From: an uncultured cyanobacterium
GTDB lineage: Bacteria > Cyanobacteriota > Cyanobacteriia > Cyanobacteriales > CAWCAG01
Length of the DNA stretch: 64,000 bases
Reading direction: 5' to 3'
Assembly (NCBI GenBank): GCA_963803805.1
Contig: CAWDOD010000006.1
Location: forward strand, 1-64,000
Position numbers and translations under genes: made by a program. Shown here piece by piece: positions 1 through 64,000 of this stretch (position 1 is its first letter; the number at the start of each line of letters is the position of its first letter). The notes below the pieces were generated by a model, which was not told where the DNA came from, made no database searches, and worked only from the letters and a program-made list of their open reading frames with translations.

Positions 1-78
1 ATATTGCTCTGAAGCTTTCTCTTCTGCTTGGATAAATGAAAAATCACAAAAATATCAGCTCTAACTGTTTCTACCAAG

Positions 79-1446
79 TTATTGCAAAGGTTTCAATAAT
101 AAATCTTGACGAACATCTGTAAGCTGCACGATGCCTTGAGTAATAGTTTCAGTTACTTTAGCATTACAGCTAGCCAAGAAATCTTCAGAAGCTATTTCGT
201 TTTGAAAAAATTTATTCATTAACTCAATATTGTCTTTGATGCTATCAAAACCGATAGATTTAACAATAAAAGTAGTTAAAGGAGAATCCTTAATATCGTA
301 AAAAGAATTGCTGATTCTACCTTCTTCTAACAAATTTAAAACCTCAAGTTCAATATCATCATTGCAAAGGTAGTTATTTTTTAGGATAGGCATAAAGTTA
401 GCTAAACGGCTAATATCTGCCCCTGCTCCTGGTAGCTCTCCTACCATTACAGCTAAGCTGATACCTTCACCAATACGTGAAGAAAGGGCTTCTATAATAG
501 CGATTGTAAAAAGTTTACTAGTTAAGTAAAGACGGGCAACTCTAACATTTCTTTTTGCGGTTTCTAGCAAAAGTTGATAATCTTGCTCTTTTGGTTCTTC
601 TTGAAATTGTCTAAATATACAGCTTGGTTCAATGTTATACATAGAATTAGCTGTTTTTTGCAAAGCGACTCGATATTCTTTTACTGTGTAAGAGTTGACA
701 TTTTTAAAACTAGGATGGGCTTCTGCTAATAAATTCCAAGTCTCATCTAAAAAAGTAGCAGAACGGGGACTAGCAAAACTCAGAATATCTCGGTTAGCTA
801 ACCTGACTGAACTTTTTACTGTTAAGGTAATTTCTTGTTCTGTCAAGCCCATTTTTAGCTTAGTGTTTGTAGACTGGAGAACCTCATAAAGTTTCTCGCT
901 AGGAGTTAAACCTTGAGAGGATTTACCACGAAAAGGAATAGTTGCTTCAATACAAGCAACAACTTGCAGTATTTGATTTGAAGTTAGGAAAGATTCAAGA
1001 ACTTTCCCTGCTACTAAAGCACTGAGAAATTCATTTTGCCCTTTGCGAGGAGAGAGAATTTCTCCAGGAGTATAGCCAAATATAGCGATGACGATCTCAA
1101 AAACAATATCGCGGGGTAATTGCTGGCGATCGCGAATAATTAAATTTGTTCGACCTTGCCTAATAAAAGGAGCAAGATAGTAAGTAAAATTAAAGTGGAA
1201 GCTGCGGTCTATTTGGACATAAACAATATCGTGGAATAGGGCGGCTAATACTTCAATGGGATTATCTTCTCCCCCTACCATAAAAATGTGTTCAGTATTA
1301 TGATAATATCTCCAAGAGCCTGTCATAGTTTGGACTATTAGCTCAGCAACCTTAGTAAGCTGAGTCAACTCAACTTCAACCTGAAGCTGTTCAGTAGCCC
1401 AGGTTAGCTTTTCTAAGCATTTTTGGTAATTTAATTCAAAGCTCAT
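79..1446 (-). CDS. Predicted metal-dependent HD-superfamily phosphohydrolase-like protein (paralogue 2)
   Basis: Motifs RYYHNTEH, ALFHDIVY, IEATIPF, LANRD; colinear with the 1562..2974 protein; ATG at 1446 follows the TTG used by the ORF track. Confidence 0.6.
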   Translation of the reverse strand: MSFELNYQKCLEKLTWATEQLQVEVELTQLTKVAELIVQTMTGSWRYYHNTEHIFMVGGEDNPIEVLAALFHDIVYVQIDRSFHFNFTYYLAPFIRQGRTNLIIRDRQQLPRDIVFEIVIAIFGYTPGEILSPRKGQNEFLSALVAGKVLESFLTSNQILQVVACIEATIPFRGKSSQGLTPSEKLYEVLQSTNTKLKMGLTEQEITLTVKSSVRLANRDILSFASPRSATFLDETWNLLAEAHPSFKNVNSYTVKEYRVALQKTANSMYNIEPSCIFRQFQEEPKEQDYQLLLETAKRNVRVARLYLTSKLFTIAIIEALSSRIGEGISLAVMVGELPGAGADISRLANFMPILKNNYLCNDDIELEVLNLLEEGRISNSFYDIKDSPLTTFIVKSIGFDSIKDNIELMNKFFQNEIASEDFLASCNAKVTETITQGIVQLTDVRQDLLLKPLQ

Positions 1447-1561
1447 CAAGTCTACCCTTTGAATTGCTTAAAAATGATTGTACTAATCAAATTAGATCCT
1501 AACTATATATAATCAAGTTGCCTTTGAAAGAGGTAGACGGAAAATAGCCAACAATTGTTGG

Positions 1562-2974
1562 CTATTGAGATAAAATTCTCGATTGAGATACAGAAGAGTT
1601 AATAGTCGTATTTTTGGGCATACAAAGTAGAGCCTTACGGGTATCAAGAAGCTGAAGAATCCCTTCTATAATAGTTTCGGTGACATTGGGGTTGCACCGG
1701 GAAAGAAAATCTTCCGAATTAACATTTCCTTGGAAAAATTCTTGCACAATATCCATCATCTGACGAATGCCATCAAAGCCAATAGATTTGACAGCAAAGG
1801 TTGCTAGGGGAGAGTTTTTGATATCATAGGAGGAACTTTTGATTCTTCCTACTTCTAGTAGATGCAGTACTTCTAGCTCGATGTCAGTTTTGGGAGGATA
1901 GGCATTAGGAATGTTGGGAATAAAGTTGACTAAGCGACAGCCTGAAAATCCAAAAGTAGGTAATTCCCCCACCATAATTGACAAAGCAATGCCCTGACCG
2001 ATTCGCAAAGAAAGTGCTTCAATAATCGCGATAGTAAAGAGTTTGCTGCCAAGATAGAGTTTAGCTATTTCAATATTACGCTTAGCCATATCAACCATAC
2101 GGTTATAGGTTTGCTCGTCAGGTTGTCCTTTAAACCTTTTAAAAACCACTTCCGGTTTTAAAAAGTTCATAAAACCTGCCATTTTTTGCAAGGCTACTCT
2201 ATATTGATTTGCGGTGTAAGAGTTGGCATTTTCTAGACTATGGTTTGTTTCTGGTAATAAACTCCAAGTGCAATCTAAAAAGCGGGCTGAGCTAGGATAC
2301 GCAAAACTACCCACATCCCGATTGGATAATTTTACAGAGCTTCTGACAGTCTCCATTAACTCTGCTTCGCTCATACCAATATCTAACTTTTCGTTAGTCT
2401 TTTGTAAGCGAAGATAAAGGCGATCGCTAGAAGTTAAACCTAATTCATCTCTAGATTGGAAAGGAATAGTTGCTTCAACACAAGCGATCATTTGAAGGAT
2501 TTGGCTTGGTTTCAAAAATGGTTCTAAAACCTTGGCCCCAACTAAAGCACTGAGAAATTCGTTTTCTCCTTGATAAGGAGAAAGGATTTGTCCAGGAGAG
2601 AAGCCAAATGTTGATACTACCATCTCAAAGATGAAGTCTTTTGATAGTTCACTTTCTGGCCTAATGGCGAGGCTATCCCTTGATTGTTTAACGAAAGGGG
2701 TGATGTAATAAGAAAGGTTGAAGTTAACGCTTTGGTCTACTTGAACGTAGACCACATCGTGAAATAATGCAGCTAGCACTTCAATGGGCTTTTCTCCACC
2801 ACCAACTTCAAAAATATGTTCAGTACTGTGGAAATAGCGCCAAGGGCCAGTCATTGTTTGAACTATTAGCTCAGCTATTCTAGAAAGCTGGGTTGGTTCG
2901 ATTTCAACCCTGAGTTCTTTGGTAGCCCAGATCAGCTTATCTATGCACTGTTTGTAATTTTGTTCAAAATTCAT
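1562..2974 (-). CDS. Predicted metal-dependent HD-superfamily phosphohydrolase-like protein (paralogue 1)
   Basis: Motifs RYFHSTEH, ALFHDVVY, VEATIPF, LSNRD; tandem paralogue of 79..1446. Confidence 0.6.
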   Translation of the reverse strand: MNFEQNYKQCIDKLIWATKELRVEIEPTQLSRIAELIVQTMTGPWRYFHSTEHIFEVGGGEKPIEVLAALFHDVVYVQVDQSVNFNLSYYITPFVKQSRDSLAIRPESELSKDFIFEMVVSTFGFSPGQILSPYQGENEFLSALVGAKVLEPFLKPSQILQMIACVEATIPFQSRDELGLTSSDRLYLRLQKTNEKLDIGMSEAELMETVRSSVKLSNRDVGSFAYPSSARFLDCTWSLLPETNHSLENANSYTANQYRVALQKMAGFMNFLKPEVVFKRFKGQPDEQTYNRMVDMAKRNIEIAKLYLGSKLFTIAIIEALSLRIGQGIALSIMVGELPTFGFSGCRLVNFIPNIPNAYPPKTDIELEVLHLLEVGRIKSSSYDIKNSPLATFAVKSIGFDGIRQMMDIVQEFFQGNVNSEDFLSRCNPNVTETIIEGILQLLDTRKALLCMPKNTTINSSVSQSRILSQ

Positions 2975-3318
2975 CAAGCCTACCCGCCTTCAATTACCTT
3001 CAATAGAAATATTTCACCTAGCTTAAATAGATATTTTAATGACCTGTAACCCAAATATTTCACTCTTTGTAAATAGGCCAAGGCTTCAGAATAGATATTT
3101 TCCTTAAATTATTAACCGTATCTTTGTTTATATTTGTGAGATTGTCAACTTATATATTTGGACTGAGGGAATCTTTTTTTTGTATGCTTAACAACATTTT
3201 TTGAGTTTATTAGGCTTAACTTACTTGCATACTAAGGTTTTAAGTTCTAGTCACTCTTCATATTATAGAGTCTTTCACTATTACTTTTCAGCTTTAGCTC
3301 ATATATCAGGTAAATTAT

Positions 3319-4581
3319 TCAATTCAATATTTCTACCACTAATTTAGCAATTTTTTGGGCTGCACCACTTTGACCTCTGATTTGGCTTAATTGTTCTCGC
3401 ACTTTGTTTAGTTGCTCAGGATTTTCTAACCAATCTAAGCAATACTTGCCTACATACTCAGGTTCGAGCTTTCCTACTAATTCTGGAACAATTTCTTTTT
3501 CTGCCCAAATATTAGGCCAGGCGTATAAGATTTTATGCTTTTGGAACCATTGCCAAACCAGCCAATTGATAGTTTTTGCAAATGCTGTTCCTAATATAGG
3601 TAAGTTGGCTAAAATCCCTGGTAAGCCATCCCAAGCACGCATTGCTTCTAACTGATTTGCCGGAAGAAGGACAATCATTGGTATACCTAAAGAAGCTAAT
3701 TCTGCTGTATTTGCTCCTACGGTAGTTAGGCAGAGGCAACAGTTCGATAACTGTTCGTGGGCAGGAAATTGAGTGATTAAGTCTATTTTTACGCCACCAG
3801 AGGTTAGTAAAAAGGGGGTCTGACCAACTTCATCTGGTCTGATTAATTCTGCGGTTACATGACCAACTTTTTTGATGACAGGGTTGTAATCGAGGTTGGC
3901 ATATTTAGCTAAACTGCTTAAATCAAGGGTAGGGGCAACAGGAATTATGAAGCGAGTTTGAGGACGTTGAGAGTTTATATATTCGGCTATGGCTAGGGCG
4001 AAGGGGACTCCTTGGGCAAGTTTGGCGGACTTTGAGCCTGGTAATAAACCAATTAATTCCGTTTCTGTTTCTAGGTTATTTTGCCTTTCAACATCAGCCA
4101 TTAAATCCCCTACGACTTGACATTTATGACTGTAGTGGGAAGGTATATTAGCCATGACTTGTGGTTTCATGGCCACAAAGTAGTCAACCCAACGATACCA
4201 ACGAGCTTCCCATTCTGCATAGATAATGGTTTGATAACCAAGACGTTTGCCAATCACTACAGGGAAAAATTGGTCGCCTCCTAAGAACAAAACTACACCG
4301 CGATCGCACCATTGCCAGTTTTGTTTGGTTTTCCCCCATAATAAAAAAGCCCAGAAATCTTCTGCCCCTTGTACTCTATCTACTTCTGGGTAGCTACCGG
4401 CGATCGCCGCTTCTTTTCCCGTACCATTGGGGCAAGGGGATAAAATTACTGAAATCCTTATTCCCTGGGTTGGGAATCTTTGTCTTAGGGCTTCTACTAC
4501 AGGTCTTACCCAAGTTGATACTTCCCCAGGGCCATTGGAGAGGAGCAAAATATCTCTAGTTGCTGAAGCTGAATTTACCAT
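3319..4581 (-). CDS. Lipid-A-disaccharide synthase-related (LpxB-like) GT-B protein
   Basis: SNGPGE N-terminal motif, VVGDLMAD, IGLLPGSK, TTVGANTAEL, WPNIWA; cyanobacterial LpxB-like family. Confidence 0.75.
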   Translation of the reverse strand: MVNSASATRDILLLSNGPGEVSTWVRPVVEALRQRFPTQGIRISVILSPCPNGTGKEAAIAGSYPEVDRVQGAEDFWAFLLWGKTKQNWQWCDRGVVLFLGGDQFFPVVIGKRLGYQTIIYAEWEARWYRWVDYFVAMKPQVMANIPSHYSHKCQVVGDLMADVERQNNLETETELIGLLPGSKSAKLAQGVPFALAIAEYINSQRPQTRFIIPVAPTLDLSSLAKYANLDYNPVIKKVGHVTAELIRPDEVGQTPFLLTSGGVKIDLITQFPAHEQLSNCCLCLTTVGANTAELASLGIPMIVLLPANQLEAMRAWDGLPGILANLPILGTAFAKTINWLVWQWFQKHKILYAWPNIWAEKEIVPELVGKLEPEYVGKYCLDWLENPEQLNKVREQLSQIRGQSGAAQKIAKLVVEILN

Positions 4582-4947
4582 AAACAAAATCTTCGTTTTG
4601 TCAATAGTTTATTGATATATTTTTATTAAAAAATACTTGAGTAAATACTATCGTTATTTGTAAATAAATATAAACTTATTTTTATCGAATTGTATCAAAT
4701 GCCAGGGAAAAGCAACATATAGTGGGCTTTTTCTGATACAAACTTCCTATACCCCTAATTGGTTGAAAGATAAGTATTTAAGTTGAATTGGAAAAAATTT
4801 ATTGACTAGAGATAGCAATAAAATTTTCAAGATTAGCAATAAATTCTTATCTGTAATGTAAAATTTTTTCTACATTATTCTTTCCTCAAGGCTATTGCCT
4901 CATCTTCTTTAGAAAACTGCTGATCATTTTTAAGGAGCCTAAGCTGA

Positions 4948-7900
4948 ATGTTCACTAACGTCAAGTCCACCATTCGACACATAGCCCCAGAAGCGATTAA
5001 TGGGCGCTGTTTGGTAAAAGTGGTCTATGTCGTCCTAGAGCCTCAGTATCAAAGTACCATTTCTCAAGCTGTTCGCTCCATCAACAAAAATAACCCCAAA
5101 GTTGCTATAGAAATTAGTGGCTACTTGATTGAAGAGCTACGTAGCCAGGAAAACTACGCAGAATTTCAAAGAGATATTGCCGAAGCGAATATTTTTATTG
5201 GCTCATTAATTTTTATCGAAGATTTAGCCGAGAAAGTAATTACGGCGGTACAACCCCATCGGGATCGCTTAGATGCAGCTATCGTTTTTCCTTCTATGCC
5301 CCAGGTAATGCGCCTTAATAAATTGGGTAGCTTTTCTATGGCTCAATTAGGGCAGAGTAAAAGCGCGATCGCTCAGTTTATGCGTAAGCGAAAAGAGAAG
5401 TCTGGTGCTTCTTTCCAAGATGGGATGTTGAAGATGCTGCGGACTTTGCCCAAGGTACTTAAGTATATGCCTATGGACAAGGCTCAGGATGCCCGTAACT
5501 TTATGTTGAGTTTCCAGTATTGGTTGGGAGGTTCAGCAGATAATTTAGAGAACTTCTTGCTGATGCTAGCGGATAAATACGTCTTAAACGAAGATGAGCA
5601 AAACCAATTAGTTACCTACAATGATCCCGTTGTTTATCCTGACATGGGTATTTGGCATCCCCTCAGCAGCAAAATGTTTGAGGATGTGCAGGAATATTTG
5701 CACTGGTATGATAGCCGCACAGAAATACCCCAAAATCTCAAAGATCCTCTTGCTCCTTGTATTGGTTTAGTTTTGCAAAGAACTCACCTGGTTACTGGGG
5801 ATGATGCCCATTATGTAGCCATGGTGCAGGAATTGGAGGCTATGGGAGCGAGGGTGATTCCGGTATTTGCTGGGGGTTTAGACTTTTCTAAACCAGTAGA
5901 AGCTTACTTCTGGAGTGGTAGGAAAGCTAATAACCGTCCTTTGATAGATGTGGTGGTTTCCTTAACAGGATTTGCTTTGGTAGGGGGACCAGCAAGACAG
6001 GATCATCCTAAAGCTATTGATGCGCTGAAAAAGTTGAACCGTCCCTACATGGTGGCTTTACCTTTAGTTTTCCAAACTACCGAAGAATGGGAAAAGAGTG
6101 AGTTAGGTTTACATCCAGTACAAGTAGCGCTGCAAATTGCGATTCCTGAACTTGATGGGGCTATTGAACCGATTATTCTCTCTGGTAGAGATGCGGTGAC
6201 AGGAAAGGCCATTACCTTACAAGATCGCATCGAAGCGATCGCCCAAAGAGCTTTGAAATGGGCAAACTTACGTTGTAAGCCGAAGTTAGATAAAAAAGTT
6301 GCCATTACCGTCTTTAGTTTCCCACCAGATAAAGGCAATGTAGGAACCGCCGCTTATTTGGATGTGTTTGGTTCTATTTACGAAGTCATGAAAGCTTTAC
6401 AGCAAAATGGCTATGACTTGAAAGATGTACCAGAATCTGCTGAAGAGTTGATGCAAGAGGTAATTCATGATGCCCAGGCGCAATATAATAGCCCGGAATT
6501 AAATATTGCTTACCGGATGTCTGTTCCTCAATACGAACGCTTAACCCCTTATTACCAAAGGTTAGAGGAGAATTGGGCCCTGCACCAGGAAATCTTAATA
6601 GTGATGGCCAGAACTTATTGATTTACGGCAAACAATTTGGTAACGTTTTCATTGGGGTACAGCCTACCTTTGGTTATGAAGGTGATCCCATGCGTCTGTT
6701 GTTTTCTCGTTCTGCTTCTCCTCACCACGGTTTTGCTGCTTACTACACCTACTTAGAACAGATTTGGCAAGCAGATGCAGTGTTACATTTCGGTACTCAC
6801 GGTTCCTTGGAATTCATGCCAGGGAAGCAAATGGGAATGTCTGGGGAATGTTATCCCGACAACTTAATTGGTTCGATCCCCAACATTTATTACTACGCAG
6901 CTAATAATCCTTCTGAAGCCACCATTGCCAAGCGACGTAGTTATGCTGAAACAATTTCTTACCTTACACCCCCAGCGGAGAATGCCGGGTTGTATAAAGG
7001 GTTAAAGGAACTTGGTGATTTAATTGGTTCCTACCAAACCCTTAAAGATACTGGCCGTGGTGTTCCTATTGTTAATACCATTGTTGATAAGTGTCGGTTG
7101 GTGAATCTAGATCAAGACATTGATTTACCCGAAGTCGATGCAAAGGATTTAAGTAGTGAGGAGAGGGATACCATTATTGGCAACGTTTACCGCCGCTTAA
7201 TGGAAATTGAATCTCGGTTGCTACCTTGTGGTTTACACGTGGTTGGTAAACCTCCTAGTGCCGAAGAAGCGATCGCCACTTTGGTTAACATTGCTAGCTT
7301 AGATCGTGAGGAAGAAAAAATTGTTGGTTTACCTCGGATTATTGCCCAGAGTATTAATCGCGATTTAGATGAAATTTATCGCCGCAATGACCAAGGGATT
7401 TTAGAAGATGTAGAGTTATTGCAAAAAATCACCTTAGCTACTCGCGCGGCGGTGACAGCTTTGGTACAAACCCAAATAGATGCTGAAGGAAGGGTTTCTC
7501 AGGTAGCAAAACTCAACTTCTTTAACATGGGTAAAAAAGAACCTTGGTTAGAAGCACTGCAAGAAAAAGGTTTCAGCAATATTAAATCAGAGGAAGTCAA
7601 ATCTTTATTTGAATATTTGGAGTTTTGCTTAGAACAGGTTTGTGCTGATAATGAATTAGGTGGTTTACTTAAAGCCTTAGCTGGGGAATATGTTTTACCT
7701 GGTCCCGGAGGCGATCCTATCCGTAACCCCGATGTCTTACCCACAGGTAAAAATATCCACGCCCTCGATCCTCAATCCATCCCCACTATGGCCGCAGTAC
7801 AATCAGCCAAGGTGGTGGTAGACCGCTTGTTAGCAAGGCAAAAGGCAGATAATGAGGGTCAGTGGCCCGAAACCATCGCCTGCGTCCTCTGGGGTACAGA

Positions 7901-8933
7901 TAACATCAAAACCTACGGCGAATCCTTGGCACAGATTATGTGGATGATTGGGGTGACACCTGTCCCTGATGCTTTGGGCAGGGTAAATAAGTTGGAATTA
8001 ATCCCCCTAGAAGAATTAGGTCGTCCCCGTATTGATGTGGTAATTAATTGTTCAGGAGTATTCCGGGATCTGTTTATTAACCAAATGAACCTTTTAGACC
8101 AAGGGGTGAAAATGGCAGCCGAAGCCGATGAACCCCTGGAAATGAACTTTGTTCGCAAACACGCCACCGAACAAGCCAAGGAAATGGGCATCAACCTCCG
8201 TCAAGCTGCTACCCGCGTCTTCTCCAACGCTTCGGGTTCCTATTCTTCCAATATTAACCTGGCGGTGGAAAATAGCACCTGGGAGGAAGAGAAGGAATTA
8301 CAGGAGATGTATGTGAAGCGCAAATCCTTCTCTTTTAATTCTGATAATCCTGGGGTTATGGATGATAACCGTGCCATTTTTGAAACGGCTTTGAAAACGG
8401 CAGATGTTACTTTCCAAAATCTGGATTCTTCGGAAATTAGCTTAACGGATGTTTCCCATTACTTTGACTCTGATCCTACCAAGGTAGTAGCCAGTTTACG
8501 TAAAGATGGTAAAGCCCCCAAAGCTTATATCGCCGATACCACAACTGCTAACGCCCAAGTCCGCACCTTATCAGAAACTGTCCGTTTAGATGCCCGTACC
8601 AAACTCCTCAACCCGAAATGGTATGAAGGGATGTTAAACCACGGTTATGAAGGTGTTAGGGAGTTATCTAAGCGTTTGGTGAATACCATGGGTTGGTCAG
8701 CTACTGCCGATGCGGTAGATAATTGGGTTTATGAAGATGTGAATACTACCTTTATTGAAGATGAGGAGATGTGTAAACGTCTGATGAACCTTAATCCTAA
8801 TTCTTTCCGTAAGGTGGTTTCTACTTTATTGGAAGTTAACGGACGAGGTTATTGGGAAACCAGCGAGTCTAATTTAGATCGCTTGCGGGAGTTATATCAA
8901 GAGGTGGAAGATAGGATTGAAGGGATTGATTAA
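4948..8933 (+). CDS. chlH: Magnesium chelatase subunit H, split by a 1-nt frameshift near 6575
   Basis: [59 protein letters not shown]; ORFs 4948..6621 and 6573..8933 join as ENWGPAPG if one G is added to TGGGCCC at 6574-6580. Confidence 0.95.
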
Positions 8934-8955
8934 TCCTGAGTAAATATTATTTTCC

Positions 8956-8985
8956 TAGGGGCGTTTTGAGAAACGTCCCTATTTT
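8956..8985 (+). terminator. Hairpin (REP-like) plus T run downstream of chlH
   Basis: TAGGGGCGTTT-TGAG-AAACGTCCCTA followed by TTTT. Confidence 0.6.
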
Positions 8986-9034
8986 GGGAATATCTCAGTT
9001 TTACGAAAATACCGAAATTAGGAAACATGATCAC

Positions 9035-9177
9035 GTAGGGGCGACCCGTCTCCTTTATTTTAGCCACTGACAAACCAAACTAATTGGGTCGCCCTTGACA
9101 GGGATTAAATGTAGGGCAGGCGACCCGGCGTAATCAGTTTTCAACTCGCCAAGTTAATGAAAACGGGTCGCCTCTAC
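9035..9177. repeat. Two tandem long-loop GTAG REP-like inverted repeats
   Basis: GTAGGGGCGACCCG(9035)...TTGGGTCGCCC(9094) and GTAGGGCAGGCGACCCG(9111)...CGGGTCGCCTCTAC(9177); same arms at 42297 and 44017. Confidence 0.7.
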
Positions 9178-9534
9178 GGATAATTTTGCTTTTAAAGATT
9201 CTTCTGCAAGAAGAGTTAATTAAGCCAATTACTTCAATTTGAGCTTTGACTTCTTAATAGACAAGACAGTTTATGCTGATGAATTAGAACAGGATTTTAT
9301 TATGATAAGCTAATCTAAACTTCACAAGTCAGCATTACTATAGCTACCCCCACTACAATATCTACATTTTGCTCATGATCGTAGATTTGGGCTAGGGTAG
9401 GACGGGTAGCAAGATTACGATGTTGCTTATATTAAGAGTTAGTTAATACTAGAAGCGATCGCAACTAATCATAATTAAGGGTAACTCTTCGTAGGAAACA
9501 TAGTCTTATATAATTACTTAGTAATTGCTGATTA

Positions 9535-10169
9535 CTATCCTTCATTATTATCTCCGCACCAAGTAAAAATAATCCGTTCTTCTGCTTGTCTAAACTCTAT
9601 ATTAAACTTATCGAAAACAACTTCTCTACCCAGAAGTAATTGCTCTCCCCCTGTTGTTTGTTGTAACCAAGCCACAGGAGCAATAAAACCATGATTATCT
9701 ATAACCATTTCTACATCTCGCATAACATATTCAACAGTTCCACCAATAGTTTCTGCTAGTAATTTAGATTCAGAATCTGCTAGAGCATAACCTAGCTCTT
9801 GACCCATTTTATGAGAAATTAAACTCATTTCTGCACCAGAATCTACAAGCATGAGGGTATCAATTTCTCTGTTCCTATGCCTCAATCTTACTGGATAATC
9901 TGGTAGCCAATCATGGCGAGTAACACTACGAAATCGGATGGGATGAATGACAATTGAAGCAGTTTTTAAGGGTACTAAATAGATAACAAACTTCTTTTGT
10001 GATGCTTTAGCCAAATTTAAAACTTCTTCCAAGTGTTCGCTATGAGCAATTAATCCTTTGGGGTTAAAGGCAACATATTGATTGCGATAACTATCTAGCA
10101 ACATCTGATGATTGCTGTTTAACCATTTCAATAGTTCATAGTTGTACTGATTGGGGATATACTATTCAT
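9535..10169 (-). CDS. Small N-terminal (DUF5678-like) domain fused to a retropepsin-like aspartyl protease
   Basis: LVDSGA catalytic motif and LLLGR; N-terminal YRNQYVA...LIAHS pattern. The track starts at TTG 10131; ATG 10169 gives MNSISPNQYNYELLKW if one base is added to the G4 run at 10153-10156. Confidence 0.65.
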
Positions 10170-10170
10170 A

Positions 10171-10539
10171 ATAAGAGTAGAAATTGTTTCTGAAGATGAA
10201 GGAATTATTATTAAAGGCCAGATAGATGTATTGGTTATATCCCCTCAACTTTGGGTATTAGTAATTGAATCTAAACAAGCCGCATTTTCCCTGAAGGTGG
10301 GTATTCCTCAACTACTAGCTTATATGCTTAGTAACCCTAATCCTACTCAACCAACTTTCGGCTTACTTATTAATGGTAGCAGTTGTCGATTTGTTAAGTT
10401 AGCCAGAGGAGAAGCTTCAGAGTATGGGCTTTCTAAGGGTTTTGATTTATTTAATCCTGGTAATGATTTGTACGAAGTTTTAAGAATTTTACGCTCTCTA
10501 AATCAGTTGTTAGTTGGGGAGAAGATTCCACTGAATTAA
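10171..10539 (+). pseudogene. 5'-truncated type I restriction enzyme HsdR N-terminal-like (PD-(D/E)xK) gene remnant
   Basis: VEIVSEDEGIIIKGQIDVLV...WVLVIESKQ...GIPQLLAYML...FGLLING; no upstream ATG and only the C-terminal half of this ~200-aa cyanobacterial family is present. Confidence 0.6.
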
Positions 10540-11072
10540 GATAACAATTCAGCTTCTTTGATTCTTTTTCCTTCCTTGTCTTTAGTTGATAAAATAGGTG
10601 AAGAAGAAATAGGCCAATTAATAGCTAAGTCTGGATCATTCCAAAGTAAAGTTCGTTCGTGTTGAGGTGCGTAGTAGTCAGTAGTTTTATAGAGTACTTC
10701 TGCTATGTTAGAAAGTACGAGAAAGCCGTGGGCAAAACCTGGGGGTATCCAAAGTTGGTGTTTATTTTCGGCACTAAGATTATAACCTACCCATTGACCG
10801 AAAGTAGGAGAAGAAGAGCGCATATCTACAGCAACATCAAAGATTGAACCAACTACAGCACGGACTAATTTGCCTTGAGGTTGTTGAATTTGGTAATGTA
10901 GCCCTCGAAGTACGTTTTGTTGGGAACAAGAATGGTTATCTTGGACAAAAACAGGCGATATACCGTACTCTTCTTGGAGAGTCTTGTAGTTATAGGACTC
11001 ATAGAAAAATCCCCTTTGATCTTCAAAAACTTTTGGTTCAATTAGCTTGACATCTGGTATTTTTGTAGCCAT
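10536..11072 (-). CDS. rfbC: dTDP-4-dehydrorhamnose 3,5-epimerase
   Basis: FEDQRGFFYES, VQDNHS, VLRGLHYQ, GFAHGF. Confidence 0.95.
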   Translation of the reverse strand: MATKIPDVKLIEPKVFEDQRGFFYESYNYKTLQEEYGISPVFVQDNHSCSQQNVLRGLHYQIQQPQGKLVRAVVGSIFDVAVDMRSSSPTFGQWVGYNLSAENKHQLWIPPGFAHGFLVLSNIAEVLYKTTDYYAPQHERTLLWNDPDLAINWPISSSPILSTKDKEGKRIKEAELLS

Positions 11073-11107
11073 AGTTATTATAATAATAATCTCATAATTG
11101 AATATTT

Positions 11108-11728
11108 TTAGCTTTCAACTTGAGCAGATTGAAAAACCTCTTCGGCGGTCAATTTTAATTCTGGAAATGATTTTAGTTGAATAACTTCATCGCCTCTGAA
11201 CGAAATGCTTTTGTATTCGCCATTTTCTAACTGACAAACAGTAATAGTAGGTAGCTTGGGATTACCGATAAACTTTTTCCCCCCTAAGCCCAGGTAATCA
11301 ACAATCAAATATTCTGGGATACCTATGTTTTCGTACTCTTCCAATTTCAAAGCATAATCATCACTCCAGTTAGTACTAACAACTTCTACCACTAATGGTA
11401 TTGATTCACCTTGAGAAACTGTCGATTCTTTTTCATACAAAGGTTCATTTTTTAAATTACCCTTGTTTAGTACCAACACATCAGGAGAATAAGCGGAGTC
11501 TTGAGTATCAGGTTTAACTAACACTTTTGAGGCGATGAAGTAAGGTAAATTTAAGCGGTCAAACTCTACAGTTATCTTTCTGGCTAAAAACCCTACTACG
11601 TTTTCATGCTTACCTAAAGGTTGAGCCACTTCAATAATTACCCCATTATGTAATTCGTAATGCTTGTTTTCTGGTTTCCATCTGACAAATTCTTCAAAGG
11701 TTAATGTTTTTTTAATTGTTTGAATCAT
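11108..11728 (-). CDS. Uma2 family endonuclease-like protein
   Basis: LTFEEF, YELHNG, SPDVLV, LVVEVVS, YENIGIPEYLIVD. Confidence 0.85.
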   Translation of the reverse strand: MIQTIKKTLTFEEFVRWKPENKHYELHNGVIIEVAQPLGKHENVVGFLARKITVEFDRLNLPYFIASKVLVKPDTQDSAYSPDVLVLNKGNLKNEPLYEKESTVSQGESIPLVVEVVSTNWSDDYALKLEEYENIGIPEYLIVDYLGLGGKKFIGNPKLPTITVCQLENGEYKSISFRGDEVIQLKSFPELKLTAEEVFQSAQVES

Positions 11729-11774
11729 GGCTATGTCTGCTCGAATAGATACTTATTTATTATCATTTTTCTGG

Positions 11775-12767
11775 TTAGGTAGATTGCCCAAACAACCAAC
11801 CCTTAATTTTAAGACAGTCAAAGATAAATTTGTTAACCACCAAGCGTAGGGTATTACCTTGAGATCCGTAGCCAACTAGGGTGCTGTAAATACCGAGTTT
11901 GAGAATGCTTAAACCAAAGTCGAGGCGTTGGTTGGAAAAAGGATTGATTGTTTTCTGGTCAGATTGAGGATAGAAGCGTTGGTAGAAAGCTTTGCTAAGG
12001 TTAAGGTGGACTTTGTAACTTTTGAGGGTAAGACGGCCTTTTTTGCCTAGCCACAGGGCAATTTCTTGGCGGATTGTACCAGTATCTTTTTGGATACCAA
12101 CGGTATTGTTGCTATGCTGGCGGTATTTAACCAAGGCTTTTTGAAAATGGGCTATTCTGCCGTGGTGGGAAGCAACTAAGGCAACCCAATGATCATGATA
12201 CCAACCATCCGGCTGACTTTGTTTAGGAAAAGGAAGAATGTGAGTAAGAAGGCTGCGGTTAAACATTATGGTGCAGCCAGTGACGGTGTTGCGGAGGAGG
12301 AGAAGTTGAGGGTTTAGTTTTTCCGGTTGACGATTTTCGTATTGCCAAGCAGAAGAGTGAATAGTTTTATCTTCTCCATCAATTATTTCCAGGTCTGAAT
12401 GAGCTAAAATAGCATTTTCTTTTTCCAAAGCTTTGATCAGTTGCATCAGCTTTTCTTGATGCCAGATATCGTCTTGATCGCAAAAGGCAATCTGGGTTAT
12501 TTCTGGGTCATTTTGCAGATACTTTAAACCACGTTCAAAATTGTGATTAACGCCCAGATTTTCTTGATGAAAGTGACAGATAAAGCGCTGATCTTGCTGG
12601 GAATATTGAGAGAGAAAATTTGTTAAGTTTAACTGGGAAGCATCATCACAAATATGGCAAACCCACTTAGTCCAACTTTGCCCTTGAATTGATTTTAATT
12701 GTTTGTCTAGATGTTGAAGATCAGGGTTGTATGTCGCTAGTACGACACCTATTTTTTCAGTTGGCAT
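11775..12767 (-). CDS. GT2 glycosyltransferase (rhamnosyltransferase-like)
   Basis: VVLATYN, CDDAS, FCDQDDIW, NTVTGCT, HDHW, YRQH. Confidence 0.85.
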   Translation of the reverse strand: MPTEKIGVVLATYNPDLQHLDKQLKSIQGQSWTKWVCHICDDASQLNLTNFLSQYSQQDQRFICHFHQENLGVNHNFERGLKYLQNDPEITQIAFCDQDDIWHQEKLMQLIKALEKENAILAHSDLEIIDGEDKTIHSSAWQYENRQPEKLNPQLLLLRNTVTGCTIMFNRSLLTHILPFPKQSQPDGWYHDHWVALVASHHGRIAHFQKALVKYRQHSNNTVGIQKDTGTIRQEIALWLGKKGRLTLKSYKVHLNLSKAFYQRFYPQSDQKTINPFSNQRLDFGLSILKLGIYSTLVGYGSQGNTLRLVVNKFIFDCLKIKGWLFGQST

Positions 12768-12773
12768 GAAAGG

Positions 12774-13883
12774 CTAAATAAGTTGCAGTTGACTATCATC
12801 ACCAATCATAAAACTTAAGGCTTTAGGTCTTTTCGGAGCAGGGCTAAGACTAGCGCGACGACCAATGAGACTGTCTACTATCCTTTGGTGGATATTGGTT
12901 ATTTTTGCCCCTTCGAGAATCACGCTATGGTCAATATCCGTATCTATCAGGGTCACATTATCACCAATGCTTGTATAAGGGCCAATGTAGCAGTTTTCTA
13001 AGTGACAATTTTGACCAATAATAACTGGGCCGCGTACAGTACAGTTCACTAATTGGCAACCAGAGCCTATGGTAACACGACCAATAACTTTGGAGTTTTC
13101 GTCTATTTCTCCTTCAATAAGGTTATGAAGATAACTATCCAGGATAACTCGATTAGCTTCGAGGAGGTCATCTTTTTTCCCTGTATCTAACCACCAACCA
13201 GAAAGTTGAGTTGCTTGGATATTATGTTGCTGAGTAATTAGTTGCTGGATTGCATCGGTTATTTCTAATTCTCCCCTGGCTGATGGTTTAATTTGGGCGA
13301 TCGCATAGTGAATAAGAGGAGAAAAAAAGTAAACTCCTACCAAAGCTAAATCAGAAGGAGGGTGTTGAGGTTTTTCTACTAGTTGCAAAATACGTCCATC
13401 TTCGGTCACTTCCGCTACACCAAAGGCACTAGGATTTTCTACCTTGCGTAGTAAAATCAGGGCATCAAGACTTTGTTGGTTAAATTTATCAAGAAATTCT
13501 TGGAGGCTATCTTGAATTAAATTGTCCCCCAAATACATAATAAAGGGAGAATCTTCTAAGAAAGGTTGAGCAATTTTCACTGCATGGGCTAATCCTGCGG
13601 GTTCTAATTGAAGAATATAGGTAATATTAGCCCCAAACTGGGAACCATCACCAGTGAGAGTTTTCACTTCTTCCCCGGTTTCTGGACTAATGATGATACC
13701 AATATCCGTAACGCCCGCAGCAACTATACTTTCGATGCCGTACCAAAGAATGGGTTTATTCGCCACAGGGACAAGTTGTTTAGCCCCCGTATAAGTTAAG
13801 GGGCGTAGGCGTGTACCTTTACCACCAGAGAGGATTAGTGCTTTGATAGATGGGGAATTCATCGCAACTTGGTAATTAATCAT
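12774..13883 (-). CDS. rfbA: Glucose-1-phosphate thymidylyltransferase, long form
   Basis: LSGGKGTRLRPLT, KQLVPVANKP, PSARGELEITD, WLDTG, C-terminal hexapeptide region; alternative start at 13862. Confidence 0.92.
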   Translation of the reverse strand: MINYQVAMNSPSIKALILSGGKGTRLRPLTYTGAKQLVPVANKPILWYGIESIVAAGVTDIGIIISPETGEEVKTLTGDGSQFGANITYILQLEPAGLAHAVKIAQPFLEDSPFIMYLGDNLIQDSLQEFLDKFNQQSLDALILLRKVENPSAFGVAEVTEDGRILQLVEKPQHPPSDLALVGVYFFSPLIHYAIAQIKPSARGELEITDAIQQLITQQHNIQATQLSGWWLDTGKKDDLLEANRVILDSYLHNLIEGEIDENSKVIGRVTIGSGCQLVNCTVRGPVIIGQNCHLENCYIGPYTSIGDNVTLIDTDIDHSVILEGAKITNIHQRIVDSLIGRRASLSPAPKRPKALSFMIGDDSQLQLI

Positions 13884-14763
13884 TCACTTGCAAATTATGC
13901 AGCATTTTCCTTAAACTTTGTCGCCAATGAGGAGGATGACTTCCTAAAACCTTAGTTATTTTCTGACAGGAGAGGACAGAATAATGAGGGCGTTGAGCAG
14001 GAGTAAGATATTCAGCCGTGGTAATGGGAATTACTTTTTCCACTTGCAAAGGAAATCCTAATTGTCTAGCTTCAGCAAAAATAGCCACCGCAAAATCATA
14101 CCAGCTTGCTACACCGCTATTAGTATAGTGATAAATTCCCGGTTGGATAGCTTCTTTTTTAGAGATGATTTGTACTGTAGTTTCTGCTAAATCTTTTGTC
14201 CAGGTAGGGCTACCAATTTGATCTGTGACGACGCGAATTTCTTGCCTTTCTTTACCTAAACGCAACATTGTTTTAACAAAATTACCTTTGCCATAGCTTC
14301 CATAAACCCAGGCAGTACGCAAAATCAGGTAATTATCACAATTAGCTTGGATAGCAACTTCCCCTTTTAATTTAGATTCGCCGTAGACACTTTGAGGATT
14401 AGTTTGATCTGTTTCTCGATAAGGATAACCTTGCTTACCATCAAAGACGTAATCTGTGGAGTAGTGGAGGAAAAAAGCTCCCAACTTATTTGCTTCTTGG
14501 GCAATAATGCTGGGTGCAATTCCATTTATTTGGTAAGCTAATTCTGATTCTGATTCTGCTTTATCTACAGCAGTATAAGCAGCAGCGTTGACGATGACAC
14601 TGGGTTTAGTTTCCTGAAGTTTCTTAGTAATATCATTTGGTCGAGAAAGATTGAAGTTTGTTCTGTCAAAACTAATTACCTTTTGTTTTTTCAGAGTTTC
14701 TAAAATAGGTTGTAACTCTTGTCCTAGTTGTCCGTTACTACCAATGAGTACAATATGTTTCAT
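13876..14763 (-). CDS. rfbD: dTDP-4-dehydrorhamnose reductase
   Basis: GSNGQLG, NAAAYTAVDKAE, STDYVFDG, YGESK. Confidence 0.95.
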   Translation of the reverse strand: MKHIVLIGSNGQLGQELQPILETLKKQKVISFDRTNFNLSRPNDITKKLQETKPSVIVNAAAYTAVDKAESESELAYQINGIAPSIIAQEANKLGAFFLHYSTDYVFDGKQGYPYRETDQTNPQSVYGESKLKGEVAIQANCDNYLILRTAWVYGSYGKGNFVKTMLRLGKERQEIRVVTDQIGSPTWTKDLAETTVQIISKKEAIQPGIYHYTNSGVASWYDFAVAIFAEARQLGFPLQVEKVIPITTAEYLTPAQRPHYSVLSCQKITKVLGSHPPHWRQSLRKMLHNLQVND

Positions 14764-14772
14764 ATAGTCTTT

Positions 14773-15525
14773 TTACTGACTTTTTCTACAAACAACTACA
14801 AACTCCATACCATTTTTCTGCGTTAATTCAATTTCAAAAGGAAAAGATAAGTCACTTTTACAGTGCAAAAGAAGTTCTAAAAACTCCATTTGCGTCCATA
14901 CATGAAAGTGAATGCTGTAATCAATTTCCATAGTATGTTTGATAGCAGCATCAACCTTCTCTCCTGTTACTTTATCAACTAACTTAGTCCACTCTTCAAA
15001 GTGAGAATATTTTGACCAATCTGGACCTTCTTGGTAATCTCGAATTAAGTGTTCTAGAGTTGTTACAGGGCGATCGCAGTCAAAAGTATGTCGCTTATCA
15101 GGAACTGCCATATAAAGAGTTCCCCCTGGTTTCAGCACTCTCAAGTGTTGCTCAATTGTACCTATAGGATTTTGACAATGTTCAATCATATGATTGGCAA
15201 TTACAAAATCAACAGAGGCATCTTTTAAAGATAGTAAAGTTTCTCCATCGTCAATGATGTCAACATTCACCAATTCATAACCTGCCAATTCTGGGTAGTG
15301 TTTTCTCAACTCAGCAACAGACATTCTATCTACATAGCGTACTTGAGCATGGGGTGGCACTTCTAAGGGTGAGTGCAACGCGCCAACTTCGATACCACTT
15401 CCAGATAGATAGTGCCAAGCAATTTGCCTTCGTAAAGCTTGTTCTGGTGGAATATTTTCTTTAGTAGGTAAAGGGAGATTATTTGAATTTTTAAACTTGT
15501 TGGTAATCTTCTGGAAGACTTGCAT
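14773..15525 (-). CDS. Class I SAM-dependent methyltransferase (glycan-locus type)
   Basis: GIEVGAL, DFVIANHMIEH, LKPGG, HFHVWT. Confidence 0.8.
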   Translation of the reverse strand: MQVFQKITNKFKNSNNLPLPTKENIPPEQALRRQIAWHYLSGSGIEVGALHSPLEVPPHAQVRYVDRMSVAELRKHYPELAGYELVNVDIIDDGETLLSLKDASVDFVIANHMIEHCQNPIGTIEQHLRVLKPGGTLYMAVPDKRHTFDCDRPVTTLEHLIRDYQEGPDWSKYSHFEEWTKLVDKVTGEKVDAAIKHTMEIDYSIHFHVWTQMEFLELLLHCKSDLSFPFEIELTQKNGMEFVVVCRKSQ

Positions 15526-15610
15526 TTTTTCTCTCTTTTAGATTGCTTTTATTTCGACAAATTGGATAATGCTAAACCCGGAATTAATGATATCAGAATG
15601 ACAAGACTAA

Positions 15611-17401
15611 TTAATCAAGTGAAAAATCTGCACAACTCTGGGAAAGATTGGAGTTGTAGTAAGGATCAAACTGTAAATATGGCATTCCGCTATGTAAAGC
15701 ATGAAGCTTATCAAGTTCCCACTGTTGCCAATTATCGCCTCTACTAGCAGACTCAAAATGAAGCATTTCCACATAAGGCGTAACCACATTTCTGTATCCA
15801 GCCCTAAAAAGCCTTAAACAGAAGTCTACATCGTTGTAGTTTAGGGGCAAATCCTCATTCAAAGTACCCACTTCCTTAAACTTGGACTTCTTCACCATAA
15901 GACAGGCTCCTGTAACAGCAATGTAGTTGCGATTAATCAGATTCGACAGAAAATAACCGGGATGTTCTCTGGATTCGTTGTAGTATGGATGTCCAGGATT
16001 GCCATTCAAAATGACAACACCACAATGTTGAATCTTTTCATCCGGAAACAAAAGCTTGCAACCAACAGCGCCTATGCTTTCCTGCTGAGCAAGTTCTAAC
16101 ATTGATTCTATCCAGTCAGGAGTTAAAACTTGAATGTCATCATTAAGTATCAGCAAAAAATCACCCTGAGACTCACTGATACCTAAATTTATCCTCATAG
16201 AGAAGTTGAAAGGCTTGTTGCATCTTACTAATTTAAGCTTGTCATATTCAATTCTTGCTAAGATTGCATCAGGAATGTCGTAGCCATCTACAAGGATAAT
16301 TTCGATGTTTGTGTAAGTAGTGAGGGATTTGATACTCTCTAGGCATTGTTCTAGAAGACAAACTTCCTCTCCATCAATGGAAATGCACTTAGCTGCACTC
16401 GGTATAATAATACTTACTAGAGGTTGACCAACGATATGCCGTCGCACACGATAAAAACCGCGTTGTGAGCTTTCTTCGACCCAACCAGGATAATTACTAC
16501 GTTCTAACATTGCTGCCAAGGCATTCTTCGCTGCAACATAAGCCCAAGGTTTAGCTTGTTCTCCGGAAGTGACGGAAGAGGGAATAATGCGCCAATGATA
16601 GAGAATTTTCGGAATGTGGAAAATGTTAGTGGTTTTTTCCACTACTCGCAAAACGAGGTCGTAATCCTGGGAGCCATCATATTCACTACGGAAACCACCA
16701 ATTTGACCAATTAGGCTAGTTCGATATACTCCTAAATGACAAGTATACATACAGGCATGAAAATACTCCGGCGACCAATCTGGCTTGAAAAACGGCCCTG
16801 AAAGTTTGCCCTTAGTATCTATTTTGTCTTCATCACTATAAATAAAATCTGCTTCTGGATGACTATTGATTAATTTGGCATTTTCAAACAACGCATCAAT
16901 TGTCAGTTCGTCATCATTATCTAATAGAGCAACATAGTCTCCTGTAGCTAGTTCTAAAGCAGAGTTACTGGCAACCGAAATGTGACCGTTTTCCTCCCTA
17001 AAGATAACTTTGATACGAGAATCTAGCTTGCTATATTTCTCAAGCAGAGGTCGAATATGGGGCTGTGTAGAAGCATCATCAGCTATGCAAAGTTCCCAAT
17101 CCGGATAAATTTGCTTACGTACAGATTCAATTGCTTTCTCCAGCCATTTTGCCTCAACGTTATAAACAGGCATAATCACTGAAAACTTGGGGCGCAACTT
17201 CATCTGGTCAATTTGCTGGCGGGCTTTTATTATGTCCTCATCTTTCAATTCGTTCTTTTTCAGCCACCTGCGGTAGCTTAGATTACCCTGATATTTATTT
17301 CTAATCTTTTGGTAAATAAACTTGAAGAGAGCTAAAGTTCCTTCTTCTTGCCATACTTTGTTAAGCTTGTTGAGTTTTCTGCTGATAACTCTTTCATTCA
17401 T
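15611..17401 (-). CDS. Two-domain GT2 glycosyltransferase
   Basis: FSVIMPVYN, ADDAS, YSDED, GSQDYDL; second GT2 with VSIIIP, FNFS, LNDD, AVTGACL, NDVDFCL. Confidence 0.9.
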   Translation of the reverse strand: MNERVISRKLNKLNKVWQEEGTLALFKFIYQKIRNKYQGNLSYRRWLKKNELKDEDIIKARQQIDQMKLRPKFSVIMPVYNVEAKWLEKAIESVRKQIYPDWELCIADDASTQPHIRPLLEKYSKLDSRIKVIFREENGHISVASNSALELATGDYVALLDNDDELTIDALFENAKLINSHPEADFIYSDEDKIDTKGKLSGPFFKPDWSPEYFHACMYTCHLGVYRTSLIGQIGGFRSEYDGSQDYDLVLRVVEKTTNIFHIPKILYHWRIIPSSVTSGEQAKPWAYVAAKNALAAMLERSNYPGWVEESSQRGFYRVRRHIVGQPLVSIIIPSAAKCISIDGEEVCLLEQCLESIKSLTTYTNIEIILVDGYDIPDAILARIEYDKLKLVRCNKPFNFSMRINLGISESQGDFLLILNDDIQVLTPDWIESMLELAQQESIGAVGCKLLFPDEKIQHCGVVILNGNPGHPYYNESREHPGYFLSNLINRNYIAVTGACLMVKKSKFKEVGTLNEDLPLNYNDVDFCLRLFRAGYRNVVTPYVEMLHFESASRGDNWQQWELDKLHALHSGMPYLQFDPYYNSNLSQSCADFSLD

Positions 17402-17557
17402 TGGCTAAATCTTACAAAGTAGGTGGATTAGTGTTAGCTTTTTATTACTTAAATGCGATCGCAACAGCATAGTGAGTTTCTCCCAACTATAGTGTATAAA
17501 TCATCTATAATCAGCAACAGATCTGATCTGACCACTGGCCAAAATTTAAATTTGTTT

Positions 17558-18325
17558 TTAGGCAGGTATGTGTCTAATGGCAACAACATCTTGATGATTA
17601 TCCCATCCACTTTCAATGTAAGCTTTCAGAGAAAAATCACTTTGATTGACAAGAAAACTATAAATCCAACCCAAAGAGGTCATAGAAATGCCATACATAT
17701 TTCCATAGCTTGTTTCTTTGTCGTAAGGCGCAAACCCATAGCCAACATTCTTATAACTTTCTTCCACCTTCAAAAAATCGTTATCACTTATGTTGTAGCT
17801 CATCGATTTTAGTTGTCTCCGCTTGTACATATTTCTGCCATGAGTAGTAAAAACCATCAGGCCTCCTCTTTTAAGGTGTCGAGTAAAGCAGTTTAATAAT
17901 TCAATAGCTTGTTGCTCTGGTATATGGGTTATCAACGAACCACACCAGATTAAATCGAACGATTGATGGAAGTTTATTTTAGAGAAATCTGTATCAGAAC
18001 AATAGGCAGTTGCACTAAAAGTAGAAGCGTTGAAAGCGACAGATTCTTTCCAAATATCAGCAGCAGTGAAGTCAGCATCAGGAAACTCAGCTCTTAAGTA
18101 GCGAGACACTCTACCAAATCCGCATGCAAAGTCTAAGATATTATTAACTTCCTCAACTCCACTGCATATCATCACTTTTGCAATCACTGAAATAGCAGAG
18201 CGACCAACTTCAAAATAACGCTCTACAGTACTCATATTCATATTGTCAGACTCATGAATATTCTTGATCACGTACTTATCTAGTAAGAATGGGTTTTGAG
18301 CGATTTTAGCAAGAGAAAATCTCAT
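17558..18325 (-). CDS. Class I SAM-dependent methyltransferase
   Basis: ILDFACGFGRV, FDLIWCGSLITH, GGLMVFTTHG, HQDV. Confidence 0.8.
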   Translation of the reverse strand: MRFSLAKIAQNPFLLDKYVIKNIHESDNMNMSTVERYFEVGRSAISVIAKVMICSGVEEVNNILDFACGFGRVSRYLRAEFPDADFTAADIWKESVAFNASTFSATAYCSDTDFSKINFHQSFDLIWCGSLITHIPEQQAIELLNCFTRHLKRGGLMVFTTHGRNMYKRRQLKSMSYNISDNDFLKVEESYKNVGYGFAPYDKETSYGNMYGISMTSLGWIYSFLVNQSDFSLKAYIESGWDNHQDVVAIRHIPA

Positions 18326-18394
18326 AACACTTATACATAGTAGTTTTTGAGCTTTAAGCTTAGATAAGGATAGTAGAAAAAGGCAATGTTACAT

Positions 18395-19375
18395 CTAAAA
18401 AAACTTACCTCCCTCGTAACTTTTCAGCCAACTGTGGGTTTTCTTTAATCCATCTTGAAAAGATGTCGAAGTTAGCCAGCTTAACTCTTGTTTTGCTAAA
18501 TCGCTAGCTAATACATTTTTAGAAATATCTACTGATTTTGCTTCATCATATTTAACTTCAATTTTCTTTTCCAAAACCACCTCAATTTCTTGAATTATTT
18601 CCAAAATAGAACGTCCTACACCACTGCCTACGTTGAATATTGTGTAATCTCCTTTGTAAATAGCTGCTCGTATTATTGCATCAATTACATCAAAAATATA
18701 AATGTAATCTCTAATTATATTGCCGTCTCCCCAAATAGTTATCGGTTGGTTCAACATGGCATAGGAAAGAATGGTTGGTATTATACCGTGCTTTTTATTC
18801 GTTAGTTGGTAAGGTCCAAAAGGATTACTCACTCGGAGAATACTATAATTCAAGCCATACAAATGTTTAAACAATGCTAGATACTTTTCGATTGTCAACT
18901 TGACAATTCCATAGCTACAAATTGGATCAGTTGCAGATCTCTCAGTTATGGGAAAGGTCTGAGATGTCCCGTAAACAGTGCCTCCAGAGGATAAAAAAAT
19001 GACTTTCTTAACGTTATTTTTTTGGCAGCTTTCAAGTAGTTTAATAGTATTTACTAGATTACTTTCTATGTCAAATACTTTATTAGCATTAGAATATGCG
19101 GGTAAGGTTGTACTTATTAAGTGGAAGACAATATCCATCCCTTGAGTCATATTTTGGACAAGGGAATGGTCTGAAAAATCTCCTTCGGTAAAGGCAATAT
19201 TTTGAAAAACTTCTAAAAAGTATGGAGTCCTTCCAAATCCGTAGATTTTAGCTCCATAGGATTTTAGAGTCTTGCAGAGAGTTGTACCCACAAATCCACC
19301 AGCGCCAAGAACTAAGCATTTGACACCTTTGATATTATTGACATCGAGGCTATCTGAGTAACTAGAAGTCGCCAT
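18395..19375 (-). CDS. NAD-dependent nucleotide-sugar epimerase/dehydratase (extended SDR)
   Basis: GAGGFVG, SSGGTVYG, YGIVK (YxxxK), RDYIY. Confidence 0.88.
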   Translation of the reverse strand: MATSSYSDSLDVNNIKGVKCLVLGAGGFVGTTLCKTLKSYGAKIYGFGRTPYFLEVFQNIAFTEGDFSDHSLVQNMTQGMDIVFHLISTTLPAYSNANKVFDIESNLVNTIKLLESCQKNNVKKVIFLSSGGTVYGTSQTFPITERSATDPICSYGIVKLTIEKYLALFKHLYGLNYSILRVSNPFGPYQLTNKKHGIIPTILSYAMLNQPITIWGDGNIIRDYIYIFDVIDAIIRAAIYKGDYTIFNVGSGVGRSILEIIQEIEVVLEKKIEVKYDEAKSVDISKNVLASDLAKQELSWLTSTSFQDGLKKTHSWLKSYEGGKFF

Positions 19376-19441
19376 ATTAGAATTAAGCTTATTGACTAAC
19401 TAAGTAAAGTTTTTATACTGAATAAGCATAGAGAACATTCA

Positions 19442-22400
19442 TTATATGAGCTTTTGGCAAGAAGGTAGGGCTTGAGAAAGTTGCTTTAATCTCCAAGATG
19501 CTTTGCAAATTAAAAAGACCATATCTTGCTCTTTAGTAGCAGGATCTGTTGCAAAATATGTCAGCACTGATAAAGAAGAAATTGCCACCTGGAATTTTTT
19601 TATCACATCTTTCCCATAAATCCGGTAGTGTCCATGTTGTGAATGATCTGGATATCCCCAATCCTTTGTTATTTCTTGATTCATTGGATCAGGAAAAGTC
19701 AAAAATATAAAACCGTCGTCGTTAATAATTCGAGCTAATTCTTTAAGAGCTGCACAATCATCCTCGACATGTTCGAGAACATGATTGCAAATCACGAGAT
19801 CATATCTCTTATCGCTTCGGTTAACATTTGCCAAGTCCAAGGAATTTTCCTCTCCATATACCGAAACCTCATGGCTTGCAAACCATTCTGGTCTAGCTGC
19901 GCTATCTCTACTAAACTGAAGTGTTTTTAAGTCTTTCAATACATCTGCTCTATGGAGTTGCTCGAAGATATTACGAAATGCTCGATGTCGTTCTAATGAT
20001 TGACAGATCTCACAACGAGGTAGTAAACCTGTACGACTAGTTCGACCACCAGGACCATAACCAAATTTTTGAGAGCCGCATATGTTACAGGCTGAGTGCC
20101 TTAAATAATTTTGGTTTTGCCTAAACTGAGGATTGTATTTCCAAACGTATACCGATAATAAACCATAGCCCAACACATTGCTATTGTAGTTAAGATGTGT
20201 CTGTTCAAATCCAACTGATTGACACAACGTTCCAAGTTGTTGAGGTAGCAATTCATTTTCTAGTTTTTCCTCTAAAGAAAAAATGAAACATCCACCTGGC
20301 TTAATAGAGTTTCTAATCCGCTTGTCAACATGGCTTGCTGAAACTATTGTTTGTGGTACATCAGACATAATTAATATGTCAACTGGCTCTTTAAGAGACT
20401 GAAATAGTTCATCTATGGAAGTATCGACCTGTAAGAGATACTGTTCAACAGCAAACATTGAACGACAAGGTGTCTCTAATGATCTCTCCTTAACCCATGC
20501 GACTAGCTTCAAATGAATATAAATGTAAGGACTTTCTGCGAGATACCGATAAACAGAGCGACTAAAGCCTGTTGAGCCGGATAAAGGACAGGTAAAACTT
20601 TCTCTACTAGAAACTTGATTGAAATCTCCAGTCCAGCCACTAATATTACATCTATAGCCTTTTTCTTCAGCACACCATTTAACTAGAGGCAAGTCTTTTT
20701 CGTACACTGGATGTATGGCAACAGTAGATTCATTTACGAAAGCTTCAATACCAGGTCGAGTTTTGTTTGAAACTGAAATAATTTCAGGAATATCACCTAG
20801 TTCCCAACCTTTACTTTCAAGGAAATAGCTGTACTCAACATCCATATGTCCCTGGGGTAGGGCAGGATTAAACCCACCTACTTCTTTGAAAATAGAACTT
20901 CTTAGAACCCAGAGTCCACCTTGAACATGACGGAAGAGTTTATCAGGATTTTGACGAGCAAAATCTTGATTTCGGAAATGGACAAACCAGGATTGCTGCA
21001 TATATTGCAAGGCTGTCGGCCACTTTGGTGAAGAGACGAGATTTCCTGCTAAAGCAACGTTTTTATGATTTCTCATATAGTCAATGCAAATTCTTTCCCA
21101 ACCTGGCTTAACAATTAGACCTTCATTACTACAAACATAAAAGCTATATTCTCCCTCAGCCATATCTAGTGCAATATTTGAAGCCGGACCACAATAAATA
21201 TTTCTATCAAGTTCGATAAGTCGAATGCAATCTTGGCTTTGTGTAAGCGATCGCAAGTTATCAACAAAATATGCCTCGCTAGCATTATCAATAATTGTTA
21301 GTATGAAAGGCGTGGTTGTATTGTCAACGATGCTTTGAATGACTTGCTTTGTGGTTTCAAAGCTACCGATACCATCCCGACAATAGGTGACCATAAAGAT
21401 ATCAATGGGCGGGCGAGCGATCACATCTAGCAGGGTATTTACCGTTTTGGATAAACCTACTCTACTATCAACTACTTGCTTGGCATTTTCTATAACTCGA
21501 TTAATTTGCCCTCTAGACATTCCCATGACTCTCTTAAGTTCTTGGGCTAAAGCCAAGCTATCTTTTTGCGGCACTAGGAACCCTGAAATTCTATGATCGA
21601 TAAAGTCAGGAATTGCTGATACTTTTGTTCCTAAAACGGGTACACCCATACTCATTGCTTGAAAAAAGACAGTGGGCATTCCATCTACATTACCATCCTC
21701 AGCTTCGATGCAGGGTAAAATAAAAATGTCAGCCTCCGACAAAATTGATGCTATGACATCTTTCCCTTCAATAGCCCCGTGGATAAATACTTGATTTAAG
21801 TGGTTGTCTCTAACAAAATCTCGAAATTCATTCTCAAGAGGACCAAATCCATATATGTGAAACTCTACCTGGTCAGGAGCGAATTGAGCTGCTGCTTCTA
21901 AAAGGTACTTAATACCTTTCTTCTCTATAAAGCGTGCGATAGTTACAGATCTGTAACAAACTGATGATCTTTTATTTTTCTGAGAAAGCAGCTTATTCTC
22001 ATCGGAAATATCAACCAAATTGCAGTCCACTGCCTGTGGCATCATCAAAATCTTGCTAGCAGGAACATCTCTATCAATTAAAAAATCACGGTGATAATTA
22101 CCGTAAACAAATATCTTTTTGCAGAACTTGCTTCTGGAAACCTCTGTTATCTTATTTCTCTGACAATTGAGTTTATGGAATATATCGACAGCATGAGGCA
22201 TAAATGAAAAAGGAATCTGGAGCTTTTCAGCAACCAGATAAACCAGATTAGTCACGACAGGATAAACGAAGTGACTATGACACCAATTCCTACCATGCTT
22301 AACTAAAAGGATCTCTAAATCTTCCTGGTTGTGAACAAAGTATGTATCAACTTCAAATTTGATATCAGCCTTTTTGTCTGGTTGAATCGTATAGTATACT

Positions 22401-24937
22401 TTGACATCGTAACCTTCCTGAACAAGGTATCCTATTTCATCGTTAACGAAGGTTTGCGTGAGGGCAGGGAAATCATTTAATATATAAGCCAACTTTAGCT
22501 CATTTTCACTAGCACGTATAATATTCCATTGATTTTTAGTCCAAATCCTGTCACGATTTGCTTCTAAATTTTCAGTTAAAGTAATATTATTTAAGTCTTT
22601 GCTAATTTGATAGTCAGCTAATACAGCGTTAGTGAAAATTGGTGGATACAGCCAAGTATAACGGAGAATCAAATCCCAATCTACGAGTCGGGTGAGCTTG
22701 TTATCAAAGCCTCCTAGCTCGTTATAGAGTCTACGATGGTGAGAAAAAACGTTTAAATCAATGAAGTTACTCTTGACTAAATTACCCCAATCGAATGTTT
22801 GGTTTCGGATAAATGTACATTTGTTTATATTGTCTTCAACTTTAAGAGAGGCATAATGGGTATATTTCTCAGGGTTTTCGATAAAGGCAGCAGCAGTAGC
22901 TAGAAGATAATCTTGATGCCAAATGTTGTCACTATCAAGGTATGCAATCCAATCTCCTGATGCAACTGACAAGCCGTAATTCCTCGCTTCACTCACCCCT
23001 TTATGCTCTTGCCAAAAATATATAATTTGGTTGATTTTAAAATTTTCTGAATATATATTCTTTAAGTACTCTTCTGTACCATCTTCGCTTCCATCATCAA
23101 TAATAATTATCTTAAAGCTTTTAAATGACTGGTTTAGTACTGAATCGATCGATTTTCTTATGGTTTTACATCTATTCCACGTAGGAATGATTACAGAAAA
23201 ACAACGCTTCTCATTTTTGACAAGAGAACGAGCTTTAGACATATCAATATCTGTTAATATTGAAGCTTCTTGAGATTCTTTTAAACGGTGCTGTTTACAA
23301 TAAAAGCGTTTAATATTGTTAGATTTTGTAGAGGGAGATATCTCATTACTTCCAGAATTTATTCTTCTTCCTTCGTGAATACCATAATTAAGATAATGAT
23401 ATAAAGGATTTAATCCTGAATATAAAACATCAGGATTAGAGTTTAAATAATATTTTGTATCGAACTCAGCACAAGGATTTCTACCTTCTTTAAAACCGTA
23501 TTTTTCGTAATGAATAAGTGGATTGATTTGTGCCAAAAAAACATCGGGATTGTTCTTTAAATAGTATTCACTATCGAACAAAAAGTTTGGTTTTCTACCT
23601 TCTAAGTAACCATGCTGAAGATAATGTATGATAGGGTTTTCTTCTGCTTGAGCTACATCTAAGTAAGTGTTAAGATAGTATTCACTGGAGAATAAGCCAC
23701 ACCTTGCAATGAAAAATATTTTCTTGATTTTAAGAGGGTGCTTGACATAAGAAAATAATTCTTTTTTTTGCATAAGAACAATTTTTTTAAATCCTTTGAT
23801 GTGAGACTTTACTTCCCATAAATCTCGGTTTTTACTGCTTTTCATACTGTTAAGAGGATATCTATATAATTGTAATTGTTTTTTTGTATCCTGTAATTGT
23901 TTTTCTGTATCCTGTAATTGTTTTTCTGTATCCTGTAATTGTTTTTCTGTATCCTGTAATTGTTTTTCTGTATCCTGTAATTGTTTTTCTGTATCCTGTA
24001 ATTGTTTTTCTGTATCCTGTAATTGTTTTTCTGTATCCTGTAATTGTTTTTCTGTATCCTGTAATTGTTTTTCTGTGTCCTGTAATTGTTTTTCTGTGTC
24101 CTGTAATTGTTTTTCTGTATCCTGTAATTGTTTTTCTGTGTCCTTTAAGTCAGAACGTACTATTTTATTTTCTTTCTTTAAGCAACTATTTTCCTCCTTT
24201 AAACGATTATTTGTTAACTCCAAACTTTCGGGAAAAGCCTTAACTATAAACTGAAGAACTTCAGAATCACTAGATTGCTCAATAAGTTCTAACAAGTTTT
24301 GTTCAAAATCTTCTCTGTTTATTTTCGGAACTAAGTTCCCTCCAAAGATGGAACATTTTGTAATATCTACTATCTGTGGGAAATACCCAGCTTCTTCAAA
24401 CAACTTGATTACACTAGCACGTGTAAAAAAACGCAAATGGGTATTGTCTAATATTCCGAACTTTTGATAATCAAAGTTACCTTTTAGTAAAGCAAGTCTA
24501 ACAGCTCCATGAGCTACATTAGGAATTGAAGCTATGATAAAGCCTTGCTTTTTTAAAAGACCCTTGATTTCGCGTAAGGTTTTAGCTGGGTCTTTCAAAT
24601 GCTCTAATACATCTGCACAAACTACTACGTCGAAACTGTCACTTCCTAAAACATCACCAATATCTGATGTATCTAAATCAATAGTGTACACTTCATCACA
24701 GTATTGTTTAGCTACTTGAGTCATTTCGGCACTCACATCAATACCAGTAACATGGCAACCGAAATCCTTAAGGTATTGAGCTAAGGAGCCATCGGCACAG
24801 CCGATATCCAGAACCATTTTTGCTTCCTTAACTAAATTAATAATTTTAGAGAGGCTACCTTGCGGATTTAACACAGGTTTATCATCTATGCTTTTTCGCT
24901 TTCTTGAATAGTCTTTCGTATAATCGCCATTAGTCAT
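19442..24937 (-). CDS. Giant multidomain glycan synthase: MTase, heptad coiled coil, YL..PDV repeats, GT2, GT4, GT2-like, degenerate MTase-like, MTase
   Basis: VLDIGCADG/DVLEH/THLRFFT; (DTEKQLQ)n; FSVIIPTWNR/DDGS/YLDSD; FPALTQTFV/RFIEKKG/DGMPTV; MVTY/IIDNAS; CNHVLEHVEDD/HYRIYG. Confidence 0.85.
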   Translation of the reverse strand: MTNGDYTKDYSRKRKSIDDKPVLNPQGSLSKIINLVKEAKMVLDIGCADGSLAQYLKDFGCHVTGIDVSAEMTQVAKQYCDEVYTIDLDTSDIGDVLGSDSFDVVVCADVLEHLKDPAKTLREIKGLLKKQGFIIASIPNVAHGAVRLALLKGNFDYQKFGILDNTHLRFFTRASVIKLFEEAGYFPQIVDITKCSIFGGNLVPKINREDFEQNLLELIEQSSDSEVLQFIVKAFPESLELTNNRLKEENSCLKKENKIVRSDLKDTEKQLQDTEKQLQDTEKQLQDTEKQLQDTEKQLQDTEKQLQDTEKQLQDTEKQLQDTEKQLQDTEKQLQDTEKQLQDTEKQLQDTKKQLQLYRYPLNSMKSSKNRDLWEVKSHIKGFKKIVLMQKKELFSYVKHPLKIKKIFFIARCGLFSSEYYLNTYLDVAQAEENPIIHYLQHGYLEGRKPNFLFDSEYYLKNNPDVFLAQINPLIHYEKYGFKEGRNPCAEFDTKYYLNSNPDVLYSGLNPLYHYLNYGIHEGRRINSGSNEISPSTKSNNIKRFYCKQHRLKESQEASILTDIDMSKARSLVKNEKRCFSVIIPTWNRCKTIRKSIDSVLNQSFKSFKIIIIDDGSEDGTEEYLKNIYSENFKINQIIYFWQEHKGVSEARNYGLSVASGDWIAYLDSDNIWHQDYLLATAAAFIENPEKYTHYASLKVEDNINKCTFIRNQTFDWGNLVKSNFIDLNVFSHHRRLYNELGGFDNKLTRLVDWDLILRYTWLYPPIFTNAVLADYQISKDLNNITLTENLEANRDRIWTKNQWNIIRASENELKLAYILNDFPALTQTFVNDEIGYLVQEGYDVKVYYTIQPDKKADIKFEVDTYFVHNQEDLEILLVKHGRNWCHSHFVYPVVTNLVYLVAEKLQIPFSFMPHAVDIFHKLNCQRNKITEVSRSKFCKKIFVYGNYHRDFLIDRDVPASKILMMPQAVDCNLVDISDENKLLSQKNKRSSVCYRSVTIARFIEKKGIKYLLEAAAQFAPDQVEFHIYGFGPLENEFRDFVRDNHLNQVFIHGAIEGKDVIASILSEADIFILPCIEAEDGNVDGMPTVFFQAMSMGVPVLGTKVSAIPDFIDHRISGFLVPQKDSLALAQELKRVMGMSRGQINRVIENAKQVVDSRVGLSKTVNTLLDVIARPPIDIFMVTYCRDGIGSFETTKQVIQSIVDNTTTPFILTIIDNASEAYFVDNLRSLTQSQDCIRLIELDRNIYCGPASNIALDMAEGEYSFYVCSNEGLIVKPGWERICIDYMRNHKNVALAGNLVSSPKWPTALQYMQQSWFVHFRNQDFARQNPDKLFRHVQGGLWVLRSSIFKEVGGFNPALPQGHMDVEYSYFLESKGWELGDIPEIISVSNKTRPGIEAFVNESTVAIHPVYEKDLPLVKWCAEEKGYRCNISGWTGDFNQVSSRESFTCPLSGSTGFSRSVYRYLAESPYIYIHLKLVAWVKERSLETPCRSMFAVEQYLLQVDTSIDELFQSLKEPVDILIMSDVPQTIVSASHVDKRIRNSIKPGGCFIFSLEEKLENELLPQQLGTLCQSVGFEQTHLNYNSNVLGYGLLSVYVWKYNPQFRQNQNYLRHSACNICGSQKFGYGPGGRTSRTGLLPRCEICQSLERHRAFRNIFEQLHRADVLKDLKTLQFSRDSAARPEWFASHEVSVYGEENSLDLANVNRSDKRYDLVICNHVLEHVEDDCAALKELARIINDDGFIFLTFPDPMNQEITKDWGYPDHSQHGHYRIYGKDVIKKFQVAISSLSVLTYFATDPATKEQDMVFLICKASWRLKQLSQALPSCQKLI
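23871..24143. repeat. In-frame 21-bp tandem repeat, 13 copies (DTEKQLQ heptad on the minus strand)
   Basis: Unit TGTAATTGTTTTTCTGT(A/G)TCC, 273 bp; the synonymous A/G variant is in units 10, 11 and 13, and unit 1 encodes DTKKQLQ. Confidence 0.97.
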
Positions 24938-26253
24938 AAAACAATTGAATTTACTTTCTTACAGTAGCTATTTATACTAACTTCCATTGGGACATAGACC
25001 ATAGCGTGAATTCGTTTCCCAGAAGTTGGAGGTAGAACTAAAAACGTTAGGGCATTATCTACCCAGTCAAAAGTTGTATTGGTGTAGTCCTCTGACACTG
25101 CCACCGTCAAGCTATAGGAACCAGGTTTGAGAGGTATACGGAACTGAAAACATACTTCTATTTCTTCACTTTGCGAGAGTGAACCAATTTCAGTTCCTTC
25201 TTGTAGGGTATTACTACCAATGACTTCATTGCCATTGCGGTCACAAATGAAAAAGCCTACAATAGCGGACTCTAATCTCTCAAGACATCTTAAAGAGACA
25301 GACAAACTTACTATTTCATTAAAATCGCAAGAGCTATTGTCAGTTAGGATTTGTCCTGAATCTGTTTTAAGCAAAATTCTCTCAATCTTTGCTTTGCCAC
25401 TACCCCTGCGAAAAGATTTAGGCACTGCTTCAATAACTTCAACTTCCTGATTTGATTTTTCACTAACTGCCTGCTCAATAATCTGCGTTTTCTTTCCATT
25501 GTCATACTCACTCTTAACCTGCTCATCAGTAATCAACTTCATATACTTTGCTAGGACAGCATCTGGCTTACCGAAAGCCCTAGTTATTCCCAGATGCAGC
25601 ATAACGGCCCAGGTACATAATGTTTTAACGCTTCCAGGGCTATGAGAAACAAATAGTGTTGTTGTTCCTTGCTCCATCATGTTTCGCATCCGTTTCATAC
25701 ACTTATGCTGAAATGCTGCATCTCCTACGGCTAACACCTCATCTACGATCAAAACATCTGGGTCAACACTACTTGCTACTGCAAACCCCAACCGCGCACG
25801 CATTCCGCTTGAATATGTCTTAACTGGCTGTTCAATAAATTCTCCAATATCTGCAAACGCTGCAATCTCATCAAAACGATTCTCAATTTCTTCCTGACTC
25901 AATCCCAAAATACGCCCATTAAAAAAGACATTTTGCCGCCCCGTAAACTCAGGATTAAACCCACTCCCCAACTCCAACAAGGCCGACACCCGACCATTCA
26001 CCTGTACCGCACCACTTGTCGGTTGCAAAGTTCCGGCAATAATCTGCAACAACGTACTCTTACCCGACCCATTACGGCCAATAATTCCAAATGTCTCCCC
26101 CTTGGGAATCTCCAAATTAATATCCCGCAAAGCCCAAAATTCCTCTGCCCTAATCTTTCCTGGTAATAGTAATTCCTTAAGCTTATCTATAGGACGAGCA
26201 TAGCGTTTATAACACTTTGAAACATTTTTCAGGGAAATAGCAACTTCACCCAT
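24934..26253 (-). CDS. wzt: Polysaccharide ABC transporter ATPase with C-terminal carbohydrate-binding module
   Basis: GRNGSGKST, YSSGMRARL, VDEVLAVGD, C-terminal Wzt_C-like beta domain; stop overlaps the start of the giant gene. Confidence 0.9.
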   Translation of the reverse strand: MGEVAISLKNVSKCYKRYARPIDKLKELLLPGKIRAEEFWALRDINLEIPKGETFGIIGRNGSGKSTLLQIIAGTLQPTSGAVQVNGRVSALLELGSGFNPEFTGRQNVFFNGRILGLSQEEIENRFDEIAAFADIGEFIEQPVKTYSSGMRARLGFAVASSVDPDVLIVDEVLAVGDAAFQHKCMKRMRNMMEQGTTTLFVSHSPGSVKTLCTWAVMLHLGITRAFGKPDAVLAKYMKLITDEQVKSEYDNGKKTQIIEQAVSEKSNQEVEVIEAVPKSFRRGSGKAKIERILLKTDSGQILTDNSSCDFNEIVSLSVSLRCLERLESAIVGFFICDRNGNEVIGSNTLQEGTEIGSLSQSEEIEVCFQFRIPLKPGSYSLTVAVSEDYTNTTFDWVDNALTFLVLPPTSGKRIHAMVYVPMEVSINSYCKKVNSIVL

Positions 26254-26352
26254 TACTTCCACCAAAAATTGAATAGCTAGTTAGTAAGACTTGGTAACAC
26301 TTCATACTCTTTATAATATATTCACTTTCATCGCAGTCACATAGGTGATAAC

Positions 26353-26955
26353 TTATAGAAGCCTTAATGCTTGAGAAAGTAGATGACGGCAAGCACTTCT
26401 CTTTAATTGTTGACTAAGTTTTAACTTACTTTTTTGTGCTACTAAAATAGAATCATGCCACATATCACTGCTATCTTTGTAACCTTGGTCTTTCCAATAA
26501 GTGTTGACTTCAACGACATCTAAAGCACCAAAACGTGCAATTGCAGCAAGCCCATCTGGATAGAATCGCCAGCAGTCAACAGGATAGCGATGTTCAGGTC
26601 CACTAGAGGGTGCAATAATGCAACATAAACCATTTGGTTTTAATACTCTGCTTACTTCTAAAATAGTCAACCAGAAAAATTCAATATGCTCAAAAGCTTG
26701 ACCAGATATTAAGATGTCAATCTGAGCATTCTTCAACTCTCGCCAGCAGTAAGGATCTGTTAATACGATATCCACATTTTTACCCGGAGTTGCATCTGCC
26801 CCTACATAAGTCCAACTGGGTTCATTGAAGATGGGTTTATAAGTTCCATTAACATCCTGACTACCCAAATCTAGTATCGTCAACTTCTCTGATTCTTTGC
26901 CTTTCAAGTATTTATTCCTGAAATGCTTCATTTTATCTAAAGAACTTAAATGCAT
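26353..26955 (-). CDS. Class I SAM-dependent methyltransferase
   Basis: ILDLGSQDVNG, ISGQAFEHIEFFW, EHRYPVDCWRF. Confidence 0.8.
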   Translation of the reverse strand: MHLSSLDKMKHFRNKYLKGKESEKLTILDLGSQDVNGTYKPIFNEPSWTYVGADATPGKNVDIVLTDPYCWRELKNAQIDILISGQAFEHIEFFWLTILEVSRVLKPNGLCCIIAPSSGPEHRYPVDCWRFYPDGLAAIARFGALDVVEVNTYWKDQGYKDSSDMWHDSILVAQKSKLKLSQQLKRSACRHLLSQALRLL

Positions 26956-27065
26956 AATCTATCTATTGTGTATTGACCTAGCGTTGGTTGTTTTTTATTA
27001 GCCAATAATTTAGAGCAAGTTCACCTATCACATCACCAAAAGTTAAACAACTAATTAGTCAAGCC

Positions 27066-28259
27066 TTATAATACATCAGCAAACCCTGGACGCAAGCGCC
27101 GATATACCCCCAACCCTCCAGCAAAAACAACTAGCGCAACAATAAAAGCAAAACTCCACTCCTCCCAGTGGGTAACTTCTCCTGTCAAAACCAAATCTCT
27201 ATAAACTTGTGTGATTGCAGCCAAAGGATTTAGCCAAAAAACCCAACCCCGAAACTGTTCAGGGATAACACTAGCCGGATAAACAATAGGAGTCAAGTAA
27301 AAGCCCAAATTTAATAACACCCCCAAGGTTTGAGGAATATCTCGCAAAAACACTGTCAATCCAGCACAAAGATACCCTAACCCCGCCGTTAGAAGCAACT
27401 GAGGCAACCAAATTAAGGGGAGGAGGGCTAAAGTTTCATGGAGCTTTCCCGTGGAAAAAGCTACTAAAATAATCAAAGCAGCTAAACCCAAAGAACTCTC
27501 TATAAAAGTAGATAGGACTGGTACAAGGGGTAAGAGAGTGAGGGGGAAAACCACTTTCTTAACTAAATTAGGCTGTCTTACTACTGAACCAGCAGCTTGA
27601 GTTAAACCACCAGTAAAAGCAATCCAAGGCAATAGTCCAGCAAATAGCCACAAGCCAAAACCAATGTTGTTATCTGCGGGCAACCCTCTAGAACTGAGCT
27701 TAACCTTGAGTACAATAGAAAAGACATAGGTATAGATAAGTAACTGAGAAAGTTGATTCAATAGGGGCCAAAGATTACCTAACACTGAACCCTTATAACG
27801 AGCTTCTAAATCTCGCCTCACTAAAGTCCGCAGTAAATCGAACTTAGCTTGCCAACTCGGTTTAATCGGTAATCGTTTGCCAATCCTCAATACTCTAGCC
27901 AAACCTGCTTTTAAAAACCTCTTACTTTTCCCTAACAGGTAAAAAGGAAAGCGATCGCGGGGTAATTGTTCCCGAAAAAAGGAATAACCAATAAAAAGCA
28001 ACCCAAGCCCCCCAGCTAGCCCCCTCAAAAAACGTAGTGCTTCAGCCTCAACATGACCAAAATAGCCCACCATACCCAACATCAAGGCTAAGGCAATTAA
28101 GGTACTACCCAAAGCCCAGCTTGAACTACCTTTATGTTTAGAGATAAGGGGGATTTTTCCTAGTTTGGGATGCCCTCGATAAACGAGGAAGGAAAAGTAG
28201 AGAAAAACAATACCGAGTATTAAACCTATTAAAGGTCTTGACATAAAAATAAGGGCCAA
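27066..28259 (-). CDS. wzm: Polysaccharide ABC transporter permease with extra N-terminal membrane domain
   Basis: LVRRDLEARYKGSVLG, PNLVKKVVFP, FYLTPIVYP, LNPL; about 115 extra hydrophobic residues upstream; start uncertain. Confidence 0.85.
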   Translation of the reverse strand: MALIFMSRPLIGLILGIVFLYFSFLVYRGHPKLGKIPLISKHKGSSSWALGSTLIALALMLGMVGYFGHVEAEALRFLRGLAGGLGLLFIGYSFFREQLPRDRFPFYLLGKSKRFLKAGLARVLRIGKRLPIKPSWQAKFDLLRTLVRRDLEARYKGSVLGNLWPLLNQLSQLLIYTYVFSIVLKVKLSSRGLPADNNIGFGLWLFAGLLPWIAFTGGLTQAAGSVVRQPNLVKKVVFPLTLLPLVPVLSTFIESSLGLAALIILVAFSTGKLHETLALLPLIWLPQLLLTAGLGYLCAGLTVFLRDIPQTLGVLLNLGFYLTPIVYPASVIPEQFRGWVFWLNPLAAITQVYRDLVLTGEVTHWEEWSFAFIVALVVFAGGLGVYRRLRPGFADVL

Positions 28260-28387
28260 TTAGACACCATAAAATATAGCAGCTTTATGGGATTTGCCCA
28301 TAGCCTACTATAGTATTTCTCGAACCTATCTCTGCCCTTACTCCAAATTGGATGATCAAATAGCTAGTTGACTTGATACTACGACAG

Positions 28388-28960
28388 TTAAGTTGACGAG
28401 AAATTAACATCTTCATATGGATAAGCCATCAAACAAGAAAAATCGATACTATCTAGGTAAAGTTTTTGGTTTTCTCCATAGGTATGCAACACCCAAAGTC
28501 CTTCAGAATTGCGACGAAAGCATTCTACCGAAGGGCGAGTTTGGTTAACAAGAACATATTCTTGTAAAGATTCCAATTCTCGATAGTTGGAAAATTTATC
28601 CCCTCTATCAAATGCTTCTGTGGAGGGAGAAAGTATCTCAATAATTAGGCAAGGATGGCGTTTAAAATAGTCCAAGTTTGTATCGTCTCGGTTGCAAGTT
28701 ACCATTAAATCTGGATAGTAAAAAATATTGAGAGATTCAATGCGGACTTTCATATCTGTGGGATAAACTTTACAGCCACTACCACGCAAATGGTTTCTTA
28801 ACAGGGTAACTAAATTGGCAGTAATAGTTACGTGGGCATCACTTGCCCCACTCATCCCATAAATCTGCCCCTGGATATATTCATGTTTTACGGGGCTAGA
28901 TTTTTCTGCTTCTAAATATTCTTCTGGGGAAAGTAAACTAAGAAATTCGTTAGCTATCAT
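28388..28960 (-). CDS. Uma2 family endonuclease-like protein
   Basis: EEYLEAE, HEYIQG, YYPDLMV, EILSPSTEAFDRGDKF, LQEYVLV. Confidence 0.88.
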   Translation of the reverse strand: MIANEFLSLLSPEEYLEAEKSSPVKHEYIQGQIYGMSGASDAHVTITANLVTLLRNHLRGSGCKVYPTDMKVRIESLNIFYYPDLMVTCNRDDTNLDYFKRHPCLIIEILSPSTEAFDRGDKFSNYRELESLQEYVLVNQTRPSVECFRRNSEGLWVLHTYGENQKLYLDSIDFSCLMAYPYEDVNFSST

Positions 28961-29147
28961 CTATTTTTCACAAAGACCTTTTCTTAATAAAACATTGATA
29001 ACTAAAGATATATCAAGAAACCTGGTATTAGCTACACTAGTTTAGAAAGCTATTATATAAAGTACTGTTTGCTATCAAAAATCCCTTTAGGGTTATCTCA
29101 GTAACCAAAATAGGTATCAGCCTAAGTCCTAGAAAAATTTACTTGAC

Positions 29148-29720
29148 ATGGTTAACTTAACAATTCCTGAAACCTTTAAACTAACTCATGAACAATTTGC
29201 CCAATTAGCCAGGGTCAATCGAGATTGGCAGTTAGAATTAACAGCCACAGGAGAATTAGTAGTTATGCCACCTACCGGAAGTATTACTGGTAATCGTAAT
29301 TCAGATATTAGCGGTCAACTTTGGTTATGGAATCGTCAAACCAAGTTAGGGCAAGTATTCGACTCTTCAAGTGGATTCACTTTACCTAACGGGGCAATTC
29401 GCGCCCCTGATGCTGCTTGGGTGAGCCAGTCAAGATGGGATAATCTTACAATAGAACAGCAAGAAGGCTTTGCTCCCCTCTGTCCAGATTTTGTGATTGA
29501 ATTACGTTCGTCTTCAGATAGTCTGAACAAGTTACAAGAAAAAATGCAGGAGTATCTTGACAATGCTACTCGTTTAGGTTTTTTGTTAGACAGGAAAAAC
29601 CGGAGAGTGGAAATTTATCGTTCTGGTGTTGAGAAGGAAGTATTAGAATATCCTCAAAGTGTTTCCGGAGAAGAGGTTTTACCCGGTTTTGTTTTAGATT
29701 TAATAGAGGTTTGGCAATGA
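29148..29720 (+). CDS. Uma2 family endonuclease-like protein
   Basis: ELTATGELVVMPPTG, RAPDAAW, PDFVIELRS, KMQEY. Confidence 0.88.
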   Translation: MVNLTIPETFKLTHEQFAQLARVNRDWQLELTATGELVVMPPTGSITGNRNSDISGQLWLWNRQTKLGQVFDSSSGFTLPNGAIRAPDAAWVSQSRWDNLTIEQQEGFAPLCPDFVIELRSSSDSLNKLQEKMQEYLDNATRLGFLLDRKNRRVEIYRSGVEKEVLEYPQSVSGEEVLPGFVLDLIEVWQ

Positions 29721-29827
29721 ATTCTAAATCTTAATCCTGCTTTTGAAAATGGCGATCGCACTAAGCATCTCTGTATAGAAACTTGCCTCAGTCGTACAAA
29801 ATTTAAACGGCTTTATCGCTTTATACC

Positions 29828-31228
29828 TCACCTCAACTTGCTCATTGCTTCTAAGTCCAAAACTTCTGCCAACTCCTCTTCTGCCATCAAACCCCTTTCT
29901 AAAACTATTTGCCTTAAAGATTTACCTGTTGCCAATGACTCTTTCGCTACAGAAGCGGCGTTAAGATAGCCGATGTGGGGGTTAAGGGCAGTTACCAACG
30001 CTAAACTACTTTCGGCATAATTGGTACAGCGATCGCGCCTCCCCGTGATTCCCTGCAAGCAGCTTTGGGTCAAAGCAGCGATGGTATTACCAAGGATTTC
30101 GATGCTGTGGATTAAGTCGTAGGCAATCAAAGGCATCATCACATTTAATTCCAATTGTCCTGCCTGTGCTGCAAAAGCAATAGCAGTGTCATAGCCCATT
30201 ACTTGGAAACAAACCATAGAAGTCATCTCTGCCATGACAGGATTATATTTACCTGGCATAATTGAAGAACCTGGTTGCACTGGGGGAAGTTGAATTTCTT
30301 TGAACCCTGTGTTGGGTCCAGAATCCATGAGCCGTAAGTCGTGGGAGATTTTAATCAAATCTTGGGCTAAGTTACGCAAACTACTAGAAACATTGACAAA
30401 AGGGGCCATACTTTGCATTGCAGCCATTAAATGAGGTGCGCTTTGCAATGGTTGTGCTGTTAATTCACTAAGGATTTCTGCTACCCGGAAGCGATATTGG
30501 GGGTGGGTATTCATGCCTGTACCCGCAGCACTTCCCCCTAAGCCTAAAATGAATAAATCCTCAGCCGCAAGCTTGATACGTTTTTGATGATCTTTGAGGA
30601 TATGGAACCAAGCCCGAAATCCTTCCCCTAAACGCACAGGTACAGCATCTTGGAGGTGGGTTCTCCCTGATTTGACAATTTCTTGGAACTCCTCAGCTTT
30701 GGCTTCTAAGGTAGCGATCGCACTTTCTAAGGCAGGATAGAGGGAATGTTCTAAAGCTAGTAGGGAACCGATGCGAATTGCTGTAGGAATAACATCATTG
30801 GTAGACTGACCATAATTAACCTGATCATTGGGGCTAACTCGTCCATAATTCCCCTTTTCCTCCCCCAATATTTCCAAAGCACGATTAGCCAGTACTTCGT
30901 TAATATTCATGTGGTGAGAAGTACCTGCACCAGCTTGATAAACATCAACAATAAACTGTTCCCGAAACTGACCTTTTAATACTTCATCCGCAGCTTGAAC
31001 GATGGCTTGACTAATATCAGCAGGTATGCAATTTAATTCACCATTAGCGATCGCCGTAGCTTTTTTAATTAGTACGCAAGCATCAATATAGGTAGGCAAG
31101 GGTTTAATACCGCTAATAGGAAAATTTTCCTTAGCCCGTAAAGTTTGGATTCCATAGTAAGCATCTTGGGGAATTTGCCGCTCTCCCATAGAATCTTTTT
31201 CAAGGCGATAATTTTCTGATGCACTCAT
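29828..31228 (-). CDS. aspA: Aspartate ammonia-lyase (fumarase/aspartase class II family)
   Basis: YYGIQTLRA.ENF, QAGAGTS, GQSTND, GRTHLQDA, GSSIMPGK.NP; aspartase versus FumC assignment is not certain. Confidence 0.75.
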   Translation of the reverse strand: MSASENYRLEKDSMGERQIPQDAYYGIQTLRAKENFPISGIKPLPTYIDACVLIKKATAIANGELNCIPADISQAIVQAADEVLKGQFREQFIVDVYQAGAGTSHHMNINEVLANRALEILGEEKGNYGRVSPNDQVNYGQSTNDVIPTAIRIGSLLALEHSLYPALESAIATLEAKAEEFQEIVKSGRTHLQDAVPVRLGEGFRAWFHILKDHQKRIKLAAEDLFILGLGGSAAGTGMNTHPQYRFRVAEILSELTAQPLQSAPHLMAAMQSMAPFVNVSSSLRNLAQDLIKISHDLRLMDSGPNTGFKEIQLPPVQPGSSIMPGKYNPVMAEMTSMVCFQVMGYDTAIAFAAQAGQLELNVMMPLIAYDLIHSIEILGNTIAALTQSCLQGITGRRDRCTNYAESSLALVTALNPHIGYLNAASVAKESLATGKSLRQIVLERGLMAEEELAEVLDLEAMSKLR

Positions 31229-31284
31229 AATTGTTTTCAATAGTATGGTTAAGAATCCCCCAAGTTTGGAGGATTGTCATTAAA

Positions 31285-31839
31285 TTAGGAAGTCTCGCCA
31301 CGTAACTCATCAAGGCGGGCTAAAACTTCTTTGCTATGAACAATAGGTCTAACACCAAGATAGGTTTCTTGTAAAATACCTTGGGGATCAATTAAGTAAG
31401 TATGACGCAGAGAAACAAAACCCATCCAAGAACCGTAGGCTTTGCTAACAGAACCATCAGTATCAGCGAGGAGGGGGAATTTTAGCCCTTCGGAGTCACA
31501 AAATTCAGCGTGGGAGTCGATATCATCTGCACTTACTCCCAGGATTTGCGTATCTCTTTTCAGGTATTCCTCTAAATCTTCTTGAAAGCGTCGCGCTTCT
31601 AAGGTGCAGCCTGCGGTAAAGTCTTTGGGATAGAAGTAAAGGACAACCCATTTACCTCGATAGTCAGCCAGAGAAATTTCTCCATCTCCTGTGTTTGTCG
31701 GTAAAGTAAATTCTGGGGCAGGTTCATTGAGGGGTGGTTGTTTTCCTCCCAAAGCTTGGGCATGAGGAGTTAAGGCAAACAGACTTAAGAAGATTAAGCA
31801 ACTAGCAAAGATGGCACGGAGAAAATTGCGGCGAAGCAT
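31285..31839 (-). CDS. Peroxiredoxin Q (BCP family) with twin-arginine-like signal peptide
   Basis: VLYFYPKDFTAGCT; N-terminus MLRRNFL plus hydrophobic stretch and AQA. Confidence 0.88.
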   Translation of the reverse strand: MLRRNFLRAIFASCLIFLSLFALTPHAQALGGKQPPLNEPAPEFTLPTNTGDGEISLADYRGKWVVLYFYPKDFTAGCTLEARRFQEDLEEYLKRDTQILGVSADDIDSHAEFCDSEGLKFPLLADTDGSVSKAYGSWMGFVSLRHTYLIDPQGILQETYLGVRPIVHSKEVLARLDELRGETS

Positions 31840-32059
31840 AGGGCATCAAGATAATTATTGGTACTTAACACAAGTTTATATTTTATCTGGAAAGGGAGGA
31901 GGAGATAGAATCCCCTAGAAGAGGAAGTAGGCAAGTTTAGAAGTTAAGTAATAAGCAAAAGGTGGTAGTCAATACCAATATTACGATAATGGCCCTTGTT
32001 GAGTAATCTGATACCCTAAATAAGGGTCATTCTCCAAAATAATTCCAAAAGCAATACAA

Positions 32060-32296
32060 ATGAGCAAACACACTTTCAACAGCCAACTCGCCTTTGAAGA
32101 AAAAGCCGAAAAATTTGGCAAACAAGCATTAGAATTAGGCTTGATTCCTAGTTTTACCATCCGCTATTTTTCTGACAGTTGGGAATTTTATCTTCCGGTA
32201 GATAACCAAACCGAATCTACGGCTTTGACTCCAGAAGAAGCATATCTTAAATTGAAAAAAATGCTTGAAGAGTCTGGGGCAGAACTGTTGCAATAA
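32060..32296 (+). CDS. Small hypothetical protein
   Basis: 78-aa ORF with ATG and protein-like composition filling an intergenic gap. Confidence 0.6.
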   Translation: MSKHTFNSQLAFEEKAEKFGKQALELGLIPSFTIRYFSDSWEFYLPVDNQTESTALTPEEAYLKLKKMLEESGAELLQ

Positions 32297-32378
32297 GTGA
32301 TAAGTAACCATAATTACCCATTGCAACAGTTCCTTACTAAGTTTACAAGTAGATACAGTGCTAGAGAGCAGTATAAAT

Positions 32379-32789
32379 ATGACTTTTCAATATACATATA
32401 CCCGGTTGAATGTAGCGAACTACCAAGCTTGCAAAGCTTTTTATCAAGATGTGATGGGATTAGAGACTGTCTATAGTGATGATGAAGATGAATATGCTGA
32501 GTTCGCTACAGGACAAACCAAAATAACTATTTTTAATCGCCAGAAATTAAAAGAATTTATTGGTAATCAGGAAACAACAACCTACGATCCTAGCTATGCT
32601 GGCGTAGCGTTGACTTTTGAGGTAGATAACTTAGACGAGGCGATCAAAAAACTTAAAGGGCAAGGTGTAAAACTAATTAACAATCCTTGGAGTTATCCCG
32701 ATAGAGGTTTTATTTCCACCTGTTTTCGAGATCCTGATGGGAATTTGATTGAGTTGCAAGAATCGATTTTTCAGCAACTCACCGTGTAG
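32379..32789 (+). CDS. VOC/glyoxalase family protein
   Basis: TRLNV, FYQDVMGL, LTFEVDNLD, FRDPDGNLIEL. Confidence 0.85.
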   Translation: MTFQYTYTRLNVANYQACKAFYQDVMGLETVYSDDEDEYAEFATGQTKITIFNRQKLKEFIGNQETTTYDPSYAGVALTFEVDNLDEAIKKLKGQGVKLINNPWSYPDRGFISTCFRDPDGNLIELQESIFQQLTV

Positions 32790-32904
32790 TGATATTTAAG
32801 TTTACCGAAGTAAAAAAAGGTTAAAAGGCCCATTTTTCTAGAACGGATTCCCTCTTCACTACTTTTGAGCAACAGTCATTGGCAGAACTTATCTCCAATA
32901 GCTA

Positions 32905-35013
32905 ATGGTTTATCGAGAATTGATCGATGTTAAATGCAGAAAATTTTCCTTACTACTATTCAGTTTTATTTTAATAGTTTTCCTGGGCCTTAAATCTCTT
33001 ATTTTTATGGTAGGCAGAAATCAAACAGAAATTCTCTGGGATACTTGGGGTGTCCCCCATATTTATAGTCCCGATAGCGAGGGTTTATTTCAAGCTTTTG
33101 GCTATGCCCAAGCTACTAGCCATGGTGATTTAATTCTGCGCTTATATGGGCAAGCCAGGGGAAAAGGGGCGCAATATTGGGGGGAAGATTACCTCGATTC
33201 AGACCGCTATGTGAGGACTGTTGGTATCCCTGCTAGGGCGCAACAATGGTATGAACAGCAAGCCCCACAAATGCAACGCAACCTTAAGGCTTTTGCGGCG
33301 GGGATTAATCATTATTGCCAAGAAAATCCAGAAGCAGTTGCTACAGAATTAAAGCAAGTCTTACCTATCAATAGTGTTGATATTCTTGCCCATATCCAAA
33401 GGGTAGTAAATTTCCATTTTGTAACTAATCCCCAAGAAGTTGCTTCAATCGGTTCCAATGGTTGGGCGATCGCATCCTCCCACACCAATAACGGTAAGGC
33501 CATGTTGCTTGCTAATCCCCACTTACCTTGGTCTGATTTTTACCTGTGGTACGAAGCACATTTGGTTGCACCGGATGTTGATGCTTACGGAGTTGCCTTG
33601 GTGGGAATGCCGGGTTTAGCGATCGCTTTTAATGATCATTTAGGTTGGACAACAACGGTTAATACTTTTGATGGCGCTGATGTTTATGATTTAACTTTAA
33701 CTCAAGGAGGCTATCTTTGGGATGGAGAGATGCGCCCTTTTACCGAAGAAAGTCAAACCATTAAAATTAAGCAAGCAGATGGCAGCTTGCGAGAAGAACA
33801 ATTAACCATTCTCAATTCTATTCATGGTCCCGTTGTCGCTAAACAAAGCAACAAAGCCCAAGCTTTAAGGGTTGTCGGTTTAGATCGCCCCCATATTTTA
33901 GAACAATTCTGGGGTATGGCCAAAGCCCAGAATTTGCAAGAGTTTGAAGCAGCCGTTCAATCTTTACAATTGCCTTTATTTAACATTCTCTATGCCGACA
34001 AAGCAGGAGAAATCTTTTACTTATTTAATGCCCAAGTTCCCCAAAGAAACCAAGGAAACTGGGATTATTGGCAGGGTACAATACCTGGAGATACTGCTGC
34101 TACCCTGTGGACAGAGTACCATCCCTACGAAGACTTACCCCGCTTAGTTAATCCTCCTAGCGGTTGGTTGCAGAATACTAATGATCCTCCTTGGTTAGCA
34201 ACCTTTCCTCAACTTCTCAACCCGAAAGATTATCCTGCTTATCTCGCACCCTCTTCATTAGGTAAAGCCGGAGAAATTTTTCGTACCCAACGTTCCATCC
34301 GAATGTTGCAAGAAAATGCTAACATGAGTTTTGAGGAACTCATCACCTTTAAGTTCTCTTCTCGCTTAGAGTTAGCTGATCGCCTCTTAGATGAATTAAT
34401 CCCCGCAGCTAGGGAGTTAGGCAACGAACTAGCACAAGAAGCAGCAGAGGTTTTAGCAGCTTGGGATAGACAGGCGCAAGCTGATAGTCGCGGTGCAGTA
34501 TTGTTTAGTTTGTGGGCTATGGCTATACAACAGGGTAACTTCTTCGCTACACCCTGGCAAGAAAGCGCCCCCTTAACCACTCCGCAAGGTTTAGCAGACT
34601 TGCAACAAGCAGTGCAAACCTTAGAAGTTGTTGCCGATACAATGAAGTCTCTTTATGGTTCGGTAGATGTACCTTGGGGAGAAGTTGTACGCCTAACCTA
34701 TGAACAATATAACTTACCCGCATCGGGCGCTCTGGGGCTTTTAGGCAGCTTCCGAGTCCTTTACACTGTACCTATGCCAGAAAAGGGCTTTCGTACCTTT
34801 GGAGGGGACTCCTACATTGCTGCTATTGAGTTTGGTGATACTGTCAAAGCGAAAGTGCTTAATACCTATGGCAATGCCACTCAACCTAATTCCCCTCACC
34901 TAGGAGATCAACTTCCTTTGTACCTACAGGGAGAGTTACGGGAAGCTTGGCGCGATCGCACAGAAATTATGGCTAATTTGGAACGTAAAGAGGTATTCTC
35001 ACTTTATCAATAA
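32905..35013 (+). CDS. Penicillin/cephalosporin/AHL acylase family Ntn hydrolase
   Basis: WDTWGVPHI, FGYAQA, GSNGWA (catalytic Ser), LANPHLPW, WLQNTND; N-terminal hydrophobic segment. Confidence 0.88.
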   Translation: MVYRELIDVKCRKFSLLLFSFILIVFLGLKSLIFMVGRNQTEILWDTWGVPHIYSPDSEGLFQAFGYAQATSHGDLILRLYGQARGKGAQYWGEDYLDSDRYVRTVGIPARAQQWYEQQAPQMQRNLKAFAAGINHYCQENPEAVATELKQVLPINSVDILAHIQRVVNFHFVTNPQEVASIGSNGWAIASSHTNNGKAMLLANPHLPWSDFYLWYEAHLVAPDVDAYGVALVGMPGLAIAFNDHLGWTTTVNTFDGADVYDLTLTQGGYLWDGEMRPFTEESQTIKIKQADGSLREEQLTILNSIHGPVVAKQSNKAQALRVVGLDRPHILEQFWGMAKAQNLQEFEAAVQSLQLPLFNILYADKAGEIFYLFNAQVPQRNQGNWDYWQGTIPGDTAATLWTEYHPYEDLPRLVNPPSGWLQNTNDPPWLATFPQLLNPKDYPAYLAPSSLGKAGEIFRTQRSIRMLQENANMSFEELITFKFSSRLELADRLLDELIPAARELGNELAQEAAEVLAAWDRQAQADSRGAVLFSLWAMAIQQGNFFATPWQESAPLTTPQGLADLQQAVQTLEVVADTMKSLYGSVDVPWGEVVRLTYEQYNLPASGALGLLGSFRVLYTVPMPEKGFRTFGGDSYIAAIEFGDTVKAKVLNTYGNATQPNSPHLGDQLPLYLQGELREAWRDRTEIMANLERKEVFSLYQ

Positions 35014-35041
35014 CTCATTGTAGAGATTATTAGTATTCACT

Positions 35042-35765
35042 TTATAGCTTTAAATCTTGCCATTGTTCTTTGGCAAATTTGATTAACTGATTTTTTCTTT
35101 GGTTAATCGAGTCTTGATTCCAATCGTTACGCTCAGTTTTATTATCATCGTCAAAAATAATATCTTGGAGTAACATCAGATTAGCGTTTTTGTAAGTTTC
35201 CTTTTTTTTCTCAAAACCTTTGTTACTCGCCTCAGAATTTAATGTGGGAGACAGTAAACATAAATTACCAATAGAGTGAACAAATTTTTCGTGTTCGCCA
35301 TTAGACATATTATCCCAAGAAGATTCATTAATACTCTGAGGTAGTATATGCTCTATAGTTTTATTGGGATTAGAGTCCCATATTTGACTCCAAATAAGTT
35401 GATTCAGTTGTTTGTCATTTCCCTTTAATAAATACTCTTCATATTTAGAGAAAAAAATATCTTAACTCCTTTTGCCAATTATTATAACAATCAGATTTTT
35501 CAAGTTCTTCAACAGCATCACAGACATAAAAAGTATTAGAACCAACTTGCTTTTTATCTTTGGTTTTTAAACAGACAATTGTTGCCATAAAGTGTATTCT
35601 GTCATCATATTTTTCTCTCGCTTCTTCCAGCTTTCTAATATCATTAAATAATGCCTCTCTCTGCTTCTTTTGCCAACTATAATGACGTTGATATTCAGGT
35701 ATCTTAAAAAGTTTATTACTTAAAATCTCAATTAAAGATTTAAACTCAGGTTGAATTATACTCAT
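35042..35765 (-). pseudogene. GmrSD-type (DUF262 + DUF1524/HNH) restriction endonuclease remnant with internal deletion and frameshift
   Basis: IPEYQRHYSW and HFMATIV (DUF262) but DGQQR is absent; a second frame carries KTIEHILPQ...IGNLCLL...LNSEASNK (DUF1524); the frames join at the A7 run 35451-35457. Confidence 0.8.
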
Positions 35766-35941
35766 ATTTTATTTAGCTTGTTTATGCAACTTTATAATTT
35801 TAGCTGAAAAATCATGTCTAATCATGCGTTAAGCGACATCTATAGCACTCTAGTCTTCCCCCTTCCTCATCATCCCTTACCTTGCGTATTACTCATGTAG
35901 TATAATCGAATAAGTATAGTGGCGCAAAAGGAAACCACACC

Positions 35942-37966
35942 ATGAATACCTTAAGAAACCTACGCAACATTGGTATTTCTGCCCATATCGACTCTGGCAA
36001 AACGACTTTAAGTGAGCGGATTTTATTCTACACAGGAAAAATCCACAAAATTGAAGAAGTACGAGGCGGTGGTAGTGGGGCGAAAATGGATTACATGGAG
36101 TTGGAAACCCTTAAAGGTATTACCATTACCTCAGCCGCAACTACCTGTTTTTGGCAAGATAAACAAATCAATCTTATTGATACACCTGGTCATGTCGATT
36201 TTACCATTGAAGTAGAACGAGCTTTGCGGGTTCTTGATGGGGCTGTTATGGTCTTGTGTGCTGTTGCTGGGGTACAGTCTCAATCAGTCACTGTAGATCG
36301 GCAGATGAAGCGCTACAACGTGCCACGTTTAGCTTTCATTAATAAGATGGATCGTCCTGGTGCAGATCCTTGGCAGGTTTTGCAAGGGTTACAGGAAAAA
36401 CTAAATTTACACCCAGTGTTGTTGCAATATCCTCTTGTCACAGACGAGGGGTTTGTAGGAGTGATTGACTTAATCACTATGAAAGCCAACTACTATGAGG
36501 GAAAGCAGGGAGAAAATGTTGTTACCAAAAAGATTCCCGATGGTTTCTGGCAAACGGAAGCAAAGTTAGCTAGGGAGAAACTTTTAGACCAGGTTTCTCT
36601 ATTTTCTGACCAAATTACTGCTCAGTTACTAGCAGGTGAAGAAGTTTCTCCTACAACTATTCAAGAAACCATTCGGCAAGCTACTTTAAACAGAGAAATT
36701 GTCCCGGTGTTGCTGGGTTCAGCTTTTCAAAATAAAGGAGTACAAAATCTTCTTGATGCGGTATCTTTATACCTGCCTTCTCCTTTAGATAGGGAGGCGG
36801 TGCAAGCGACAGAGAGGATAACCGGAGAAAAGGTAATCATTGAGGCAAATCCTGATGCCCCTTTTGTCGCCTTAGCCTTTAAGCTAATAGAAGACGAATT
36901 TGGTCAGCTAACCTACATTCGCATCTACTCCGGAACTCTGCATCAAGGAGATCGCCTCTTTAACCCTCGTACTCAAAGAGTCATCCGTGTCAGCCGTTTG
37001 ATTCGGCTTCATGCTGGAGATCGGGAAAACCTTGATTCAGCACAAGCGGGGGAAATTATTGCCCTGTTAGGGGTTGAATGTGCTTCGGGAGATACTCTTT
37101 GTTCTGAGGATCTCAATCTTTCTTTAGAGAATATGTTTATCCCCGGACCTGTTATCACCCTAGCAATTACTCCCAAAACCCAGGAAGACGGGGTGCAGAT
37201 GTCAAAAGCCCTCAGCCGCTTCGTCCGTGAAGACCCCACTTTGCACGTTAGTAGCAGTCCTGAAGGAGGAGAAACTCTAATTTCTGGTATGGGAGAGTTG
37301 CATCTCGATATTTATCTTGAACGTTTGCGACGGGAGTATGATGCTGAAGTATATGCTGGTCAACCAGCAGTTGCTTACCAAGAAACTATTACCAAAGCAG
37401 CCCAGTTTGACTACAAACTCAAAAAACAAACAGGAGGCCCTGGTCAATATGCCCACATCACAGGGCATTTAGAACCTTGTGAAGGGGACTTTGAGTTTGT
37501 GGATAAGGTTGTAGGGGGAGCAATTCCTAAACAATTTATCCCTGCTTGTGAGAAGGGTTTCCTGGATGCGATCGCGACGGGTTATGTTCAGGGTTATCCC
37601 GTTGTTGGGGTCAAGGTTGTCCTTGAAGGTGGTTCCTATCATCCCGTTGATTCTAAGGATATCGCTTTCCGTTATGCTGCTAGACAAGCTTTTGAACAAG
37701 CTTTTGCCCAAGCAAGTCCAATTATCTTGGAACCGATTATGTTAGTGACAGTAGAAACTCCTGATCAGTTTGTCGGTAGGGTACAAGGCAATCTCTTATC
37801 CCGCCGTGGTTTGCTGATTGGTTCAGAGGTCTTAACCGATTACACAGTGATTCGCGCCGAAGTACCTTTAAAAGAGATGTTCGGTTACTCCACAGATTTA
37901 CGTTCCCTGTCTCAAGGAATGGCCAATTTTTCTCTGGAGTTATCAGGATATAAACCTACCCGTTAG
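35942..37966 (+). CDS. fusA: Elongation factor G paralogue (stand-alone, outside the str operon)
   Basis: NIGISAHIDSGKTT, KGITI, DTPGHVDF, NKMD, SGMGELHL, EMFGYSTDLRS; no rpsL/rpsG/tuf neighbours. Confidence 0.92.
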   Translation: MNTLRNLRNIGISAHIDSGKTTLSERILFYTGKIHKIEEVRGGGSGAKMDYMELETLKGITITSAATTCFWQDKQINLIDTPGHVDFTIEVERALRVLDGAVMVLCAVAGVQSQSVTVDRQMKRYNVPRLAFINKMDRPGADPWQVLQGLQEKLNLHPVLLQYPLVTDEGFVGVIDLITMKANYYEGKQGENVVTKKIPDGFWQTEAKLAREKLLDQVSLFSDQITAQLLAGEEVSPTTIQETIRQATLNREIVPVLLGSAFQNKGVQNLLDAVSLYLPSPLDREAVQATERITGEKVIIEANPDAPFVALAFKLIEDEFGQLTYIRIYSGTLHQGDRLFNPRTQRVIRVSRLIRLHAGDRENLDSAQAGEIIALLGVECASGDTLCSEDLNLSLENMFIPGPVITLAITPKTQEDGVQMSKALSRFVREDPTLHVSSSPEGGETLISGMGELHLDIYLERLRREYDAEVYAGQPAVAYQETITKAAQFDYKLKKQTGGPGQYAHITGHLEPCEGDFEFVDKVVGGAIPKQFIPACEKGFLDAIATGYVQGYPVVGVKVVLEGGSYHPVDSKDIAFRYAARQAFEQAFAQASPIILEPIMLVTVETPDQFVGRVQGNLLSRRGLLIGSEVLTDYTVIRAEVPLKEMFGYSTDLRSLSQGMANFSLELSGYKPTR

Positions 37967-37974
37967 GTTAAATC

Positions 37975-38018
37975 AAAAAACTGTAGAGGAGTTTTTAAAA
38001 ACATCTCTACAGTTTTTT
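37975..38018. terminator. Bidirectional terminator-like hairpin between convergent fusA and ugd
   Basis: AAAAAACTGTAGAG...CTCTACAGTTTTTT. Confidence 0.75.
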
Positions 38019-38031
38019 AATATTGCTCATT

Positions 38032-38100
38032 GGTCAGGGACTAGGGGTCAGGGGCCAGAGGTCAGGGGAACAATACATTCTTTCCTTTTGACTTTTGACT
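38032..38100. repeat. Short tandem heptamer repeats (STRR-like)
   Basis: Degenerate GGTCAGG/GGGGTCA units and TTTTGAC x2; related units at 39552-39585. Confidence 0.55.
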
Positions 38101-38115
38101 GGGGGCTACTCCCTT

Positions 38116-39501
38116 CTACCTGCCAATACCGATATAACGGAAACCCGCTTTTTCTGCGGCTGCTTTGTCGAGGAAGTTACGACCATCAATAATTACAGGA
38201 TTGTTCATACGCTTAGCTAAAGCTTCGTAATCCAACTCAGCAAATTGCTGCCAATCGGTCACTAAAACCAAAGCATCACAACGATCTGCTAACATATTAA
38301 TCTCGGTTTCTACAATCACCCCAGACAAACCATGACTCATGCCACTTTGAGAAACAATGGGGTCATAGGCTTTTACTTTTGCTCCCAAGCGGTTCAATTC
38401 TTCAATTAAGTTTAAAGCTGGTGCATCCCGCATATCATCAGTGTCTGGTTTGAAAGTTAAACCTAGTAAACCAACTACTTTACCTTTAAGGATCTTTAAT
38501 TCCTTTTGCAACTTTTCTAAAGATATAACTCGTTGGCGCTTGTTAACATTAACGGCACTTTTCAGTAACTCTGCTTCATAACCATAATCATCAGCAGTAT
38601 GAATTAAAGCAGAGACATCTTTGGGGAAACAAGAACCTCCCCAACCAATTCCTGCTTGTAAGAACTTTTTACCAATACGGGAATCTAAACCGATTCCGGC
38701 TGCTACTTGAGTGACATCAGCACCGACGCGATCGCAGATATTGGCTACTTCATTAATAAAGCTAATTTTGGTGGCCAAAAATGAGTTAGCAGCATACTTA
38801 ATCATCTCAGCAGAGTTGAGGTCTGTTTCAACTACAGGAACAGGAGGCAAAGATTTATCTTCGCTAAATTCCCGTGAAACCAAAGGTGCATAAAGCTCTT
38901 GCATCATAGCTAAAGCTTTTTCACTATTACTGCCTAAAACAATGCGGTCTGGGTTAAAGGTATCATAAACCGCAGAACCTTCCCGGAGAAATTCAGGGTT
39001 ACTAACCACATCAAATTCCGCCGCAATTTTCTCCATCACTTCAGTGCCACCACCGGAAGGAATCAAGGATTTTTGCCTTTCTGCCACTCCATCTAAGACA
39101 ATCATCCTTACCCAGTCACCAGAACCGATGGGAACCGTAGATTTATTAACTATTACTTTATAACCATCTTTTAAATGAGCGCCGATTCCCCGCGCCACCG
39201 CCTCTACATAACGGGTATCACTTTCCCCTGTGGGCAAGGGAGGGGTTCCCACCGCAATAAACAAAATTTCCCCATGATCTACCCCAGCTTCCAAATCCGT
39301 AGAAAATTTCAAACGTCCTGACTCAGCAGAAGATTTCATCAAATCCGAAAGCCCCGGTTCATAAATGGGAGATTGTCCTGACTGCATTAACTTAACTTTT
39401 TGTTCATTGTTGTCAATACAAATAACCTCGTGGCCAATATGAGAAAGACATACACCTGTAACCAAACCAACGTATCCAGTACCAATAACACAAACGCGCA
39501 T
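38116..39501 (-). CDS. ugd: UDP-glucose 6-dehydrogenase
   Basis: IGTGYVGL, NKSTVP, SNPEFLREG, GWGGSCFPKD, FKPDTDDMR. Confidence 0.95.
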   Translation of the reverse strand: MRVCVIGTGYVGLVTGVCLSHIGHEVICIDNNEQKVKLMQSGQSPIYEPGLSDLMKSSAESGRLKFSTDLEAGVDHGEILFIAVGTPPLPTGESDTRYVEAVARGIGAHLKDGYKVIVNKSTVPIGSGDWVRMIVLDGVAERQKSLIPSGGGTEVMEKIAAEFDVVSNPEFLREGSAVYDTFNPDRIVLGSNSEKALAMMQELYAPLVSREFSEDKSLPPVPVVETDLNSAEMIKYAANSFLATKISFINEVANICDRVGADVTQVAAGIGLDSRIGKKFLQAGIGWGGSCFPKDVSALIHTADDYGYEAELLKSAVNVNKRQRVISLEKLQKELKILKGKVVGLLGLTFKPDTDDMRDAPALNLIEELNRLGAKVKAYDPIVSQSGMSHGLSGVIVETEINMLADRCDALVLVTDWQQFAELDYEALAKRMNNPVIIDGRNFLDKAAAEKAGFRYIGIGR

Positions 39502-39614
39502 AGAATTAATCCTCAAAGAACAGTAGTTGAATCTGTCAATTAAAAATTGACGGGTAAGGGGTCAGGGGTCAAGGGTAAGGGATAACCTTTCATTGTCAAA
39601 ACTATTCCCTAATT

Positions 39615-40544
39615 TTATTTGCCCAGGCGGTTACTAAAATCTTCTATTGTTAGTTTTAATCCCTCTTTTAGAGCAATCGTTGGTTCCCAGCCAAGAATTG
39701 TTTTGGCTTTAGTAATATCGGGTTGTCGCTGTTTAGGATCGTCTTGGGGTAAGGGTTTATAAACAATTTCTGCATCAGGATTGATCATATTTTGAATGGT
39801 TTGAGCCAATTCTAAAATCGTATATTCACCAGGATTGCCAATATTAACAGGGCCAATACAATCGCTATTCATTAAGCGAATAAATCCCTCCACAAGGTCA
39901 GATACGTAGCAAAAGCTACGGGTTTGAGAACCGTCGCCATATACGGTTAAAGGTTCCCCTTGCAAAGCTTGGACAATAAAGTTACTAACTACTCGTCCAT
40001 CATGTTCTAACATTCGAGGTCCGTAGGTATTAAAAATACGTACCACCCTAATATCTACACCATTTTGACGATGATAATCAAAAGCGAGGGTTTCTGCTAC
40101 TCTTTTTCCTTCGTCATAGCAAGACCGAATGCCGATACAATTAACATTGCCTCGATATTCTTCCGGTTGAGGATGAACATCAGGATCGCCGTATACTTCA
40201 GAAGTAGAAGCCAAAAAAAATCTTGCCTTTACTCGCTTAGCTAAACCCAACATATTTAAGGTTCCGATTACATTGGTTTTAATGGTTTTTACTGGGTTGA
40301 ACTGATAGTGAACCGGAGAAGCAGGACAAGCAAGATGATAAATTTGGTCTACTTCCAAGCGAATAGGTTCAGTAATGTCGTGACGAATTAGCTCGAAATA
40401 GGGATTATCCAGCCACTTAAGAATATTTCTTTTGTGACCAGTATAAAAGTTATCAAGACACAGCACTTCATTGCCCTGCGTCATTAATCTATCGATTAGA
40501 TGGGAACCGATAAAACCAGCACCACCTGTTACCAAAATTCTCAT
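39615..40544 (-). CDS. UDP-glucuronic acid decarboxylase (UDP-xylose synthase family)
   Basis: [42 protein letters not shown]. Confidence 0.92.
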
Positions 40545-40767
40545 ACAACTGACTCTATTGGAGTTTAAACCAATCCTAAGTTAACTTTGGAAATGTGGAA
40601 TGTCTAGATAATTTAGTATTTATACAAAGGTTGTGGTTTCATGACTTCATACTTTTTTTGTTTGATTTATAGAAATAGTGTTCCCACTACGGTTATAACT
40701 TTATCGAAAGAGTAATCTGTAAATTGTTCTGGGGATAGAATTTGGGAGATAAACCTTTTTTCTCTAT

Positions 40768-40800
40768 AAAAAAGCCCGGATTGTTATTAATCCGGGTTAA
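40768..40800 (-). terminator. Terminator-like hairpin downstream of opcA
   Basis: A run followed by GCCCGGATT-GTTATT-AATCCGGGT (T tail on the minus strand). Confidence 0.6.
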
Positions 40801-40895
40801 TCAAGCACAATTAGTTGATGAATAGTTTTTAGAGTCAAGGAATTTCCTTTACCTCAACCACAATATCTTCGACACAACAAAAAACCGTATACCTT

Positions 40896-42267
40896 TTATT
40901 CTTCTTCAAGCAATTGGAGGATTTTGTAAGTTACTTCCATACTTTCTTGATAAAGGCTATCTTGTCCCCAACGTTGGAGTTGCCCAGATAACAAATCCTC
41001 AGTTTTTTGGTCAAATAAAGGAGTTACTTGCTGAATACGACAAGATTGTGCGCCACCGCCGGATTCCATACGCATACAGCCTGTAGTTTCCGAACACAAA
41101 ACAGTACAGCAATCAGCATCTAAATCGGTGGAAGTGAGACGTAAACTAGTTAAATCTCCTGGAACATCTCCCCAATCGGCGGTAGGAATGCCTGCTAATT
41201 CTGCTTCTACGGTAACTTGAGCATCAGTAGTAAATTTGATGCGTCTGATATCATAGTCCCCTCCTTCTTTGACGAAAGAAATAGGCTGCCATTTAAGGCG
41301 ACTAGCTAACCAACCCAAGTACATCAAGGCTTGAGACTGGTTGCCTTTTTCATAATCAATGGTAACACGGTCAACTTTCTTAATATCCGCTCTTCTTTCT
41401 GGAGGATCGAAAGCTTCTGCTGCTAGTTCTTGCCATGCTGCTAATCTACCCCAGTTTAAGTCAGCAACGATATTTTTTTGTTCCAATAGTTGGCCAACTT
41501 TAGCTAAGTCAGCTTCGGGAGACATAAAACTACTAGAGTCAAAAATGATGGTGTCGCTACTTCCTGTTAAGCGCTTAAATAAGCCATATTCAGGATCAGG
41601 GGTAGCTTTCCACCAAATATATTTCGGTAAACCACTAATCAACAAGGCAGAAATCACGCCACCAATGCGTTCAAGGGGCCTCTGATGTACCCCGTAGGGT
41701 AATGTATTCACAGCAAATCAAAGAAGCATTTTTACTGCGTTTCTGAATAGGACAATAAGCAGAAACTTGGGCTTTTACCCCTTCGTCTTCCCCCGCTATG
41801 GGGCAAAGGGTAATAATCCGACAAGGATTAGAAACAGCGATCGCATCAGCAACCCCAGCTCCTTCTAAATCCGGAGAATATTTGATTGCTGCTGTTTCGT
41901 TTTCTGGGGTTAATTTATCTTCCTCTTTGGCTTTTTCAAATTCTTCTTCCAATCTCTTCAGGAAATCGGCATTAGATTTGCCTGTAACCTCTAATTGATA
42001 TTTTTTCTGGGCTGCTTTAATTGCCGCAGTAGTACGAGGTCCAGCAATGCCATCAACTGCACCTTTGTAAAACCCTAAAGCAGCAAGTAGTTGTTGAGTT
42101 CCATCTGGTTCATAAACTATAAAACTAAAGGTAGTAGCCCTAGTAGCAGAACCATCTTCACCACCATAATTTTGCCAGATTTCTTGTAATTCTGATTCAA
42201 TGTCATCAATTGAGACATCTTTAGGAGTTTGGAGAGAAACAATCGGGGCTGATTTTGTAAGTACCAT
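40896..42267 (-). CDS. opcA: Glucose-6-phosphate dehydrogenase assembly protein, split by a 1-nt frameshift near 41675
   Basis: RATTFS, NPCRIITL, AQVSAYCP, CCEYITL, PKYIWWK, DLNW.RL..WQEL; removing one base of GGGG 41675-41678 gives TLRGTSEALERIGG; follows zwf. Confidence 0.92.
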
Positions 42268-42296
42268 TTTTCAGTTACCAATGATCAGTTATCAGT

Positions 42297-42405
42297 GTAG
42301 GGGCGACCCGTTTTCGGTAATATTGTTGATAAATCAGAGTTTAAATTGGGTCGCCTTTTGGGTTCAGTGTCTAAAGTTTAAATTGGGTCGCCCTTTGGGT
42401 TCAGT
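42297..42405. repeat. Long-loop GTAG REP-like element with duplicated right arm
   Basis: GTAGGGGCGACCCG...AATTGGGTCGCC; 31-bp direct repeat at 42338-42368 and 42375-42405 (1 mismatch). Confidence 0.75.
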
Positions 42406-42406
42406 A

Positions 42407-43936
42407 TCATAACCGTCGCCAGCTTCTGCCATCGCGGTTGATGAGAAATTCGGCTTCTGTGGGTTCCCAAGTACCTGCTTCGTATTGAGGAACAGTGGTA
42501 GGATCGGCGGGGGCATCCCAAGCAGCTAAGGCTGGGGTAACAACTCGCCAGGCTTCCTCTACTTCATCGGCGCGAGTAAAGAGGGTTTGATCTCCTAACA
42601 TACAGTCGAGGAGGAGACGGTTGTAAGCATCAGCGGTTGCCATGCCAAAAGAGGAACCGTAGTTAAAGTCCATATCTACAGAGCGACTACGTAATTCTGT
42701 ACCAGGCATTTTCGCTTCAAAGCGCAAAGAAATTCCTTCATTCGGTTGAATACGCATAGCCAAAACATTAGGGCTGACTTGCCTAGCAGCAGATTGGAAG
42801 ATTAGTAAGGGAACTTCTTTGAAATGGATAGAAATTTCTGAGACTTTTTTCGGCAACCTTTTACCTGTACGCAAATAAAAGGGGACACCTTTCCAGCGCC
42901 AGTTATCTACCAAAAGTTTCATCGCCACAAAGGTTGGTGTGGTAGATTCTGGGTTAACTCCCGATTCTTCTCTGTATCCAGGTACAGGTTTTCCTTTCAT
43001 CCAACCTTGGGAATATTGACCACGAATAGCACAGCGATCTAGGTTATTGATATCTGCTAGGTGAGCCGCTTGTAGAGCTTTAACTTTTTCGTTGCGAATA
43101 CTATCAGCGTTTAAACCATTGGGAGGTTCCATGGCGGTAAGGGCAAAAAGCTGAAGCAGGTGATTTTGAATCATATCCCGCAATGCTCCTGATTTATCGT
43201 AGTAACCTGCCCTTTCTTCTACACCAACGGTTTCAGCAACGGTAATCTGGACATGATCTACAAATTGCCGATTCCACAAAGGTTCAAAAATGGCGTTGGC
43301 GAAACGAAATACCAGGAGGTTTTGGACTGTTTCTTTACCCAAGTAGTGGTCGATGCGATAAACTTGTTCTTCTCGGCAAACTTCTTGGACTACTTTATTG
43401 AGCTTTTGAGCAGAGGTTAAATTTTTACCGAAGGGCTTTTCAATTACAAGGCGATGGTGAGCTGGATCTTCTAGCATCCCTGCTGCCCCAAGGTTTTGAA
43501 TAGCGGGAACAAAAAAATTCGGGGAAACCGAAAGATAAAAGACTCGATTACCCTGTGTTCCCCTTTTGCCATCCAATTCTGCTAAGAAAGCTTTCAGTTT
43601 TTCATAGCTTTCCGGTTCGTCCATGTTACCAGAGCAGTAAAATAAACCTTGGGCAAAGTCTTCCCAAACCTCTTCTGATTGAATACCATCGGAAAATTCT
43701 TCAATACCTTCGCGCATTTGCTGACGAAAATAATCGTGGCTCCAATCTCTACGGGCAACACCAACTATCGTAAATTCTGGTGGCAATCTCCGCTCTAGTT
43801 TGTGTTTATATATTGCTGGAACCAATTTGCGTTGGTTAAGGTCGCCAGAAGCACCAAAAATAACCATAATTAATGGTTCTGGGGAACGTTCTTGGCGCAG
43901 TCCGACTCGAAGGGGATTTTCTTGGAGAGTAACCAT
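42407..43936 (-). CDS. zwf: Glucose-6-phosphate 1-dehydrogenase
   Basis: [38 protein letters not shown]. Confidence 0.97.
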
Positions 43937-43940
43937 TTGT

Positions 43941-44074
43941 TCAGTTATCAGTTGTCAATTTAGCCTGCGGCAACGGCTACGCCGTACAGTTAGTTATCAG
44001 TAAGACTGCTTTGTAGGTAGAGGCGACCCATTTTCTGGTATTTCAGAAATTACTGTAGTCTTATTGGGTCGCCC
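43941..44074. repeat. TCAGTTA heptamers enclosing a 27-bp double mini-hairpin, followed by a long-loop REP-like element
   Basis: TAGCCTGCGGCAACGGCTACGCCGTAC (43961-43987); GTAGAGGCGACCCA(44017)...TTGGGTCGCCC(44074). Confidence 0.65.
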
Positions 44075-44083
44075 GGTGTAAAT

Positions 44084-45238
44084 TCAAGCGGCTATTTGCT
44101 TAACTTTGGAGTCTAGGGAGTCCATTAAAGAGTCGAAGGGTTTAATGAATTTATCGATGCCTTCATCAAGAAGTTCAGCCATTACTTCATCAAGGTTGAT
44201 GTCAACATCAGGATCTTTTAAACCTTCGATGGTTTGGTAAGCCTTGTCAACATCGGTTTCAATACGGCTGAAGGGATCGCAATGATCAGCACAAGCTTCA
44301 ATAGTATTGGGAGGAAGAGTATTAACAGTATTTGGTCCTACCAACTCATCCACATACATAACATCGCTGTATTCAGGATTTTTGGTGCTAGTACTTGCCC
44401 AGAGTAAACGTTGTACTTTAGCTCCTTTGGCTTCTAAAGCTTTCCAACGCTCACTACCAAAAATCTCTTTATATTTCTGGTAAGCAACTTTAGCATTAGC
44501 GATCGCAATTTTACCTTTAAGTTCTTCGAGTTTCGCTTTTTTCTCTAAACGATCTACACCTTTTTTAAGTTTGGCATCAAGGCGATCATCAATATTACTA
44601 TCAATGCGACTGAGGAAGAAACTAGCTACAGAGGCGATTTTACTAATATCTTCCCCTGCTTCAGCTCGTTTTTCCAAACCTTTGATATAAGCCCAAGCTG
44701 TGTCTACATAACTGTCTACGGAGAATAGGAGAGTGACATTAACATTGATACCTTTGCTAATCACCTCTTCTACTGCCGGCAAGCCTTCGGAAGTGCCAGG
44801 AATCTTAATCATGACATTTTCCCGACCGAGGGCTTCGTAGTAGCGAACCGCCTCTTTGATAGTACTTTCAGTATCCTTAGCTAAATTGGGGGGAACTTCA
44901 ATACTTACATAGCCATCTAAACCGTCGGTTTCTTCGTAAATTCCTTTGAAGATATCGCAAGCATTACGAATATCCTCAAAAACTAAAGACTCATAAATTT
45001 CTGTTGTCGATTTGCCCGCCTCAATGCCCTTAGCAATATCAGCATCATAAACTTTGTTGCCAGCGATCGCCTTTTCAAAAATAGCTGGGTTAGAAGTAAT
45101 TCCATGAATACCACGACTGGTAATCATCTCTTTCAATTCACCAGACTCAATGAGATCCCGGCTTAAGTTATCCATCCAGATACTCTGACCGTATTTTTGG
45201 CCAATTTCAAAGATAGGATTTTTAGCTGTAGCTGTCAT
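44084..45238 (-). CDS. tal: Transaldolase
   Basis: QSIWMDNL, GITSNPAIF, GYVSIEV, MIKIPGT, INVNVTLLFS, QRLLWAST. Confidence 0.95.
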   Translation of the reverse strand: MTATAKNPIFEIGQKYGQSIWMDNLSRDLIESGELKEMITSRGIHGITSNPAIFEKAIAGNKVYDADIAKGIEAGKSTTEIYESLVFEDIRNACDIFKGIYEETDGLDGYVSIEVPPNLAKDTESTIKEAVRYYEALGRENVMIKIPGTSEGLPAVEEVISKGINVNVTLLFSVDSYVDTAWAYIKGLEKRAEAGEDISKIASVASFFLSRIDSNIDDRLDAKLKKGVDRLEKKAKLEELKGKIAIANAKVAYQKYKEIFGSERWKALEAKGAKVQRLLWASTSTKNPEYSDVMYVDELVGPNTVNTLPPNTIEACADHCDPFSRIETDVDKAYQTIEGLKDPDVDINLDEVMAELLDEGIDKFIKPFDSLMDSLDSKVKQIAA

Positions 45239-45344
45239 AATTTCTCCTGTGATTGTTTTAAACTTTAATTCTTAAACTTGTAAACAGTCTGCATCCGCCT
45301 TAAGAGGTAAATATCTTGAATCGATACCTACCATAACTGTTTCG

Positions 45345-46406
45345 TCAAACACTAACTGTTTCATCAGACACTCTCCTGACATAATCTTGTATGAAAGATT
45401 CCACTAAGTTGACATCTTCTGTACTGCCAATTACTAAGGGTGTGCGAGCGTGTATTTGGTCTGGTACGATATCCAAAATTGCTTGGGTTCCCGTGCTAGC
45501 TTTACCTCCTGCTTGCTCGATCAAAAAGGCTAAAGGTGCAGACTCATAAAGAAGTCGCAGTTTCCCATGGGGGTTTTTAATTGTGCCTGGATATAAGAAA
45601 ACTCCACCCTGAAGAAGAATACGGTGAAAATCCCCCACCAATGCACCGCTGTAGCGAGAGGTATATCCTTCGTGGCGGTGGACATAACGGATATATTCCC
45701 TAATCGACTCATCCCACTGCCAGTAATTTCCTTCATTAACACTATAAACGGGCCCATGTTGGGGAACTTTAATGTTTTCCTGAGCCAGGATAAATTCTCC
45801 TAAGCTGGGATCAAGGATGAAGGAGTGAACTCCATGACCAATGGAATAAACCAAGATGGTACTTGGACCATAAAGTACATATCCCGCCGCAATTTGCTTG
45901 TTTCCTGTTTGTAATAAATCTTTCCCGTCGCCATCTAGATCGTCACCTTCTTGTTGGCGGACAGCGAATATAGAACCAACATTGAGGTTAATATCTACAT
46001 TAGAAGAACCATCAATGGGGTCATAGAGCAGAGTATAACGACCAATAGGACAGTTTTCGGGGATATAATAGGGTTTCTCCATTTCCTCAGAAGCTAAGCG
46101 ACAAACAAGACCGCTTTGCTTAAAAGCAGAGATAAAGACATCGTTGGCGTAAATATCCATCTTTTTGACGGATTCCCCTTGCACATTAATCTCGCCAGTA
46201 AATCCTAATGCCCCAGCCATTAAACCTGCTTTGCTCAAGCGCCGAGAAACAAGTTTGCTTGCTAGAGCAATGCGGTTCATAATAGCGCTGATATCCTGAG
46301 CTTCTGACGAAAAGCCTTGAAGCTGCTGTAGAACATGACGAGATAAGGTAGTACAATCCCTATCCAAAGCGTACTCTTGAGTACCAGGCTGTTCCTGATT
46401 TGGCAT
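45345..46406 (-). CDS. fbp: Class 1 fructose-1,6-bisphosphatase
   Basis: [34 protein letters not shown]. Confidence 0.95.
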
Positions 46407-46543
46407 ATAATTTATCCTCCTGTCGAGTAACGCTAAGTTTGACTTGCTTCTCTACTTACATATTAAGGAGGTATTTCTAATTTGCTTAGTAACTTTAGAC
46501 TAGCTTCAGGTTGATATCACTTTATCAACTTTATTTTTTCTTA

Positions 46544-46756
46544 CTACTCAATAGAAATAGACTGAGGGCCTTCGTCTGTATTGACTACTTTGTTGAAAGT
46601 GGGGCTAGATACAGAGGCTCCTTGGTTTTCTAGCCAACTTTTTAAAGGATCTTCAGAAAGGTCGAGTCTAAACACACCAGAAAATAGACCGCCGACAAAA
46701 GCAAGAGGTTGTTGAGCTAATTCTTTGGCAATAGGGCCTAATTCACTAATGAACAT
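46544..46756 (-). CDS. Small conserved cyanobacterial hypothetical protein
   Basis: MFISEL.P...QQPLAFVGGLFSG.FRL.L..DPLKSWL...GPQSISIE. Confidence 0.7.
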   Translation of the reverse strand: MFISELGPIAKELAQQPLAFVGGLFSGVFRLDLSEDPLKSWLENQGASVSSPTFNKVVNTDEGPQSISIE

Positions 46757-46804
46757 AGAAAAACTCCTCATAAAACTTTTTCCTCTTCTGGAATTGTAGC
46801 GTGT

Positions 46805-47430
46805 CTAGCTATTAGTCTGATCATTGGTCATTAAAACTGTTTCCCCTAAATATTTTCTCAAATAGGGAGAAAACACTTCGTAAATAAGAGTTAAGGGTTT
46901 TTGATCATGCCAAAACAAATAATGGCGGCCCCAAAAAGGGCCTTTTTGCCAAAGGCAGCTTCTAAAGCTTCAGAATGACCGTAATAAATACCTTGAATAT
47001 CTCGATATAACTCTGTATGCAAGCGTGAGAGACTTTCCCAAATTGGTAGAGAACGATTCTGTAAATACTCATCTACCTGGTTAGCCCCCCACCAAGAAGT
47101 AGCATAGGCAAGGCGTTGACCAGAAGCAGTACGTAGCCATACCTGTCGCCTTAATCTTGGTTCTGGTACTGCTTCAATGAGGGTGGGTGCGTAGTCATTA
47201 TTGTTGCCAATAGGAGACATATCGATTACGTCTACCTCTGTAGGTTCGCGAGTAAGGAGTTTAAGGTGACGAGTGGGGGAACCATCTCCTAGAAGTAGTA
47301 TCTGCCACGCAGGTGCAAGTTGAGAGTGAGGAAGTCCTTGTTTAACCACTTCTTCTCCCGCTTCCCATATGGGCTGGAGGCGATGCCAGCCTGTTTGTAT
47401 AGTGATGCTGTTTGTAGGTATCAAGGTCAC
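46805..47430 (-). CDS. Chorismate lyase (DUF98/UbiC-like), with a 1-nt frameshift near 46940
   Basis: LLLGDGSPTRHL, RRQVWL, LAYATSWW, PIW; adding one base at 46938-46951 gives KGPFWGRHYLFWHDQKPLTLIYEVFSPYL ending at TAG 46805; probable GTG start at 47430. Confidence 0.8.
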
Positions 47431-47709
47431 AGAAATTTTATTTACATATCTTAACACTTTATTTGAAAATAACTTCTTCTGGTTGAGAAACAACTATGAA
47501 AGCAATAACTTTAAAAGGCTATTTATTGATCAGGTTTTCAATATCTTTAACTCTATATAGGTAGAAACTAGACCAAACAATCTCACTTAAGAGACATTAC
47601 TTGGAGCTTAAGCCTAATTTAGGATAATCAATAAATTGAATAAAACTATGTATTTAAAAGCATCCCAAAATTGCTTACCTATCAATTATTAAATTAGGCT
47701 ATTTTAATC

Positions 47710-48585
47710 ATGACAAAAACATCTGAACGTCGTCCTACCCCTGAAGAAATTCCTGGACAAAAGCTCGATTATCCTGCTTCTCAAGAAGATATGACACCTC
47801 AGCCTGATAGTGATTTATCTAACTATAAACCTGCGGAGAAACTTGAGGGTAAAGTTGCCTTTATTACGGGTGGAGATTCGGGAATTGGTAGGGCGATCGC
47901 TATTGCCTATGCGATGGAAGGTGCAGATGTGGCTATTTTCTTTGACCAAAATGTCAAAGATGCTCAAGTTACTAAAGAAGCCGTAGAAAAAAGAGGTCAG
48001 GAATGTTTGGTGATTCAGGGGGATGTGAGAGAATTTGCTAATTGTGAAAGCGCTATCAAAGAAACAGTAGAAAAGTTTGGTAAGCTCAATATTTTAATTA
48101 ATAATGCGGCTTACCAAATGACTCAAAAGAAGTTTGAGGACATTAGTTTAGAGCAGTTTCGTCGCACCATGGAAACTAATGTCTTTGGCTATTTTTATAT
48201 GGTTAAAGCAGCTTTGCCCTATCTCAAGGAAGATGATGTCATCATCAACACCGGTAGTATCGTCGGCAAAATTGGTAAAGGAATGCTGGTAGATTACTCT
48301 ACTAGTAAAGGGGCAGTGCATACCTTTACCAAAGCTTTAGCTCTTAATCTTGGCGATCGCAAGATTCGTGTCAACTCGGTTGTCCCTGGCCCTGTTTGGA
48401 CTCCTAATATTCCTGCGACTATGCCTAAAGACAAAGTAGATAATTACGATAAAGATGGCATCATTAAACGCACAGCACAACCAGAAGAACTTGCTCCTGT
48501 GTATGTTTTCCTAGCTTGTAGTGATAGCAGTTTTGTTACCGGGGCTTTATATGATGTCACCGGAGGGCAACTTTCTAGCACTTGA
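47710..48585 (+). CDS. SDR oxidoreductase (general stress YghA/YdaD type)
   Basis: ITGGDSGIG, NNAAYQ, YSTSK, PGPVWT. Confidence 0.9.
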   Translation: MTKTSERRPTPEEIPGQKLDYPASQEDMTPQPDSDLSNYKPAEKLEGKVAFITGGDSGIGRAIAIAYAMEGADVAIFFDQNVKDAQVTKEAVEKRGQECLVIQGDVREFANCESAIKETVEKFGKLNILINNAAYQMTQKKFEDISLEQFRRTMETNVFGYFYMVKAALPYLKEDDVIINTGSIVGKIGKGMLVDYSTSKGAVHTFTKALALNLGDRKIRVNSVVPGPVWTPNIPATMPKDKVDNYDKDGIIKRTAQPEELAPVYVFLACSDSSFVTGALYDVTGGQLSST

Positions 48586-48765
48586 AGAAAGCAATAGGGA
48601 AGGGAGTAGGTAGCAAAGAAACCATTAGATGAAAGTTTTTTTAGTCATTAAAGTTTGCTCCCAAAGGTACTAGCAAAGGTTAGGGAAGCCTAGCAATTCT
48701 TGATATCCTTGTAGAAGTTATCTAAGGAGATTTCTATTGCTCACTCCCTACTCACTTGATAAAGC

Positions 48766-49134
48766 ATGAGAGTTTTTCATACCATTCGCATCTACAATCG
48801 CCAAACTAGATCTGTACATACCTTGGAAGTGCCGGAAGATCAATATATCCTTACCAGTGTTGAAGAACAAAATACATCCTTACCTTTTTCCTGTCGTAAT
48901 GGTGCTTGTACAACCTGTGCGGTAAGAGTAATTAGCGGGGAAATATATCAACCAGAAGCTATGGGATTATCTCCCCAACTGCAAGAAAAAGGTTACGCTC
49001 TTTTGTGTGTTGGTTATCCTCGCTCTGATCTTGAAGTAGAAACTCAGGATGAAGATGAGGTTTACGAACTTCAGTTTGGTAAATATTTTGCAAAGGGAAA
49101 GGTGCGGTTTGGTTTGCCTTTGGATGAGGATTAA
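48766..49134 (+). CDS. Plant-type 2Fe-2S ferredoxin with C-terminal extension (Fed2/FdC2-like)
   Basis: LPFSCRNGACTTC, ALLCV, QDEDEVYELQFG. Confidence 0.88.
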   Translation: MRVFHTIRIYNRQTRSVHTLEVPEDQYILTSVEEQNTSLPFSCRNGACTTCAVRVISGEIYQPEAMGLSPQLQEKGYALLCVGYPRSDLEVETQDEDEVYELQFGKYFAKGKVRFGLPLDED

Positions 49135-49660
49135 AGCTTTTGTTTTGCTGGGTTGTACCCTAATGCTTTGGGGTTGTCGTTCCCCTCAACCTCCTGTAGG
49201 AGTGACAGCAAAAGTGCAGAGGGTGGTTACAGGACAAAGTATTGAAGTCGTAGAACAATCTCAACAGCAAGCCTTGATTGAAAAAGTGAGACTTATTGGT
49301 ATTGAATCACCGGACTTGGAACAGCAACCTTGGGGGCTGGAAGCAAGGAATAATTTAGCAGAGTTATTAGGGGAACTTCAAGGAGAACAATGGATATTAG
49401 GGGAAGTGCTTTTGGAGTTTGATTCTCAACAGAAAGACAATTTTGGTAGTCGTTTGGCATATGTTTGGCATGGGGATCTTTTAGTTAATGAACAACTACT
49501 CCAAGCTGGATCTGTACTTGCTAAATCGCGATCACCTAACAACAAATATCAAGAACGTCTCCAACGGGCCCAGGAATATGCTCAAATTATGGGTTATGGT
49601 ATCTGGAACCCAGAACAGCCTCTACGTCAAACTCCAGAAGAGTTTCGCCAGAGGCAGTGA
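49124..49660 (+). CDS. Thermonuclease (SNase) family lipoprotein
   Basis: LWGC lipobox, VRLIGIESP, DNFGSRLAYVW, VNEQLL, GIW; ATG 49124 overlaps the ferredoxin end. Confidence 0.82.
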   Translation: MRIKAFVLLGCTLMLWGCRSPQPPVGVTAKVQRVVTGQSIEVVEQSQQQALIEKVRLIGIESPDLEQQPWGLEARNNLAELLGELQGEQWILGEVLLEFDSQQKDNFGSRLAYVWHGDLLVNEQLLQAGSVLAKSRSPNNKYQERLQRAQEYAQIMGYGIWNPEQPLRQTPEEFRQRQ

Positions 49661-49661
49661 T

Positions 49662-50294
49662 TTAACTTTTCTCCTCATACCCTCTTATCCTCTTTAGGGG
49701 TTCACTTAAAGCCTTGACTACCGCTTCCAAACACCGAGAATCAGTTAGCATCCAAGGATGTAAGGGAATATTCAGCTTGACTTGTTTTCCTACTGGTATT
49801 AAAGAACTTTGGGCAGGAACAATCATTAAATCGAAAGGTGTCCAAATGGTTGTGAAATTCAGTTTCCTTAATATTTCTGTACCATCATGGTTTAAATCTT
49901 CTAGTAAAGAACTATGGGGCCGCATTTGTACACACCCTGGACGTTGAGATAATTGAGCAATAATTGTGCCATGATTAGGTGCAGAGATACTAATATAGCG
50001 TTGTACTTGCTTAATTCCTCCTAGTCTTTGCAAATAGTAGCGAGTAACAATTCCTCCCATACTGAAACCAACTAAATCTAAAGGTTGTTGAGGAGTAAAA
50101 TTAGCTTCAACATATTCTGCTACTTGCACTGCCAGTTTATCTAAACCTAAGTCTCCGTTATTGGGAGTCAAGTTTAATTTGTATACAGACCAACCTAATT
50201 TTGTCAAGTAAGCTGACAGGGAATTGAAAACGGCAACGGTATCATTGATGCCGTGAACGAGTAGTACCGGATTGCGATCAAATTTTGCGGGCAT
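49662..50294 (-). CDS. Lipase / alpha-beta hydrolase
   Basis: PVLLVHG, GFSMGG nucleophile elbow, APNHGT. Confidence 0.88.
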   Translation of the reverse strand: MPAKFDRNPVLLVHGINDTVAVFNSLSAYLTKLGWSVYKLNLTPNNGDLGLDKLAVQVAEYVEANFTPQQPLDLVGFSMGGIVTRYYLQRLGGIKQVQRYISISAPNHGTIIAQLSQRPGCVQMRPHSSLLEDLNHDGTEILRKLNFTTIWTPFDLMIVPAQSSLIPVGKQVKLNIPLHPWMLTDSRCLEAVVKALSEPLKRIRGYEEKS

Positions 50295-50569
50295 TTGTGC
50301 AAGTGCAAAATGAGTTAAATGTTAAATTTTATTGAAAAAACAGATTTTTTAGGGCTTTATAAAACGGAATTTCGGATTTTTATTAACTTATATTAATAAA
50401 CATTGCTAGAAATTTATTTTTCTGGCTTTATTAATAATAAGAAATGAAAACTTCGCCGCGAAATTCTATCTTCCTCTGATTTCAGGAAATAGGTCTTAGC
50501 AGATTAACAACTGGAGTTCCAAGACTTCAGTTACTACTAACTTTATTATAAATTCAGGAGTTATTGCCA

Positions 50570-51061
50570 ATGTTTGGTTTTGGAAAAAAAAAGAATGGCT
50601 TTTTTGCGGAAATAAAGGAAGGAGCAACCGAATTACAAGAAAATGTTAAAGAAGGGGTTGCTGAATTAAAGGAAAATGTCAAAGAAGGTACATCTGAATT
50701 ACAAGAGAACGTCAAAGAAGGTACAGCAGAATTAAAGGAAAACATCAAAGAAGGTGTTGCTGACATCAAAGATAGCCAAAATAAAAAAACAAAAACCAAG
50801 ATAGAGAAGTCAGCTACCGAGCAAATTAATACCCAAACAAAAAAAACTGCTCCTGCTTCTGAAGCTGATCGCATCAGTGAACTAATCTCTTCAGCAGTTC
50901 AAGGTAATAATAATAACAAAAATACTAAAGCAGAATCTGAAGATTTAGTAGGTTTTGCATCTAAAAACTTTACCTTAGCTCCCACTCCTCGCCGTCGTCC
51001 AGGAGCCAACATGACCATGTTTAAAGAGATGGCTAGTCAGGCAAAAATCCCTAGAAATTAA
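50570..51061 (+). CDS. Hypothetical protein with five 11-aa amphipathic repeats
   Basis: AGGAG RBS at 50556; KEG..EL.EN(V/I) repeats at 50615-50779; C-terminal RRRPGANM..F..MA. Confidence 0.7.
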   Translation: MFGFGKKKNGFFAEIKEGATELQENVKEGVAELKENVKEGTSELQENVKEGTAELKENIKEGVADIKDSQNKKTKTKIEKSATEQINTQTKKTAPASEADRISELISSAVQGNNNNKNTKAESEDLVGFASKNFTLAPTPRRRPGANMTMFKEMASQAKIPRN

Positions 51062-51720
51062 ACTTGGTTTTTGATTTAATTTCAACAATAACATACTTGT
51101 TAAGTAGATAAACTTAGGGGGTGGGTTAAGACACCCATCTCTGTTTATGTATTAAAACCCTTAAAGACATCTTTAAAATAATTTTATAATTTATTTTTTA
51201 TTGCCTCCTTCTTTCCTCGATAAGATTATAATCAAATCAGACAAGATTCAATGCCAGCTTAATTTATGCCTACTTTTAGAAATTTAGGTAGAAAGCATCC
51301 TAAAAGTTGCTAAAATACTAAACTACTGATCGCTTTTTCATTCCAACCACAAGTGATAAAGACATAAGTACTAGCCATTTGTACTCCTTGGAATGTTCCC
51401 TTCAGTCAAGTATTTTGCTAAGCAGCAAAAAGAAAAAATAAAGCTATTTATGTTTGAATGATGAAGTCTCTTCCTTCCTCTATCATTAGCTTAGCCAAAT
51501 TTTGGATTGCTCGTAATTTTCGCCTAGAAAAAAATTAGTTAGGAATAAAGTTTCCACTAAGCAGCAAAGCTGTTAGAAGTAAGGAATATTGTGCTTACTA
51601 TTTAGTGGCATTGAATCTGCACCAGGATAATTTATAGATGTTCAGCAAATGTATCCTGAACATCTATATTTACCTAAGAATCAAGCTTATAGATCAATAT
51701 CGAGTAAGGCACATTTAGAG

Positions 51721-52431
51721 ATGATCTTTCCCTGGAGACTGTTTAACCTAATCTTCATCTTGTCGTTAGTAGCGGGATGCTCTGAACCAAATAAATCTGT
51801 AACTCAGGCAGGAGTATCATTCAAAAATGACAGCTACATAGCTAGCATCACCACAGTATCCCAAAGTTCTCATCGAGTTAGTGAGCATGAGCAAATTATT
51901 ACGCCTCAACAAATAGGGAAAGCTCAGTTAGGAATGAGGGTTGGAGAACTTAAACAGCTTTATCCCCAGGCAAACTATCGTTTAACTAGTTTGCCGGATA
52001 TACCCCGTGCGATCGCAGTTTCTGAAAATGCTGAAGATTTATTTTACTTCATCGCTAGCCCAGATAATGGCGAATTTCCAAAGGATGAAGCCGTCATTAT
52101 GTTTTTAATTACTAATAACCCAAATTATGGCACTGCCGAAGGCATTAAACCTGGTACTTCTTTGGCAGAAGCCACCCAAGCTTACGGTGGGATACAACTT
52201 TACTTTTCTCCCGATGTTGAATATGCTCAATTCCAAAATCAGCCTAGCAACCCCCGCAGCGGTATGGGTTTTTGGGCTAAAGCCGCAACAGGTCAAAAAG
52301 CAGCCGGGATTTATCAGTGGAGTGATCCCCAACAAAATAGTTGCCAAACCACAAGTTCCGGGTTTTGCCAATCGAATCAATTTAACCCTGGCTCAGAAAT
52401 TTGGTATATTTCCGTTGGTAGCCAGCGCTAA
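51721..52431 (+). CDS. Hypothetical lipoprotein
   Basis: Hydrophobic signal ending in LVAGC lipobox when started at ATG 51721; IGKAQLGM and TAEGIKPGTSL segments. Confidence 0.6.
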   Translation: MIFPWRLFNLIFILSLVAGCSEPNKSVTQAGVSFKNDSYIASITTVSQSSHRVSEHEQIITPQQIGKAQLGMRVGELKQLYPQANYRLTSLPDIPRAIAVSENAEDLFYFIASPDNGEFPKDEAVIMFLITNNPNYGTAEGIKPGTSLAEATQAYGGIQLYFSPDVEYAQFQNQPSNPRSGMGFWAKAATGQKAAGIYQWSDPQQNSCQTTSSGFCQSNQFNPGSEIWYISVGSQR

Positions 52432-52434
52432 GTC

Positions 52435-52473
52435 AAAATTAAAAATTAGAAATTAAAAATTAAAAATTAAAAA
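52435..52473. repeat. AAAAATT heptamer tandem repeat (STRR-like)
   Basis: About 5 units: aaaatt aaaaatt agaaatt aaaaatt aaaaatt aaaa. Confidence 0.6.
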
Positions 52474-52599
52474 GTACTGCTACCTAGGTACAGTAGGTAA
52501 TATAAATCCCCCCGCCAATTACCATTTTCTGCCAAAATATTCTCCAGTAGCATGGCAAAAAACTATTCTACTTTTTAATTAAAATAAAATACGCTTAAG

Positions 52600-53949
52600 A
52601 TGCAATTTTCAAAAATACTGATTGCTAATCGAGGAGAAATTGCTTTAAGGATACTAAGAAGCTGCGAGGAAATGGGCATAGCTACTGTTGCGGTTCACTC
52701 CACAATCGACCTTCAGGCTCTCCATGTCCAACTAGCAGACGAAACTGTCTGTATTGGCCCACCTCCTAGTGGTAAAAGTTACTTAAACATTCCTAATATT
52801 ATTGCTGCTGCTTTAACTCGCAATGCTACAGCAATTCACCCCGGTTATGGATTTCTAGCGGAAAATGCTCGTTTTGCTGAAATTTGTGCTGACCATCAAA
52901 TTTCCTTTATTGGCCCTTCTCCAGAAGCAATTTTAGCTATGGGGGATAAATCAACTGCTAAAAAGACTATGGAGCAAGCAGGAGTTCCCACTGTTCCAGG
53001 GAGTAAAGGACTGCTCAGAGATGAAGAAGAAGCTTTAGTGGTAGCTCGTAATATTGGCTATCCTGTGATGATTAAGGCAACTGCTGGAGGAGGAGGGCGA
53101 GGTATGCGTCTTGTAAGGGAAGAAAGCGAACTAGTTAAGCTTTTTTTTGCGGCCCAAGGAGAAGCAGAAGCTGCCTTTGGTAATGGGGGGGTTTATATGG
53201 AAAAGTTCGTAGAAAAACCCCGCCATATTGAATTTCAGATCCTTGCTGATAGTTACGGTAATGTTATTCACTTAGGAGAAAGGGACTGCTCTATTCAAAG
53301 ACGTAACCAGAAATTGCTAGAAGAGGCTCCCAGCGCAGTTTTGACCCAGGAATTGCGGAGAAAGATGGGGCAAGCTGCTGTTATGGCAGCAAAGTCAATC
53401 AACTATATTGGCGCAGGTACAGTGGAGTTTCTCCTTGATTGTTCTGGCGAGTTTTATTTTATGGAAATGAATACTCGTATTCAAGTAGAACATCCTGTTA
53501 CAGAAATGATTGCCGGATTGGATCTTATCTGTGAACAGATTCGCATTGCCCAAGGAGAAAAATTACGCTTAACTCAAGACGAAGTTAATCTTCAAGGTCA
53601 TGCCATTGAATGTCGCATTAACGCTGAAGATCCTGACCACAATTTCCGCCCTCATCCCGGTCAAATCAGTGGTTATTTACCTCCAGGTGGGCCGGGAGTT
53701 CGCATGGATTCCCATGTCTATACTGATTATCACATTCCCCCTTATTATGACTCTTTGATTGGTAAACTTATCGTTTGGGGAGAAGATCGCAATGCAGCTA
53801 TTAAGCGCATGAAAAGAGCATTACGGGAATGTGCTATTACCGGAGTTCCTACCACCATCGGTTTTCATCAAAGGATCTTAGAAACCCCAGAGTTTTTAGC
53901 CGGGGAGGTTTATACAGATTTTGTACAGAAGCATATGATGGATGGATGA
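52600..53949 (+). CDS. accC: Acetyl-CoA carboxylase, biotin carboxylase subunit
   Basis: [45 protein letters not shown]. Confidence 0.97.
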
Positions 53950-54506
53950 AGTTAACACGTAATACTTGGATTTTAATCAGTTTGGCAGGGGTTTTGGGGG
54001 TTGGTGTATATATCTATGAAAGCCAACTTGCACCGCGACAGGAAGCCAGTGAAGAGCAGAGAAAGCAGATTTTTGCTTTTACTGAAGAAGAAGTTAAAAA
54101 CTTAACTATCGAACTCCCTGACCAAACTCTAGAATTTGAACGTATTGACAAAGAAATAACCCCTTGGCAGATGAAAAAGCCGGAAGATGTACCTGCAAGT
54201 AGTGCTGTAATCGCTTTTTTATTAGATGCTTTAGCAGAAGAAGAACGTGATCGCACTTTTTCTGTTCCGGTGCAACAATTGTCAGATTACGGGTTAGATT
54301 CACCTATTGCTAAAATTAGCGTGACTTTAGAAAATGGAGAAAAACATCGATTATTTCTTGGGCAACCTGATCTCGGAGGAAAGCTGATTTATGCCCAAGC
54401 CGATCCTCCTAATAATCCAGTTGAGGAGGTAGAAGTGGTTTTGGTTCCGATCAATTTTCAGTATGCAGTAGAGCGAGAATTGTCAGAATGGCAGGCTCAA
54501 CAGTAA
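53946..54506 (+). CDS. DUF4340-like membrane-anchored protein
   Basis: ATG overlaps the accC stop (ATGA); N-terminal TM helix, WQMKKP, LSDYGLD.P. Confidence 0.7.
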
Positions 54507-54547
54507 GGTTTGCCGTTGCCATAGGCTTACCTAACTATCTGAATTGA

Positions 54548-55855
54548 TCATCTCATTAGTTGCTTCAAACAAGAGAGATCCGCAGCGCCAAAATGGATGC
54601 TGAAAGCAACATTGACATTTTCTAAAGATTGAATTAGCCAAGGAACACCATCTTTATTGGAAGATTCGTAGTGATTAAACAGAATCGAAAAGCGTCTTTC
54701 TAGATGAGGTCTAACTTTATGACAAGCTAAAGTAATCTTCAATAATAGGGCTACTGTAGGAGTTGCCCCCATATTGCTGATTAGGTCTACGAAAACGTAG
54801 TGATTGGGTTGATAGGCGCTCTCAACAATTAAAAAGTTTAATAACTGAGTAGAGGTTCGCAAAATCAACGACTCATTGGGCTTTTGGCCATCAGAATGAG
54901 GCAAAATACTTTGCAATTGCTTGTATAACTTCTCATTGAATTGACTATTTCCATATCTGGGATTAATGGGAAAAGTCAAATATTCATATAAATCATTCTT
55001 AAAGTCACGATAAGAGCGAGCATCGCTAGTATGCTTAATAAAGCTGTAGGCTAAATCTCTGTAGGTATAGTTGCCTTGAACTTTACCCACAAAATGCTTT
55101 AAAGCAACTGCTAATTCCTGCTCCGTTAATAAAGTTGGATTCCTAACCGGTTGAATATTAGGCTTAACTCCTTTATTCAACTGCCCCATCCGCGCCATTT
55201 GAGCTAACCTAACTTGATAAGTAACATATTGAGAAAGGCTAAACTCAAAGGATTTTTGCATACGAGCTTGGACGCTCATTACAGTTTGTTGATGTTCGTA
55301 ACTACTATCTTCGCTGAGCAAACAATGTCTATAAAGGTAAGGATAGCGATTAATTAAGTTGCCAACGGAATGGGAAGTTTCAGCCGTAATTTCGGGCTTT
55401 TTACCGACAACTTTAGCTAAACGGTGTAGAGTGGTAAACTGTTCTGTTTCCAGAAAATCCCTAACTAAGGTATACATACGCCTAGCGGTGCGGGAGTATG
55501 TACTTTTAGGACGAGAATCTTTCTCTAAAAGCTGTAGCAACTCAGAAATAGCTTCCCGTTCAGTTTCTATTTGCCAACGATTAATGACAATATGACAGCA
55601 GCGATTGAGAATATATTTAAACCTTTTGTCTGCTTGTTTGGAGTTAACAATCTTGGCTATGGCATCTCTAACTTGAGCATCAGGATAGCCTGTCGCTTCA
55701 ATAAATAAAAGCCGGAAACGCTCGACAATCTCACTGGGGGATTCCTCCTTCACACAGTTGATTAGATGGTCGTAAAGTTGCTTTTCTTCAGGGTTGGTTT
55801 GTGGTAGATGAGAGTCTGTCAATAGCGTCACTACAATCGTCGCTCCTGGGGGCAA
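54548..55855 (-). CDS. Conserved cyanobacterial hypothetical protein
   Basis: 435-aa ORF with LYDHL, ILNRCCHI.INRW, RYPYLY.H, NPTLL, RFSILFNHYE; start uncertain (GTG near 55831 possible). Confidence 0.7.
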   Translation of the reverse strand: MPPGATIVVTLLTDSHLPQTNPEEKQLYDHLINCVKEESPSEIVERFRLLFIEATGYPDAQVRDAIAKIVNSKQADKRFKYILNRCCHIVINRWQIETEREAISELLQLLEKDSRPKSTYSRTARRMYTLVRDFLETEQFTTLHRLAKVVGKKPEITAETSHSVGNLINRYPYLYRHCLLSEDSSYEHQQTVMSVQARMQKSFEFSLSQYVTYQVRLAQMARMGQLNKGVKPNIQPVRNPTLLTEQELAVALKHFVGKVQGNYTYRDLAYSFIKHTSDARSYRDFKNDLYEYLTFPINPRYGNSQFNEKLYKQLQSILPHSDGQKPNESLILRTSTQLLNFLIVESAYQPNHYVFVDLISNMGATPTVALLLKITLACHKVRPHLERRFSILFNHYESSNKDGVPWLIQSLENVNVAFSIHFGAADLSCLKQLMR

Positions 55856-56179
55856 ACGTTACTTTTGGCGGGTAAAAACTGCGCTATAGGTTAAGTTCAA
55901 TGCAATTAATTTCTTTAGCAATAGCAGATTTTGAGATGATGTTGAACGTGGATTTGTCTGGTAAGCAATAAAAAAAATTGCTGACCTGCCAAGACTTAAC
56001 TTAAAATAACTGCGCCTTCAGTATATCTTGATAGAAACTCTATAAGTTTAGTAAATGTACTAAGCAATCATGAAGTTTTGGTTAAGCCAAATGGCATAGC
56101 TTAAATTCAGCCATTTTGCTGTTGGCAAAGTTAATCTATTTTACTAGCTTAACTCTTAATTTAATTCTCCCGATGTTTT

Positions 56180-57562
56180 ATGTCTTGTCAATTGTCCCTT
56201 GCTCAACTTAACAACGTTCTTATCTCAGAGGCTCTAAATCTCTCCCCATCAAATTTAGCTCAAAAAACCCTTGGCATCACTACCGATACGCGGACTCTCA
56301 AAGCAGGGGAAGTTTTTTTGGCTTTAAAAGGAGAAAATTTTGATGGTCATAGCTTTGTCAAAGTGGCTTTGGATAAAGGAGCAAGGGCTTTAATTCTTAA
56401 TCAAAATTGTGGTTTAGAATTGTCTACTGAAGTACCGCTATTTTATGTTGAAGATACCTTAAGGGCCTATCAGAAAATTGCTAGGGCATGGCGCGATCGC
56501 TTTGATATTCCGGTGATTGGTATTACTGGTTCAGTTGGCAAAACTACCACAAAAGAACTTATGGCTGCGGTTTTATCTACCCAAGGCCAGGTGCTAAAAT
56601 CTCAAGCTAATTATAATAACGAGATTGGTGTACCAAAAACCTTATTAGAGTTGGGTTCAGAGGATGATTTTGCTGTTATTGAAATGGCGATGCGGGGTTT
56701 AGGACAAATTGCCGAATTAACAGAAACTGCTCATCCGACTATTGGGGTAATTACTAATGTTGGTACGGCACATATTGGACTTTTAGGTTCTAGAGAAGCG
56801 ATCGCCCAGGCTAAATGTGAATTATTAGAAGAGATGCCCAAGACAAGTGTAGCGGTTCTCAACCACGATAATCAGCTTTTAATGGATACAGCAGCTAAGG
56901 TTTGGCAAGGGGAAACTGTGACTTTTGGTTTAGAAGGGGGAGATATTCAAGGCAAGTTACTTAACTCCCAAACTATTTTAGTAGAGGGAATGGAATTACC
57001 TTTACCTTTAACCGGTCGTCATAATGCCCTCAATTATCTAGCTGCTTTAGCTGTAGCGAGAATATTAAATATCGACTGGTCTTCCTTTGCCCAAAGTTTA
57101 ACAGTTAATCTGCCTAAAGGTAGGGCGCAACGCTACGAACTTCTCCAAGATGTGGTTATTTTAGATGAGACTTACAACGCAGGTACAGAATCAATGATCG
57201 CTGCTTTGCATCTACTTAAAGAAACCCCAGGTAAGCGACATATAGCTATATTAGGAACCATGAAAGAATTAGGAGAACAATCTCTTCAACTGCACCAAAA
57301 AGTAGGTCAAACGGTACAAGAGTTGAGTTTAGATTATTTATTAGTATTGACAGATGATTCAGAAGCAGAGGCGATCGCTGATGGGGCTGGAAATATCCCC
57401 ACAGAATGCTTTGCTACCCACCAAGAGTTGAACCAAGCCTTACAAAAACTAGTTCAACCAGGGGATCGCTTACTTTTCAAAGCTTCTAATTCTGTAGGTT
57501 TAAATAAAGTTGTGGAGAAGTTTAAGGAAGACTGGCGGGAAACTAGAGGAGTAGGGCAGTAG
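56180..57562 (+). CDS. murF: UDP-N-acetylmuramoyl-tripeptide--D-Ala-D-Ala ligase
   Basis: GENFDGH, ITGSVGKTTTKE, NYNNEIGVP, DETYNA, LGTMKELG, LFKAS. Confidence 0.95.
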   Translation: MSCQLSLAQLNNVLISEALNLSPSNLAQKTLGITTDTRTLKAGEVFLALKGENFDGHSFVKVALDKGARALILNQNCGLELSTEVPLFYVEDTLRAYQKIARAWRDRFDIPVIGITGSVGKTTTKELMAAVLSTQGQVLKSQANYNNEIGVPKTLLELGSEDDFAVIEMAMRGLGQIAELTETAHPTIGVITNVGTAHIGLLGSREAIAQAKCELLEEMPKTSVAVLNHDNQLLMDTAAKVWQGETVTFGLEGGDIQGKLLNSQTILVEGMELPLPLTGRHNALNYLAALAVARILNIDWSSFAQSLTVNLPKGRAQRYELLQDVVILDETYNAGTESMIAALHLLKETPGKRHIAILGTMKELGEQSLQLHQKVGQTVQELSLDYLLVLTDDSEAEAIADGAGNIPTECFATHQELNQALQKLVQPGDRLLFKASNSVGLNKVVEKFKEDWRETRGVGQ

Positions 57563-57664
57563 GGGAAGTAGTTTACAACTTGTTACTAGAAACTCTGCAA
57601 GCACCTCAGCAACCTGAGACAATAAAGACAAAACATAGCTGATACTTTTAATCCCCTACAGGTT

Positions 57665-58885
57665 ATGCAAACTCTCGAAAATCCTCAAACTATTATTACT
57701 GCACCTATTGACACCGCTATTGTAAGGCGCAAAACTCGTCCGGTGAAAGTGGGTGACATTACCATCGGCGGTGGGAATCCGGTGGTGGTGCAATCTATGA
57801 TTAACGAAGACACATTGGATATAGATGCTTCCGTTGCCGCTATACGCCGTCTTCATGAGATTGGTTGCGAAATTGTCCGCGTTACCGTACCTAGTATGGC
57901 TCATGCTAAGGCTTTAAAGGAAATTAGGGAAAAATTAGCCCAAACTTATCAAACCGTTCCTTTAGTAGCAGATGTCCACCACAACGGTATGAAAATTGCC
58001 TTAGAAGTTGCTAAACACGTTGATAAGGTGCGGATTAATCCGGGACTCTACGTTTTTGAAAAACCGAAAGCAGATCGCAACGAATATACAGAAACTGAAT
58101 TTAATGAAATTGGTAACAAAATTCGTCAAACCTTAGAACCTTTGGTAATTTCTTTACGAGATCAGGGGAAAGCGATGCGTATTGGTGTTAACCATGGTTC
58201 CTTAGCTGAAAGGATGTTATTTACCTACGGCGATACCCCTGAAGGAATGGTAGAGTCGGCGTTGGAATTTATTAGGATTTGCGAATCTCTGGACTTTTAT
58301 AACCTAGTTCTTTCCCTCAAAGCATCGCGAGTTCCTGTAATGTTAGCAGCTTATCGCTTAATGGTTAAGCGGATGAATGAGCTAGGTATGGCTTATCCTC
58401 TCCACTTAGGAGTAACAGAAGCAGGAGATGGGGAATATGGACGTATTAAATCTACAGCCGGAATTGGTACTTTATTAGCGGAAGGAATTGGCGATACAAT
58501 TCGTGTGTCTTTAACAGAAGCCCCAGAAAAAGAGATTCCTGTTTGTTATAGTATTCTCCAAGCTTTGGGACTACGGAAAACCATGGTTGAATATGTTGCT
58601 TGTCCTTCCTGTGGGCGTACCTTATTTAACCTCGAAGAAGTTTTAGCTAAAGTTCGCAACGCAACTAAACATCTCACTGGTTTAGATATTGCAGTGATGG
58701 GTTGTATAGTTAATGGCCCTGGAGAAATGGCCGATGCAGACTATGGTTATGTCGGTAAGCAACCAGGTTATATATCTCTCTATCGAGGACGGGAAGAAAT
58801 TAAGAAAGTACCAGAAGATCGAGGCGTGGAAGAATTAATTAATTTGATTAAAGCTGATGATCGTTGGGTTGAACCAGAAGAGTAG
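57665..58885 (+). CDS. ispG: (E)-4-hydroxy-3-methylbut-2-enyl-diphosphate synthase
   Basis: [45 protein letters not shown]. Confidence 0.97.
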
Positions 58886-58992
58886 AAATCTTGTTCAACT
58901 TATACAAATTTACCTGAATGCGAGGGTTTAACTAATTCTTTTGGTTAGACTCTCTAATTATGCTCGTTCTTTTCGAGTTAGACAACTAATTT

Positions 58993-59484
58993 ATGAAAAT
59001 AATTATTGGTATTATGGGGCCAGGAAAAAATGCTTTACCTATTGATTTAGAAAACGCTTATTTATTAGGTCAATTAATCGCTAAAGAAGGCTGGATTCTA
59101 CTTACGGGAGGGAGAAAAGCAGGGGTTATGGAAGCGGCTAGTCAAGGGGCAAAAGCTTCTGGCGGCATGACTATTGGTATTCTTCCTGGCAATGATTATG
59201 AAGGTGTTTCTGAGGCAATAGATATTGCTATCATTACTGATATGGGTAATGCTAGAAACAACATCAATGTCCTTTCTAGCCAAGTAGTAGTGGCTTGCGG
59301 CATGGGAATAGGAACTGCTTCAGAAATCGCTTTAGCATTAAAAGCAAATAAACCAGTTATTCTGTTAAACAATCAACCGGAAAGTTATCAATTTTTTCAG
59401 AGTTTAAGGAAAGATTATCTTTACTTTGTTAAAGATGCAGAAGCCGCGATCGCTATTGGGAAAGGTATCCTCCTCAAGGACTGA
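58993..59484 (+). CDS. TIGR00725 / LOG-like Rossmann-fold protein
   Basis: LLTGG..GVMEAASQGA, TIGILPG, ARNNINVLSS, GTASEIALA. Confidence 0.8.
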   Translation: MKIIIGIMGPGKNALPIDLENAYLLGQLIAKEGWILLTGGRKAGVMEAASQGAKASGGMTIGILPGNDYEGVSEAIDIAIITDMGNARNNINVLSSQVVVACGMGIGTASEIALALKANKPVILLNNQPESYQFFQSLRKDYLYFVKDAEAAIAIGKGILLKD

Positions 59485-59764
59485 AACGCCTCATTCCTCT
59501 AAATGAGGGACTGATGGGCGAGGAATTTGGAGTGCGATCGCATTCATACCTAACTTTTAACTCCAAAGTTTGTTGGCGAAAAAGGAAATTATCTATCTCT
59601 TGATTCTATTTTTATTTGGTAGTAATATATTTTAAGGGAGAGTATATGCTTATATTCAAAAAATCGCGTCTATTCCCATTATTAAAAATAATTTTATCTT
59701 GTCAAGGTAAAAGCTGATTAGAGTTTAAAATAACTTAATAAAATTTCTGTTTAAACAAAATCTT

Positions 59765-59824
59765 GTCGGGGCAGGTTTTTCTATATATTTGCTCAGTCGT
59801 ATATATAAGCAAACCCACCCCTAC
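59765..59824. repeat. Long-loop GTAG REP-like hairpin downstream of ctaE
   Basis: GTCGGGGCAGGTTT...32 nt...AAACCCACCCCTAC. Confidence 0.6.
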
Positions 59825-59842
59825 TTTACTTATTTGCTAACT

Positions 59843-60465
59843 TCAAAGCAAATAAACTAACCCAAAAAGAATAATCCAAACCACATCAACAAAGTGCCAA
59901 TATAATTCTGCGGCTTCTACGCCAAAATGTTCTTCACCAGAATAGTGCTTAGCATCGCGCGATCGCCACAACACAGCCAAGATCAACAACAAGCCTAAAG
60001 TAACGTGCAAGCCGTGGAATCCGGTTAAAACATAAAAACAACTAGCGAAAATATTACTAGTTAAACCAAACTCCAAATGGCTATATTCATAAGCCTGTCC
60101 GACAAGGAAAATTGCCCCCATAACAGCCGTTATGGCAAACCAAAATTGTAATCCTTTATTGTCGTCTTTTTTGATCGCACTTTGCCCCTTGTGCATCACA
60201 AAGCTACTAGAGATCAGGATCAAAGTGTTAATAGTTGGCAGTAAAAGTTCTAACTCCGGCTGGCCTTCAGGGGCCAAACTGGCATGGTGAAGTGATAAAT
60301 TAAAAACGCAGCAAACAAGCCGAGAAAGATCATACTCTCAGCCACAAGAAACAAAACTAAGCCAAACATCCGAAAATCAGGATGTTCTTCATGGGCTATC
60401 TCAGCTTCTAGCTCACGTTGATAGTTGAGGGTTTTTGAGGGATCTATTGAAGTTGAACCTTGCAT
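59843..60465 (-). CDS. ctaE: Cytochrome c oxidase subunit III, split by a 1-nt frameshift near 60272
   Basis: FLVAESMIF, NTLILISSS, LTGFHGLHV, YWHFVDVVW; one extra base in the G run 60270-60273 restores WPPEGQPEL. Confidence 0.92.
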
Positions 60466-60543
60466 AATCTCTTATTTGTCATTTATCTAACAGGGCTTGA
60501 ACTAAAAATCAAAAAATCATTTTTTCTTTTGAATTTTTAATTC

Positions 60544-62231
60544 CTAAGTGGCATCGGCTTTAACCTCTGCGAGTAAATCTTCTACCGTCAACTCAGCGTC
60601 CAGTCCTTCGCCATCAATACCGTAGTCGTAGGGACCACACCAGAGGACAGGTTCTTCATCGAAGTTTTCAATCGCAGGAGGAGAGGTGGTTTGCCACTCC
60701 AGGGTTAAAGCTTTCCAAGGATTGTAGGTTGCTTGTGGCCCTTTGAACCAACTCCAAATCGCATTGATGATAAAAGGAATTGTGGAAACAGCCAAAATAT
60801 AGGAACCGATGGTACAAACTATATTTAAGTCTTGGAATTGCGGATCATAAAGGGCAATGCGGCGATTCATACCCATCAAACCCAATTTGTGCATGGGTAA
60901 GAAGGTCATGTTTAAACCAATGAAGGTGAAAACAAAGTGAACCCGACCCCAAAATTCGTTGTACATCCGCCCCGTCATTTTGGGATACCAATGGTAAATC
61001 CCGGCGAAAAGTCCTAAAACACTACCACCGAAGAGGACGTAGTGGAGGTGGGCTACCACAAAGTAGGTATCGTGGACGTGGATGTCAAAGGGAACAGAAG
61101 CTAGCATGACCCCACTCAAACCCCCAATTAGGAAAGCAGAGAGGAAACCAATGGCAAATAACATAGGGGTATTTAAGCTGATCTTGCCCCCCCAAATGGT
61201 GGCACACCAACCAAAAACCTTAATACCTGTGGGTACGGCAATAATCATAGTGGCAGCCATAAAAAACATCCGCATCCAGCCGGGAGTACCACTAGTAAAC
61301 ATATGGTGAGCCCAAACAATTAAGCCCAAAAAAGCAATAGCTAAACTAGAATAGGCGATCGCCCGATAACCAAAAATTGGTTGGCGAGAATGGGTTGGCA
61401 AAATTTCAGAAATCATGCCAAAAATCGGCAGAATCATAATATAAACTGCCGGATGGGAGTAAAACCAGAACATATGCTGATAAACAATGGGATCTCCTCC
61501 TCCGGCAGGGTTGAAGAAGTTAGTTCCAGCAATTAGGTCAAAGGAAAGTAAAATTACCGCCCCCGCTAATACCGGAGTCCCAATTAGGGTTAAACCAGAA
61601 AGGGCTAACATCGACCAACAAAATAGAGGCATATCATGGATAGTCATATCCGGGATACGCATCTTTAAGATGGTGGTGGCGAAATTAATCGAACCCAGCA
61701 TGGAAGAAGTTCCCAACAAAAGTACGCTGAGAATCCAAATTTCTTGCCCCCACTGTCCAGACACCAAACTTAAGGGAGGATAAGCTGTCCAACCTGTTTG
61801 AGGCGCACCCACAAAGAAGCTGCACATTAAGAAGATACCCCCAGGAGGCAGCATCCAAAACGCTACTGCATTTAACCGGGGAAAGGCCATATCCTTGGCC
61901 CGATCATCAAAGGAATTAAATAATTAGCAAAAGCAGCCCCAGCGGGGATAATCCAGAGGAAAATCATCACTGTGGCGTGCATGGTGAAAAGCTGGTTATA
62001 CACTTCCGGAGTAACGAAATCCGGTGCTGGGGTTGCTAATTCTGTGCGGACTCCTTCAGCTAAGGTTCCCCCCACTAAGTAAAACAGAAAAGACGTTACT
62101 AGGTATTGGATACCAATGACCTTGTGGTCTGTATTAAAGGTAAAATATTGCCACCAAGCCCACTTTTCAGGATGGTCATGGGTTGATGGTTCTGGTTTTG
62201 GAGCAGTTTTAGGAACTGTTACTTGGGTCAT
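60544..62231 (-). CDS. ctaD: Cytochrome c oxidase subunit I, split by a 1-nt frameshift near 61899
   Basis: TDHKVIG, HATVM, FWFYSHPAVY, WAHHM, HDTYFVVAHLHY; one extra base in CCC 61899-61901 restores PLMIGAKDMAFPRLN. Confidence 0.95.
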
Positions 62232-62240
62232 TGTTGGTTA

Positions 62241-63206
62241 TTAGTGGTTGCTATGGTGATGATGTAGTACTTTTAATTCATCTAAAACTTGAGGTGTTAC
62301 TCCCATATCCTCAGCAAAAGGTGTAATCACAGCAGCAGGAGAATTTTTAGCCGTCTGTAAAGCAACTGCTTTATCCAATTGATTTTGGGAATAATATTGA
62401 GAGTTTTCCTCCATCCACTGGTTATATTCTTCTGGAGTCTGGACAAAAAGCTGAGCCTTCATGCCGCCATGGTAGGGGCCACAAAGTTCAGCACAAATAA
62501 TCGGATATTGCCCAGCACGAGTAGCGGTAAATCTCAATTCAGCAGTCCGCCCTGGAATAGCATCTTGTTTAATGCGGAATTCCGGTAGCCAGAAAGCATG
62601 GAGTACGTCCTGGGCGGAAATATTTAATTTTACTTCTTGCCCCAAGGGGATATGTAAATCGCCACTAATGACACCAGTTTCTGGGTAGGTAAAGATCCAG
62701 GCATACTGAAGACCATTAACATCAACTTCCAAGGGTGAATCTTCTGTGGGGGCATAAGGAGAAGCCCCTAGTCCTAAAGCCATTTCACCCTGACTGGGAT
62801 TCAGGGCAACAAGATTTTGTTGAGGCCGTTTATCCATAGAAGCCATAGGATCTAAGCCTCCCATGGTGTTATAAACCTCAAAACTATAAATTGCAATAAT
62901 AAAAACAATTACCGTGGGAATTGCTGTCCAAAGAATTTCTAGGGGAATATTGCCTTCTATTGGTGGCCCGTCAGTTTGATCCCCTTTGCGTCGGCGAAAT
63001 TTAATAATTGAAACAATTAGCACCCCCTGAACAAGAAAAAACAACCCGGTAGCAATGGTCATCATAAAGTCAAAAATTCCATCCACTTGGGCTGCTTCTA
63101 CCGAAGCTTGCACGGGTAAAAGTCCGTGATTTTGTCCGTACCAGAGGCTGATGAGAGTTAAAGCGATACCAGCGATTAGTGTTGTAATGCTACTTGGAAT
63201 GTTCAC
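62241..63206 (-). CDS. ctaC: Cytochrome c oxidase subunit II
   Basis: LEILWT, QYAWIF.Y, DVLHAF, CAELCGPYHGGM (CuA site). Confidence 0.95.
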   Translation of the reverse strand: MNIPSSITTLIAGIALTLISLWYGQNHGLLPVQASVEAAQVDGIFDFMMTIATGLFFLVQGVLIVSIIKFRRRKGDQTDGPPIEGNIPLEILWTAIPTVIVFIIAIYSFEVYNTMGGLDPMASMDKRPQQNLVALNPSQGEMALGLGASPYAPTEDSPLEVDVNGLQYAWIFTYPETGVISGDLHIPLGQEVKLNISAQDVLHAFWLPEFRIKQDAIPGRTAELRFTATRAGQYPIICAELCGPYHGGMKAQLFVQTPEEYNQWMEENSQYYSQNQLDKAVALQTAKNSPAAVITPFAEDMGVTPQVLDELKVLHHHHSNH

Positions 63207-63630
63207 AGTTTTTTTTTGCGCTCAATGTTTCAGGGTTTTGCTTTTCCCTCCAATTACCAAGGTAAGACAATCTGTCTAGTTAGGGGAGATCGCAATGCTT
63301 AATTTACCGCTTTCTTTGGTTTTTTTTCAGGATCTCTGTGAACAAAAAAGAGCAGTTTGAGCAGATTTAATGTTTGTTTAACTTTTGCTTAGGACTCTGT
63401 TAAATAAAGATAAATTTTTCTTGGGGCTAGAACATAGCAATCTTGAAGAATACCTAAAGCTAGAGAACTTTTCTTGAAAGAAGACTAGATGATGAACATA
63501 AGGAAGTCGACTCAACCACCCAAGAGCAGCAAAAAGCTCTCCTTCTTTGTTTCCCAATATTTGCTAGCTTGATAGGTAAGAGTATTAACTTCTATTAGCT
63601 GGATGAACTTAAGATAAGCACTAAAGCGTT

Positions 63631-64000
63631 ATGGCAGAATCAGTAATTCACCCAAAAATTACTTCTCCCCGAAAAAATTCTCACTCCAGAAATATTATTC
63701 ATAGCTTAGTCTGGAAAATTGTGATCGCTACTTGGTTATTAATGGCGGTGGGTAGCGCTACGCGGGTTATGAATGCTGGGCTGGCTTGTCCTGATTGGCC
63801 CTTATGTTACGGTCAACTCATCCCTAGCCAGCAGATGAATCTTCAAGTATTTCTAGAATGGTTTCATCGCTTAGATGCCGGCTTGATTGGTCTTAGTACT
63901 CTAATTTTAGTTGCTATAAGTTGGTGGTATCGTCGGAATCTCCCGACTTGGCTACCTTGGGCGGCTTTATTTGCCCTCAGCTTAATTGTTTTTCAAGCTG
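63631..64000 (+). CDS. ctaA: Heme A synthase (COX15/CtaA), partial, runs off the window
   Basis: Own translation from ATG 63631: ...VGSATRVMNAGLACPDWPLCYGQL...FLEWFHRL; divergent from ctaCDE; absent from the ORF track because there is no stop in the window. Confidence 0.9.
   Translation, partial: MAESVIHPKITSPRKNSHSRNIIHSLVWKIVIATWLLMAVGSATRVMNAGLACPDWPLCYGQLIPSQQMNLQVFLEWFHRLDAGLIGLSTLILVAISWWYRRNLPTWLPWAALFALSLIVFQA

Follow-up and report, generated by a model that had tools for sequence, protein, structure and literature searches.

A 1831-residue putative terminator-polymerase, encoded in the 64,000-nucleotide stretch of DNA analysed here (the window; contig CAWDOD010000006.1 of an uncultured cyanobacterium), is predicted to carry its N-terminal methyltransferase on a coiled-coil stalk, three quarters of which is supplied by a near-perfect array of thirteen 21-bp DNA units. 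We consider it rather probable that the protein builds and caps a glycan exported by Wzm/Wzt, and that the copy number of the array should shift the modal length of the chain. From its N-terminus the fusion protein consists of a methyltransferase, a coiled coil, a basic amphipathic helix, HYxxxGxxEGR repeats, a GT2, a GT4 and a second GT2 module, an unassigned part and a methyltransferase-like domain, located in the window as follows.

19442..24937, minus strand: fused putative terminator-polymerase of 1831 aa (ORF, Pfam).
24230..24937, minus strand: N-terminal class I SAM methyltransferase, the putative capping head (residues 1-236; Pfam at 37-185, AF2).
23861..24223, minus strand: predicted coiled-coil stalk of ~18 nm (residues 239-359; models, and coiled-coil families at about 239-360).
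23870..24142, minus strand: 13 x 21-bp array encoding (DTEKQLQ)12 and DTKKQLQ (residues 266-356).
23744..23827, minus strand: basic, moderately amphipathic helix, putative membrane anchor and fusion junction (residues 371-398).
23363..23695, minus strand: three HYxxxGxxEGR-type repeats, without a Pfam family and kept in the orthologue.
22802..23197, minus strand: GT2 module 1 (Pfam, residues 581-712).
21476..22495, minus strand: GT4 (GT-B) module, ending at residue 1154.
20879..21400, minus strand: GT2 module 2 (residues about 1180-1353).
19625..19891, minus strand: C-terminal methyltransferase-like domain.

The preliminary description of this DNA had reported a near-perfect repeat of thirteen 21-bp units, and this was confirmed both by TRF, which called 23871-24148 with a period of 21, 13.2 copies, 98% matches, zero indels and a score of 521, and by the count in codon frame, which gave 13 units from 24142 to 23870 on the minus strand inside the ORF 19442-24937. 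The further statement that every unit is one DTEKQLQ heptad held for units 1-12, but unit 13 carries two changes and reads DTKKQLQ, which is still one heptad. The Asp codon is the sole difference among units 1-12, being GAC in units 1, 3 and 4 and GAT in the others, with units 5-12 identical. At the other six positions one codon is common to all 12 units, for which the chance under the codon usage of the genome is ~1e-15, and the array has therefore been expanded or homogenised recently, as had been claimed. It is the best-scoring period-21 array in the 5.3-Mb genome. Stalk, array and unit lengths were calculated with the helix rise of 0.1485 nm per residue; the 91 residues of the array correspond to a helix of ~13.5 nm and one unit to 1.04 nm, in agreement with the earlier figure of about 1 nm per heptad. 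With each 21-bp unit being one heptad, both the frame and the heptad register are kept when a unit is gained or lost, and this claim also stands. An ORF on the plus strand at 23884-24243 was rejected as a gene, being the antisense shadow of the repeat.

Misassembly of the array was checked by read depth in one public run, X1, which is possibly the source sample. Array depth on the X1 contigs was 34.8 and 39.3, and the weighted depth of the flanks was 4.4. The resulting ratios were 7.9 and 9.0, compared with 7.0 and 8.7 expected from the assembly; if the highest depth in the flanks (6.2) is taken instead, they become 5.6 and 6.3. These depths are consistent with ~13 copies, give or take one or two units, as a rough measure from a single run, and rule out gross misassembly only. 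No variant was seen in run X1, run X2 gave fragments only, and runs X3 and X4 contained nothing of the stretch. We regard it as very improbable that the copy number or the gene fusion is an artefact of assembly, even though one base is missing from the G run of a chlH-like gene in the assembly, an 8-A run sits at the fusion junction, no single X1 contig spans the array and the array of a related locus (L139) contains an N gap. Besides the agreement of the depth ratios with ~13 copies, a single X1 contig covers the junction (23467-23914) without gaps or differences, the ordered GAC/GAT variants appear biological, and fused forms are common among homologues.

The coiled coil proposed for the array was supported by the structure models, with one long helix and a parallel bundle, and by Pfam coiled-coil families. 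AF2 with a 64-row alignment gave a mean pLDDT of 84.4, a confident head and an unbroken helix over residues 239-367, and the single-sequence fold (mean pLDDT 43.4) was used for the helix only. A three-copy model of residues 175-400 scored 0.57 against 0.00 for the best of 3 controls. In the two-copy calibration, from which the three-copy job differs, 20 of 30 solved pairs attained the score mark, as did 1 of 23 single chains; the score leaves the oligomer state unfixed and could pass through likeness to solved coiled coils. Run-to-run contact agreement was at least 61% and partner pLDDT at least 68, and the best contacts were in register, at Thr323/Leu327 and similar positions; Leu and Thr occupy the core positions within the array. 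The stalk is accordingly modelled as an in-register parallel coiled-coil bundle. The basic helix at 371-398, preceded by a proline, has a pLDDT of about 45-50 in AF2, a moment of 0.51 (top 5% of windows) and a diverged MxSSKFWKLR motif, and would as a putative membrane anchor bind the membrane.

The nearest solved fold to the head was 3cc8, an uncharacterised methyltransferase, and WbdD was absent from the 40 fold matches listed. In sequence the head matched WbdD at E 4e-6 to 1e-5, a match that was confined to the SAM-binding part and ranked lower than many unrelated methyltransferases. There is no kinase between methyltransferase and coil, the methyltransferase being followed immediately by the coil from residue 239. 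A search of 40 relatives gave no close orthologue of the head (best 43% identity), and the plasmid and phage collections gave partial, distant matches only.

Upstream of the fusion gene lie wzt, the stop codon of which overlaps the fusion gene start, a small methyltransferase gene and wzm; downstream are an epimerase, methyltransferases, GT2 proteins and rml-type genes. The GC content of the cluster is slightly low (0.370 vs 0.398).

24934..26265, minus strand: Wzt with a C-terminal carbohydrate-binding domain (Wzt_C domain).
26353..26955, minus strand: stand-alone methyltransferase, also present in locus L133.
27066..28259, minus strand: Wzm, ABC2 membrane domain, its true start probably downstream of the ORF start.
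10536..19375, minus strand: rest of the cluster, with an epimerase, two methyltransferases, two GT2 proteins, RmlD, a nucleotidyltransferase and an RmlC-like protein (so labelled by sequence likeness only).

The likeness to the geometry of WbdD and WbbB that had been pointed out was upheld: wzm and wzt stand alongside the fusion gene, the Wzt has a C-terminal binding domain, and in the predictions the methyltransferase head is distal on a long coil with the polymerase modules at the opposite end. In the largely syntenic cluster of L133 (genome G445; 52-73% identity) the head-plus-stalk (407 aa) and the polymerase (1444 aa) are separate genes, which the fusion gene joins at residue 389 or so, and the L133 stalk has a different array of its own (21-bp x 5.5, unit LSQTETK). 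A sister species (G001) has a different cluster at the same chromosomal position, in which a sulfotransferase lies between wzt and wzm, followed by a 21-bp x 7.0 array (96%), the sole TRF match in 20 kb, and then by MKSSKFWKLR; the Wzt of G001 matches that of the fusion-gene cluster in the ATPase part only. Near-perfect arrays whose period is a multiple of 21 were found in 14 of 30 loci of the G001-type sulfotransferase family, G001 included.

Searching for the head in shorter proteins returned 1920 at E up to 1e-30, and in most of the best 120 of these 1920, which were examined, MxSSKFWKLR ends the coil. Both spacer anchors were found in 96 of the 120 proteins; the four closest heads, which are without the anchor motif and hence outside the mod-7 count, are among the 24 left out. 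Among proteins below 70% identity, with spacers of 55 to 307 residues, 23 of 32 spacers shared a single class mod 7 and 6 of 32 belonged to a second class, four residues off, which may represent a stutter; moduli of 3, 4, 5, 6, 8, 9 and 11 gave top shares of 0.19-0.38, and none above 0.38. The spacer of the fusion protein is 132 and belongs to the main mod-7 class when aligned on SSK, its Trp coming three residues later than the Trp of the family. The Leu column of the array coincides with the Leu column of the family (68% L, 80 spacers) and the Thr of the array with a Thr/Ser column. P0003, among the four closest heads, has a spacer of 150 in another mod-7 class and a non-helical-looking linker. 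At the DNA level 35 of 80 genome loci were kept, 34 from cyanobacteria and 1 from a close relative, with Wzt inside the flank in 32 of the 35. TRF found an array in 19 of 35 spacers, the best period being a multiple of 21 in 17 of these 19. Of the 35 spacers, which cover 14.3 kb, 8 contained a near-perfect array (at least 85%, at least 3 copies), and 13 such arrays were present in 631 kb of other DNA, which amounts to a ~27-fold enrichment per kb over a control unmatched for coiled-coil content. As judged from these loci, predicted stalks built from repeats are common in this cyanobacterial protein family.

Variation in unit number, as foreseen in the preliminary description, was borne out in the family, where near-identical alleles differ by whole units, but at this locus no second allele of the fusion gene was found, the protein being alone in its 90% cluster. 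Microcystis-type alleles whose flanks were 100% identical on both the N- and the C-terminal side had spacers of 118/132/146, 62/132, 146/160 and 132/174, and P0019 and L060, with 99% identical heads, had spacers of 104 and 188; short-read assembly can miscount arrays, some of these differences may be misassembly, and P0024 and P0295, the contigs of which have almost the same length, may be one organism assembled twice. The DNA unit in G149 is 42 bp x 8.7 (98%). The metagenome DNA scan for the allele series of P0104 gave 1 short locus with the array absent, and of 17 genomes from the genus to which G149 belongs, 1 had the gene; because these scans gave little DNA, the allele series rests on protein records and one DNA locus. 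Grouping 155 distinct proteins at a head identity of at least 90% gave 18 groups; spacer length varied in 11 of these groups, and in 9 of the 11 by multiples of 7 only. It varied in 4 of 4 perfect-repeat groups versus 7 of 14 without (Fisher p = 0.12).

The mechanism that we favour would operate on a surface glycan, an O-antigen or similar polymer, exported by Wzm/Wzt. The GT modules, lying close to the membrane, would lengthen a lipid-linked chain, while the modelled parallel coiled coil would keep the N-terminal methyltransferase ~18 nm off, and by the example of WbdD, WbbB and ORF6 the chain would be methyl-capped once long enough; the cap would then be recognised by the Wzt binding domain, in which pocket residues are conserved. 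The array is expected to be slippage-prone, and a unit gained or lost here would change the reach by ~1.04 nm with frame and register kept, so that copy number should shift the modal chain length. By analogy, repeat gain and loss probably changes chain length in this organism. Coil length and polymerase occupancy are both described as setting chain size in WbdD systems (PMC11231755); the fusion would fix the ratio of head to polymerase, and stalk length would therefore be left as the main variable.

A capping role for the head can be examined through Wzt. The best PDB match of the cluster's Wzt was Aquifex Wzt, the binding domain giving 40 bits against 17 and 13. The binding domain of Aquifex aeolicus Wzt is described as binding a 3-O-methyl cap in a pocket formed by L300, T346, A348 and W362 (PMC9445017), and these residues map to F339, T387, A389 and W401 in the cluster's Wzt. 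Aquifex His350, His355 and Tyr233 are not conserved, and the capped sugar therefore probably differs from that of Aquifex. Among methyltransferase loci the binding domain was in the flank in 31 of 36 and the pocket was of the Trp type in 30 of these 31, and among sulfotransferase loci (1.5 kb flanks) the binding domain was present in 9 of 30, with Arg replacing Trp in 9 of 9, kin in these counts not being independent. The sole methyltransferase locus with an Arg-type pocket was L041, in which a sulfotransferase was not found. The pocket thus switches with the type of head, as predicted for a head that adds a terminal cap, and this co-variation supports a capping role, putatively at the non-reducing end of the chain. 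An unlikely alternative in our judgement is that the head decorates, the stalk setting methylation sites along the chain or just oligomerising, with chain length set elsewhere. The head is only distantly like WbdD, the cluster has several methyltransferases, so that the cap could also be added by one of four methyltransferase domains besides the head, and methyl and sulfate decorations do occur on cyanobacterial glycans (PMC4390846), all of which would suit a decorating enzyme. Against this alternative, the Wzt binding-domain type follows the head type of the stalk, as is expected of a head that makes the terminal cap, and a coiled-coil protein is described as a characteristic marker of terminators in such systems (PMC11231755).

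Whether copy number is a selected dial is a separate matter, and here neutral slippage in a tolerant stalk, where whole-heptad changes alone survive and no tuning against phage or grazers is involved, explains the DNA pattern equally well. Such slippage is compatible with the ruler explanation and disputes the adaptive claim only. Near-perfect heptad arrays were also found in unrelated proteins of the same genome (C7:221767, C9:17946), which leaves register-filtered neutral slippage and adaptive tuning about equally probable. Spacers lacking perfect repeats shift in 7-residue steps as well, no TRF array was found in 16 of 35 spacers, and in the Fischerella group the spacer is fixed and non-repetitive, being 104 in all 15 distinct sequences. 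Less readily accommodated are the ~27-fold enrichment per kb over flanking DNA, itself unmatched for coiled-coil content, the repeated, independent appearance of arrays, differing in their units, on two types of head that are unrelated, and the fact that the largest length ranges (62-174, 104-188) belong to repeat-bearing groups. Selection by phage on glycan length, which had been suggested at the outset, is speculative; LPS is reported as a cyanophage receptor, and Synechocystis Wzm/Wzt are reported to export EPS, not O-antigen (PMC4390846). Rather doubtful is a broader reading in which cyanobacteria would share a modular cassette of a swappable methyltransferase or sulfotransferase capping head, a slippage-prone heptad array, an SSKFW anchor and a Wzt with a matching binding domain. 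The array would then be a contingency locus, selected because it adjusts glycan length in graded and heritable steps against phages or grazers, and sulfate would be a widespread terminal cap recognised by Wzt domains of the Arg type.

If the length of the chain does depend on copy number in the terminator-polymerase, the array would provide graded in-frame surface variation, unlike the on/off switching of phase variation, and glycan length could be predicted from the repeat count as a sequence marker. The natural allele series with identical flanks (spacers 118, 132, 146) would test the ruler model without engineering, and the co-variation of head and pocket predicts sulfate-capped glycans. 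No paper on variable tandem repeats in the coil of an ABC-pathway terminator was found among titles and the beginnings of abstracts, with subscription literature thinly covered. Mann 2019 is said to survey the chemistry of terminators and the binding modules of Wzt, and the methyl/sulfate pairing may have been described there already.

The fusion protein resembles ORF6 of K. pneumoniae O7 and WbbB of O12, as far as these are described, in its N-terminal capping enzyme, central coil and C-terminal GTs together with wzm/wzt, and ORF6 also in that the N-terminal enzyme is a methyltransferase; ORF6 orthologues in cyanobacteria are mentioned in the same source (PMC11231755). Unlike in ORF6 and WbbB as described there, no kinase or CBM separates the head from the stalk, the GT modules number three (GT2, GT4, GT2) and are joined by a C-terminal methyltransferase-like domain, and the stalk is encoded by a near-perfect DNA array (PMC11231755). 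Assignment as WbdD O9a or ORF6 O7 proper was rejected for the absence of the kinase domain, and as WbbB proper since the N-terminal domain is a methyltransferase and not a Kdo-transferring GT. A methyltransferase on a parallel coil, as modelled here, is shared with WbdD from E. coli O8/O9a and from K. pneumoniae O3/O5, the coil of which is ~20 nm against ~18 nm here and in which insertions and deletions in the coil are reported to shift modal chain length (PMC3482155, PMC5082667). The amphipathic helix that follows the coil in WbdD has a putative counterpart in the basic helix at 371-398. The split orthologue in L133 has the layout of WbdD plus WbdA. Unlike WbdD, the fusion protein shows distant sequence likeness only, is without a kinase and is fused to the polymerase, and control by WbdD/WbdA stoichiometry could therefore hardly work in the same way.

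H. pylori FutA/FutB likewise combine an enzyme head with tandem heptad repeats and adjoining amphipathic helices, and their copy number is reported to range from 2 to 17, to vary in populations and on passage, and to track the size of the modified O chains (PMC2583950, PMC5358919). The head of FutA/FutB is a decorating fucosyltransferase and no ABC-pathway terminator (PMC2583950, PMC5358919), so the likeness is one of working only and no homology is claimed; FutA/FutB proper were rejected, as the fucosyltransferase head is absent. The surprise is limited, because each half of the mechanism is already established on its own, one in enterobacteria and the other in Helicobacter. By analogy, the fusion protein would work like the WbdD/WbbB geometry joined to the repeat genetics of Helicobacter FutA/FutB, as one example of a common, apparently little-described variant.

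Two regions of the 1831-aa fusion protein could not be assigned to a Pfam family.

Window 23363-23695, minus strand: three HYxxxGxxEGR-type repeats
Window 20108-20677, minus strand: 190-residue domain with a Cys motif

The repeats had no Pfam match, are conserved in the orthologue at the start of the polymerase, and perhaps bind glycan or a partner. The Cys-motif domain lies after the second GT2 module and before the methyltransferase-like domain at the C-terminus, and had no significant match in the Pfam search.

The exporter gene wzm and a gene labelled chlH-like by its sequence were compared with the sister genome G001.

Window 27066-28259, minus strand: Wzm ORF
Window 4948-8933, plus strand: chlH-like gene, split, with a break near 6576

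Relative to Wzm of G001 (275 aa) and of the syntenic locus L133 (298 aa), the ORF carries about 120 additional N-terminal codons and was probably called over-long at its start. The chlH-like gene is broken by a 1-base deletion within a G run, probably a sequencing error, and homopolymer indels are therefore present in the assembly.

Three further features were recorded. The first has a presumed likeness to the beginning of a DUF262-type protein and is apparently truncated.

Window 35445-35765, minus strand: short ORF of 106 aa
Window 50630-50755: 33-bp x 3.8 coding repeat inside a short ORF (TRF)
Window 52435-52473: 7-bp x 5.6 repeat (TRF)

In G001, a different head was found adjoining wzt/wzm.

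L134:7824-8921: sulfotransferase, repeat-built coiled coil and SSKFW motif, with counterparts in L136-L165

The sulfotransferase head family had matches in 142 of the 401 genomes of the order, and the Wzt binding domain was Arg-type in all cases where it was seen (9/9). L041, where an Arg-type Wzt domain adjoins a methyltransferase-stalk gene and no sulfotransferase was found inside the locus, is an exception to this pairing of head and pocket. The sulfotransferase-stalk-SSKFW proteins are candidate sulfate-capping terminators.
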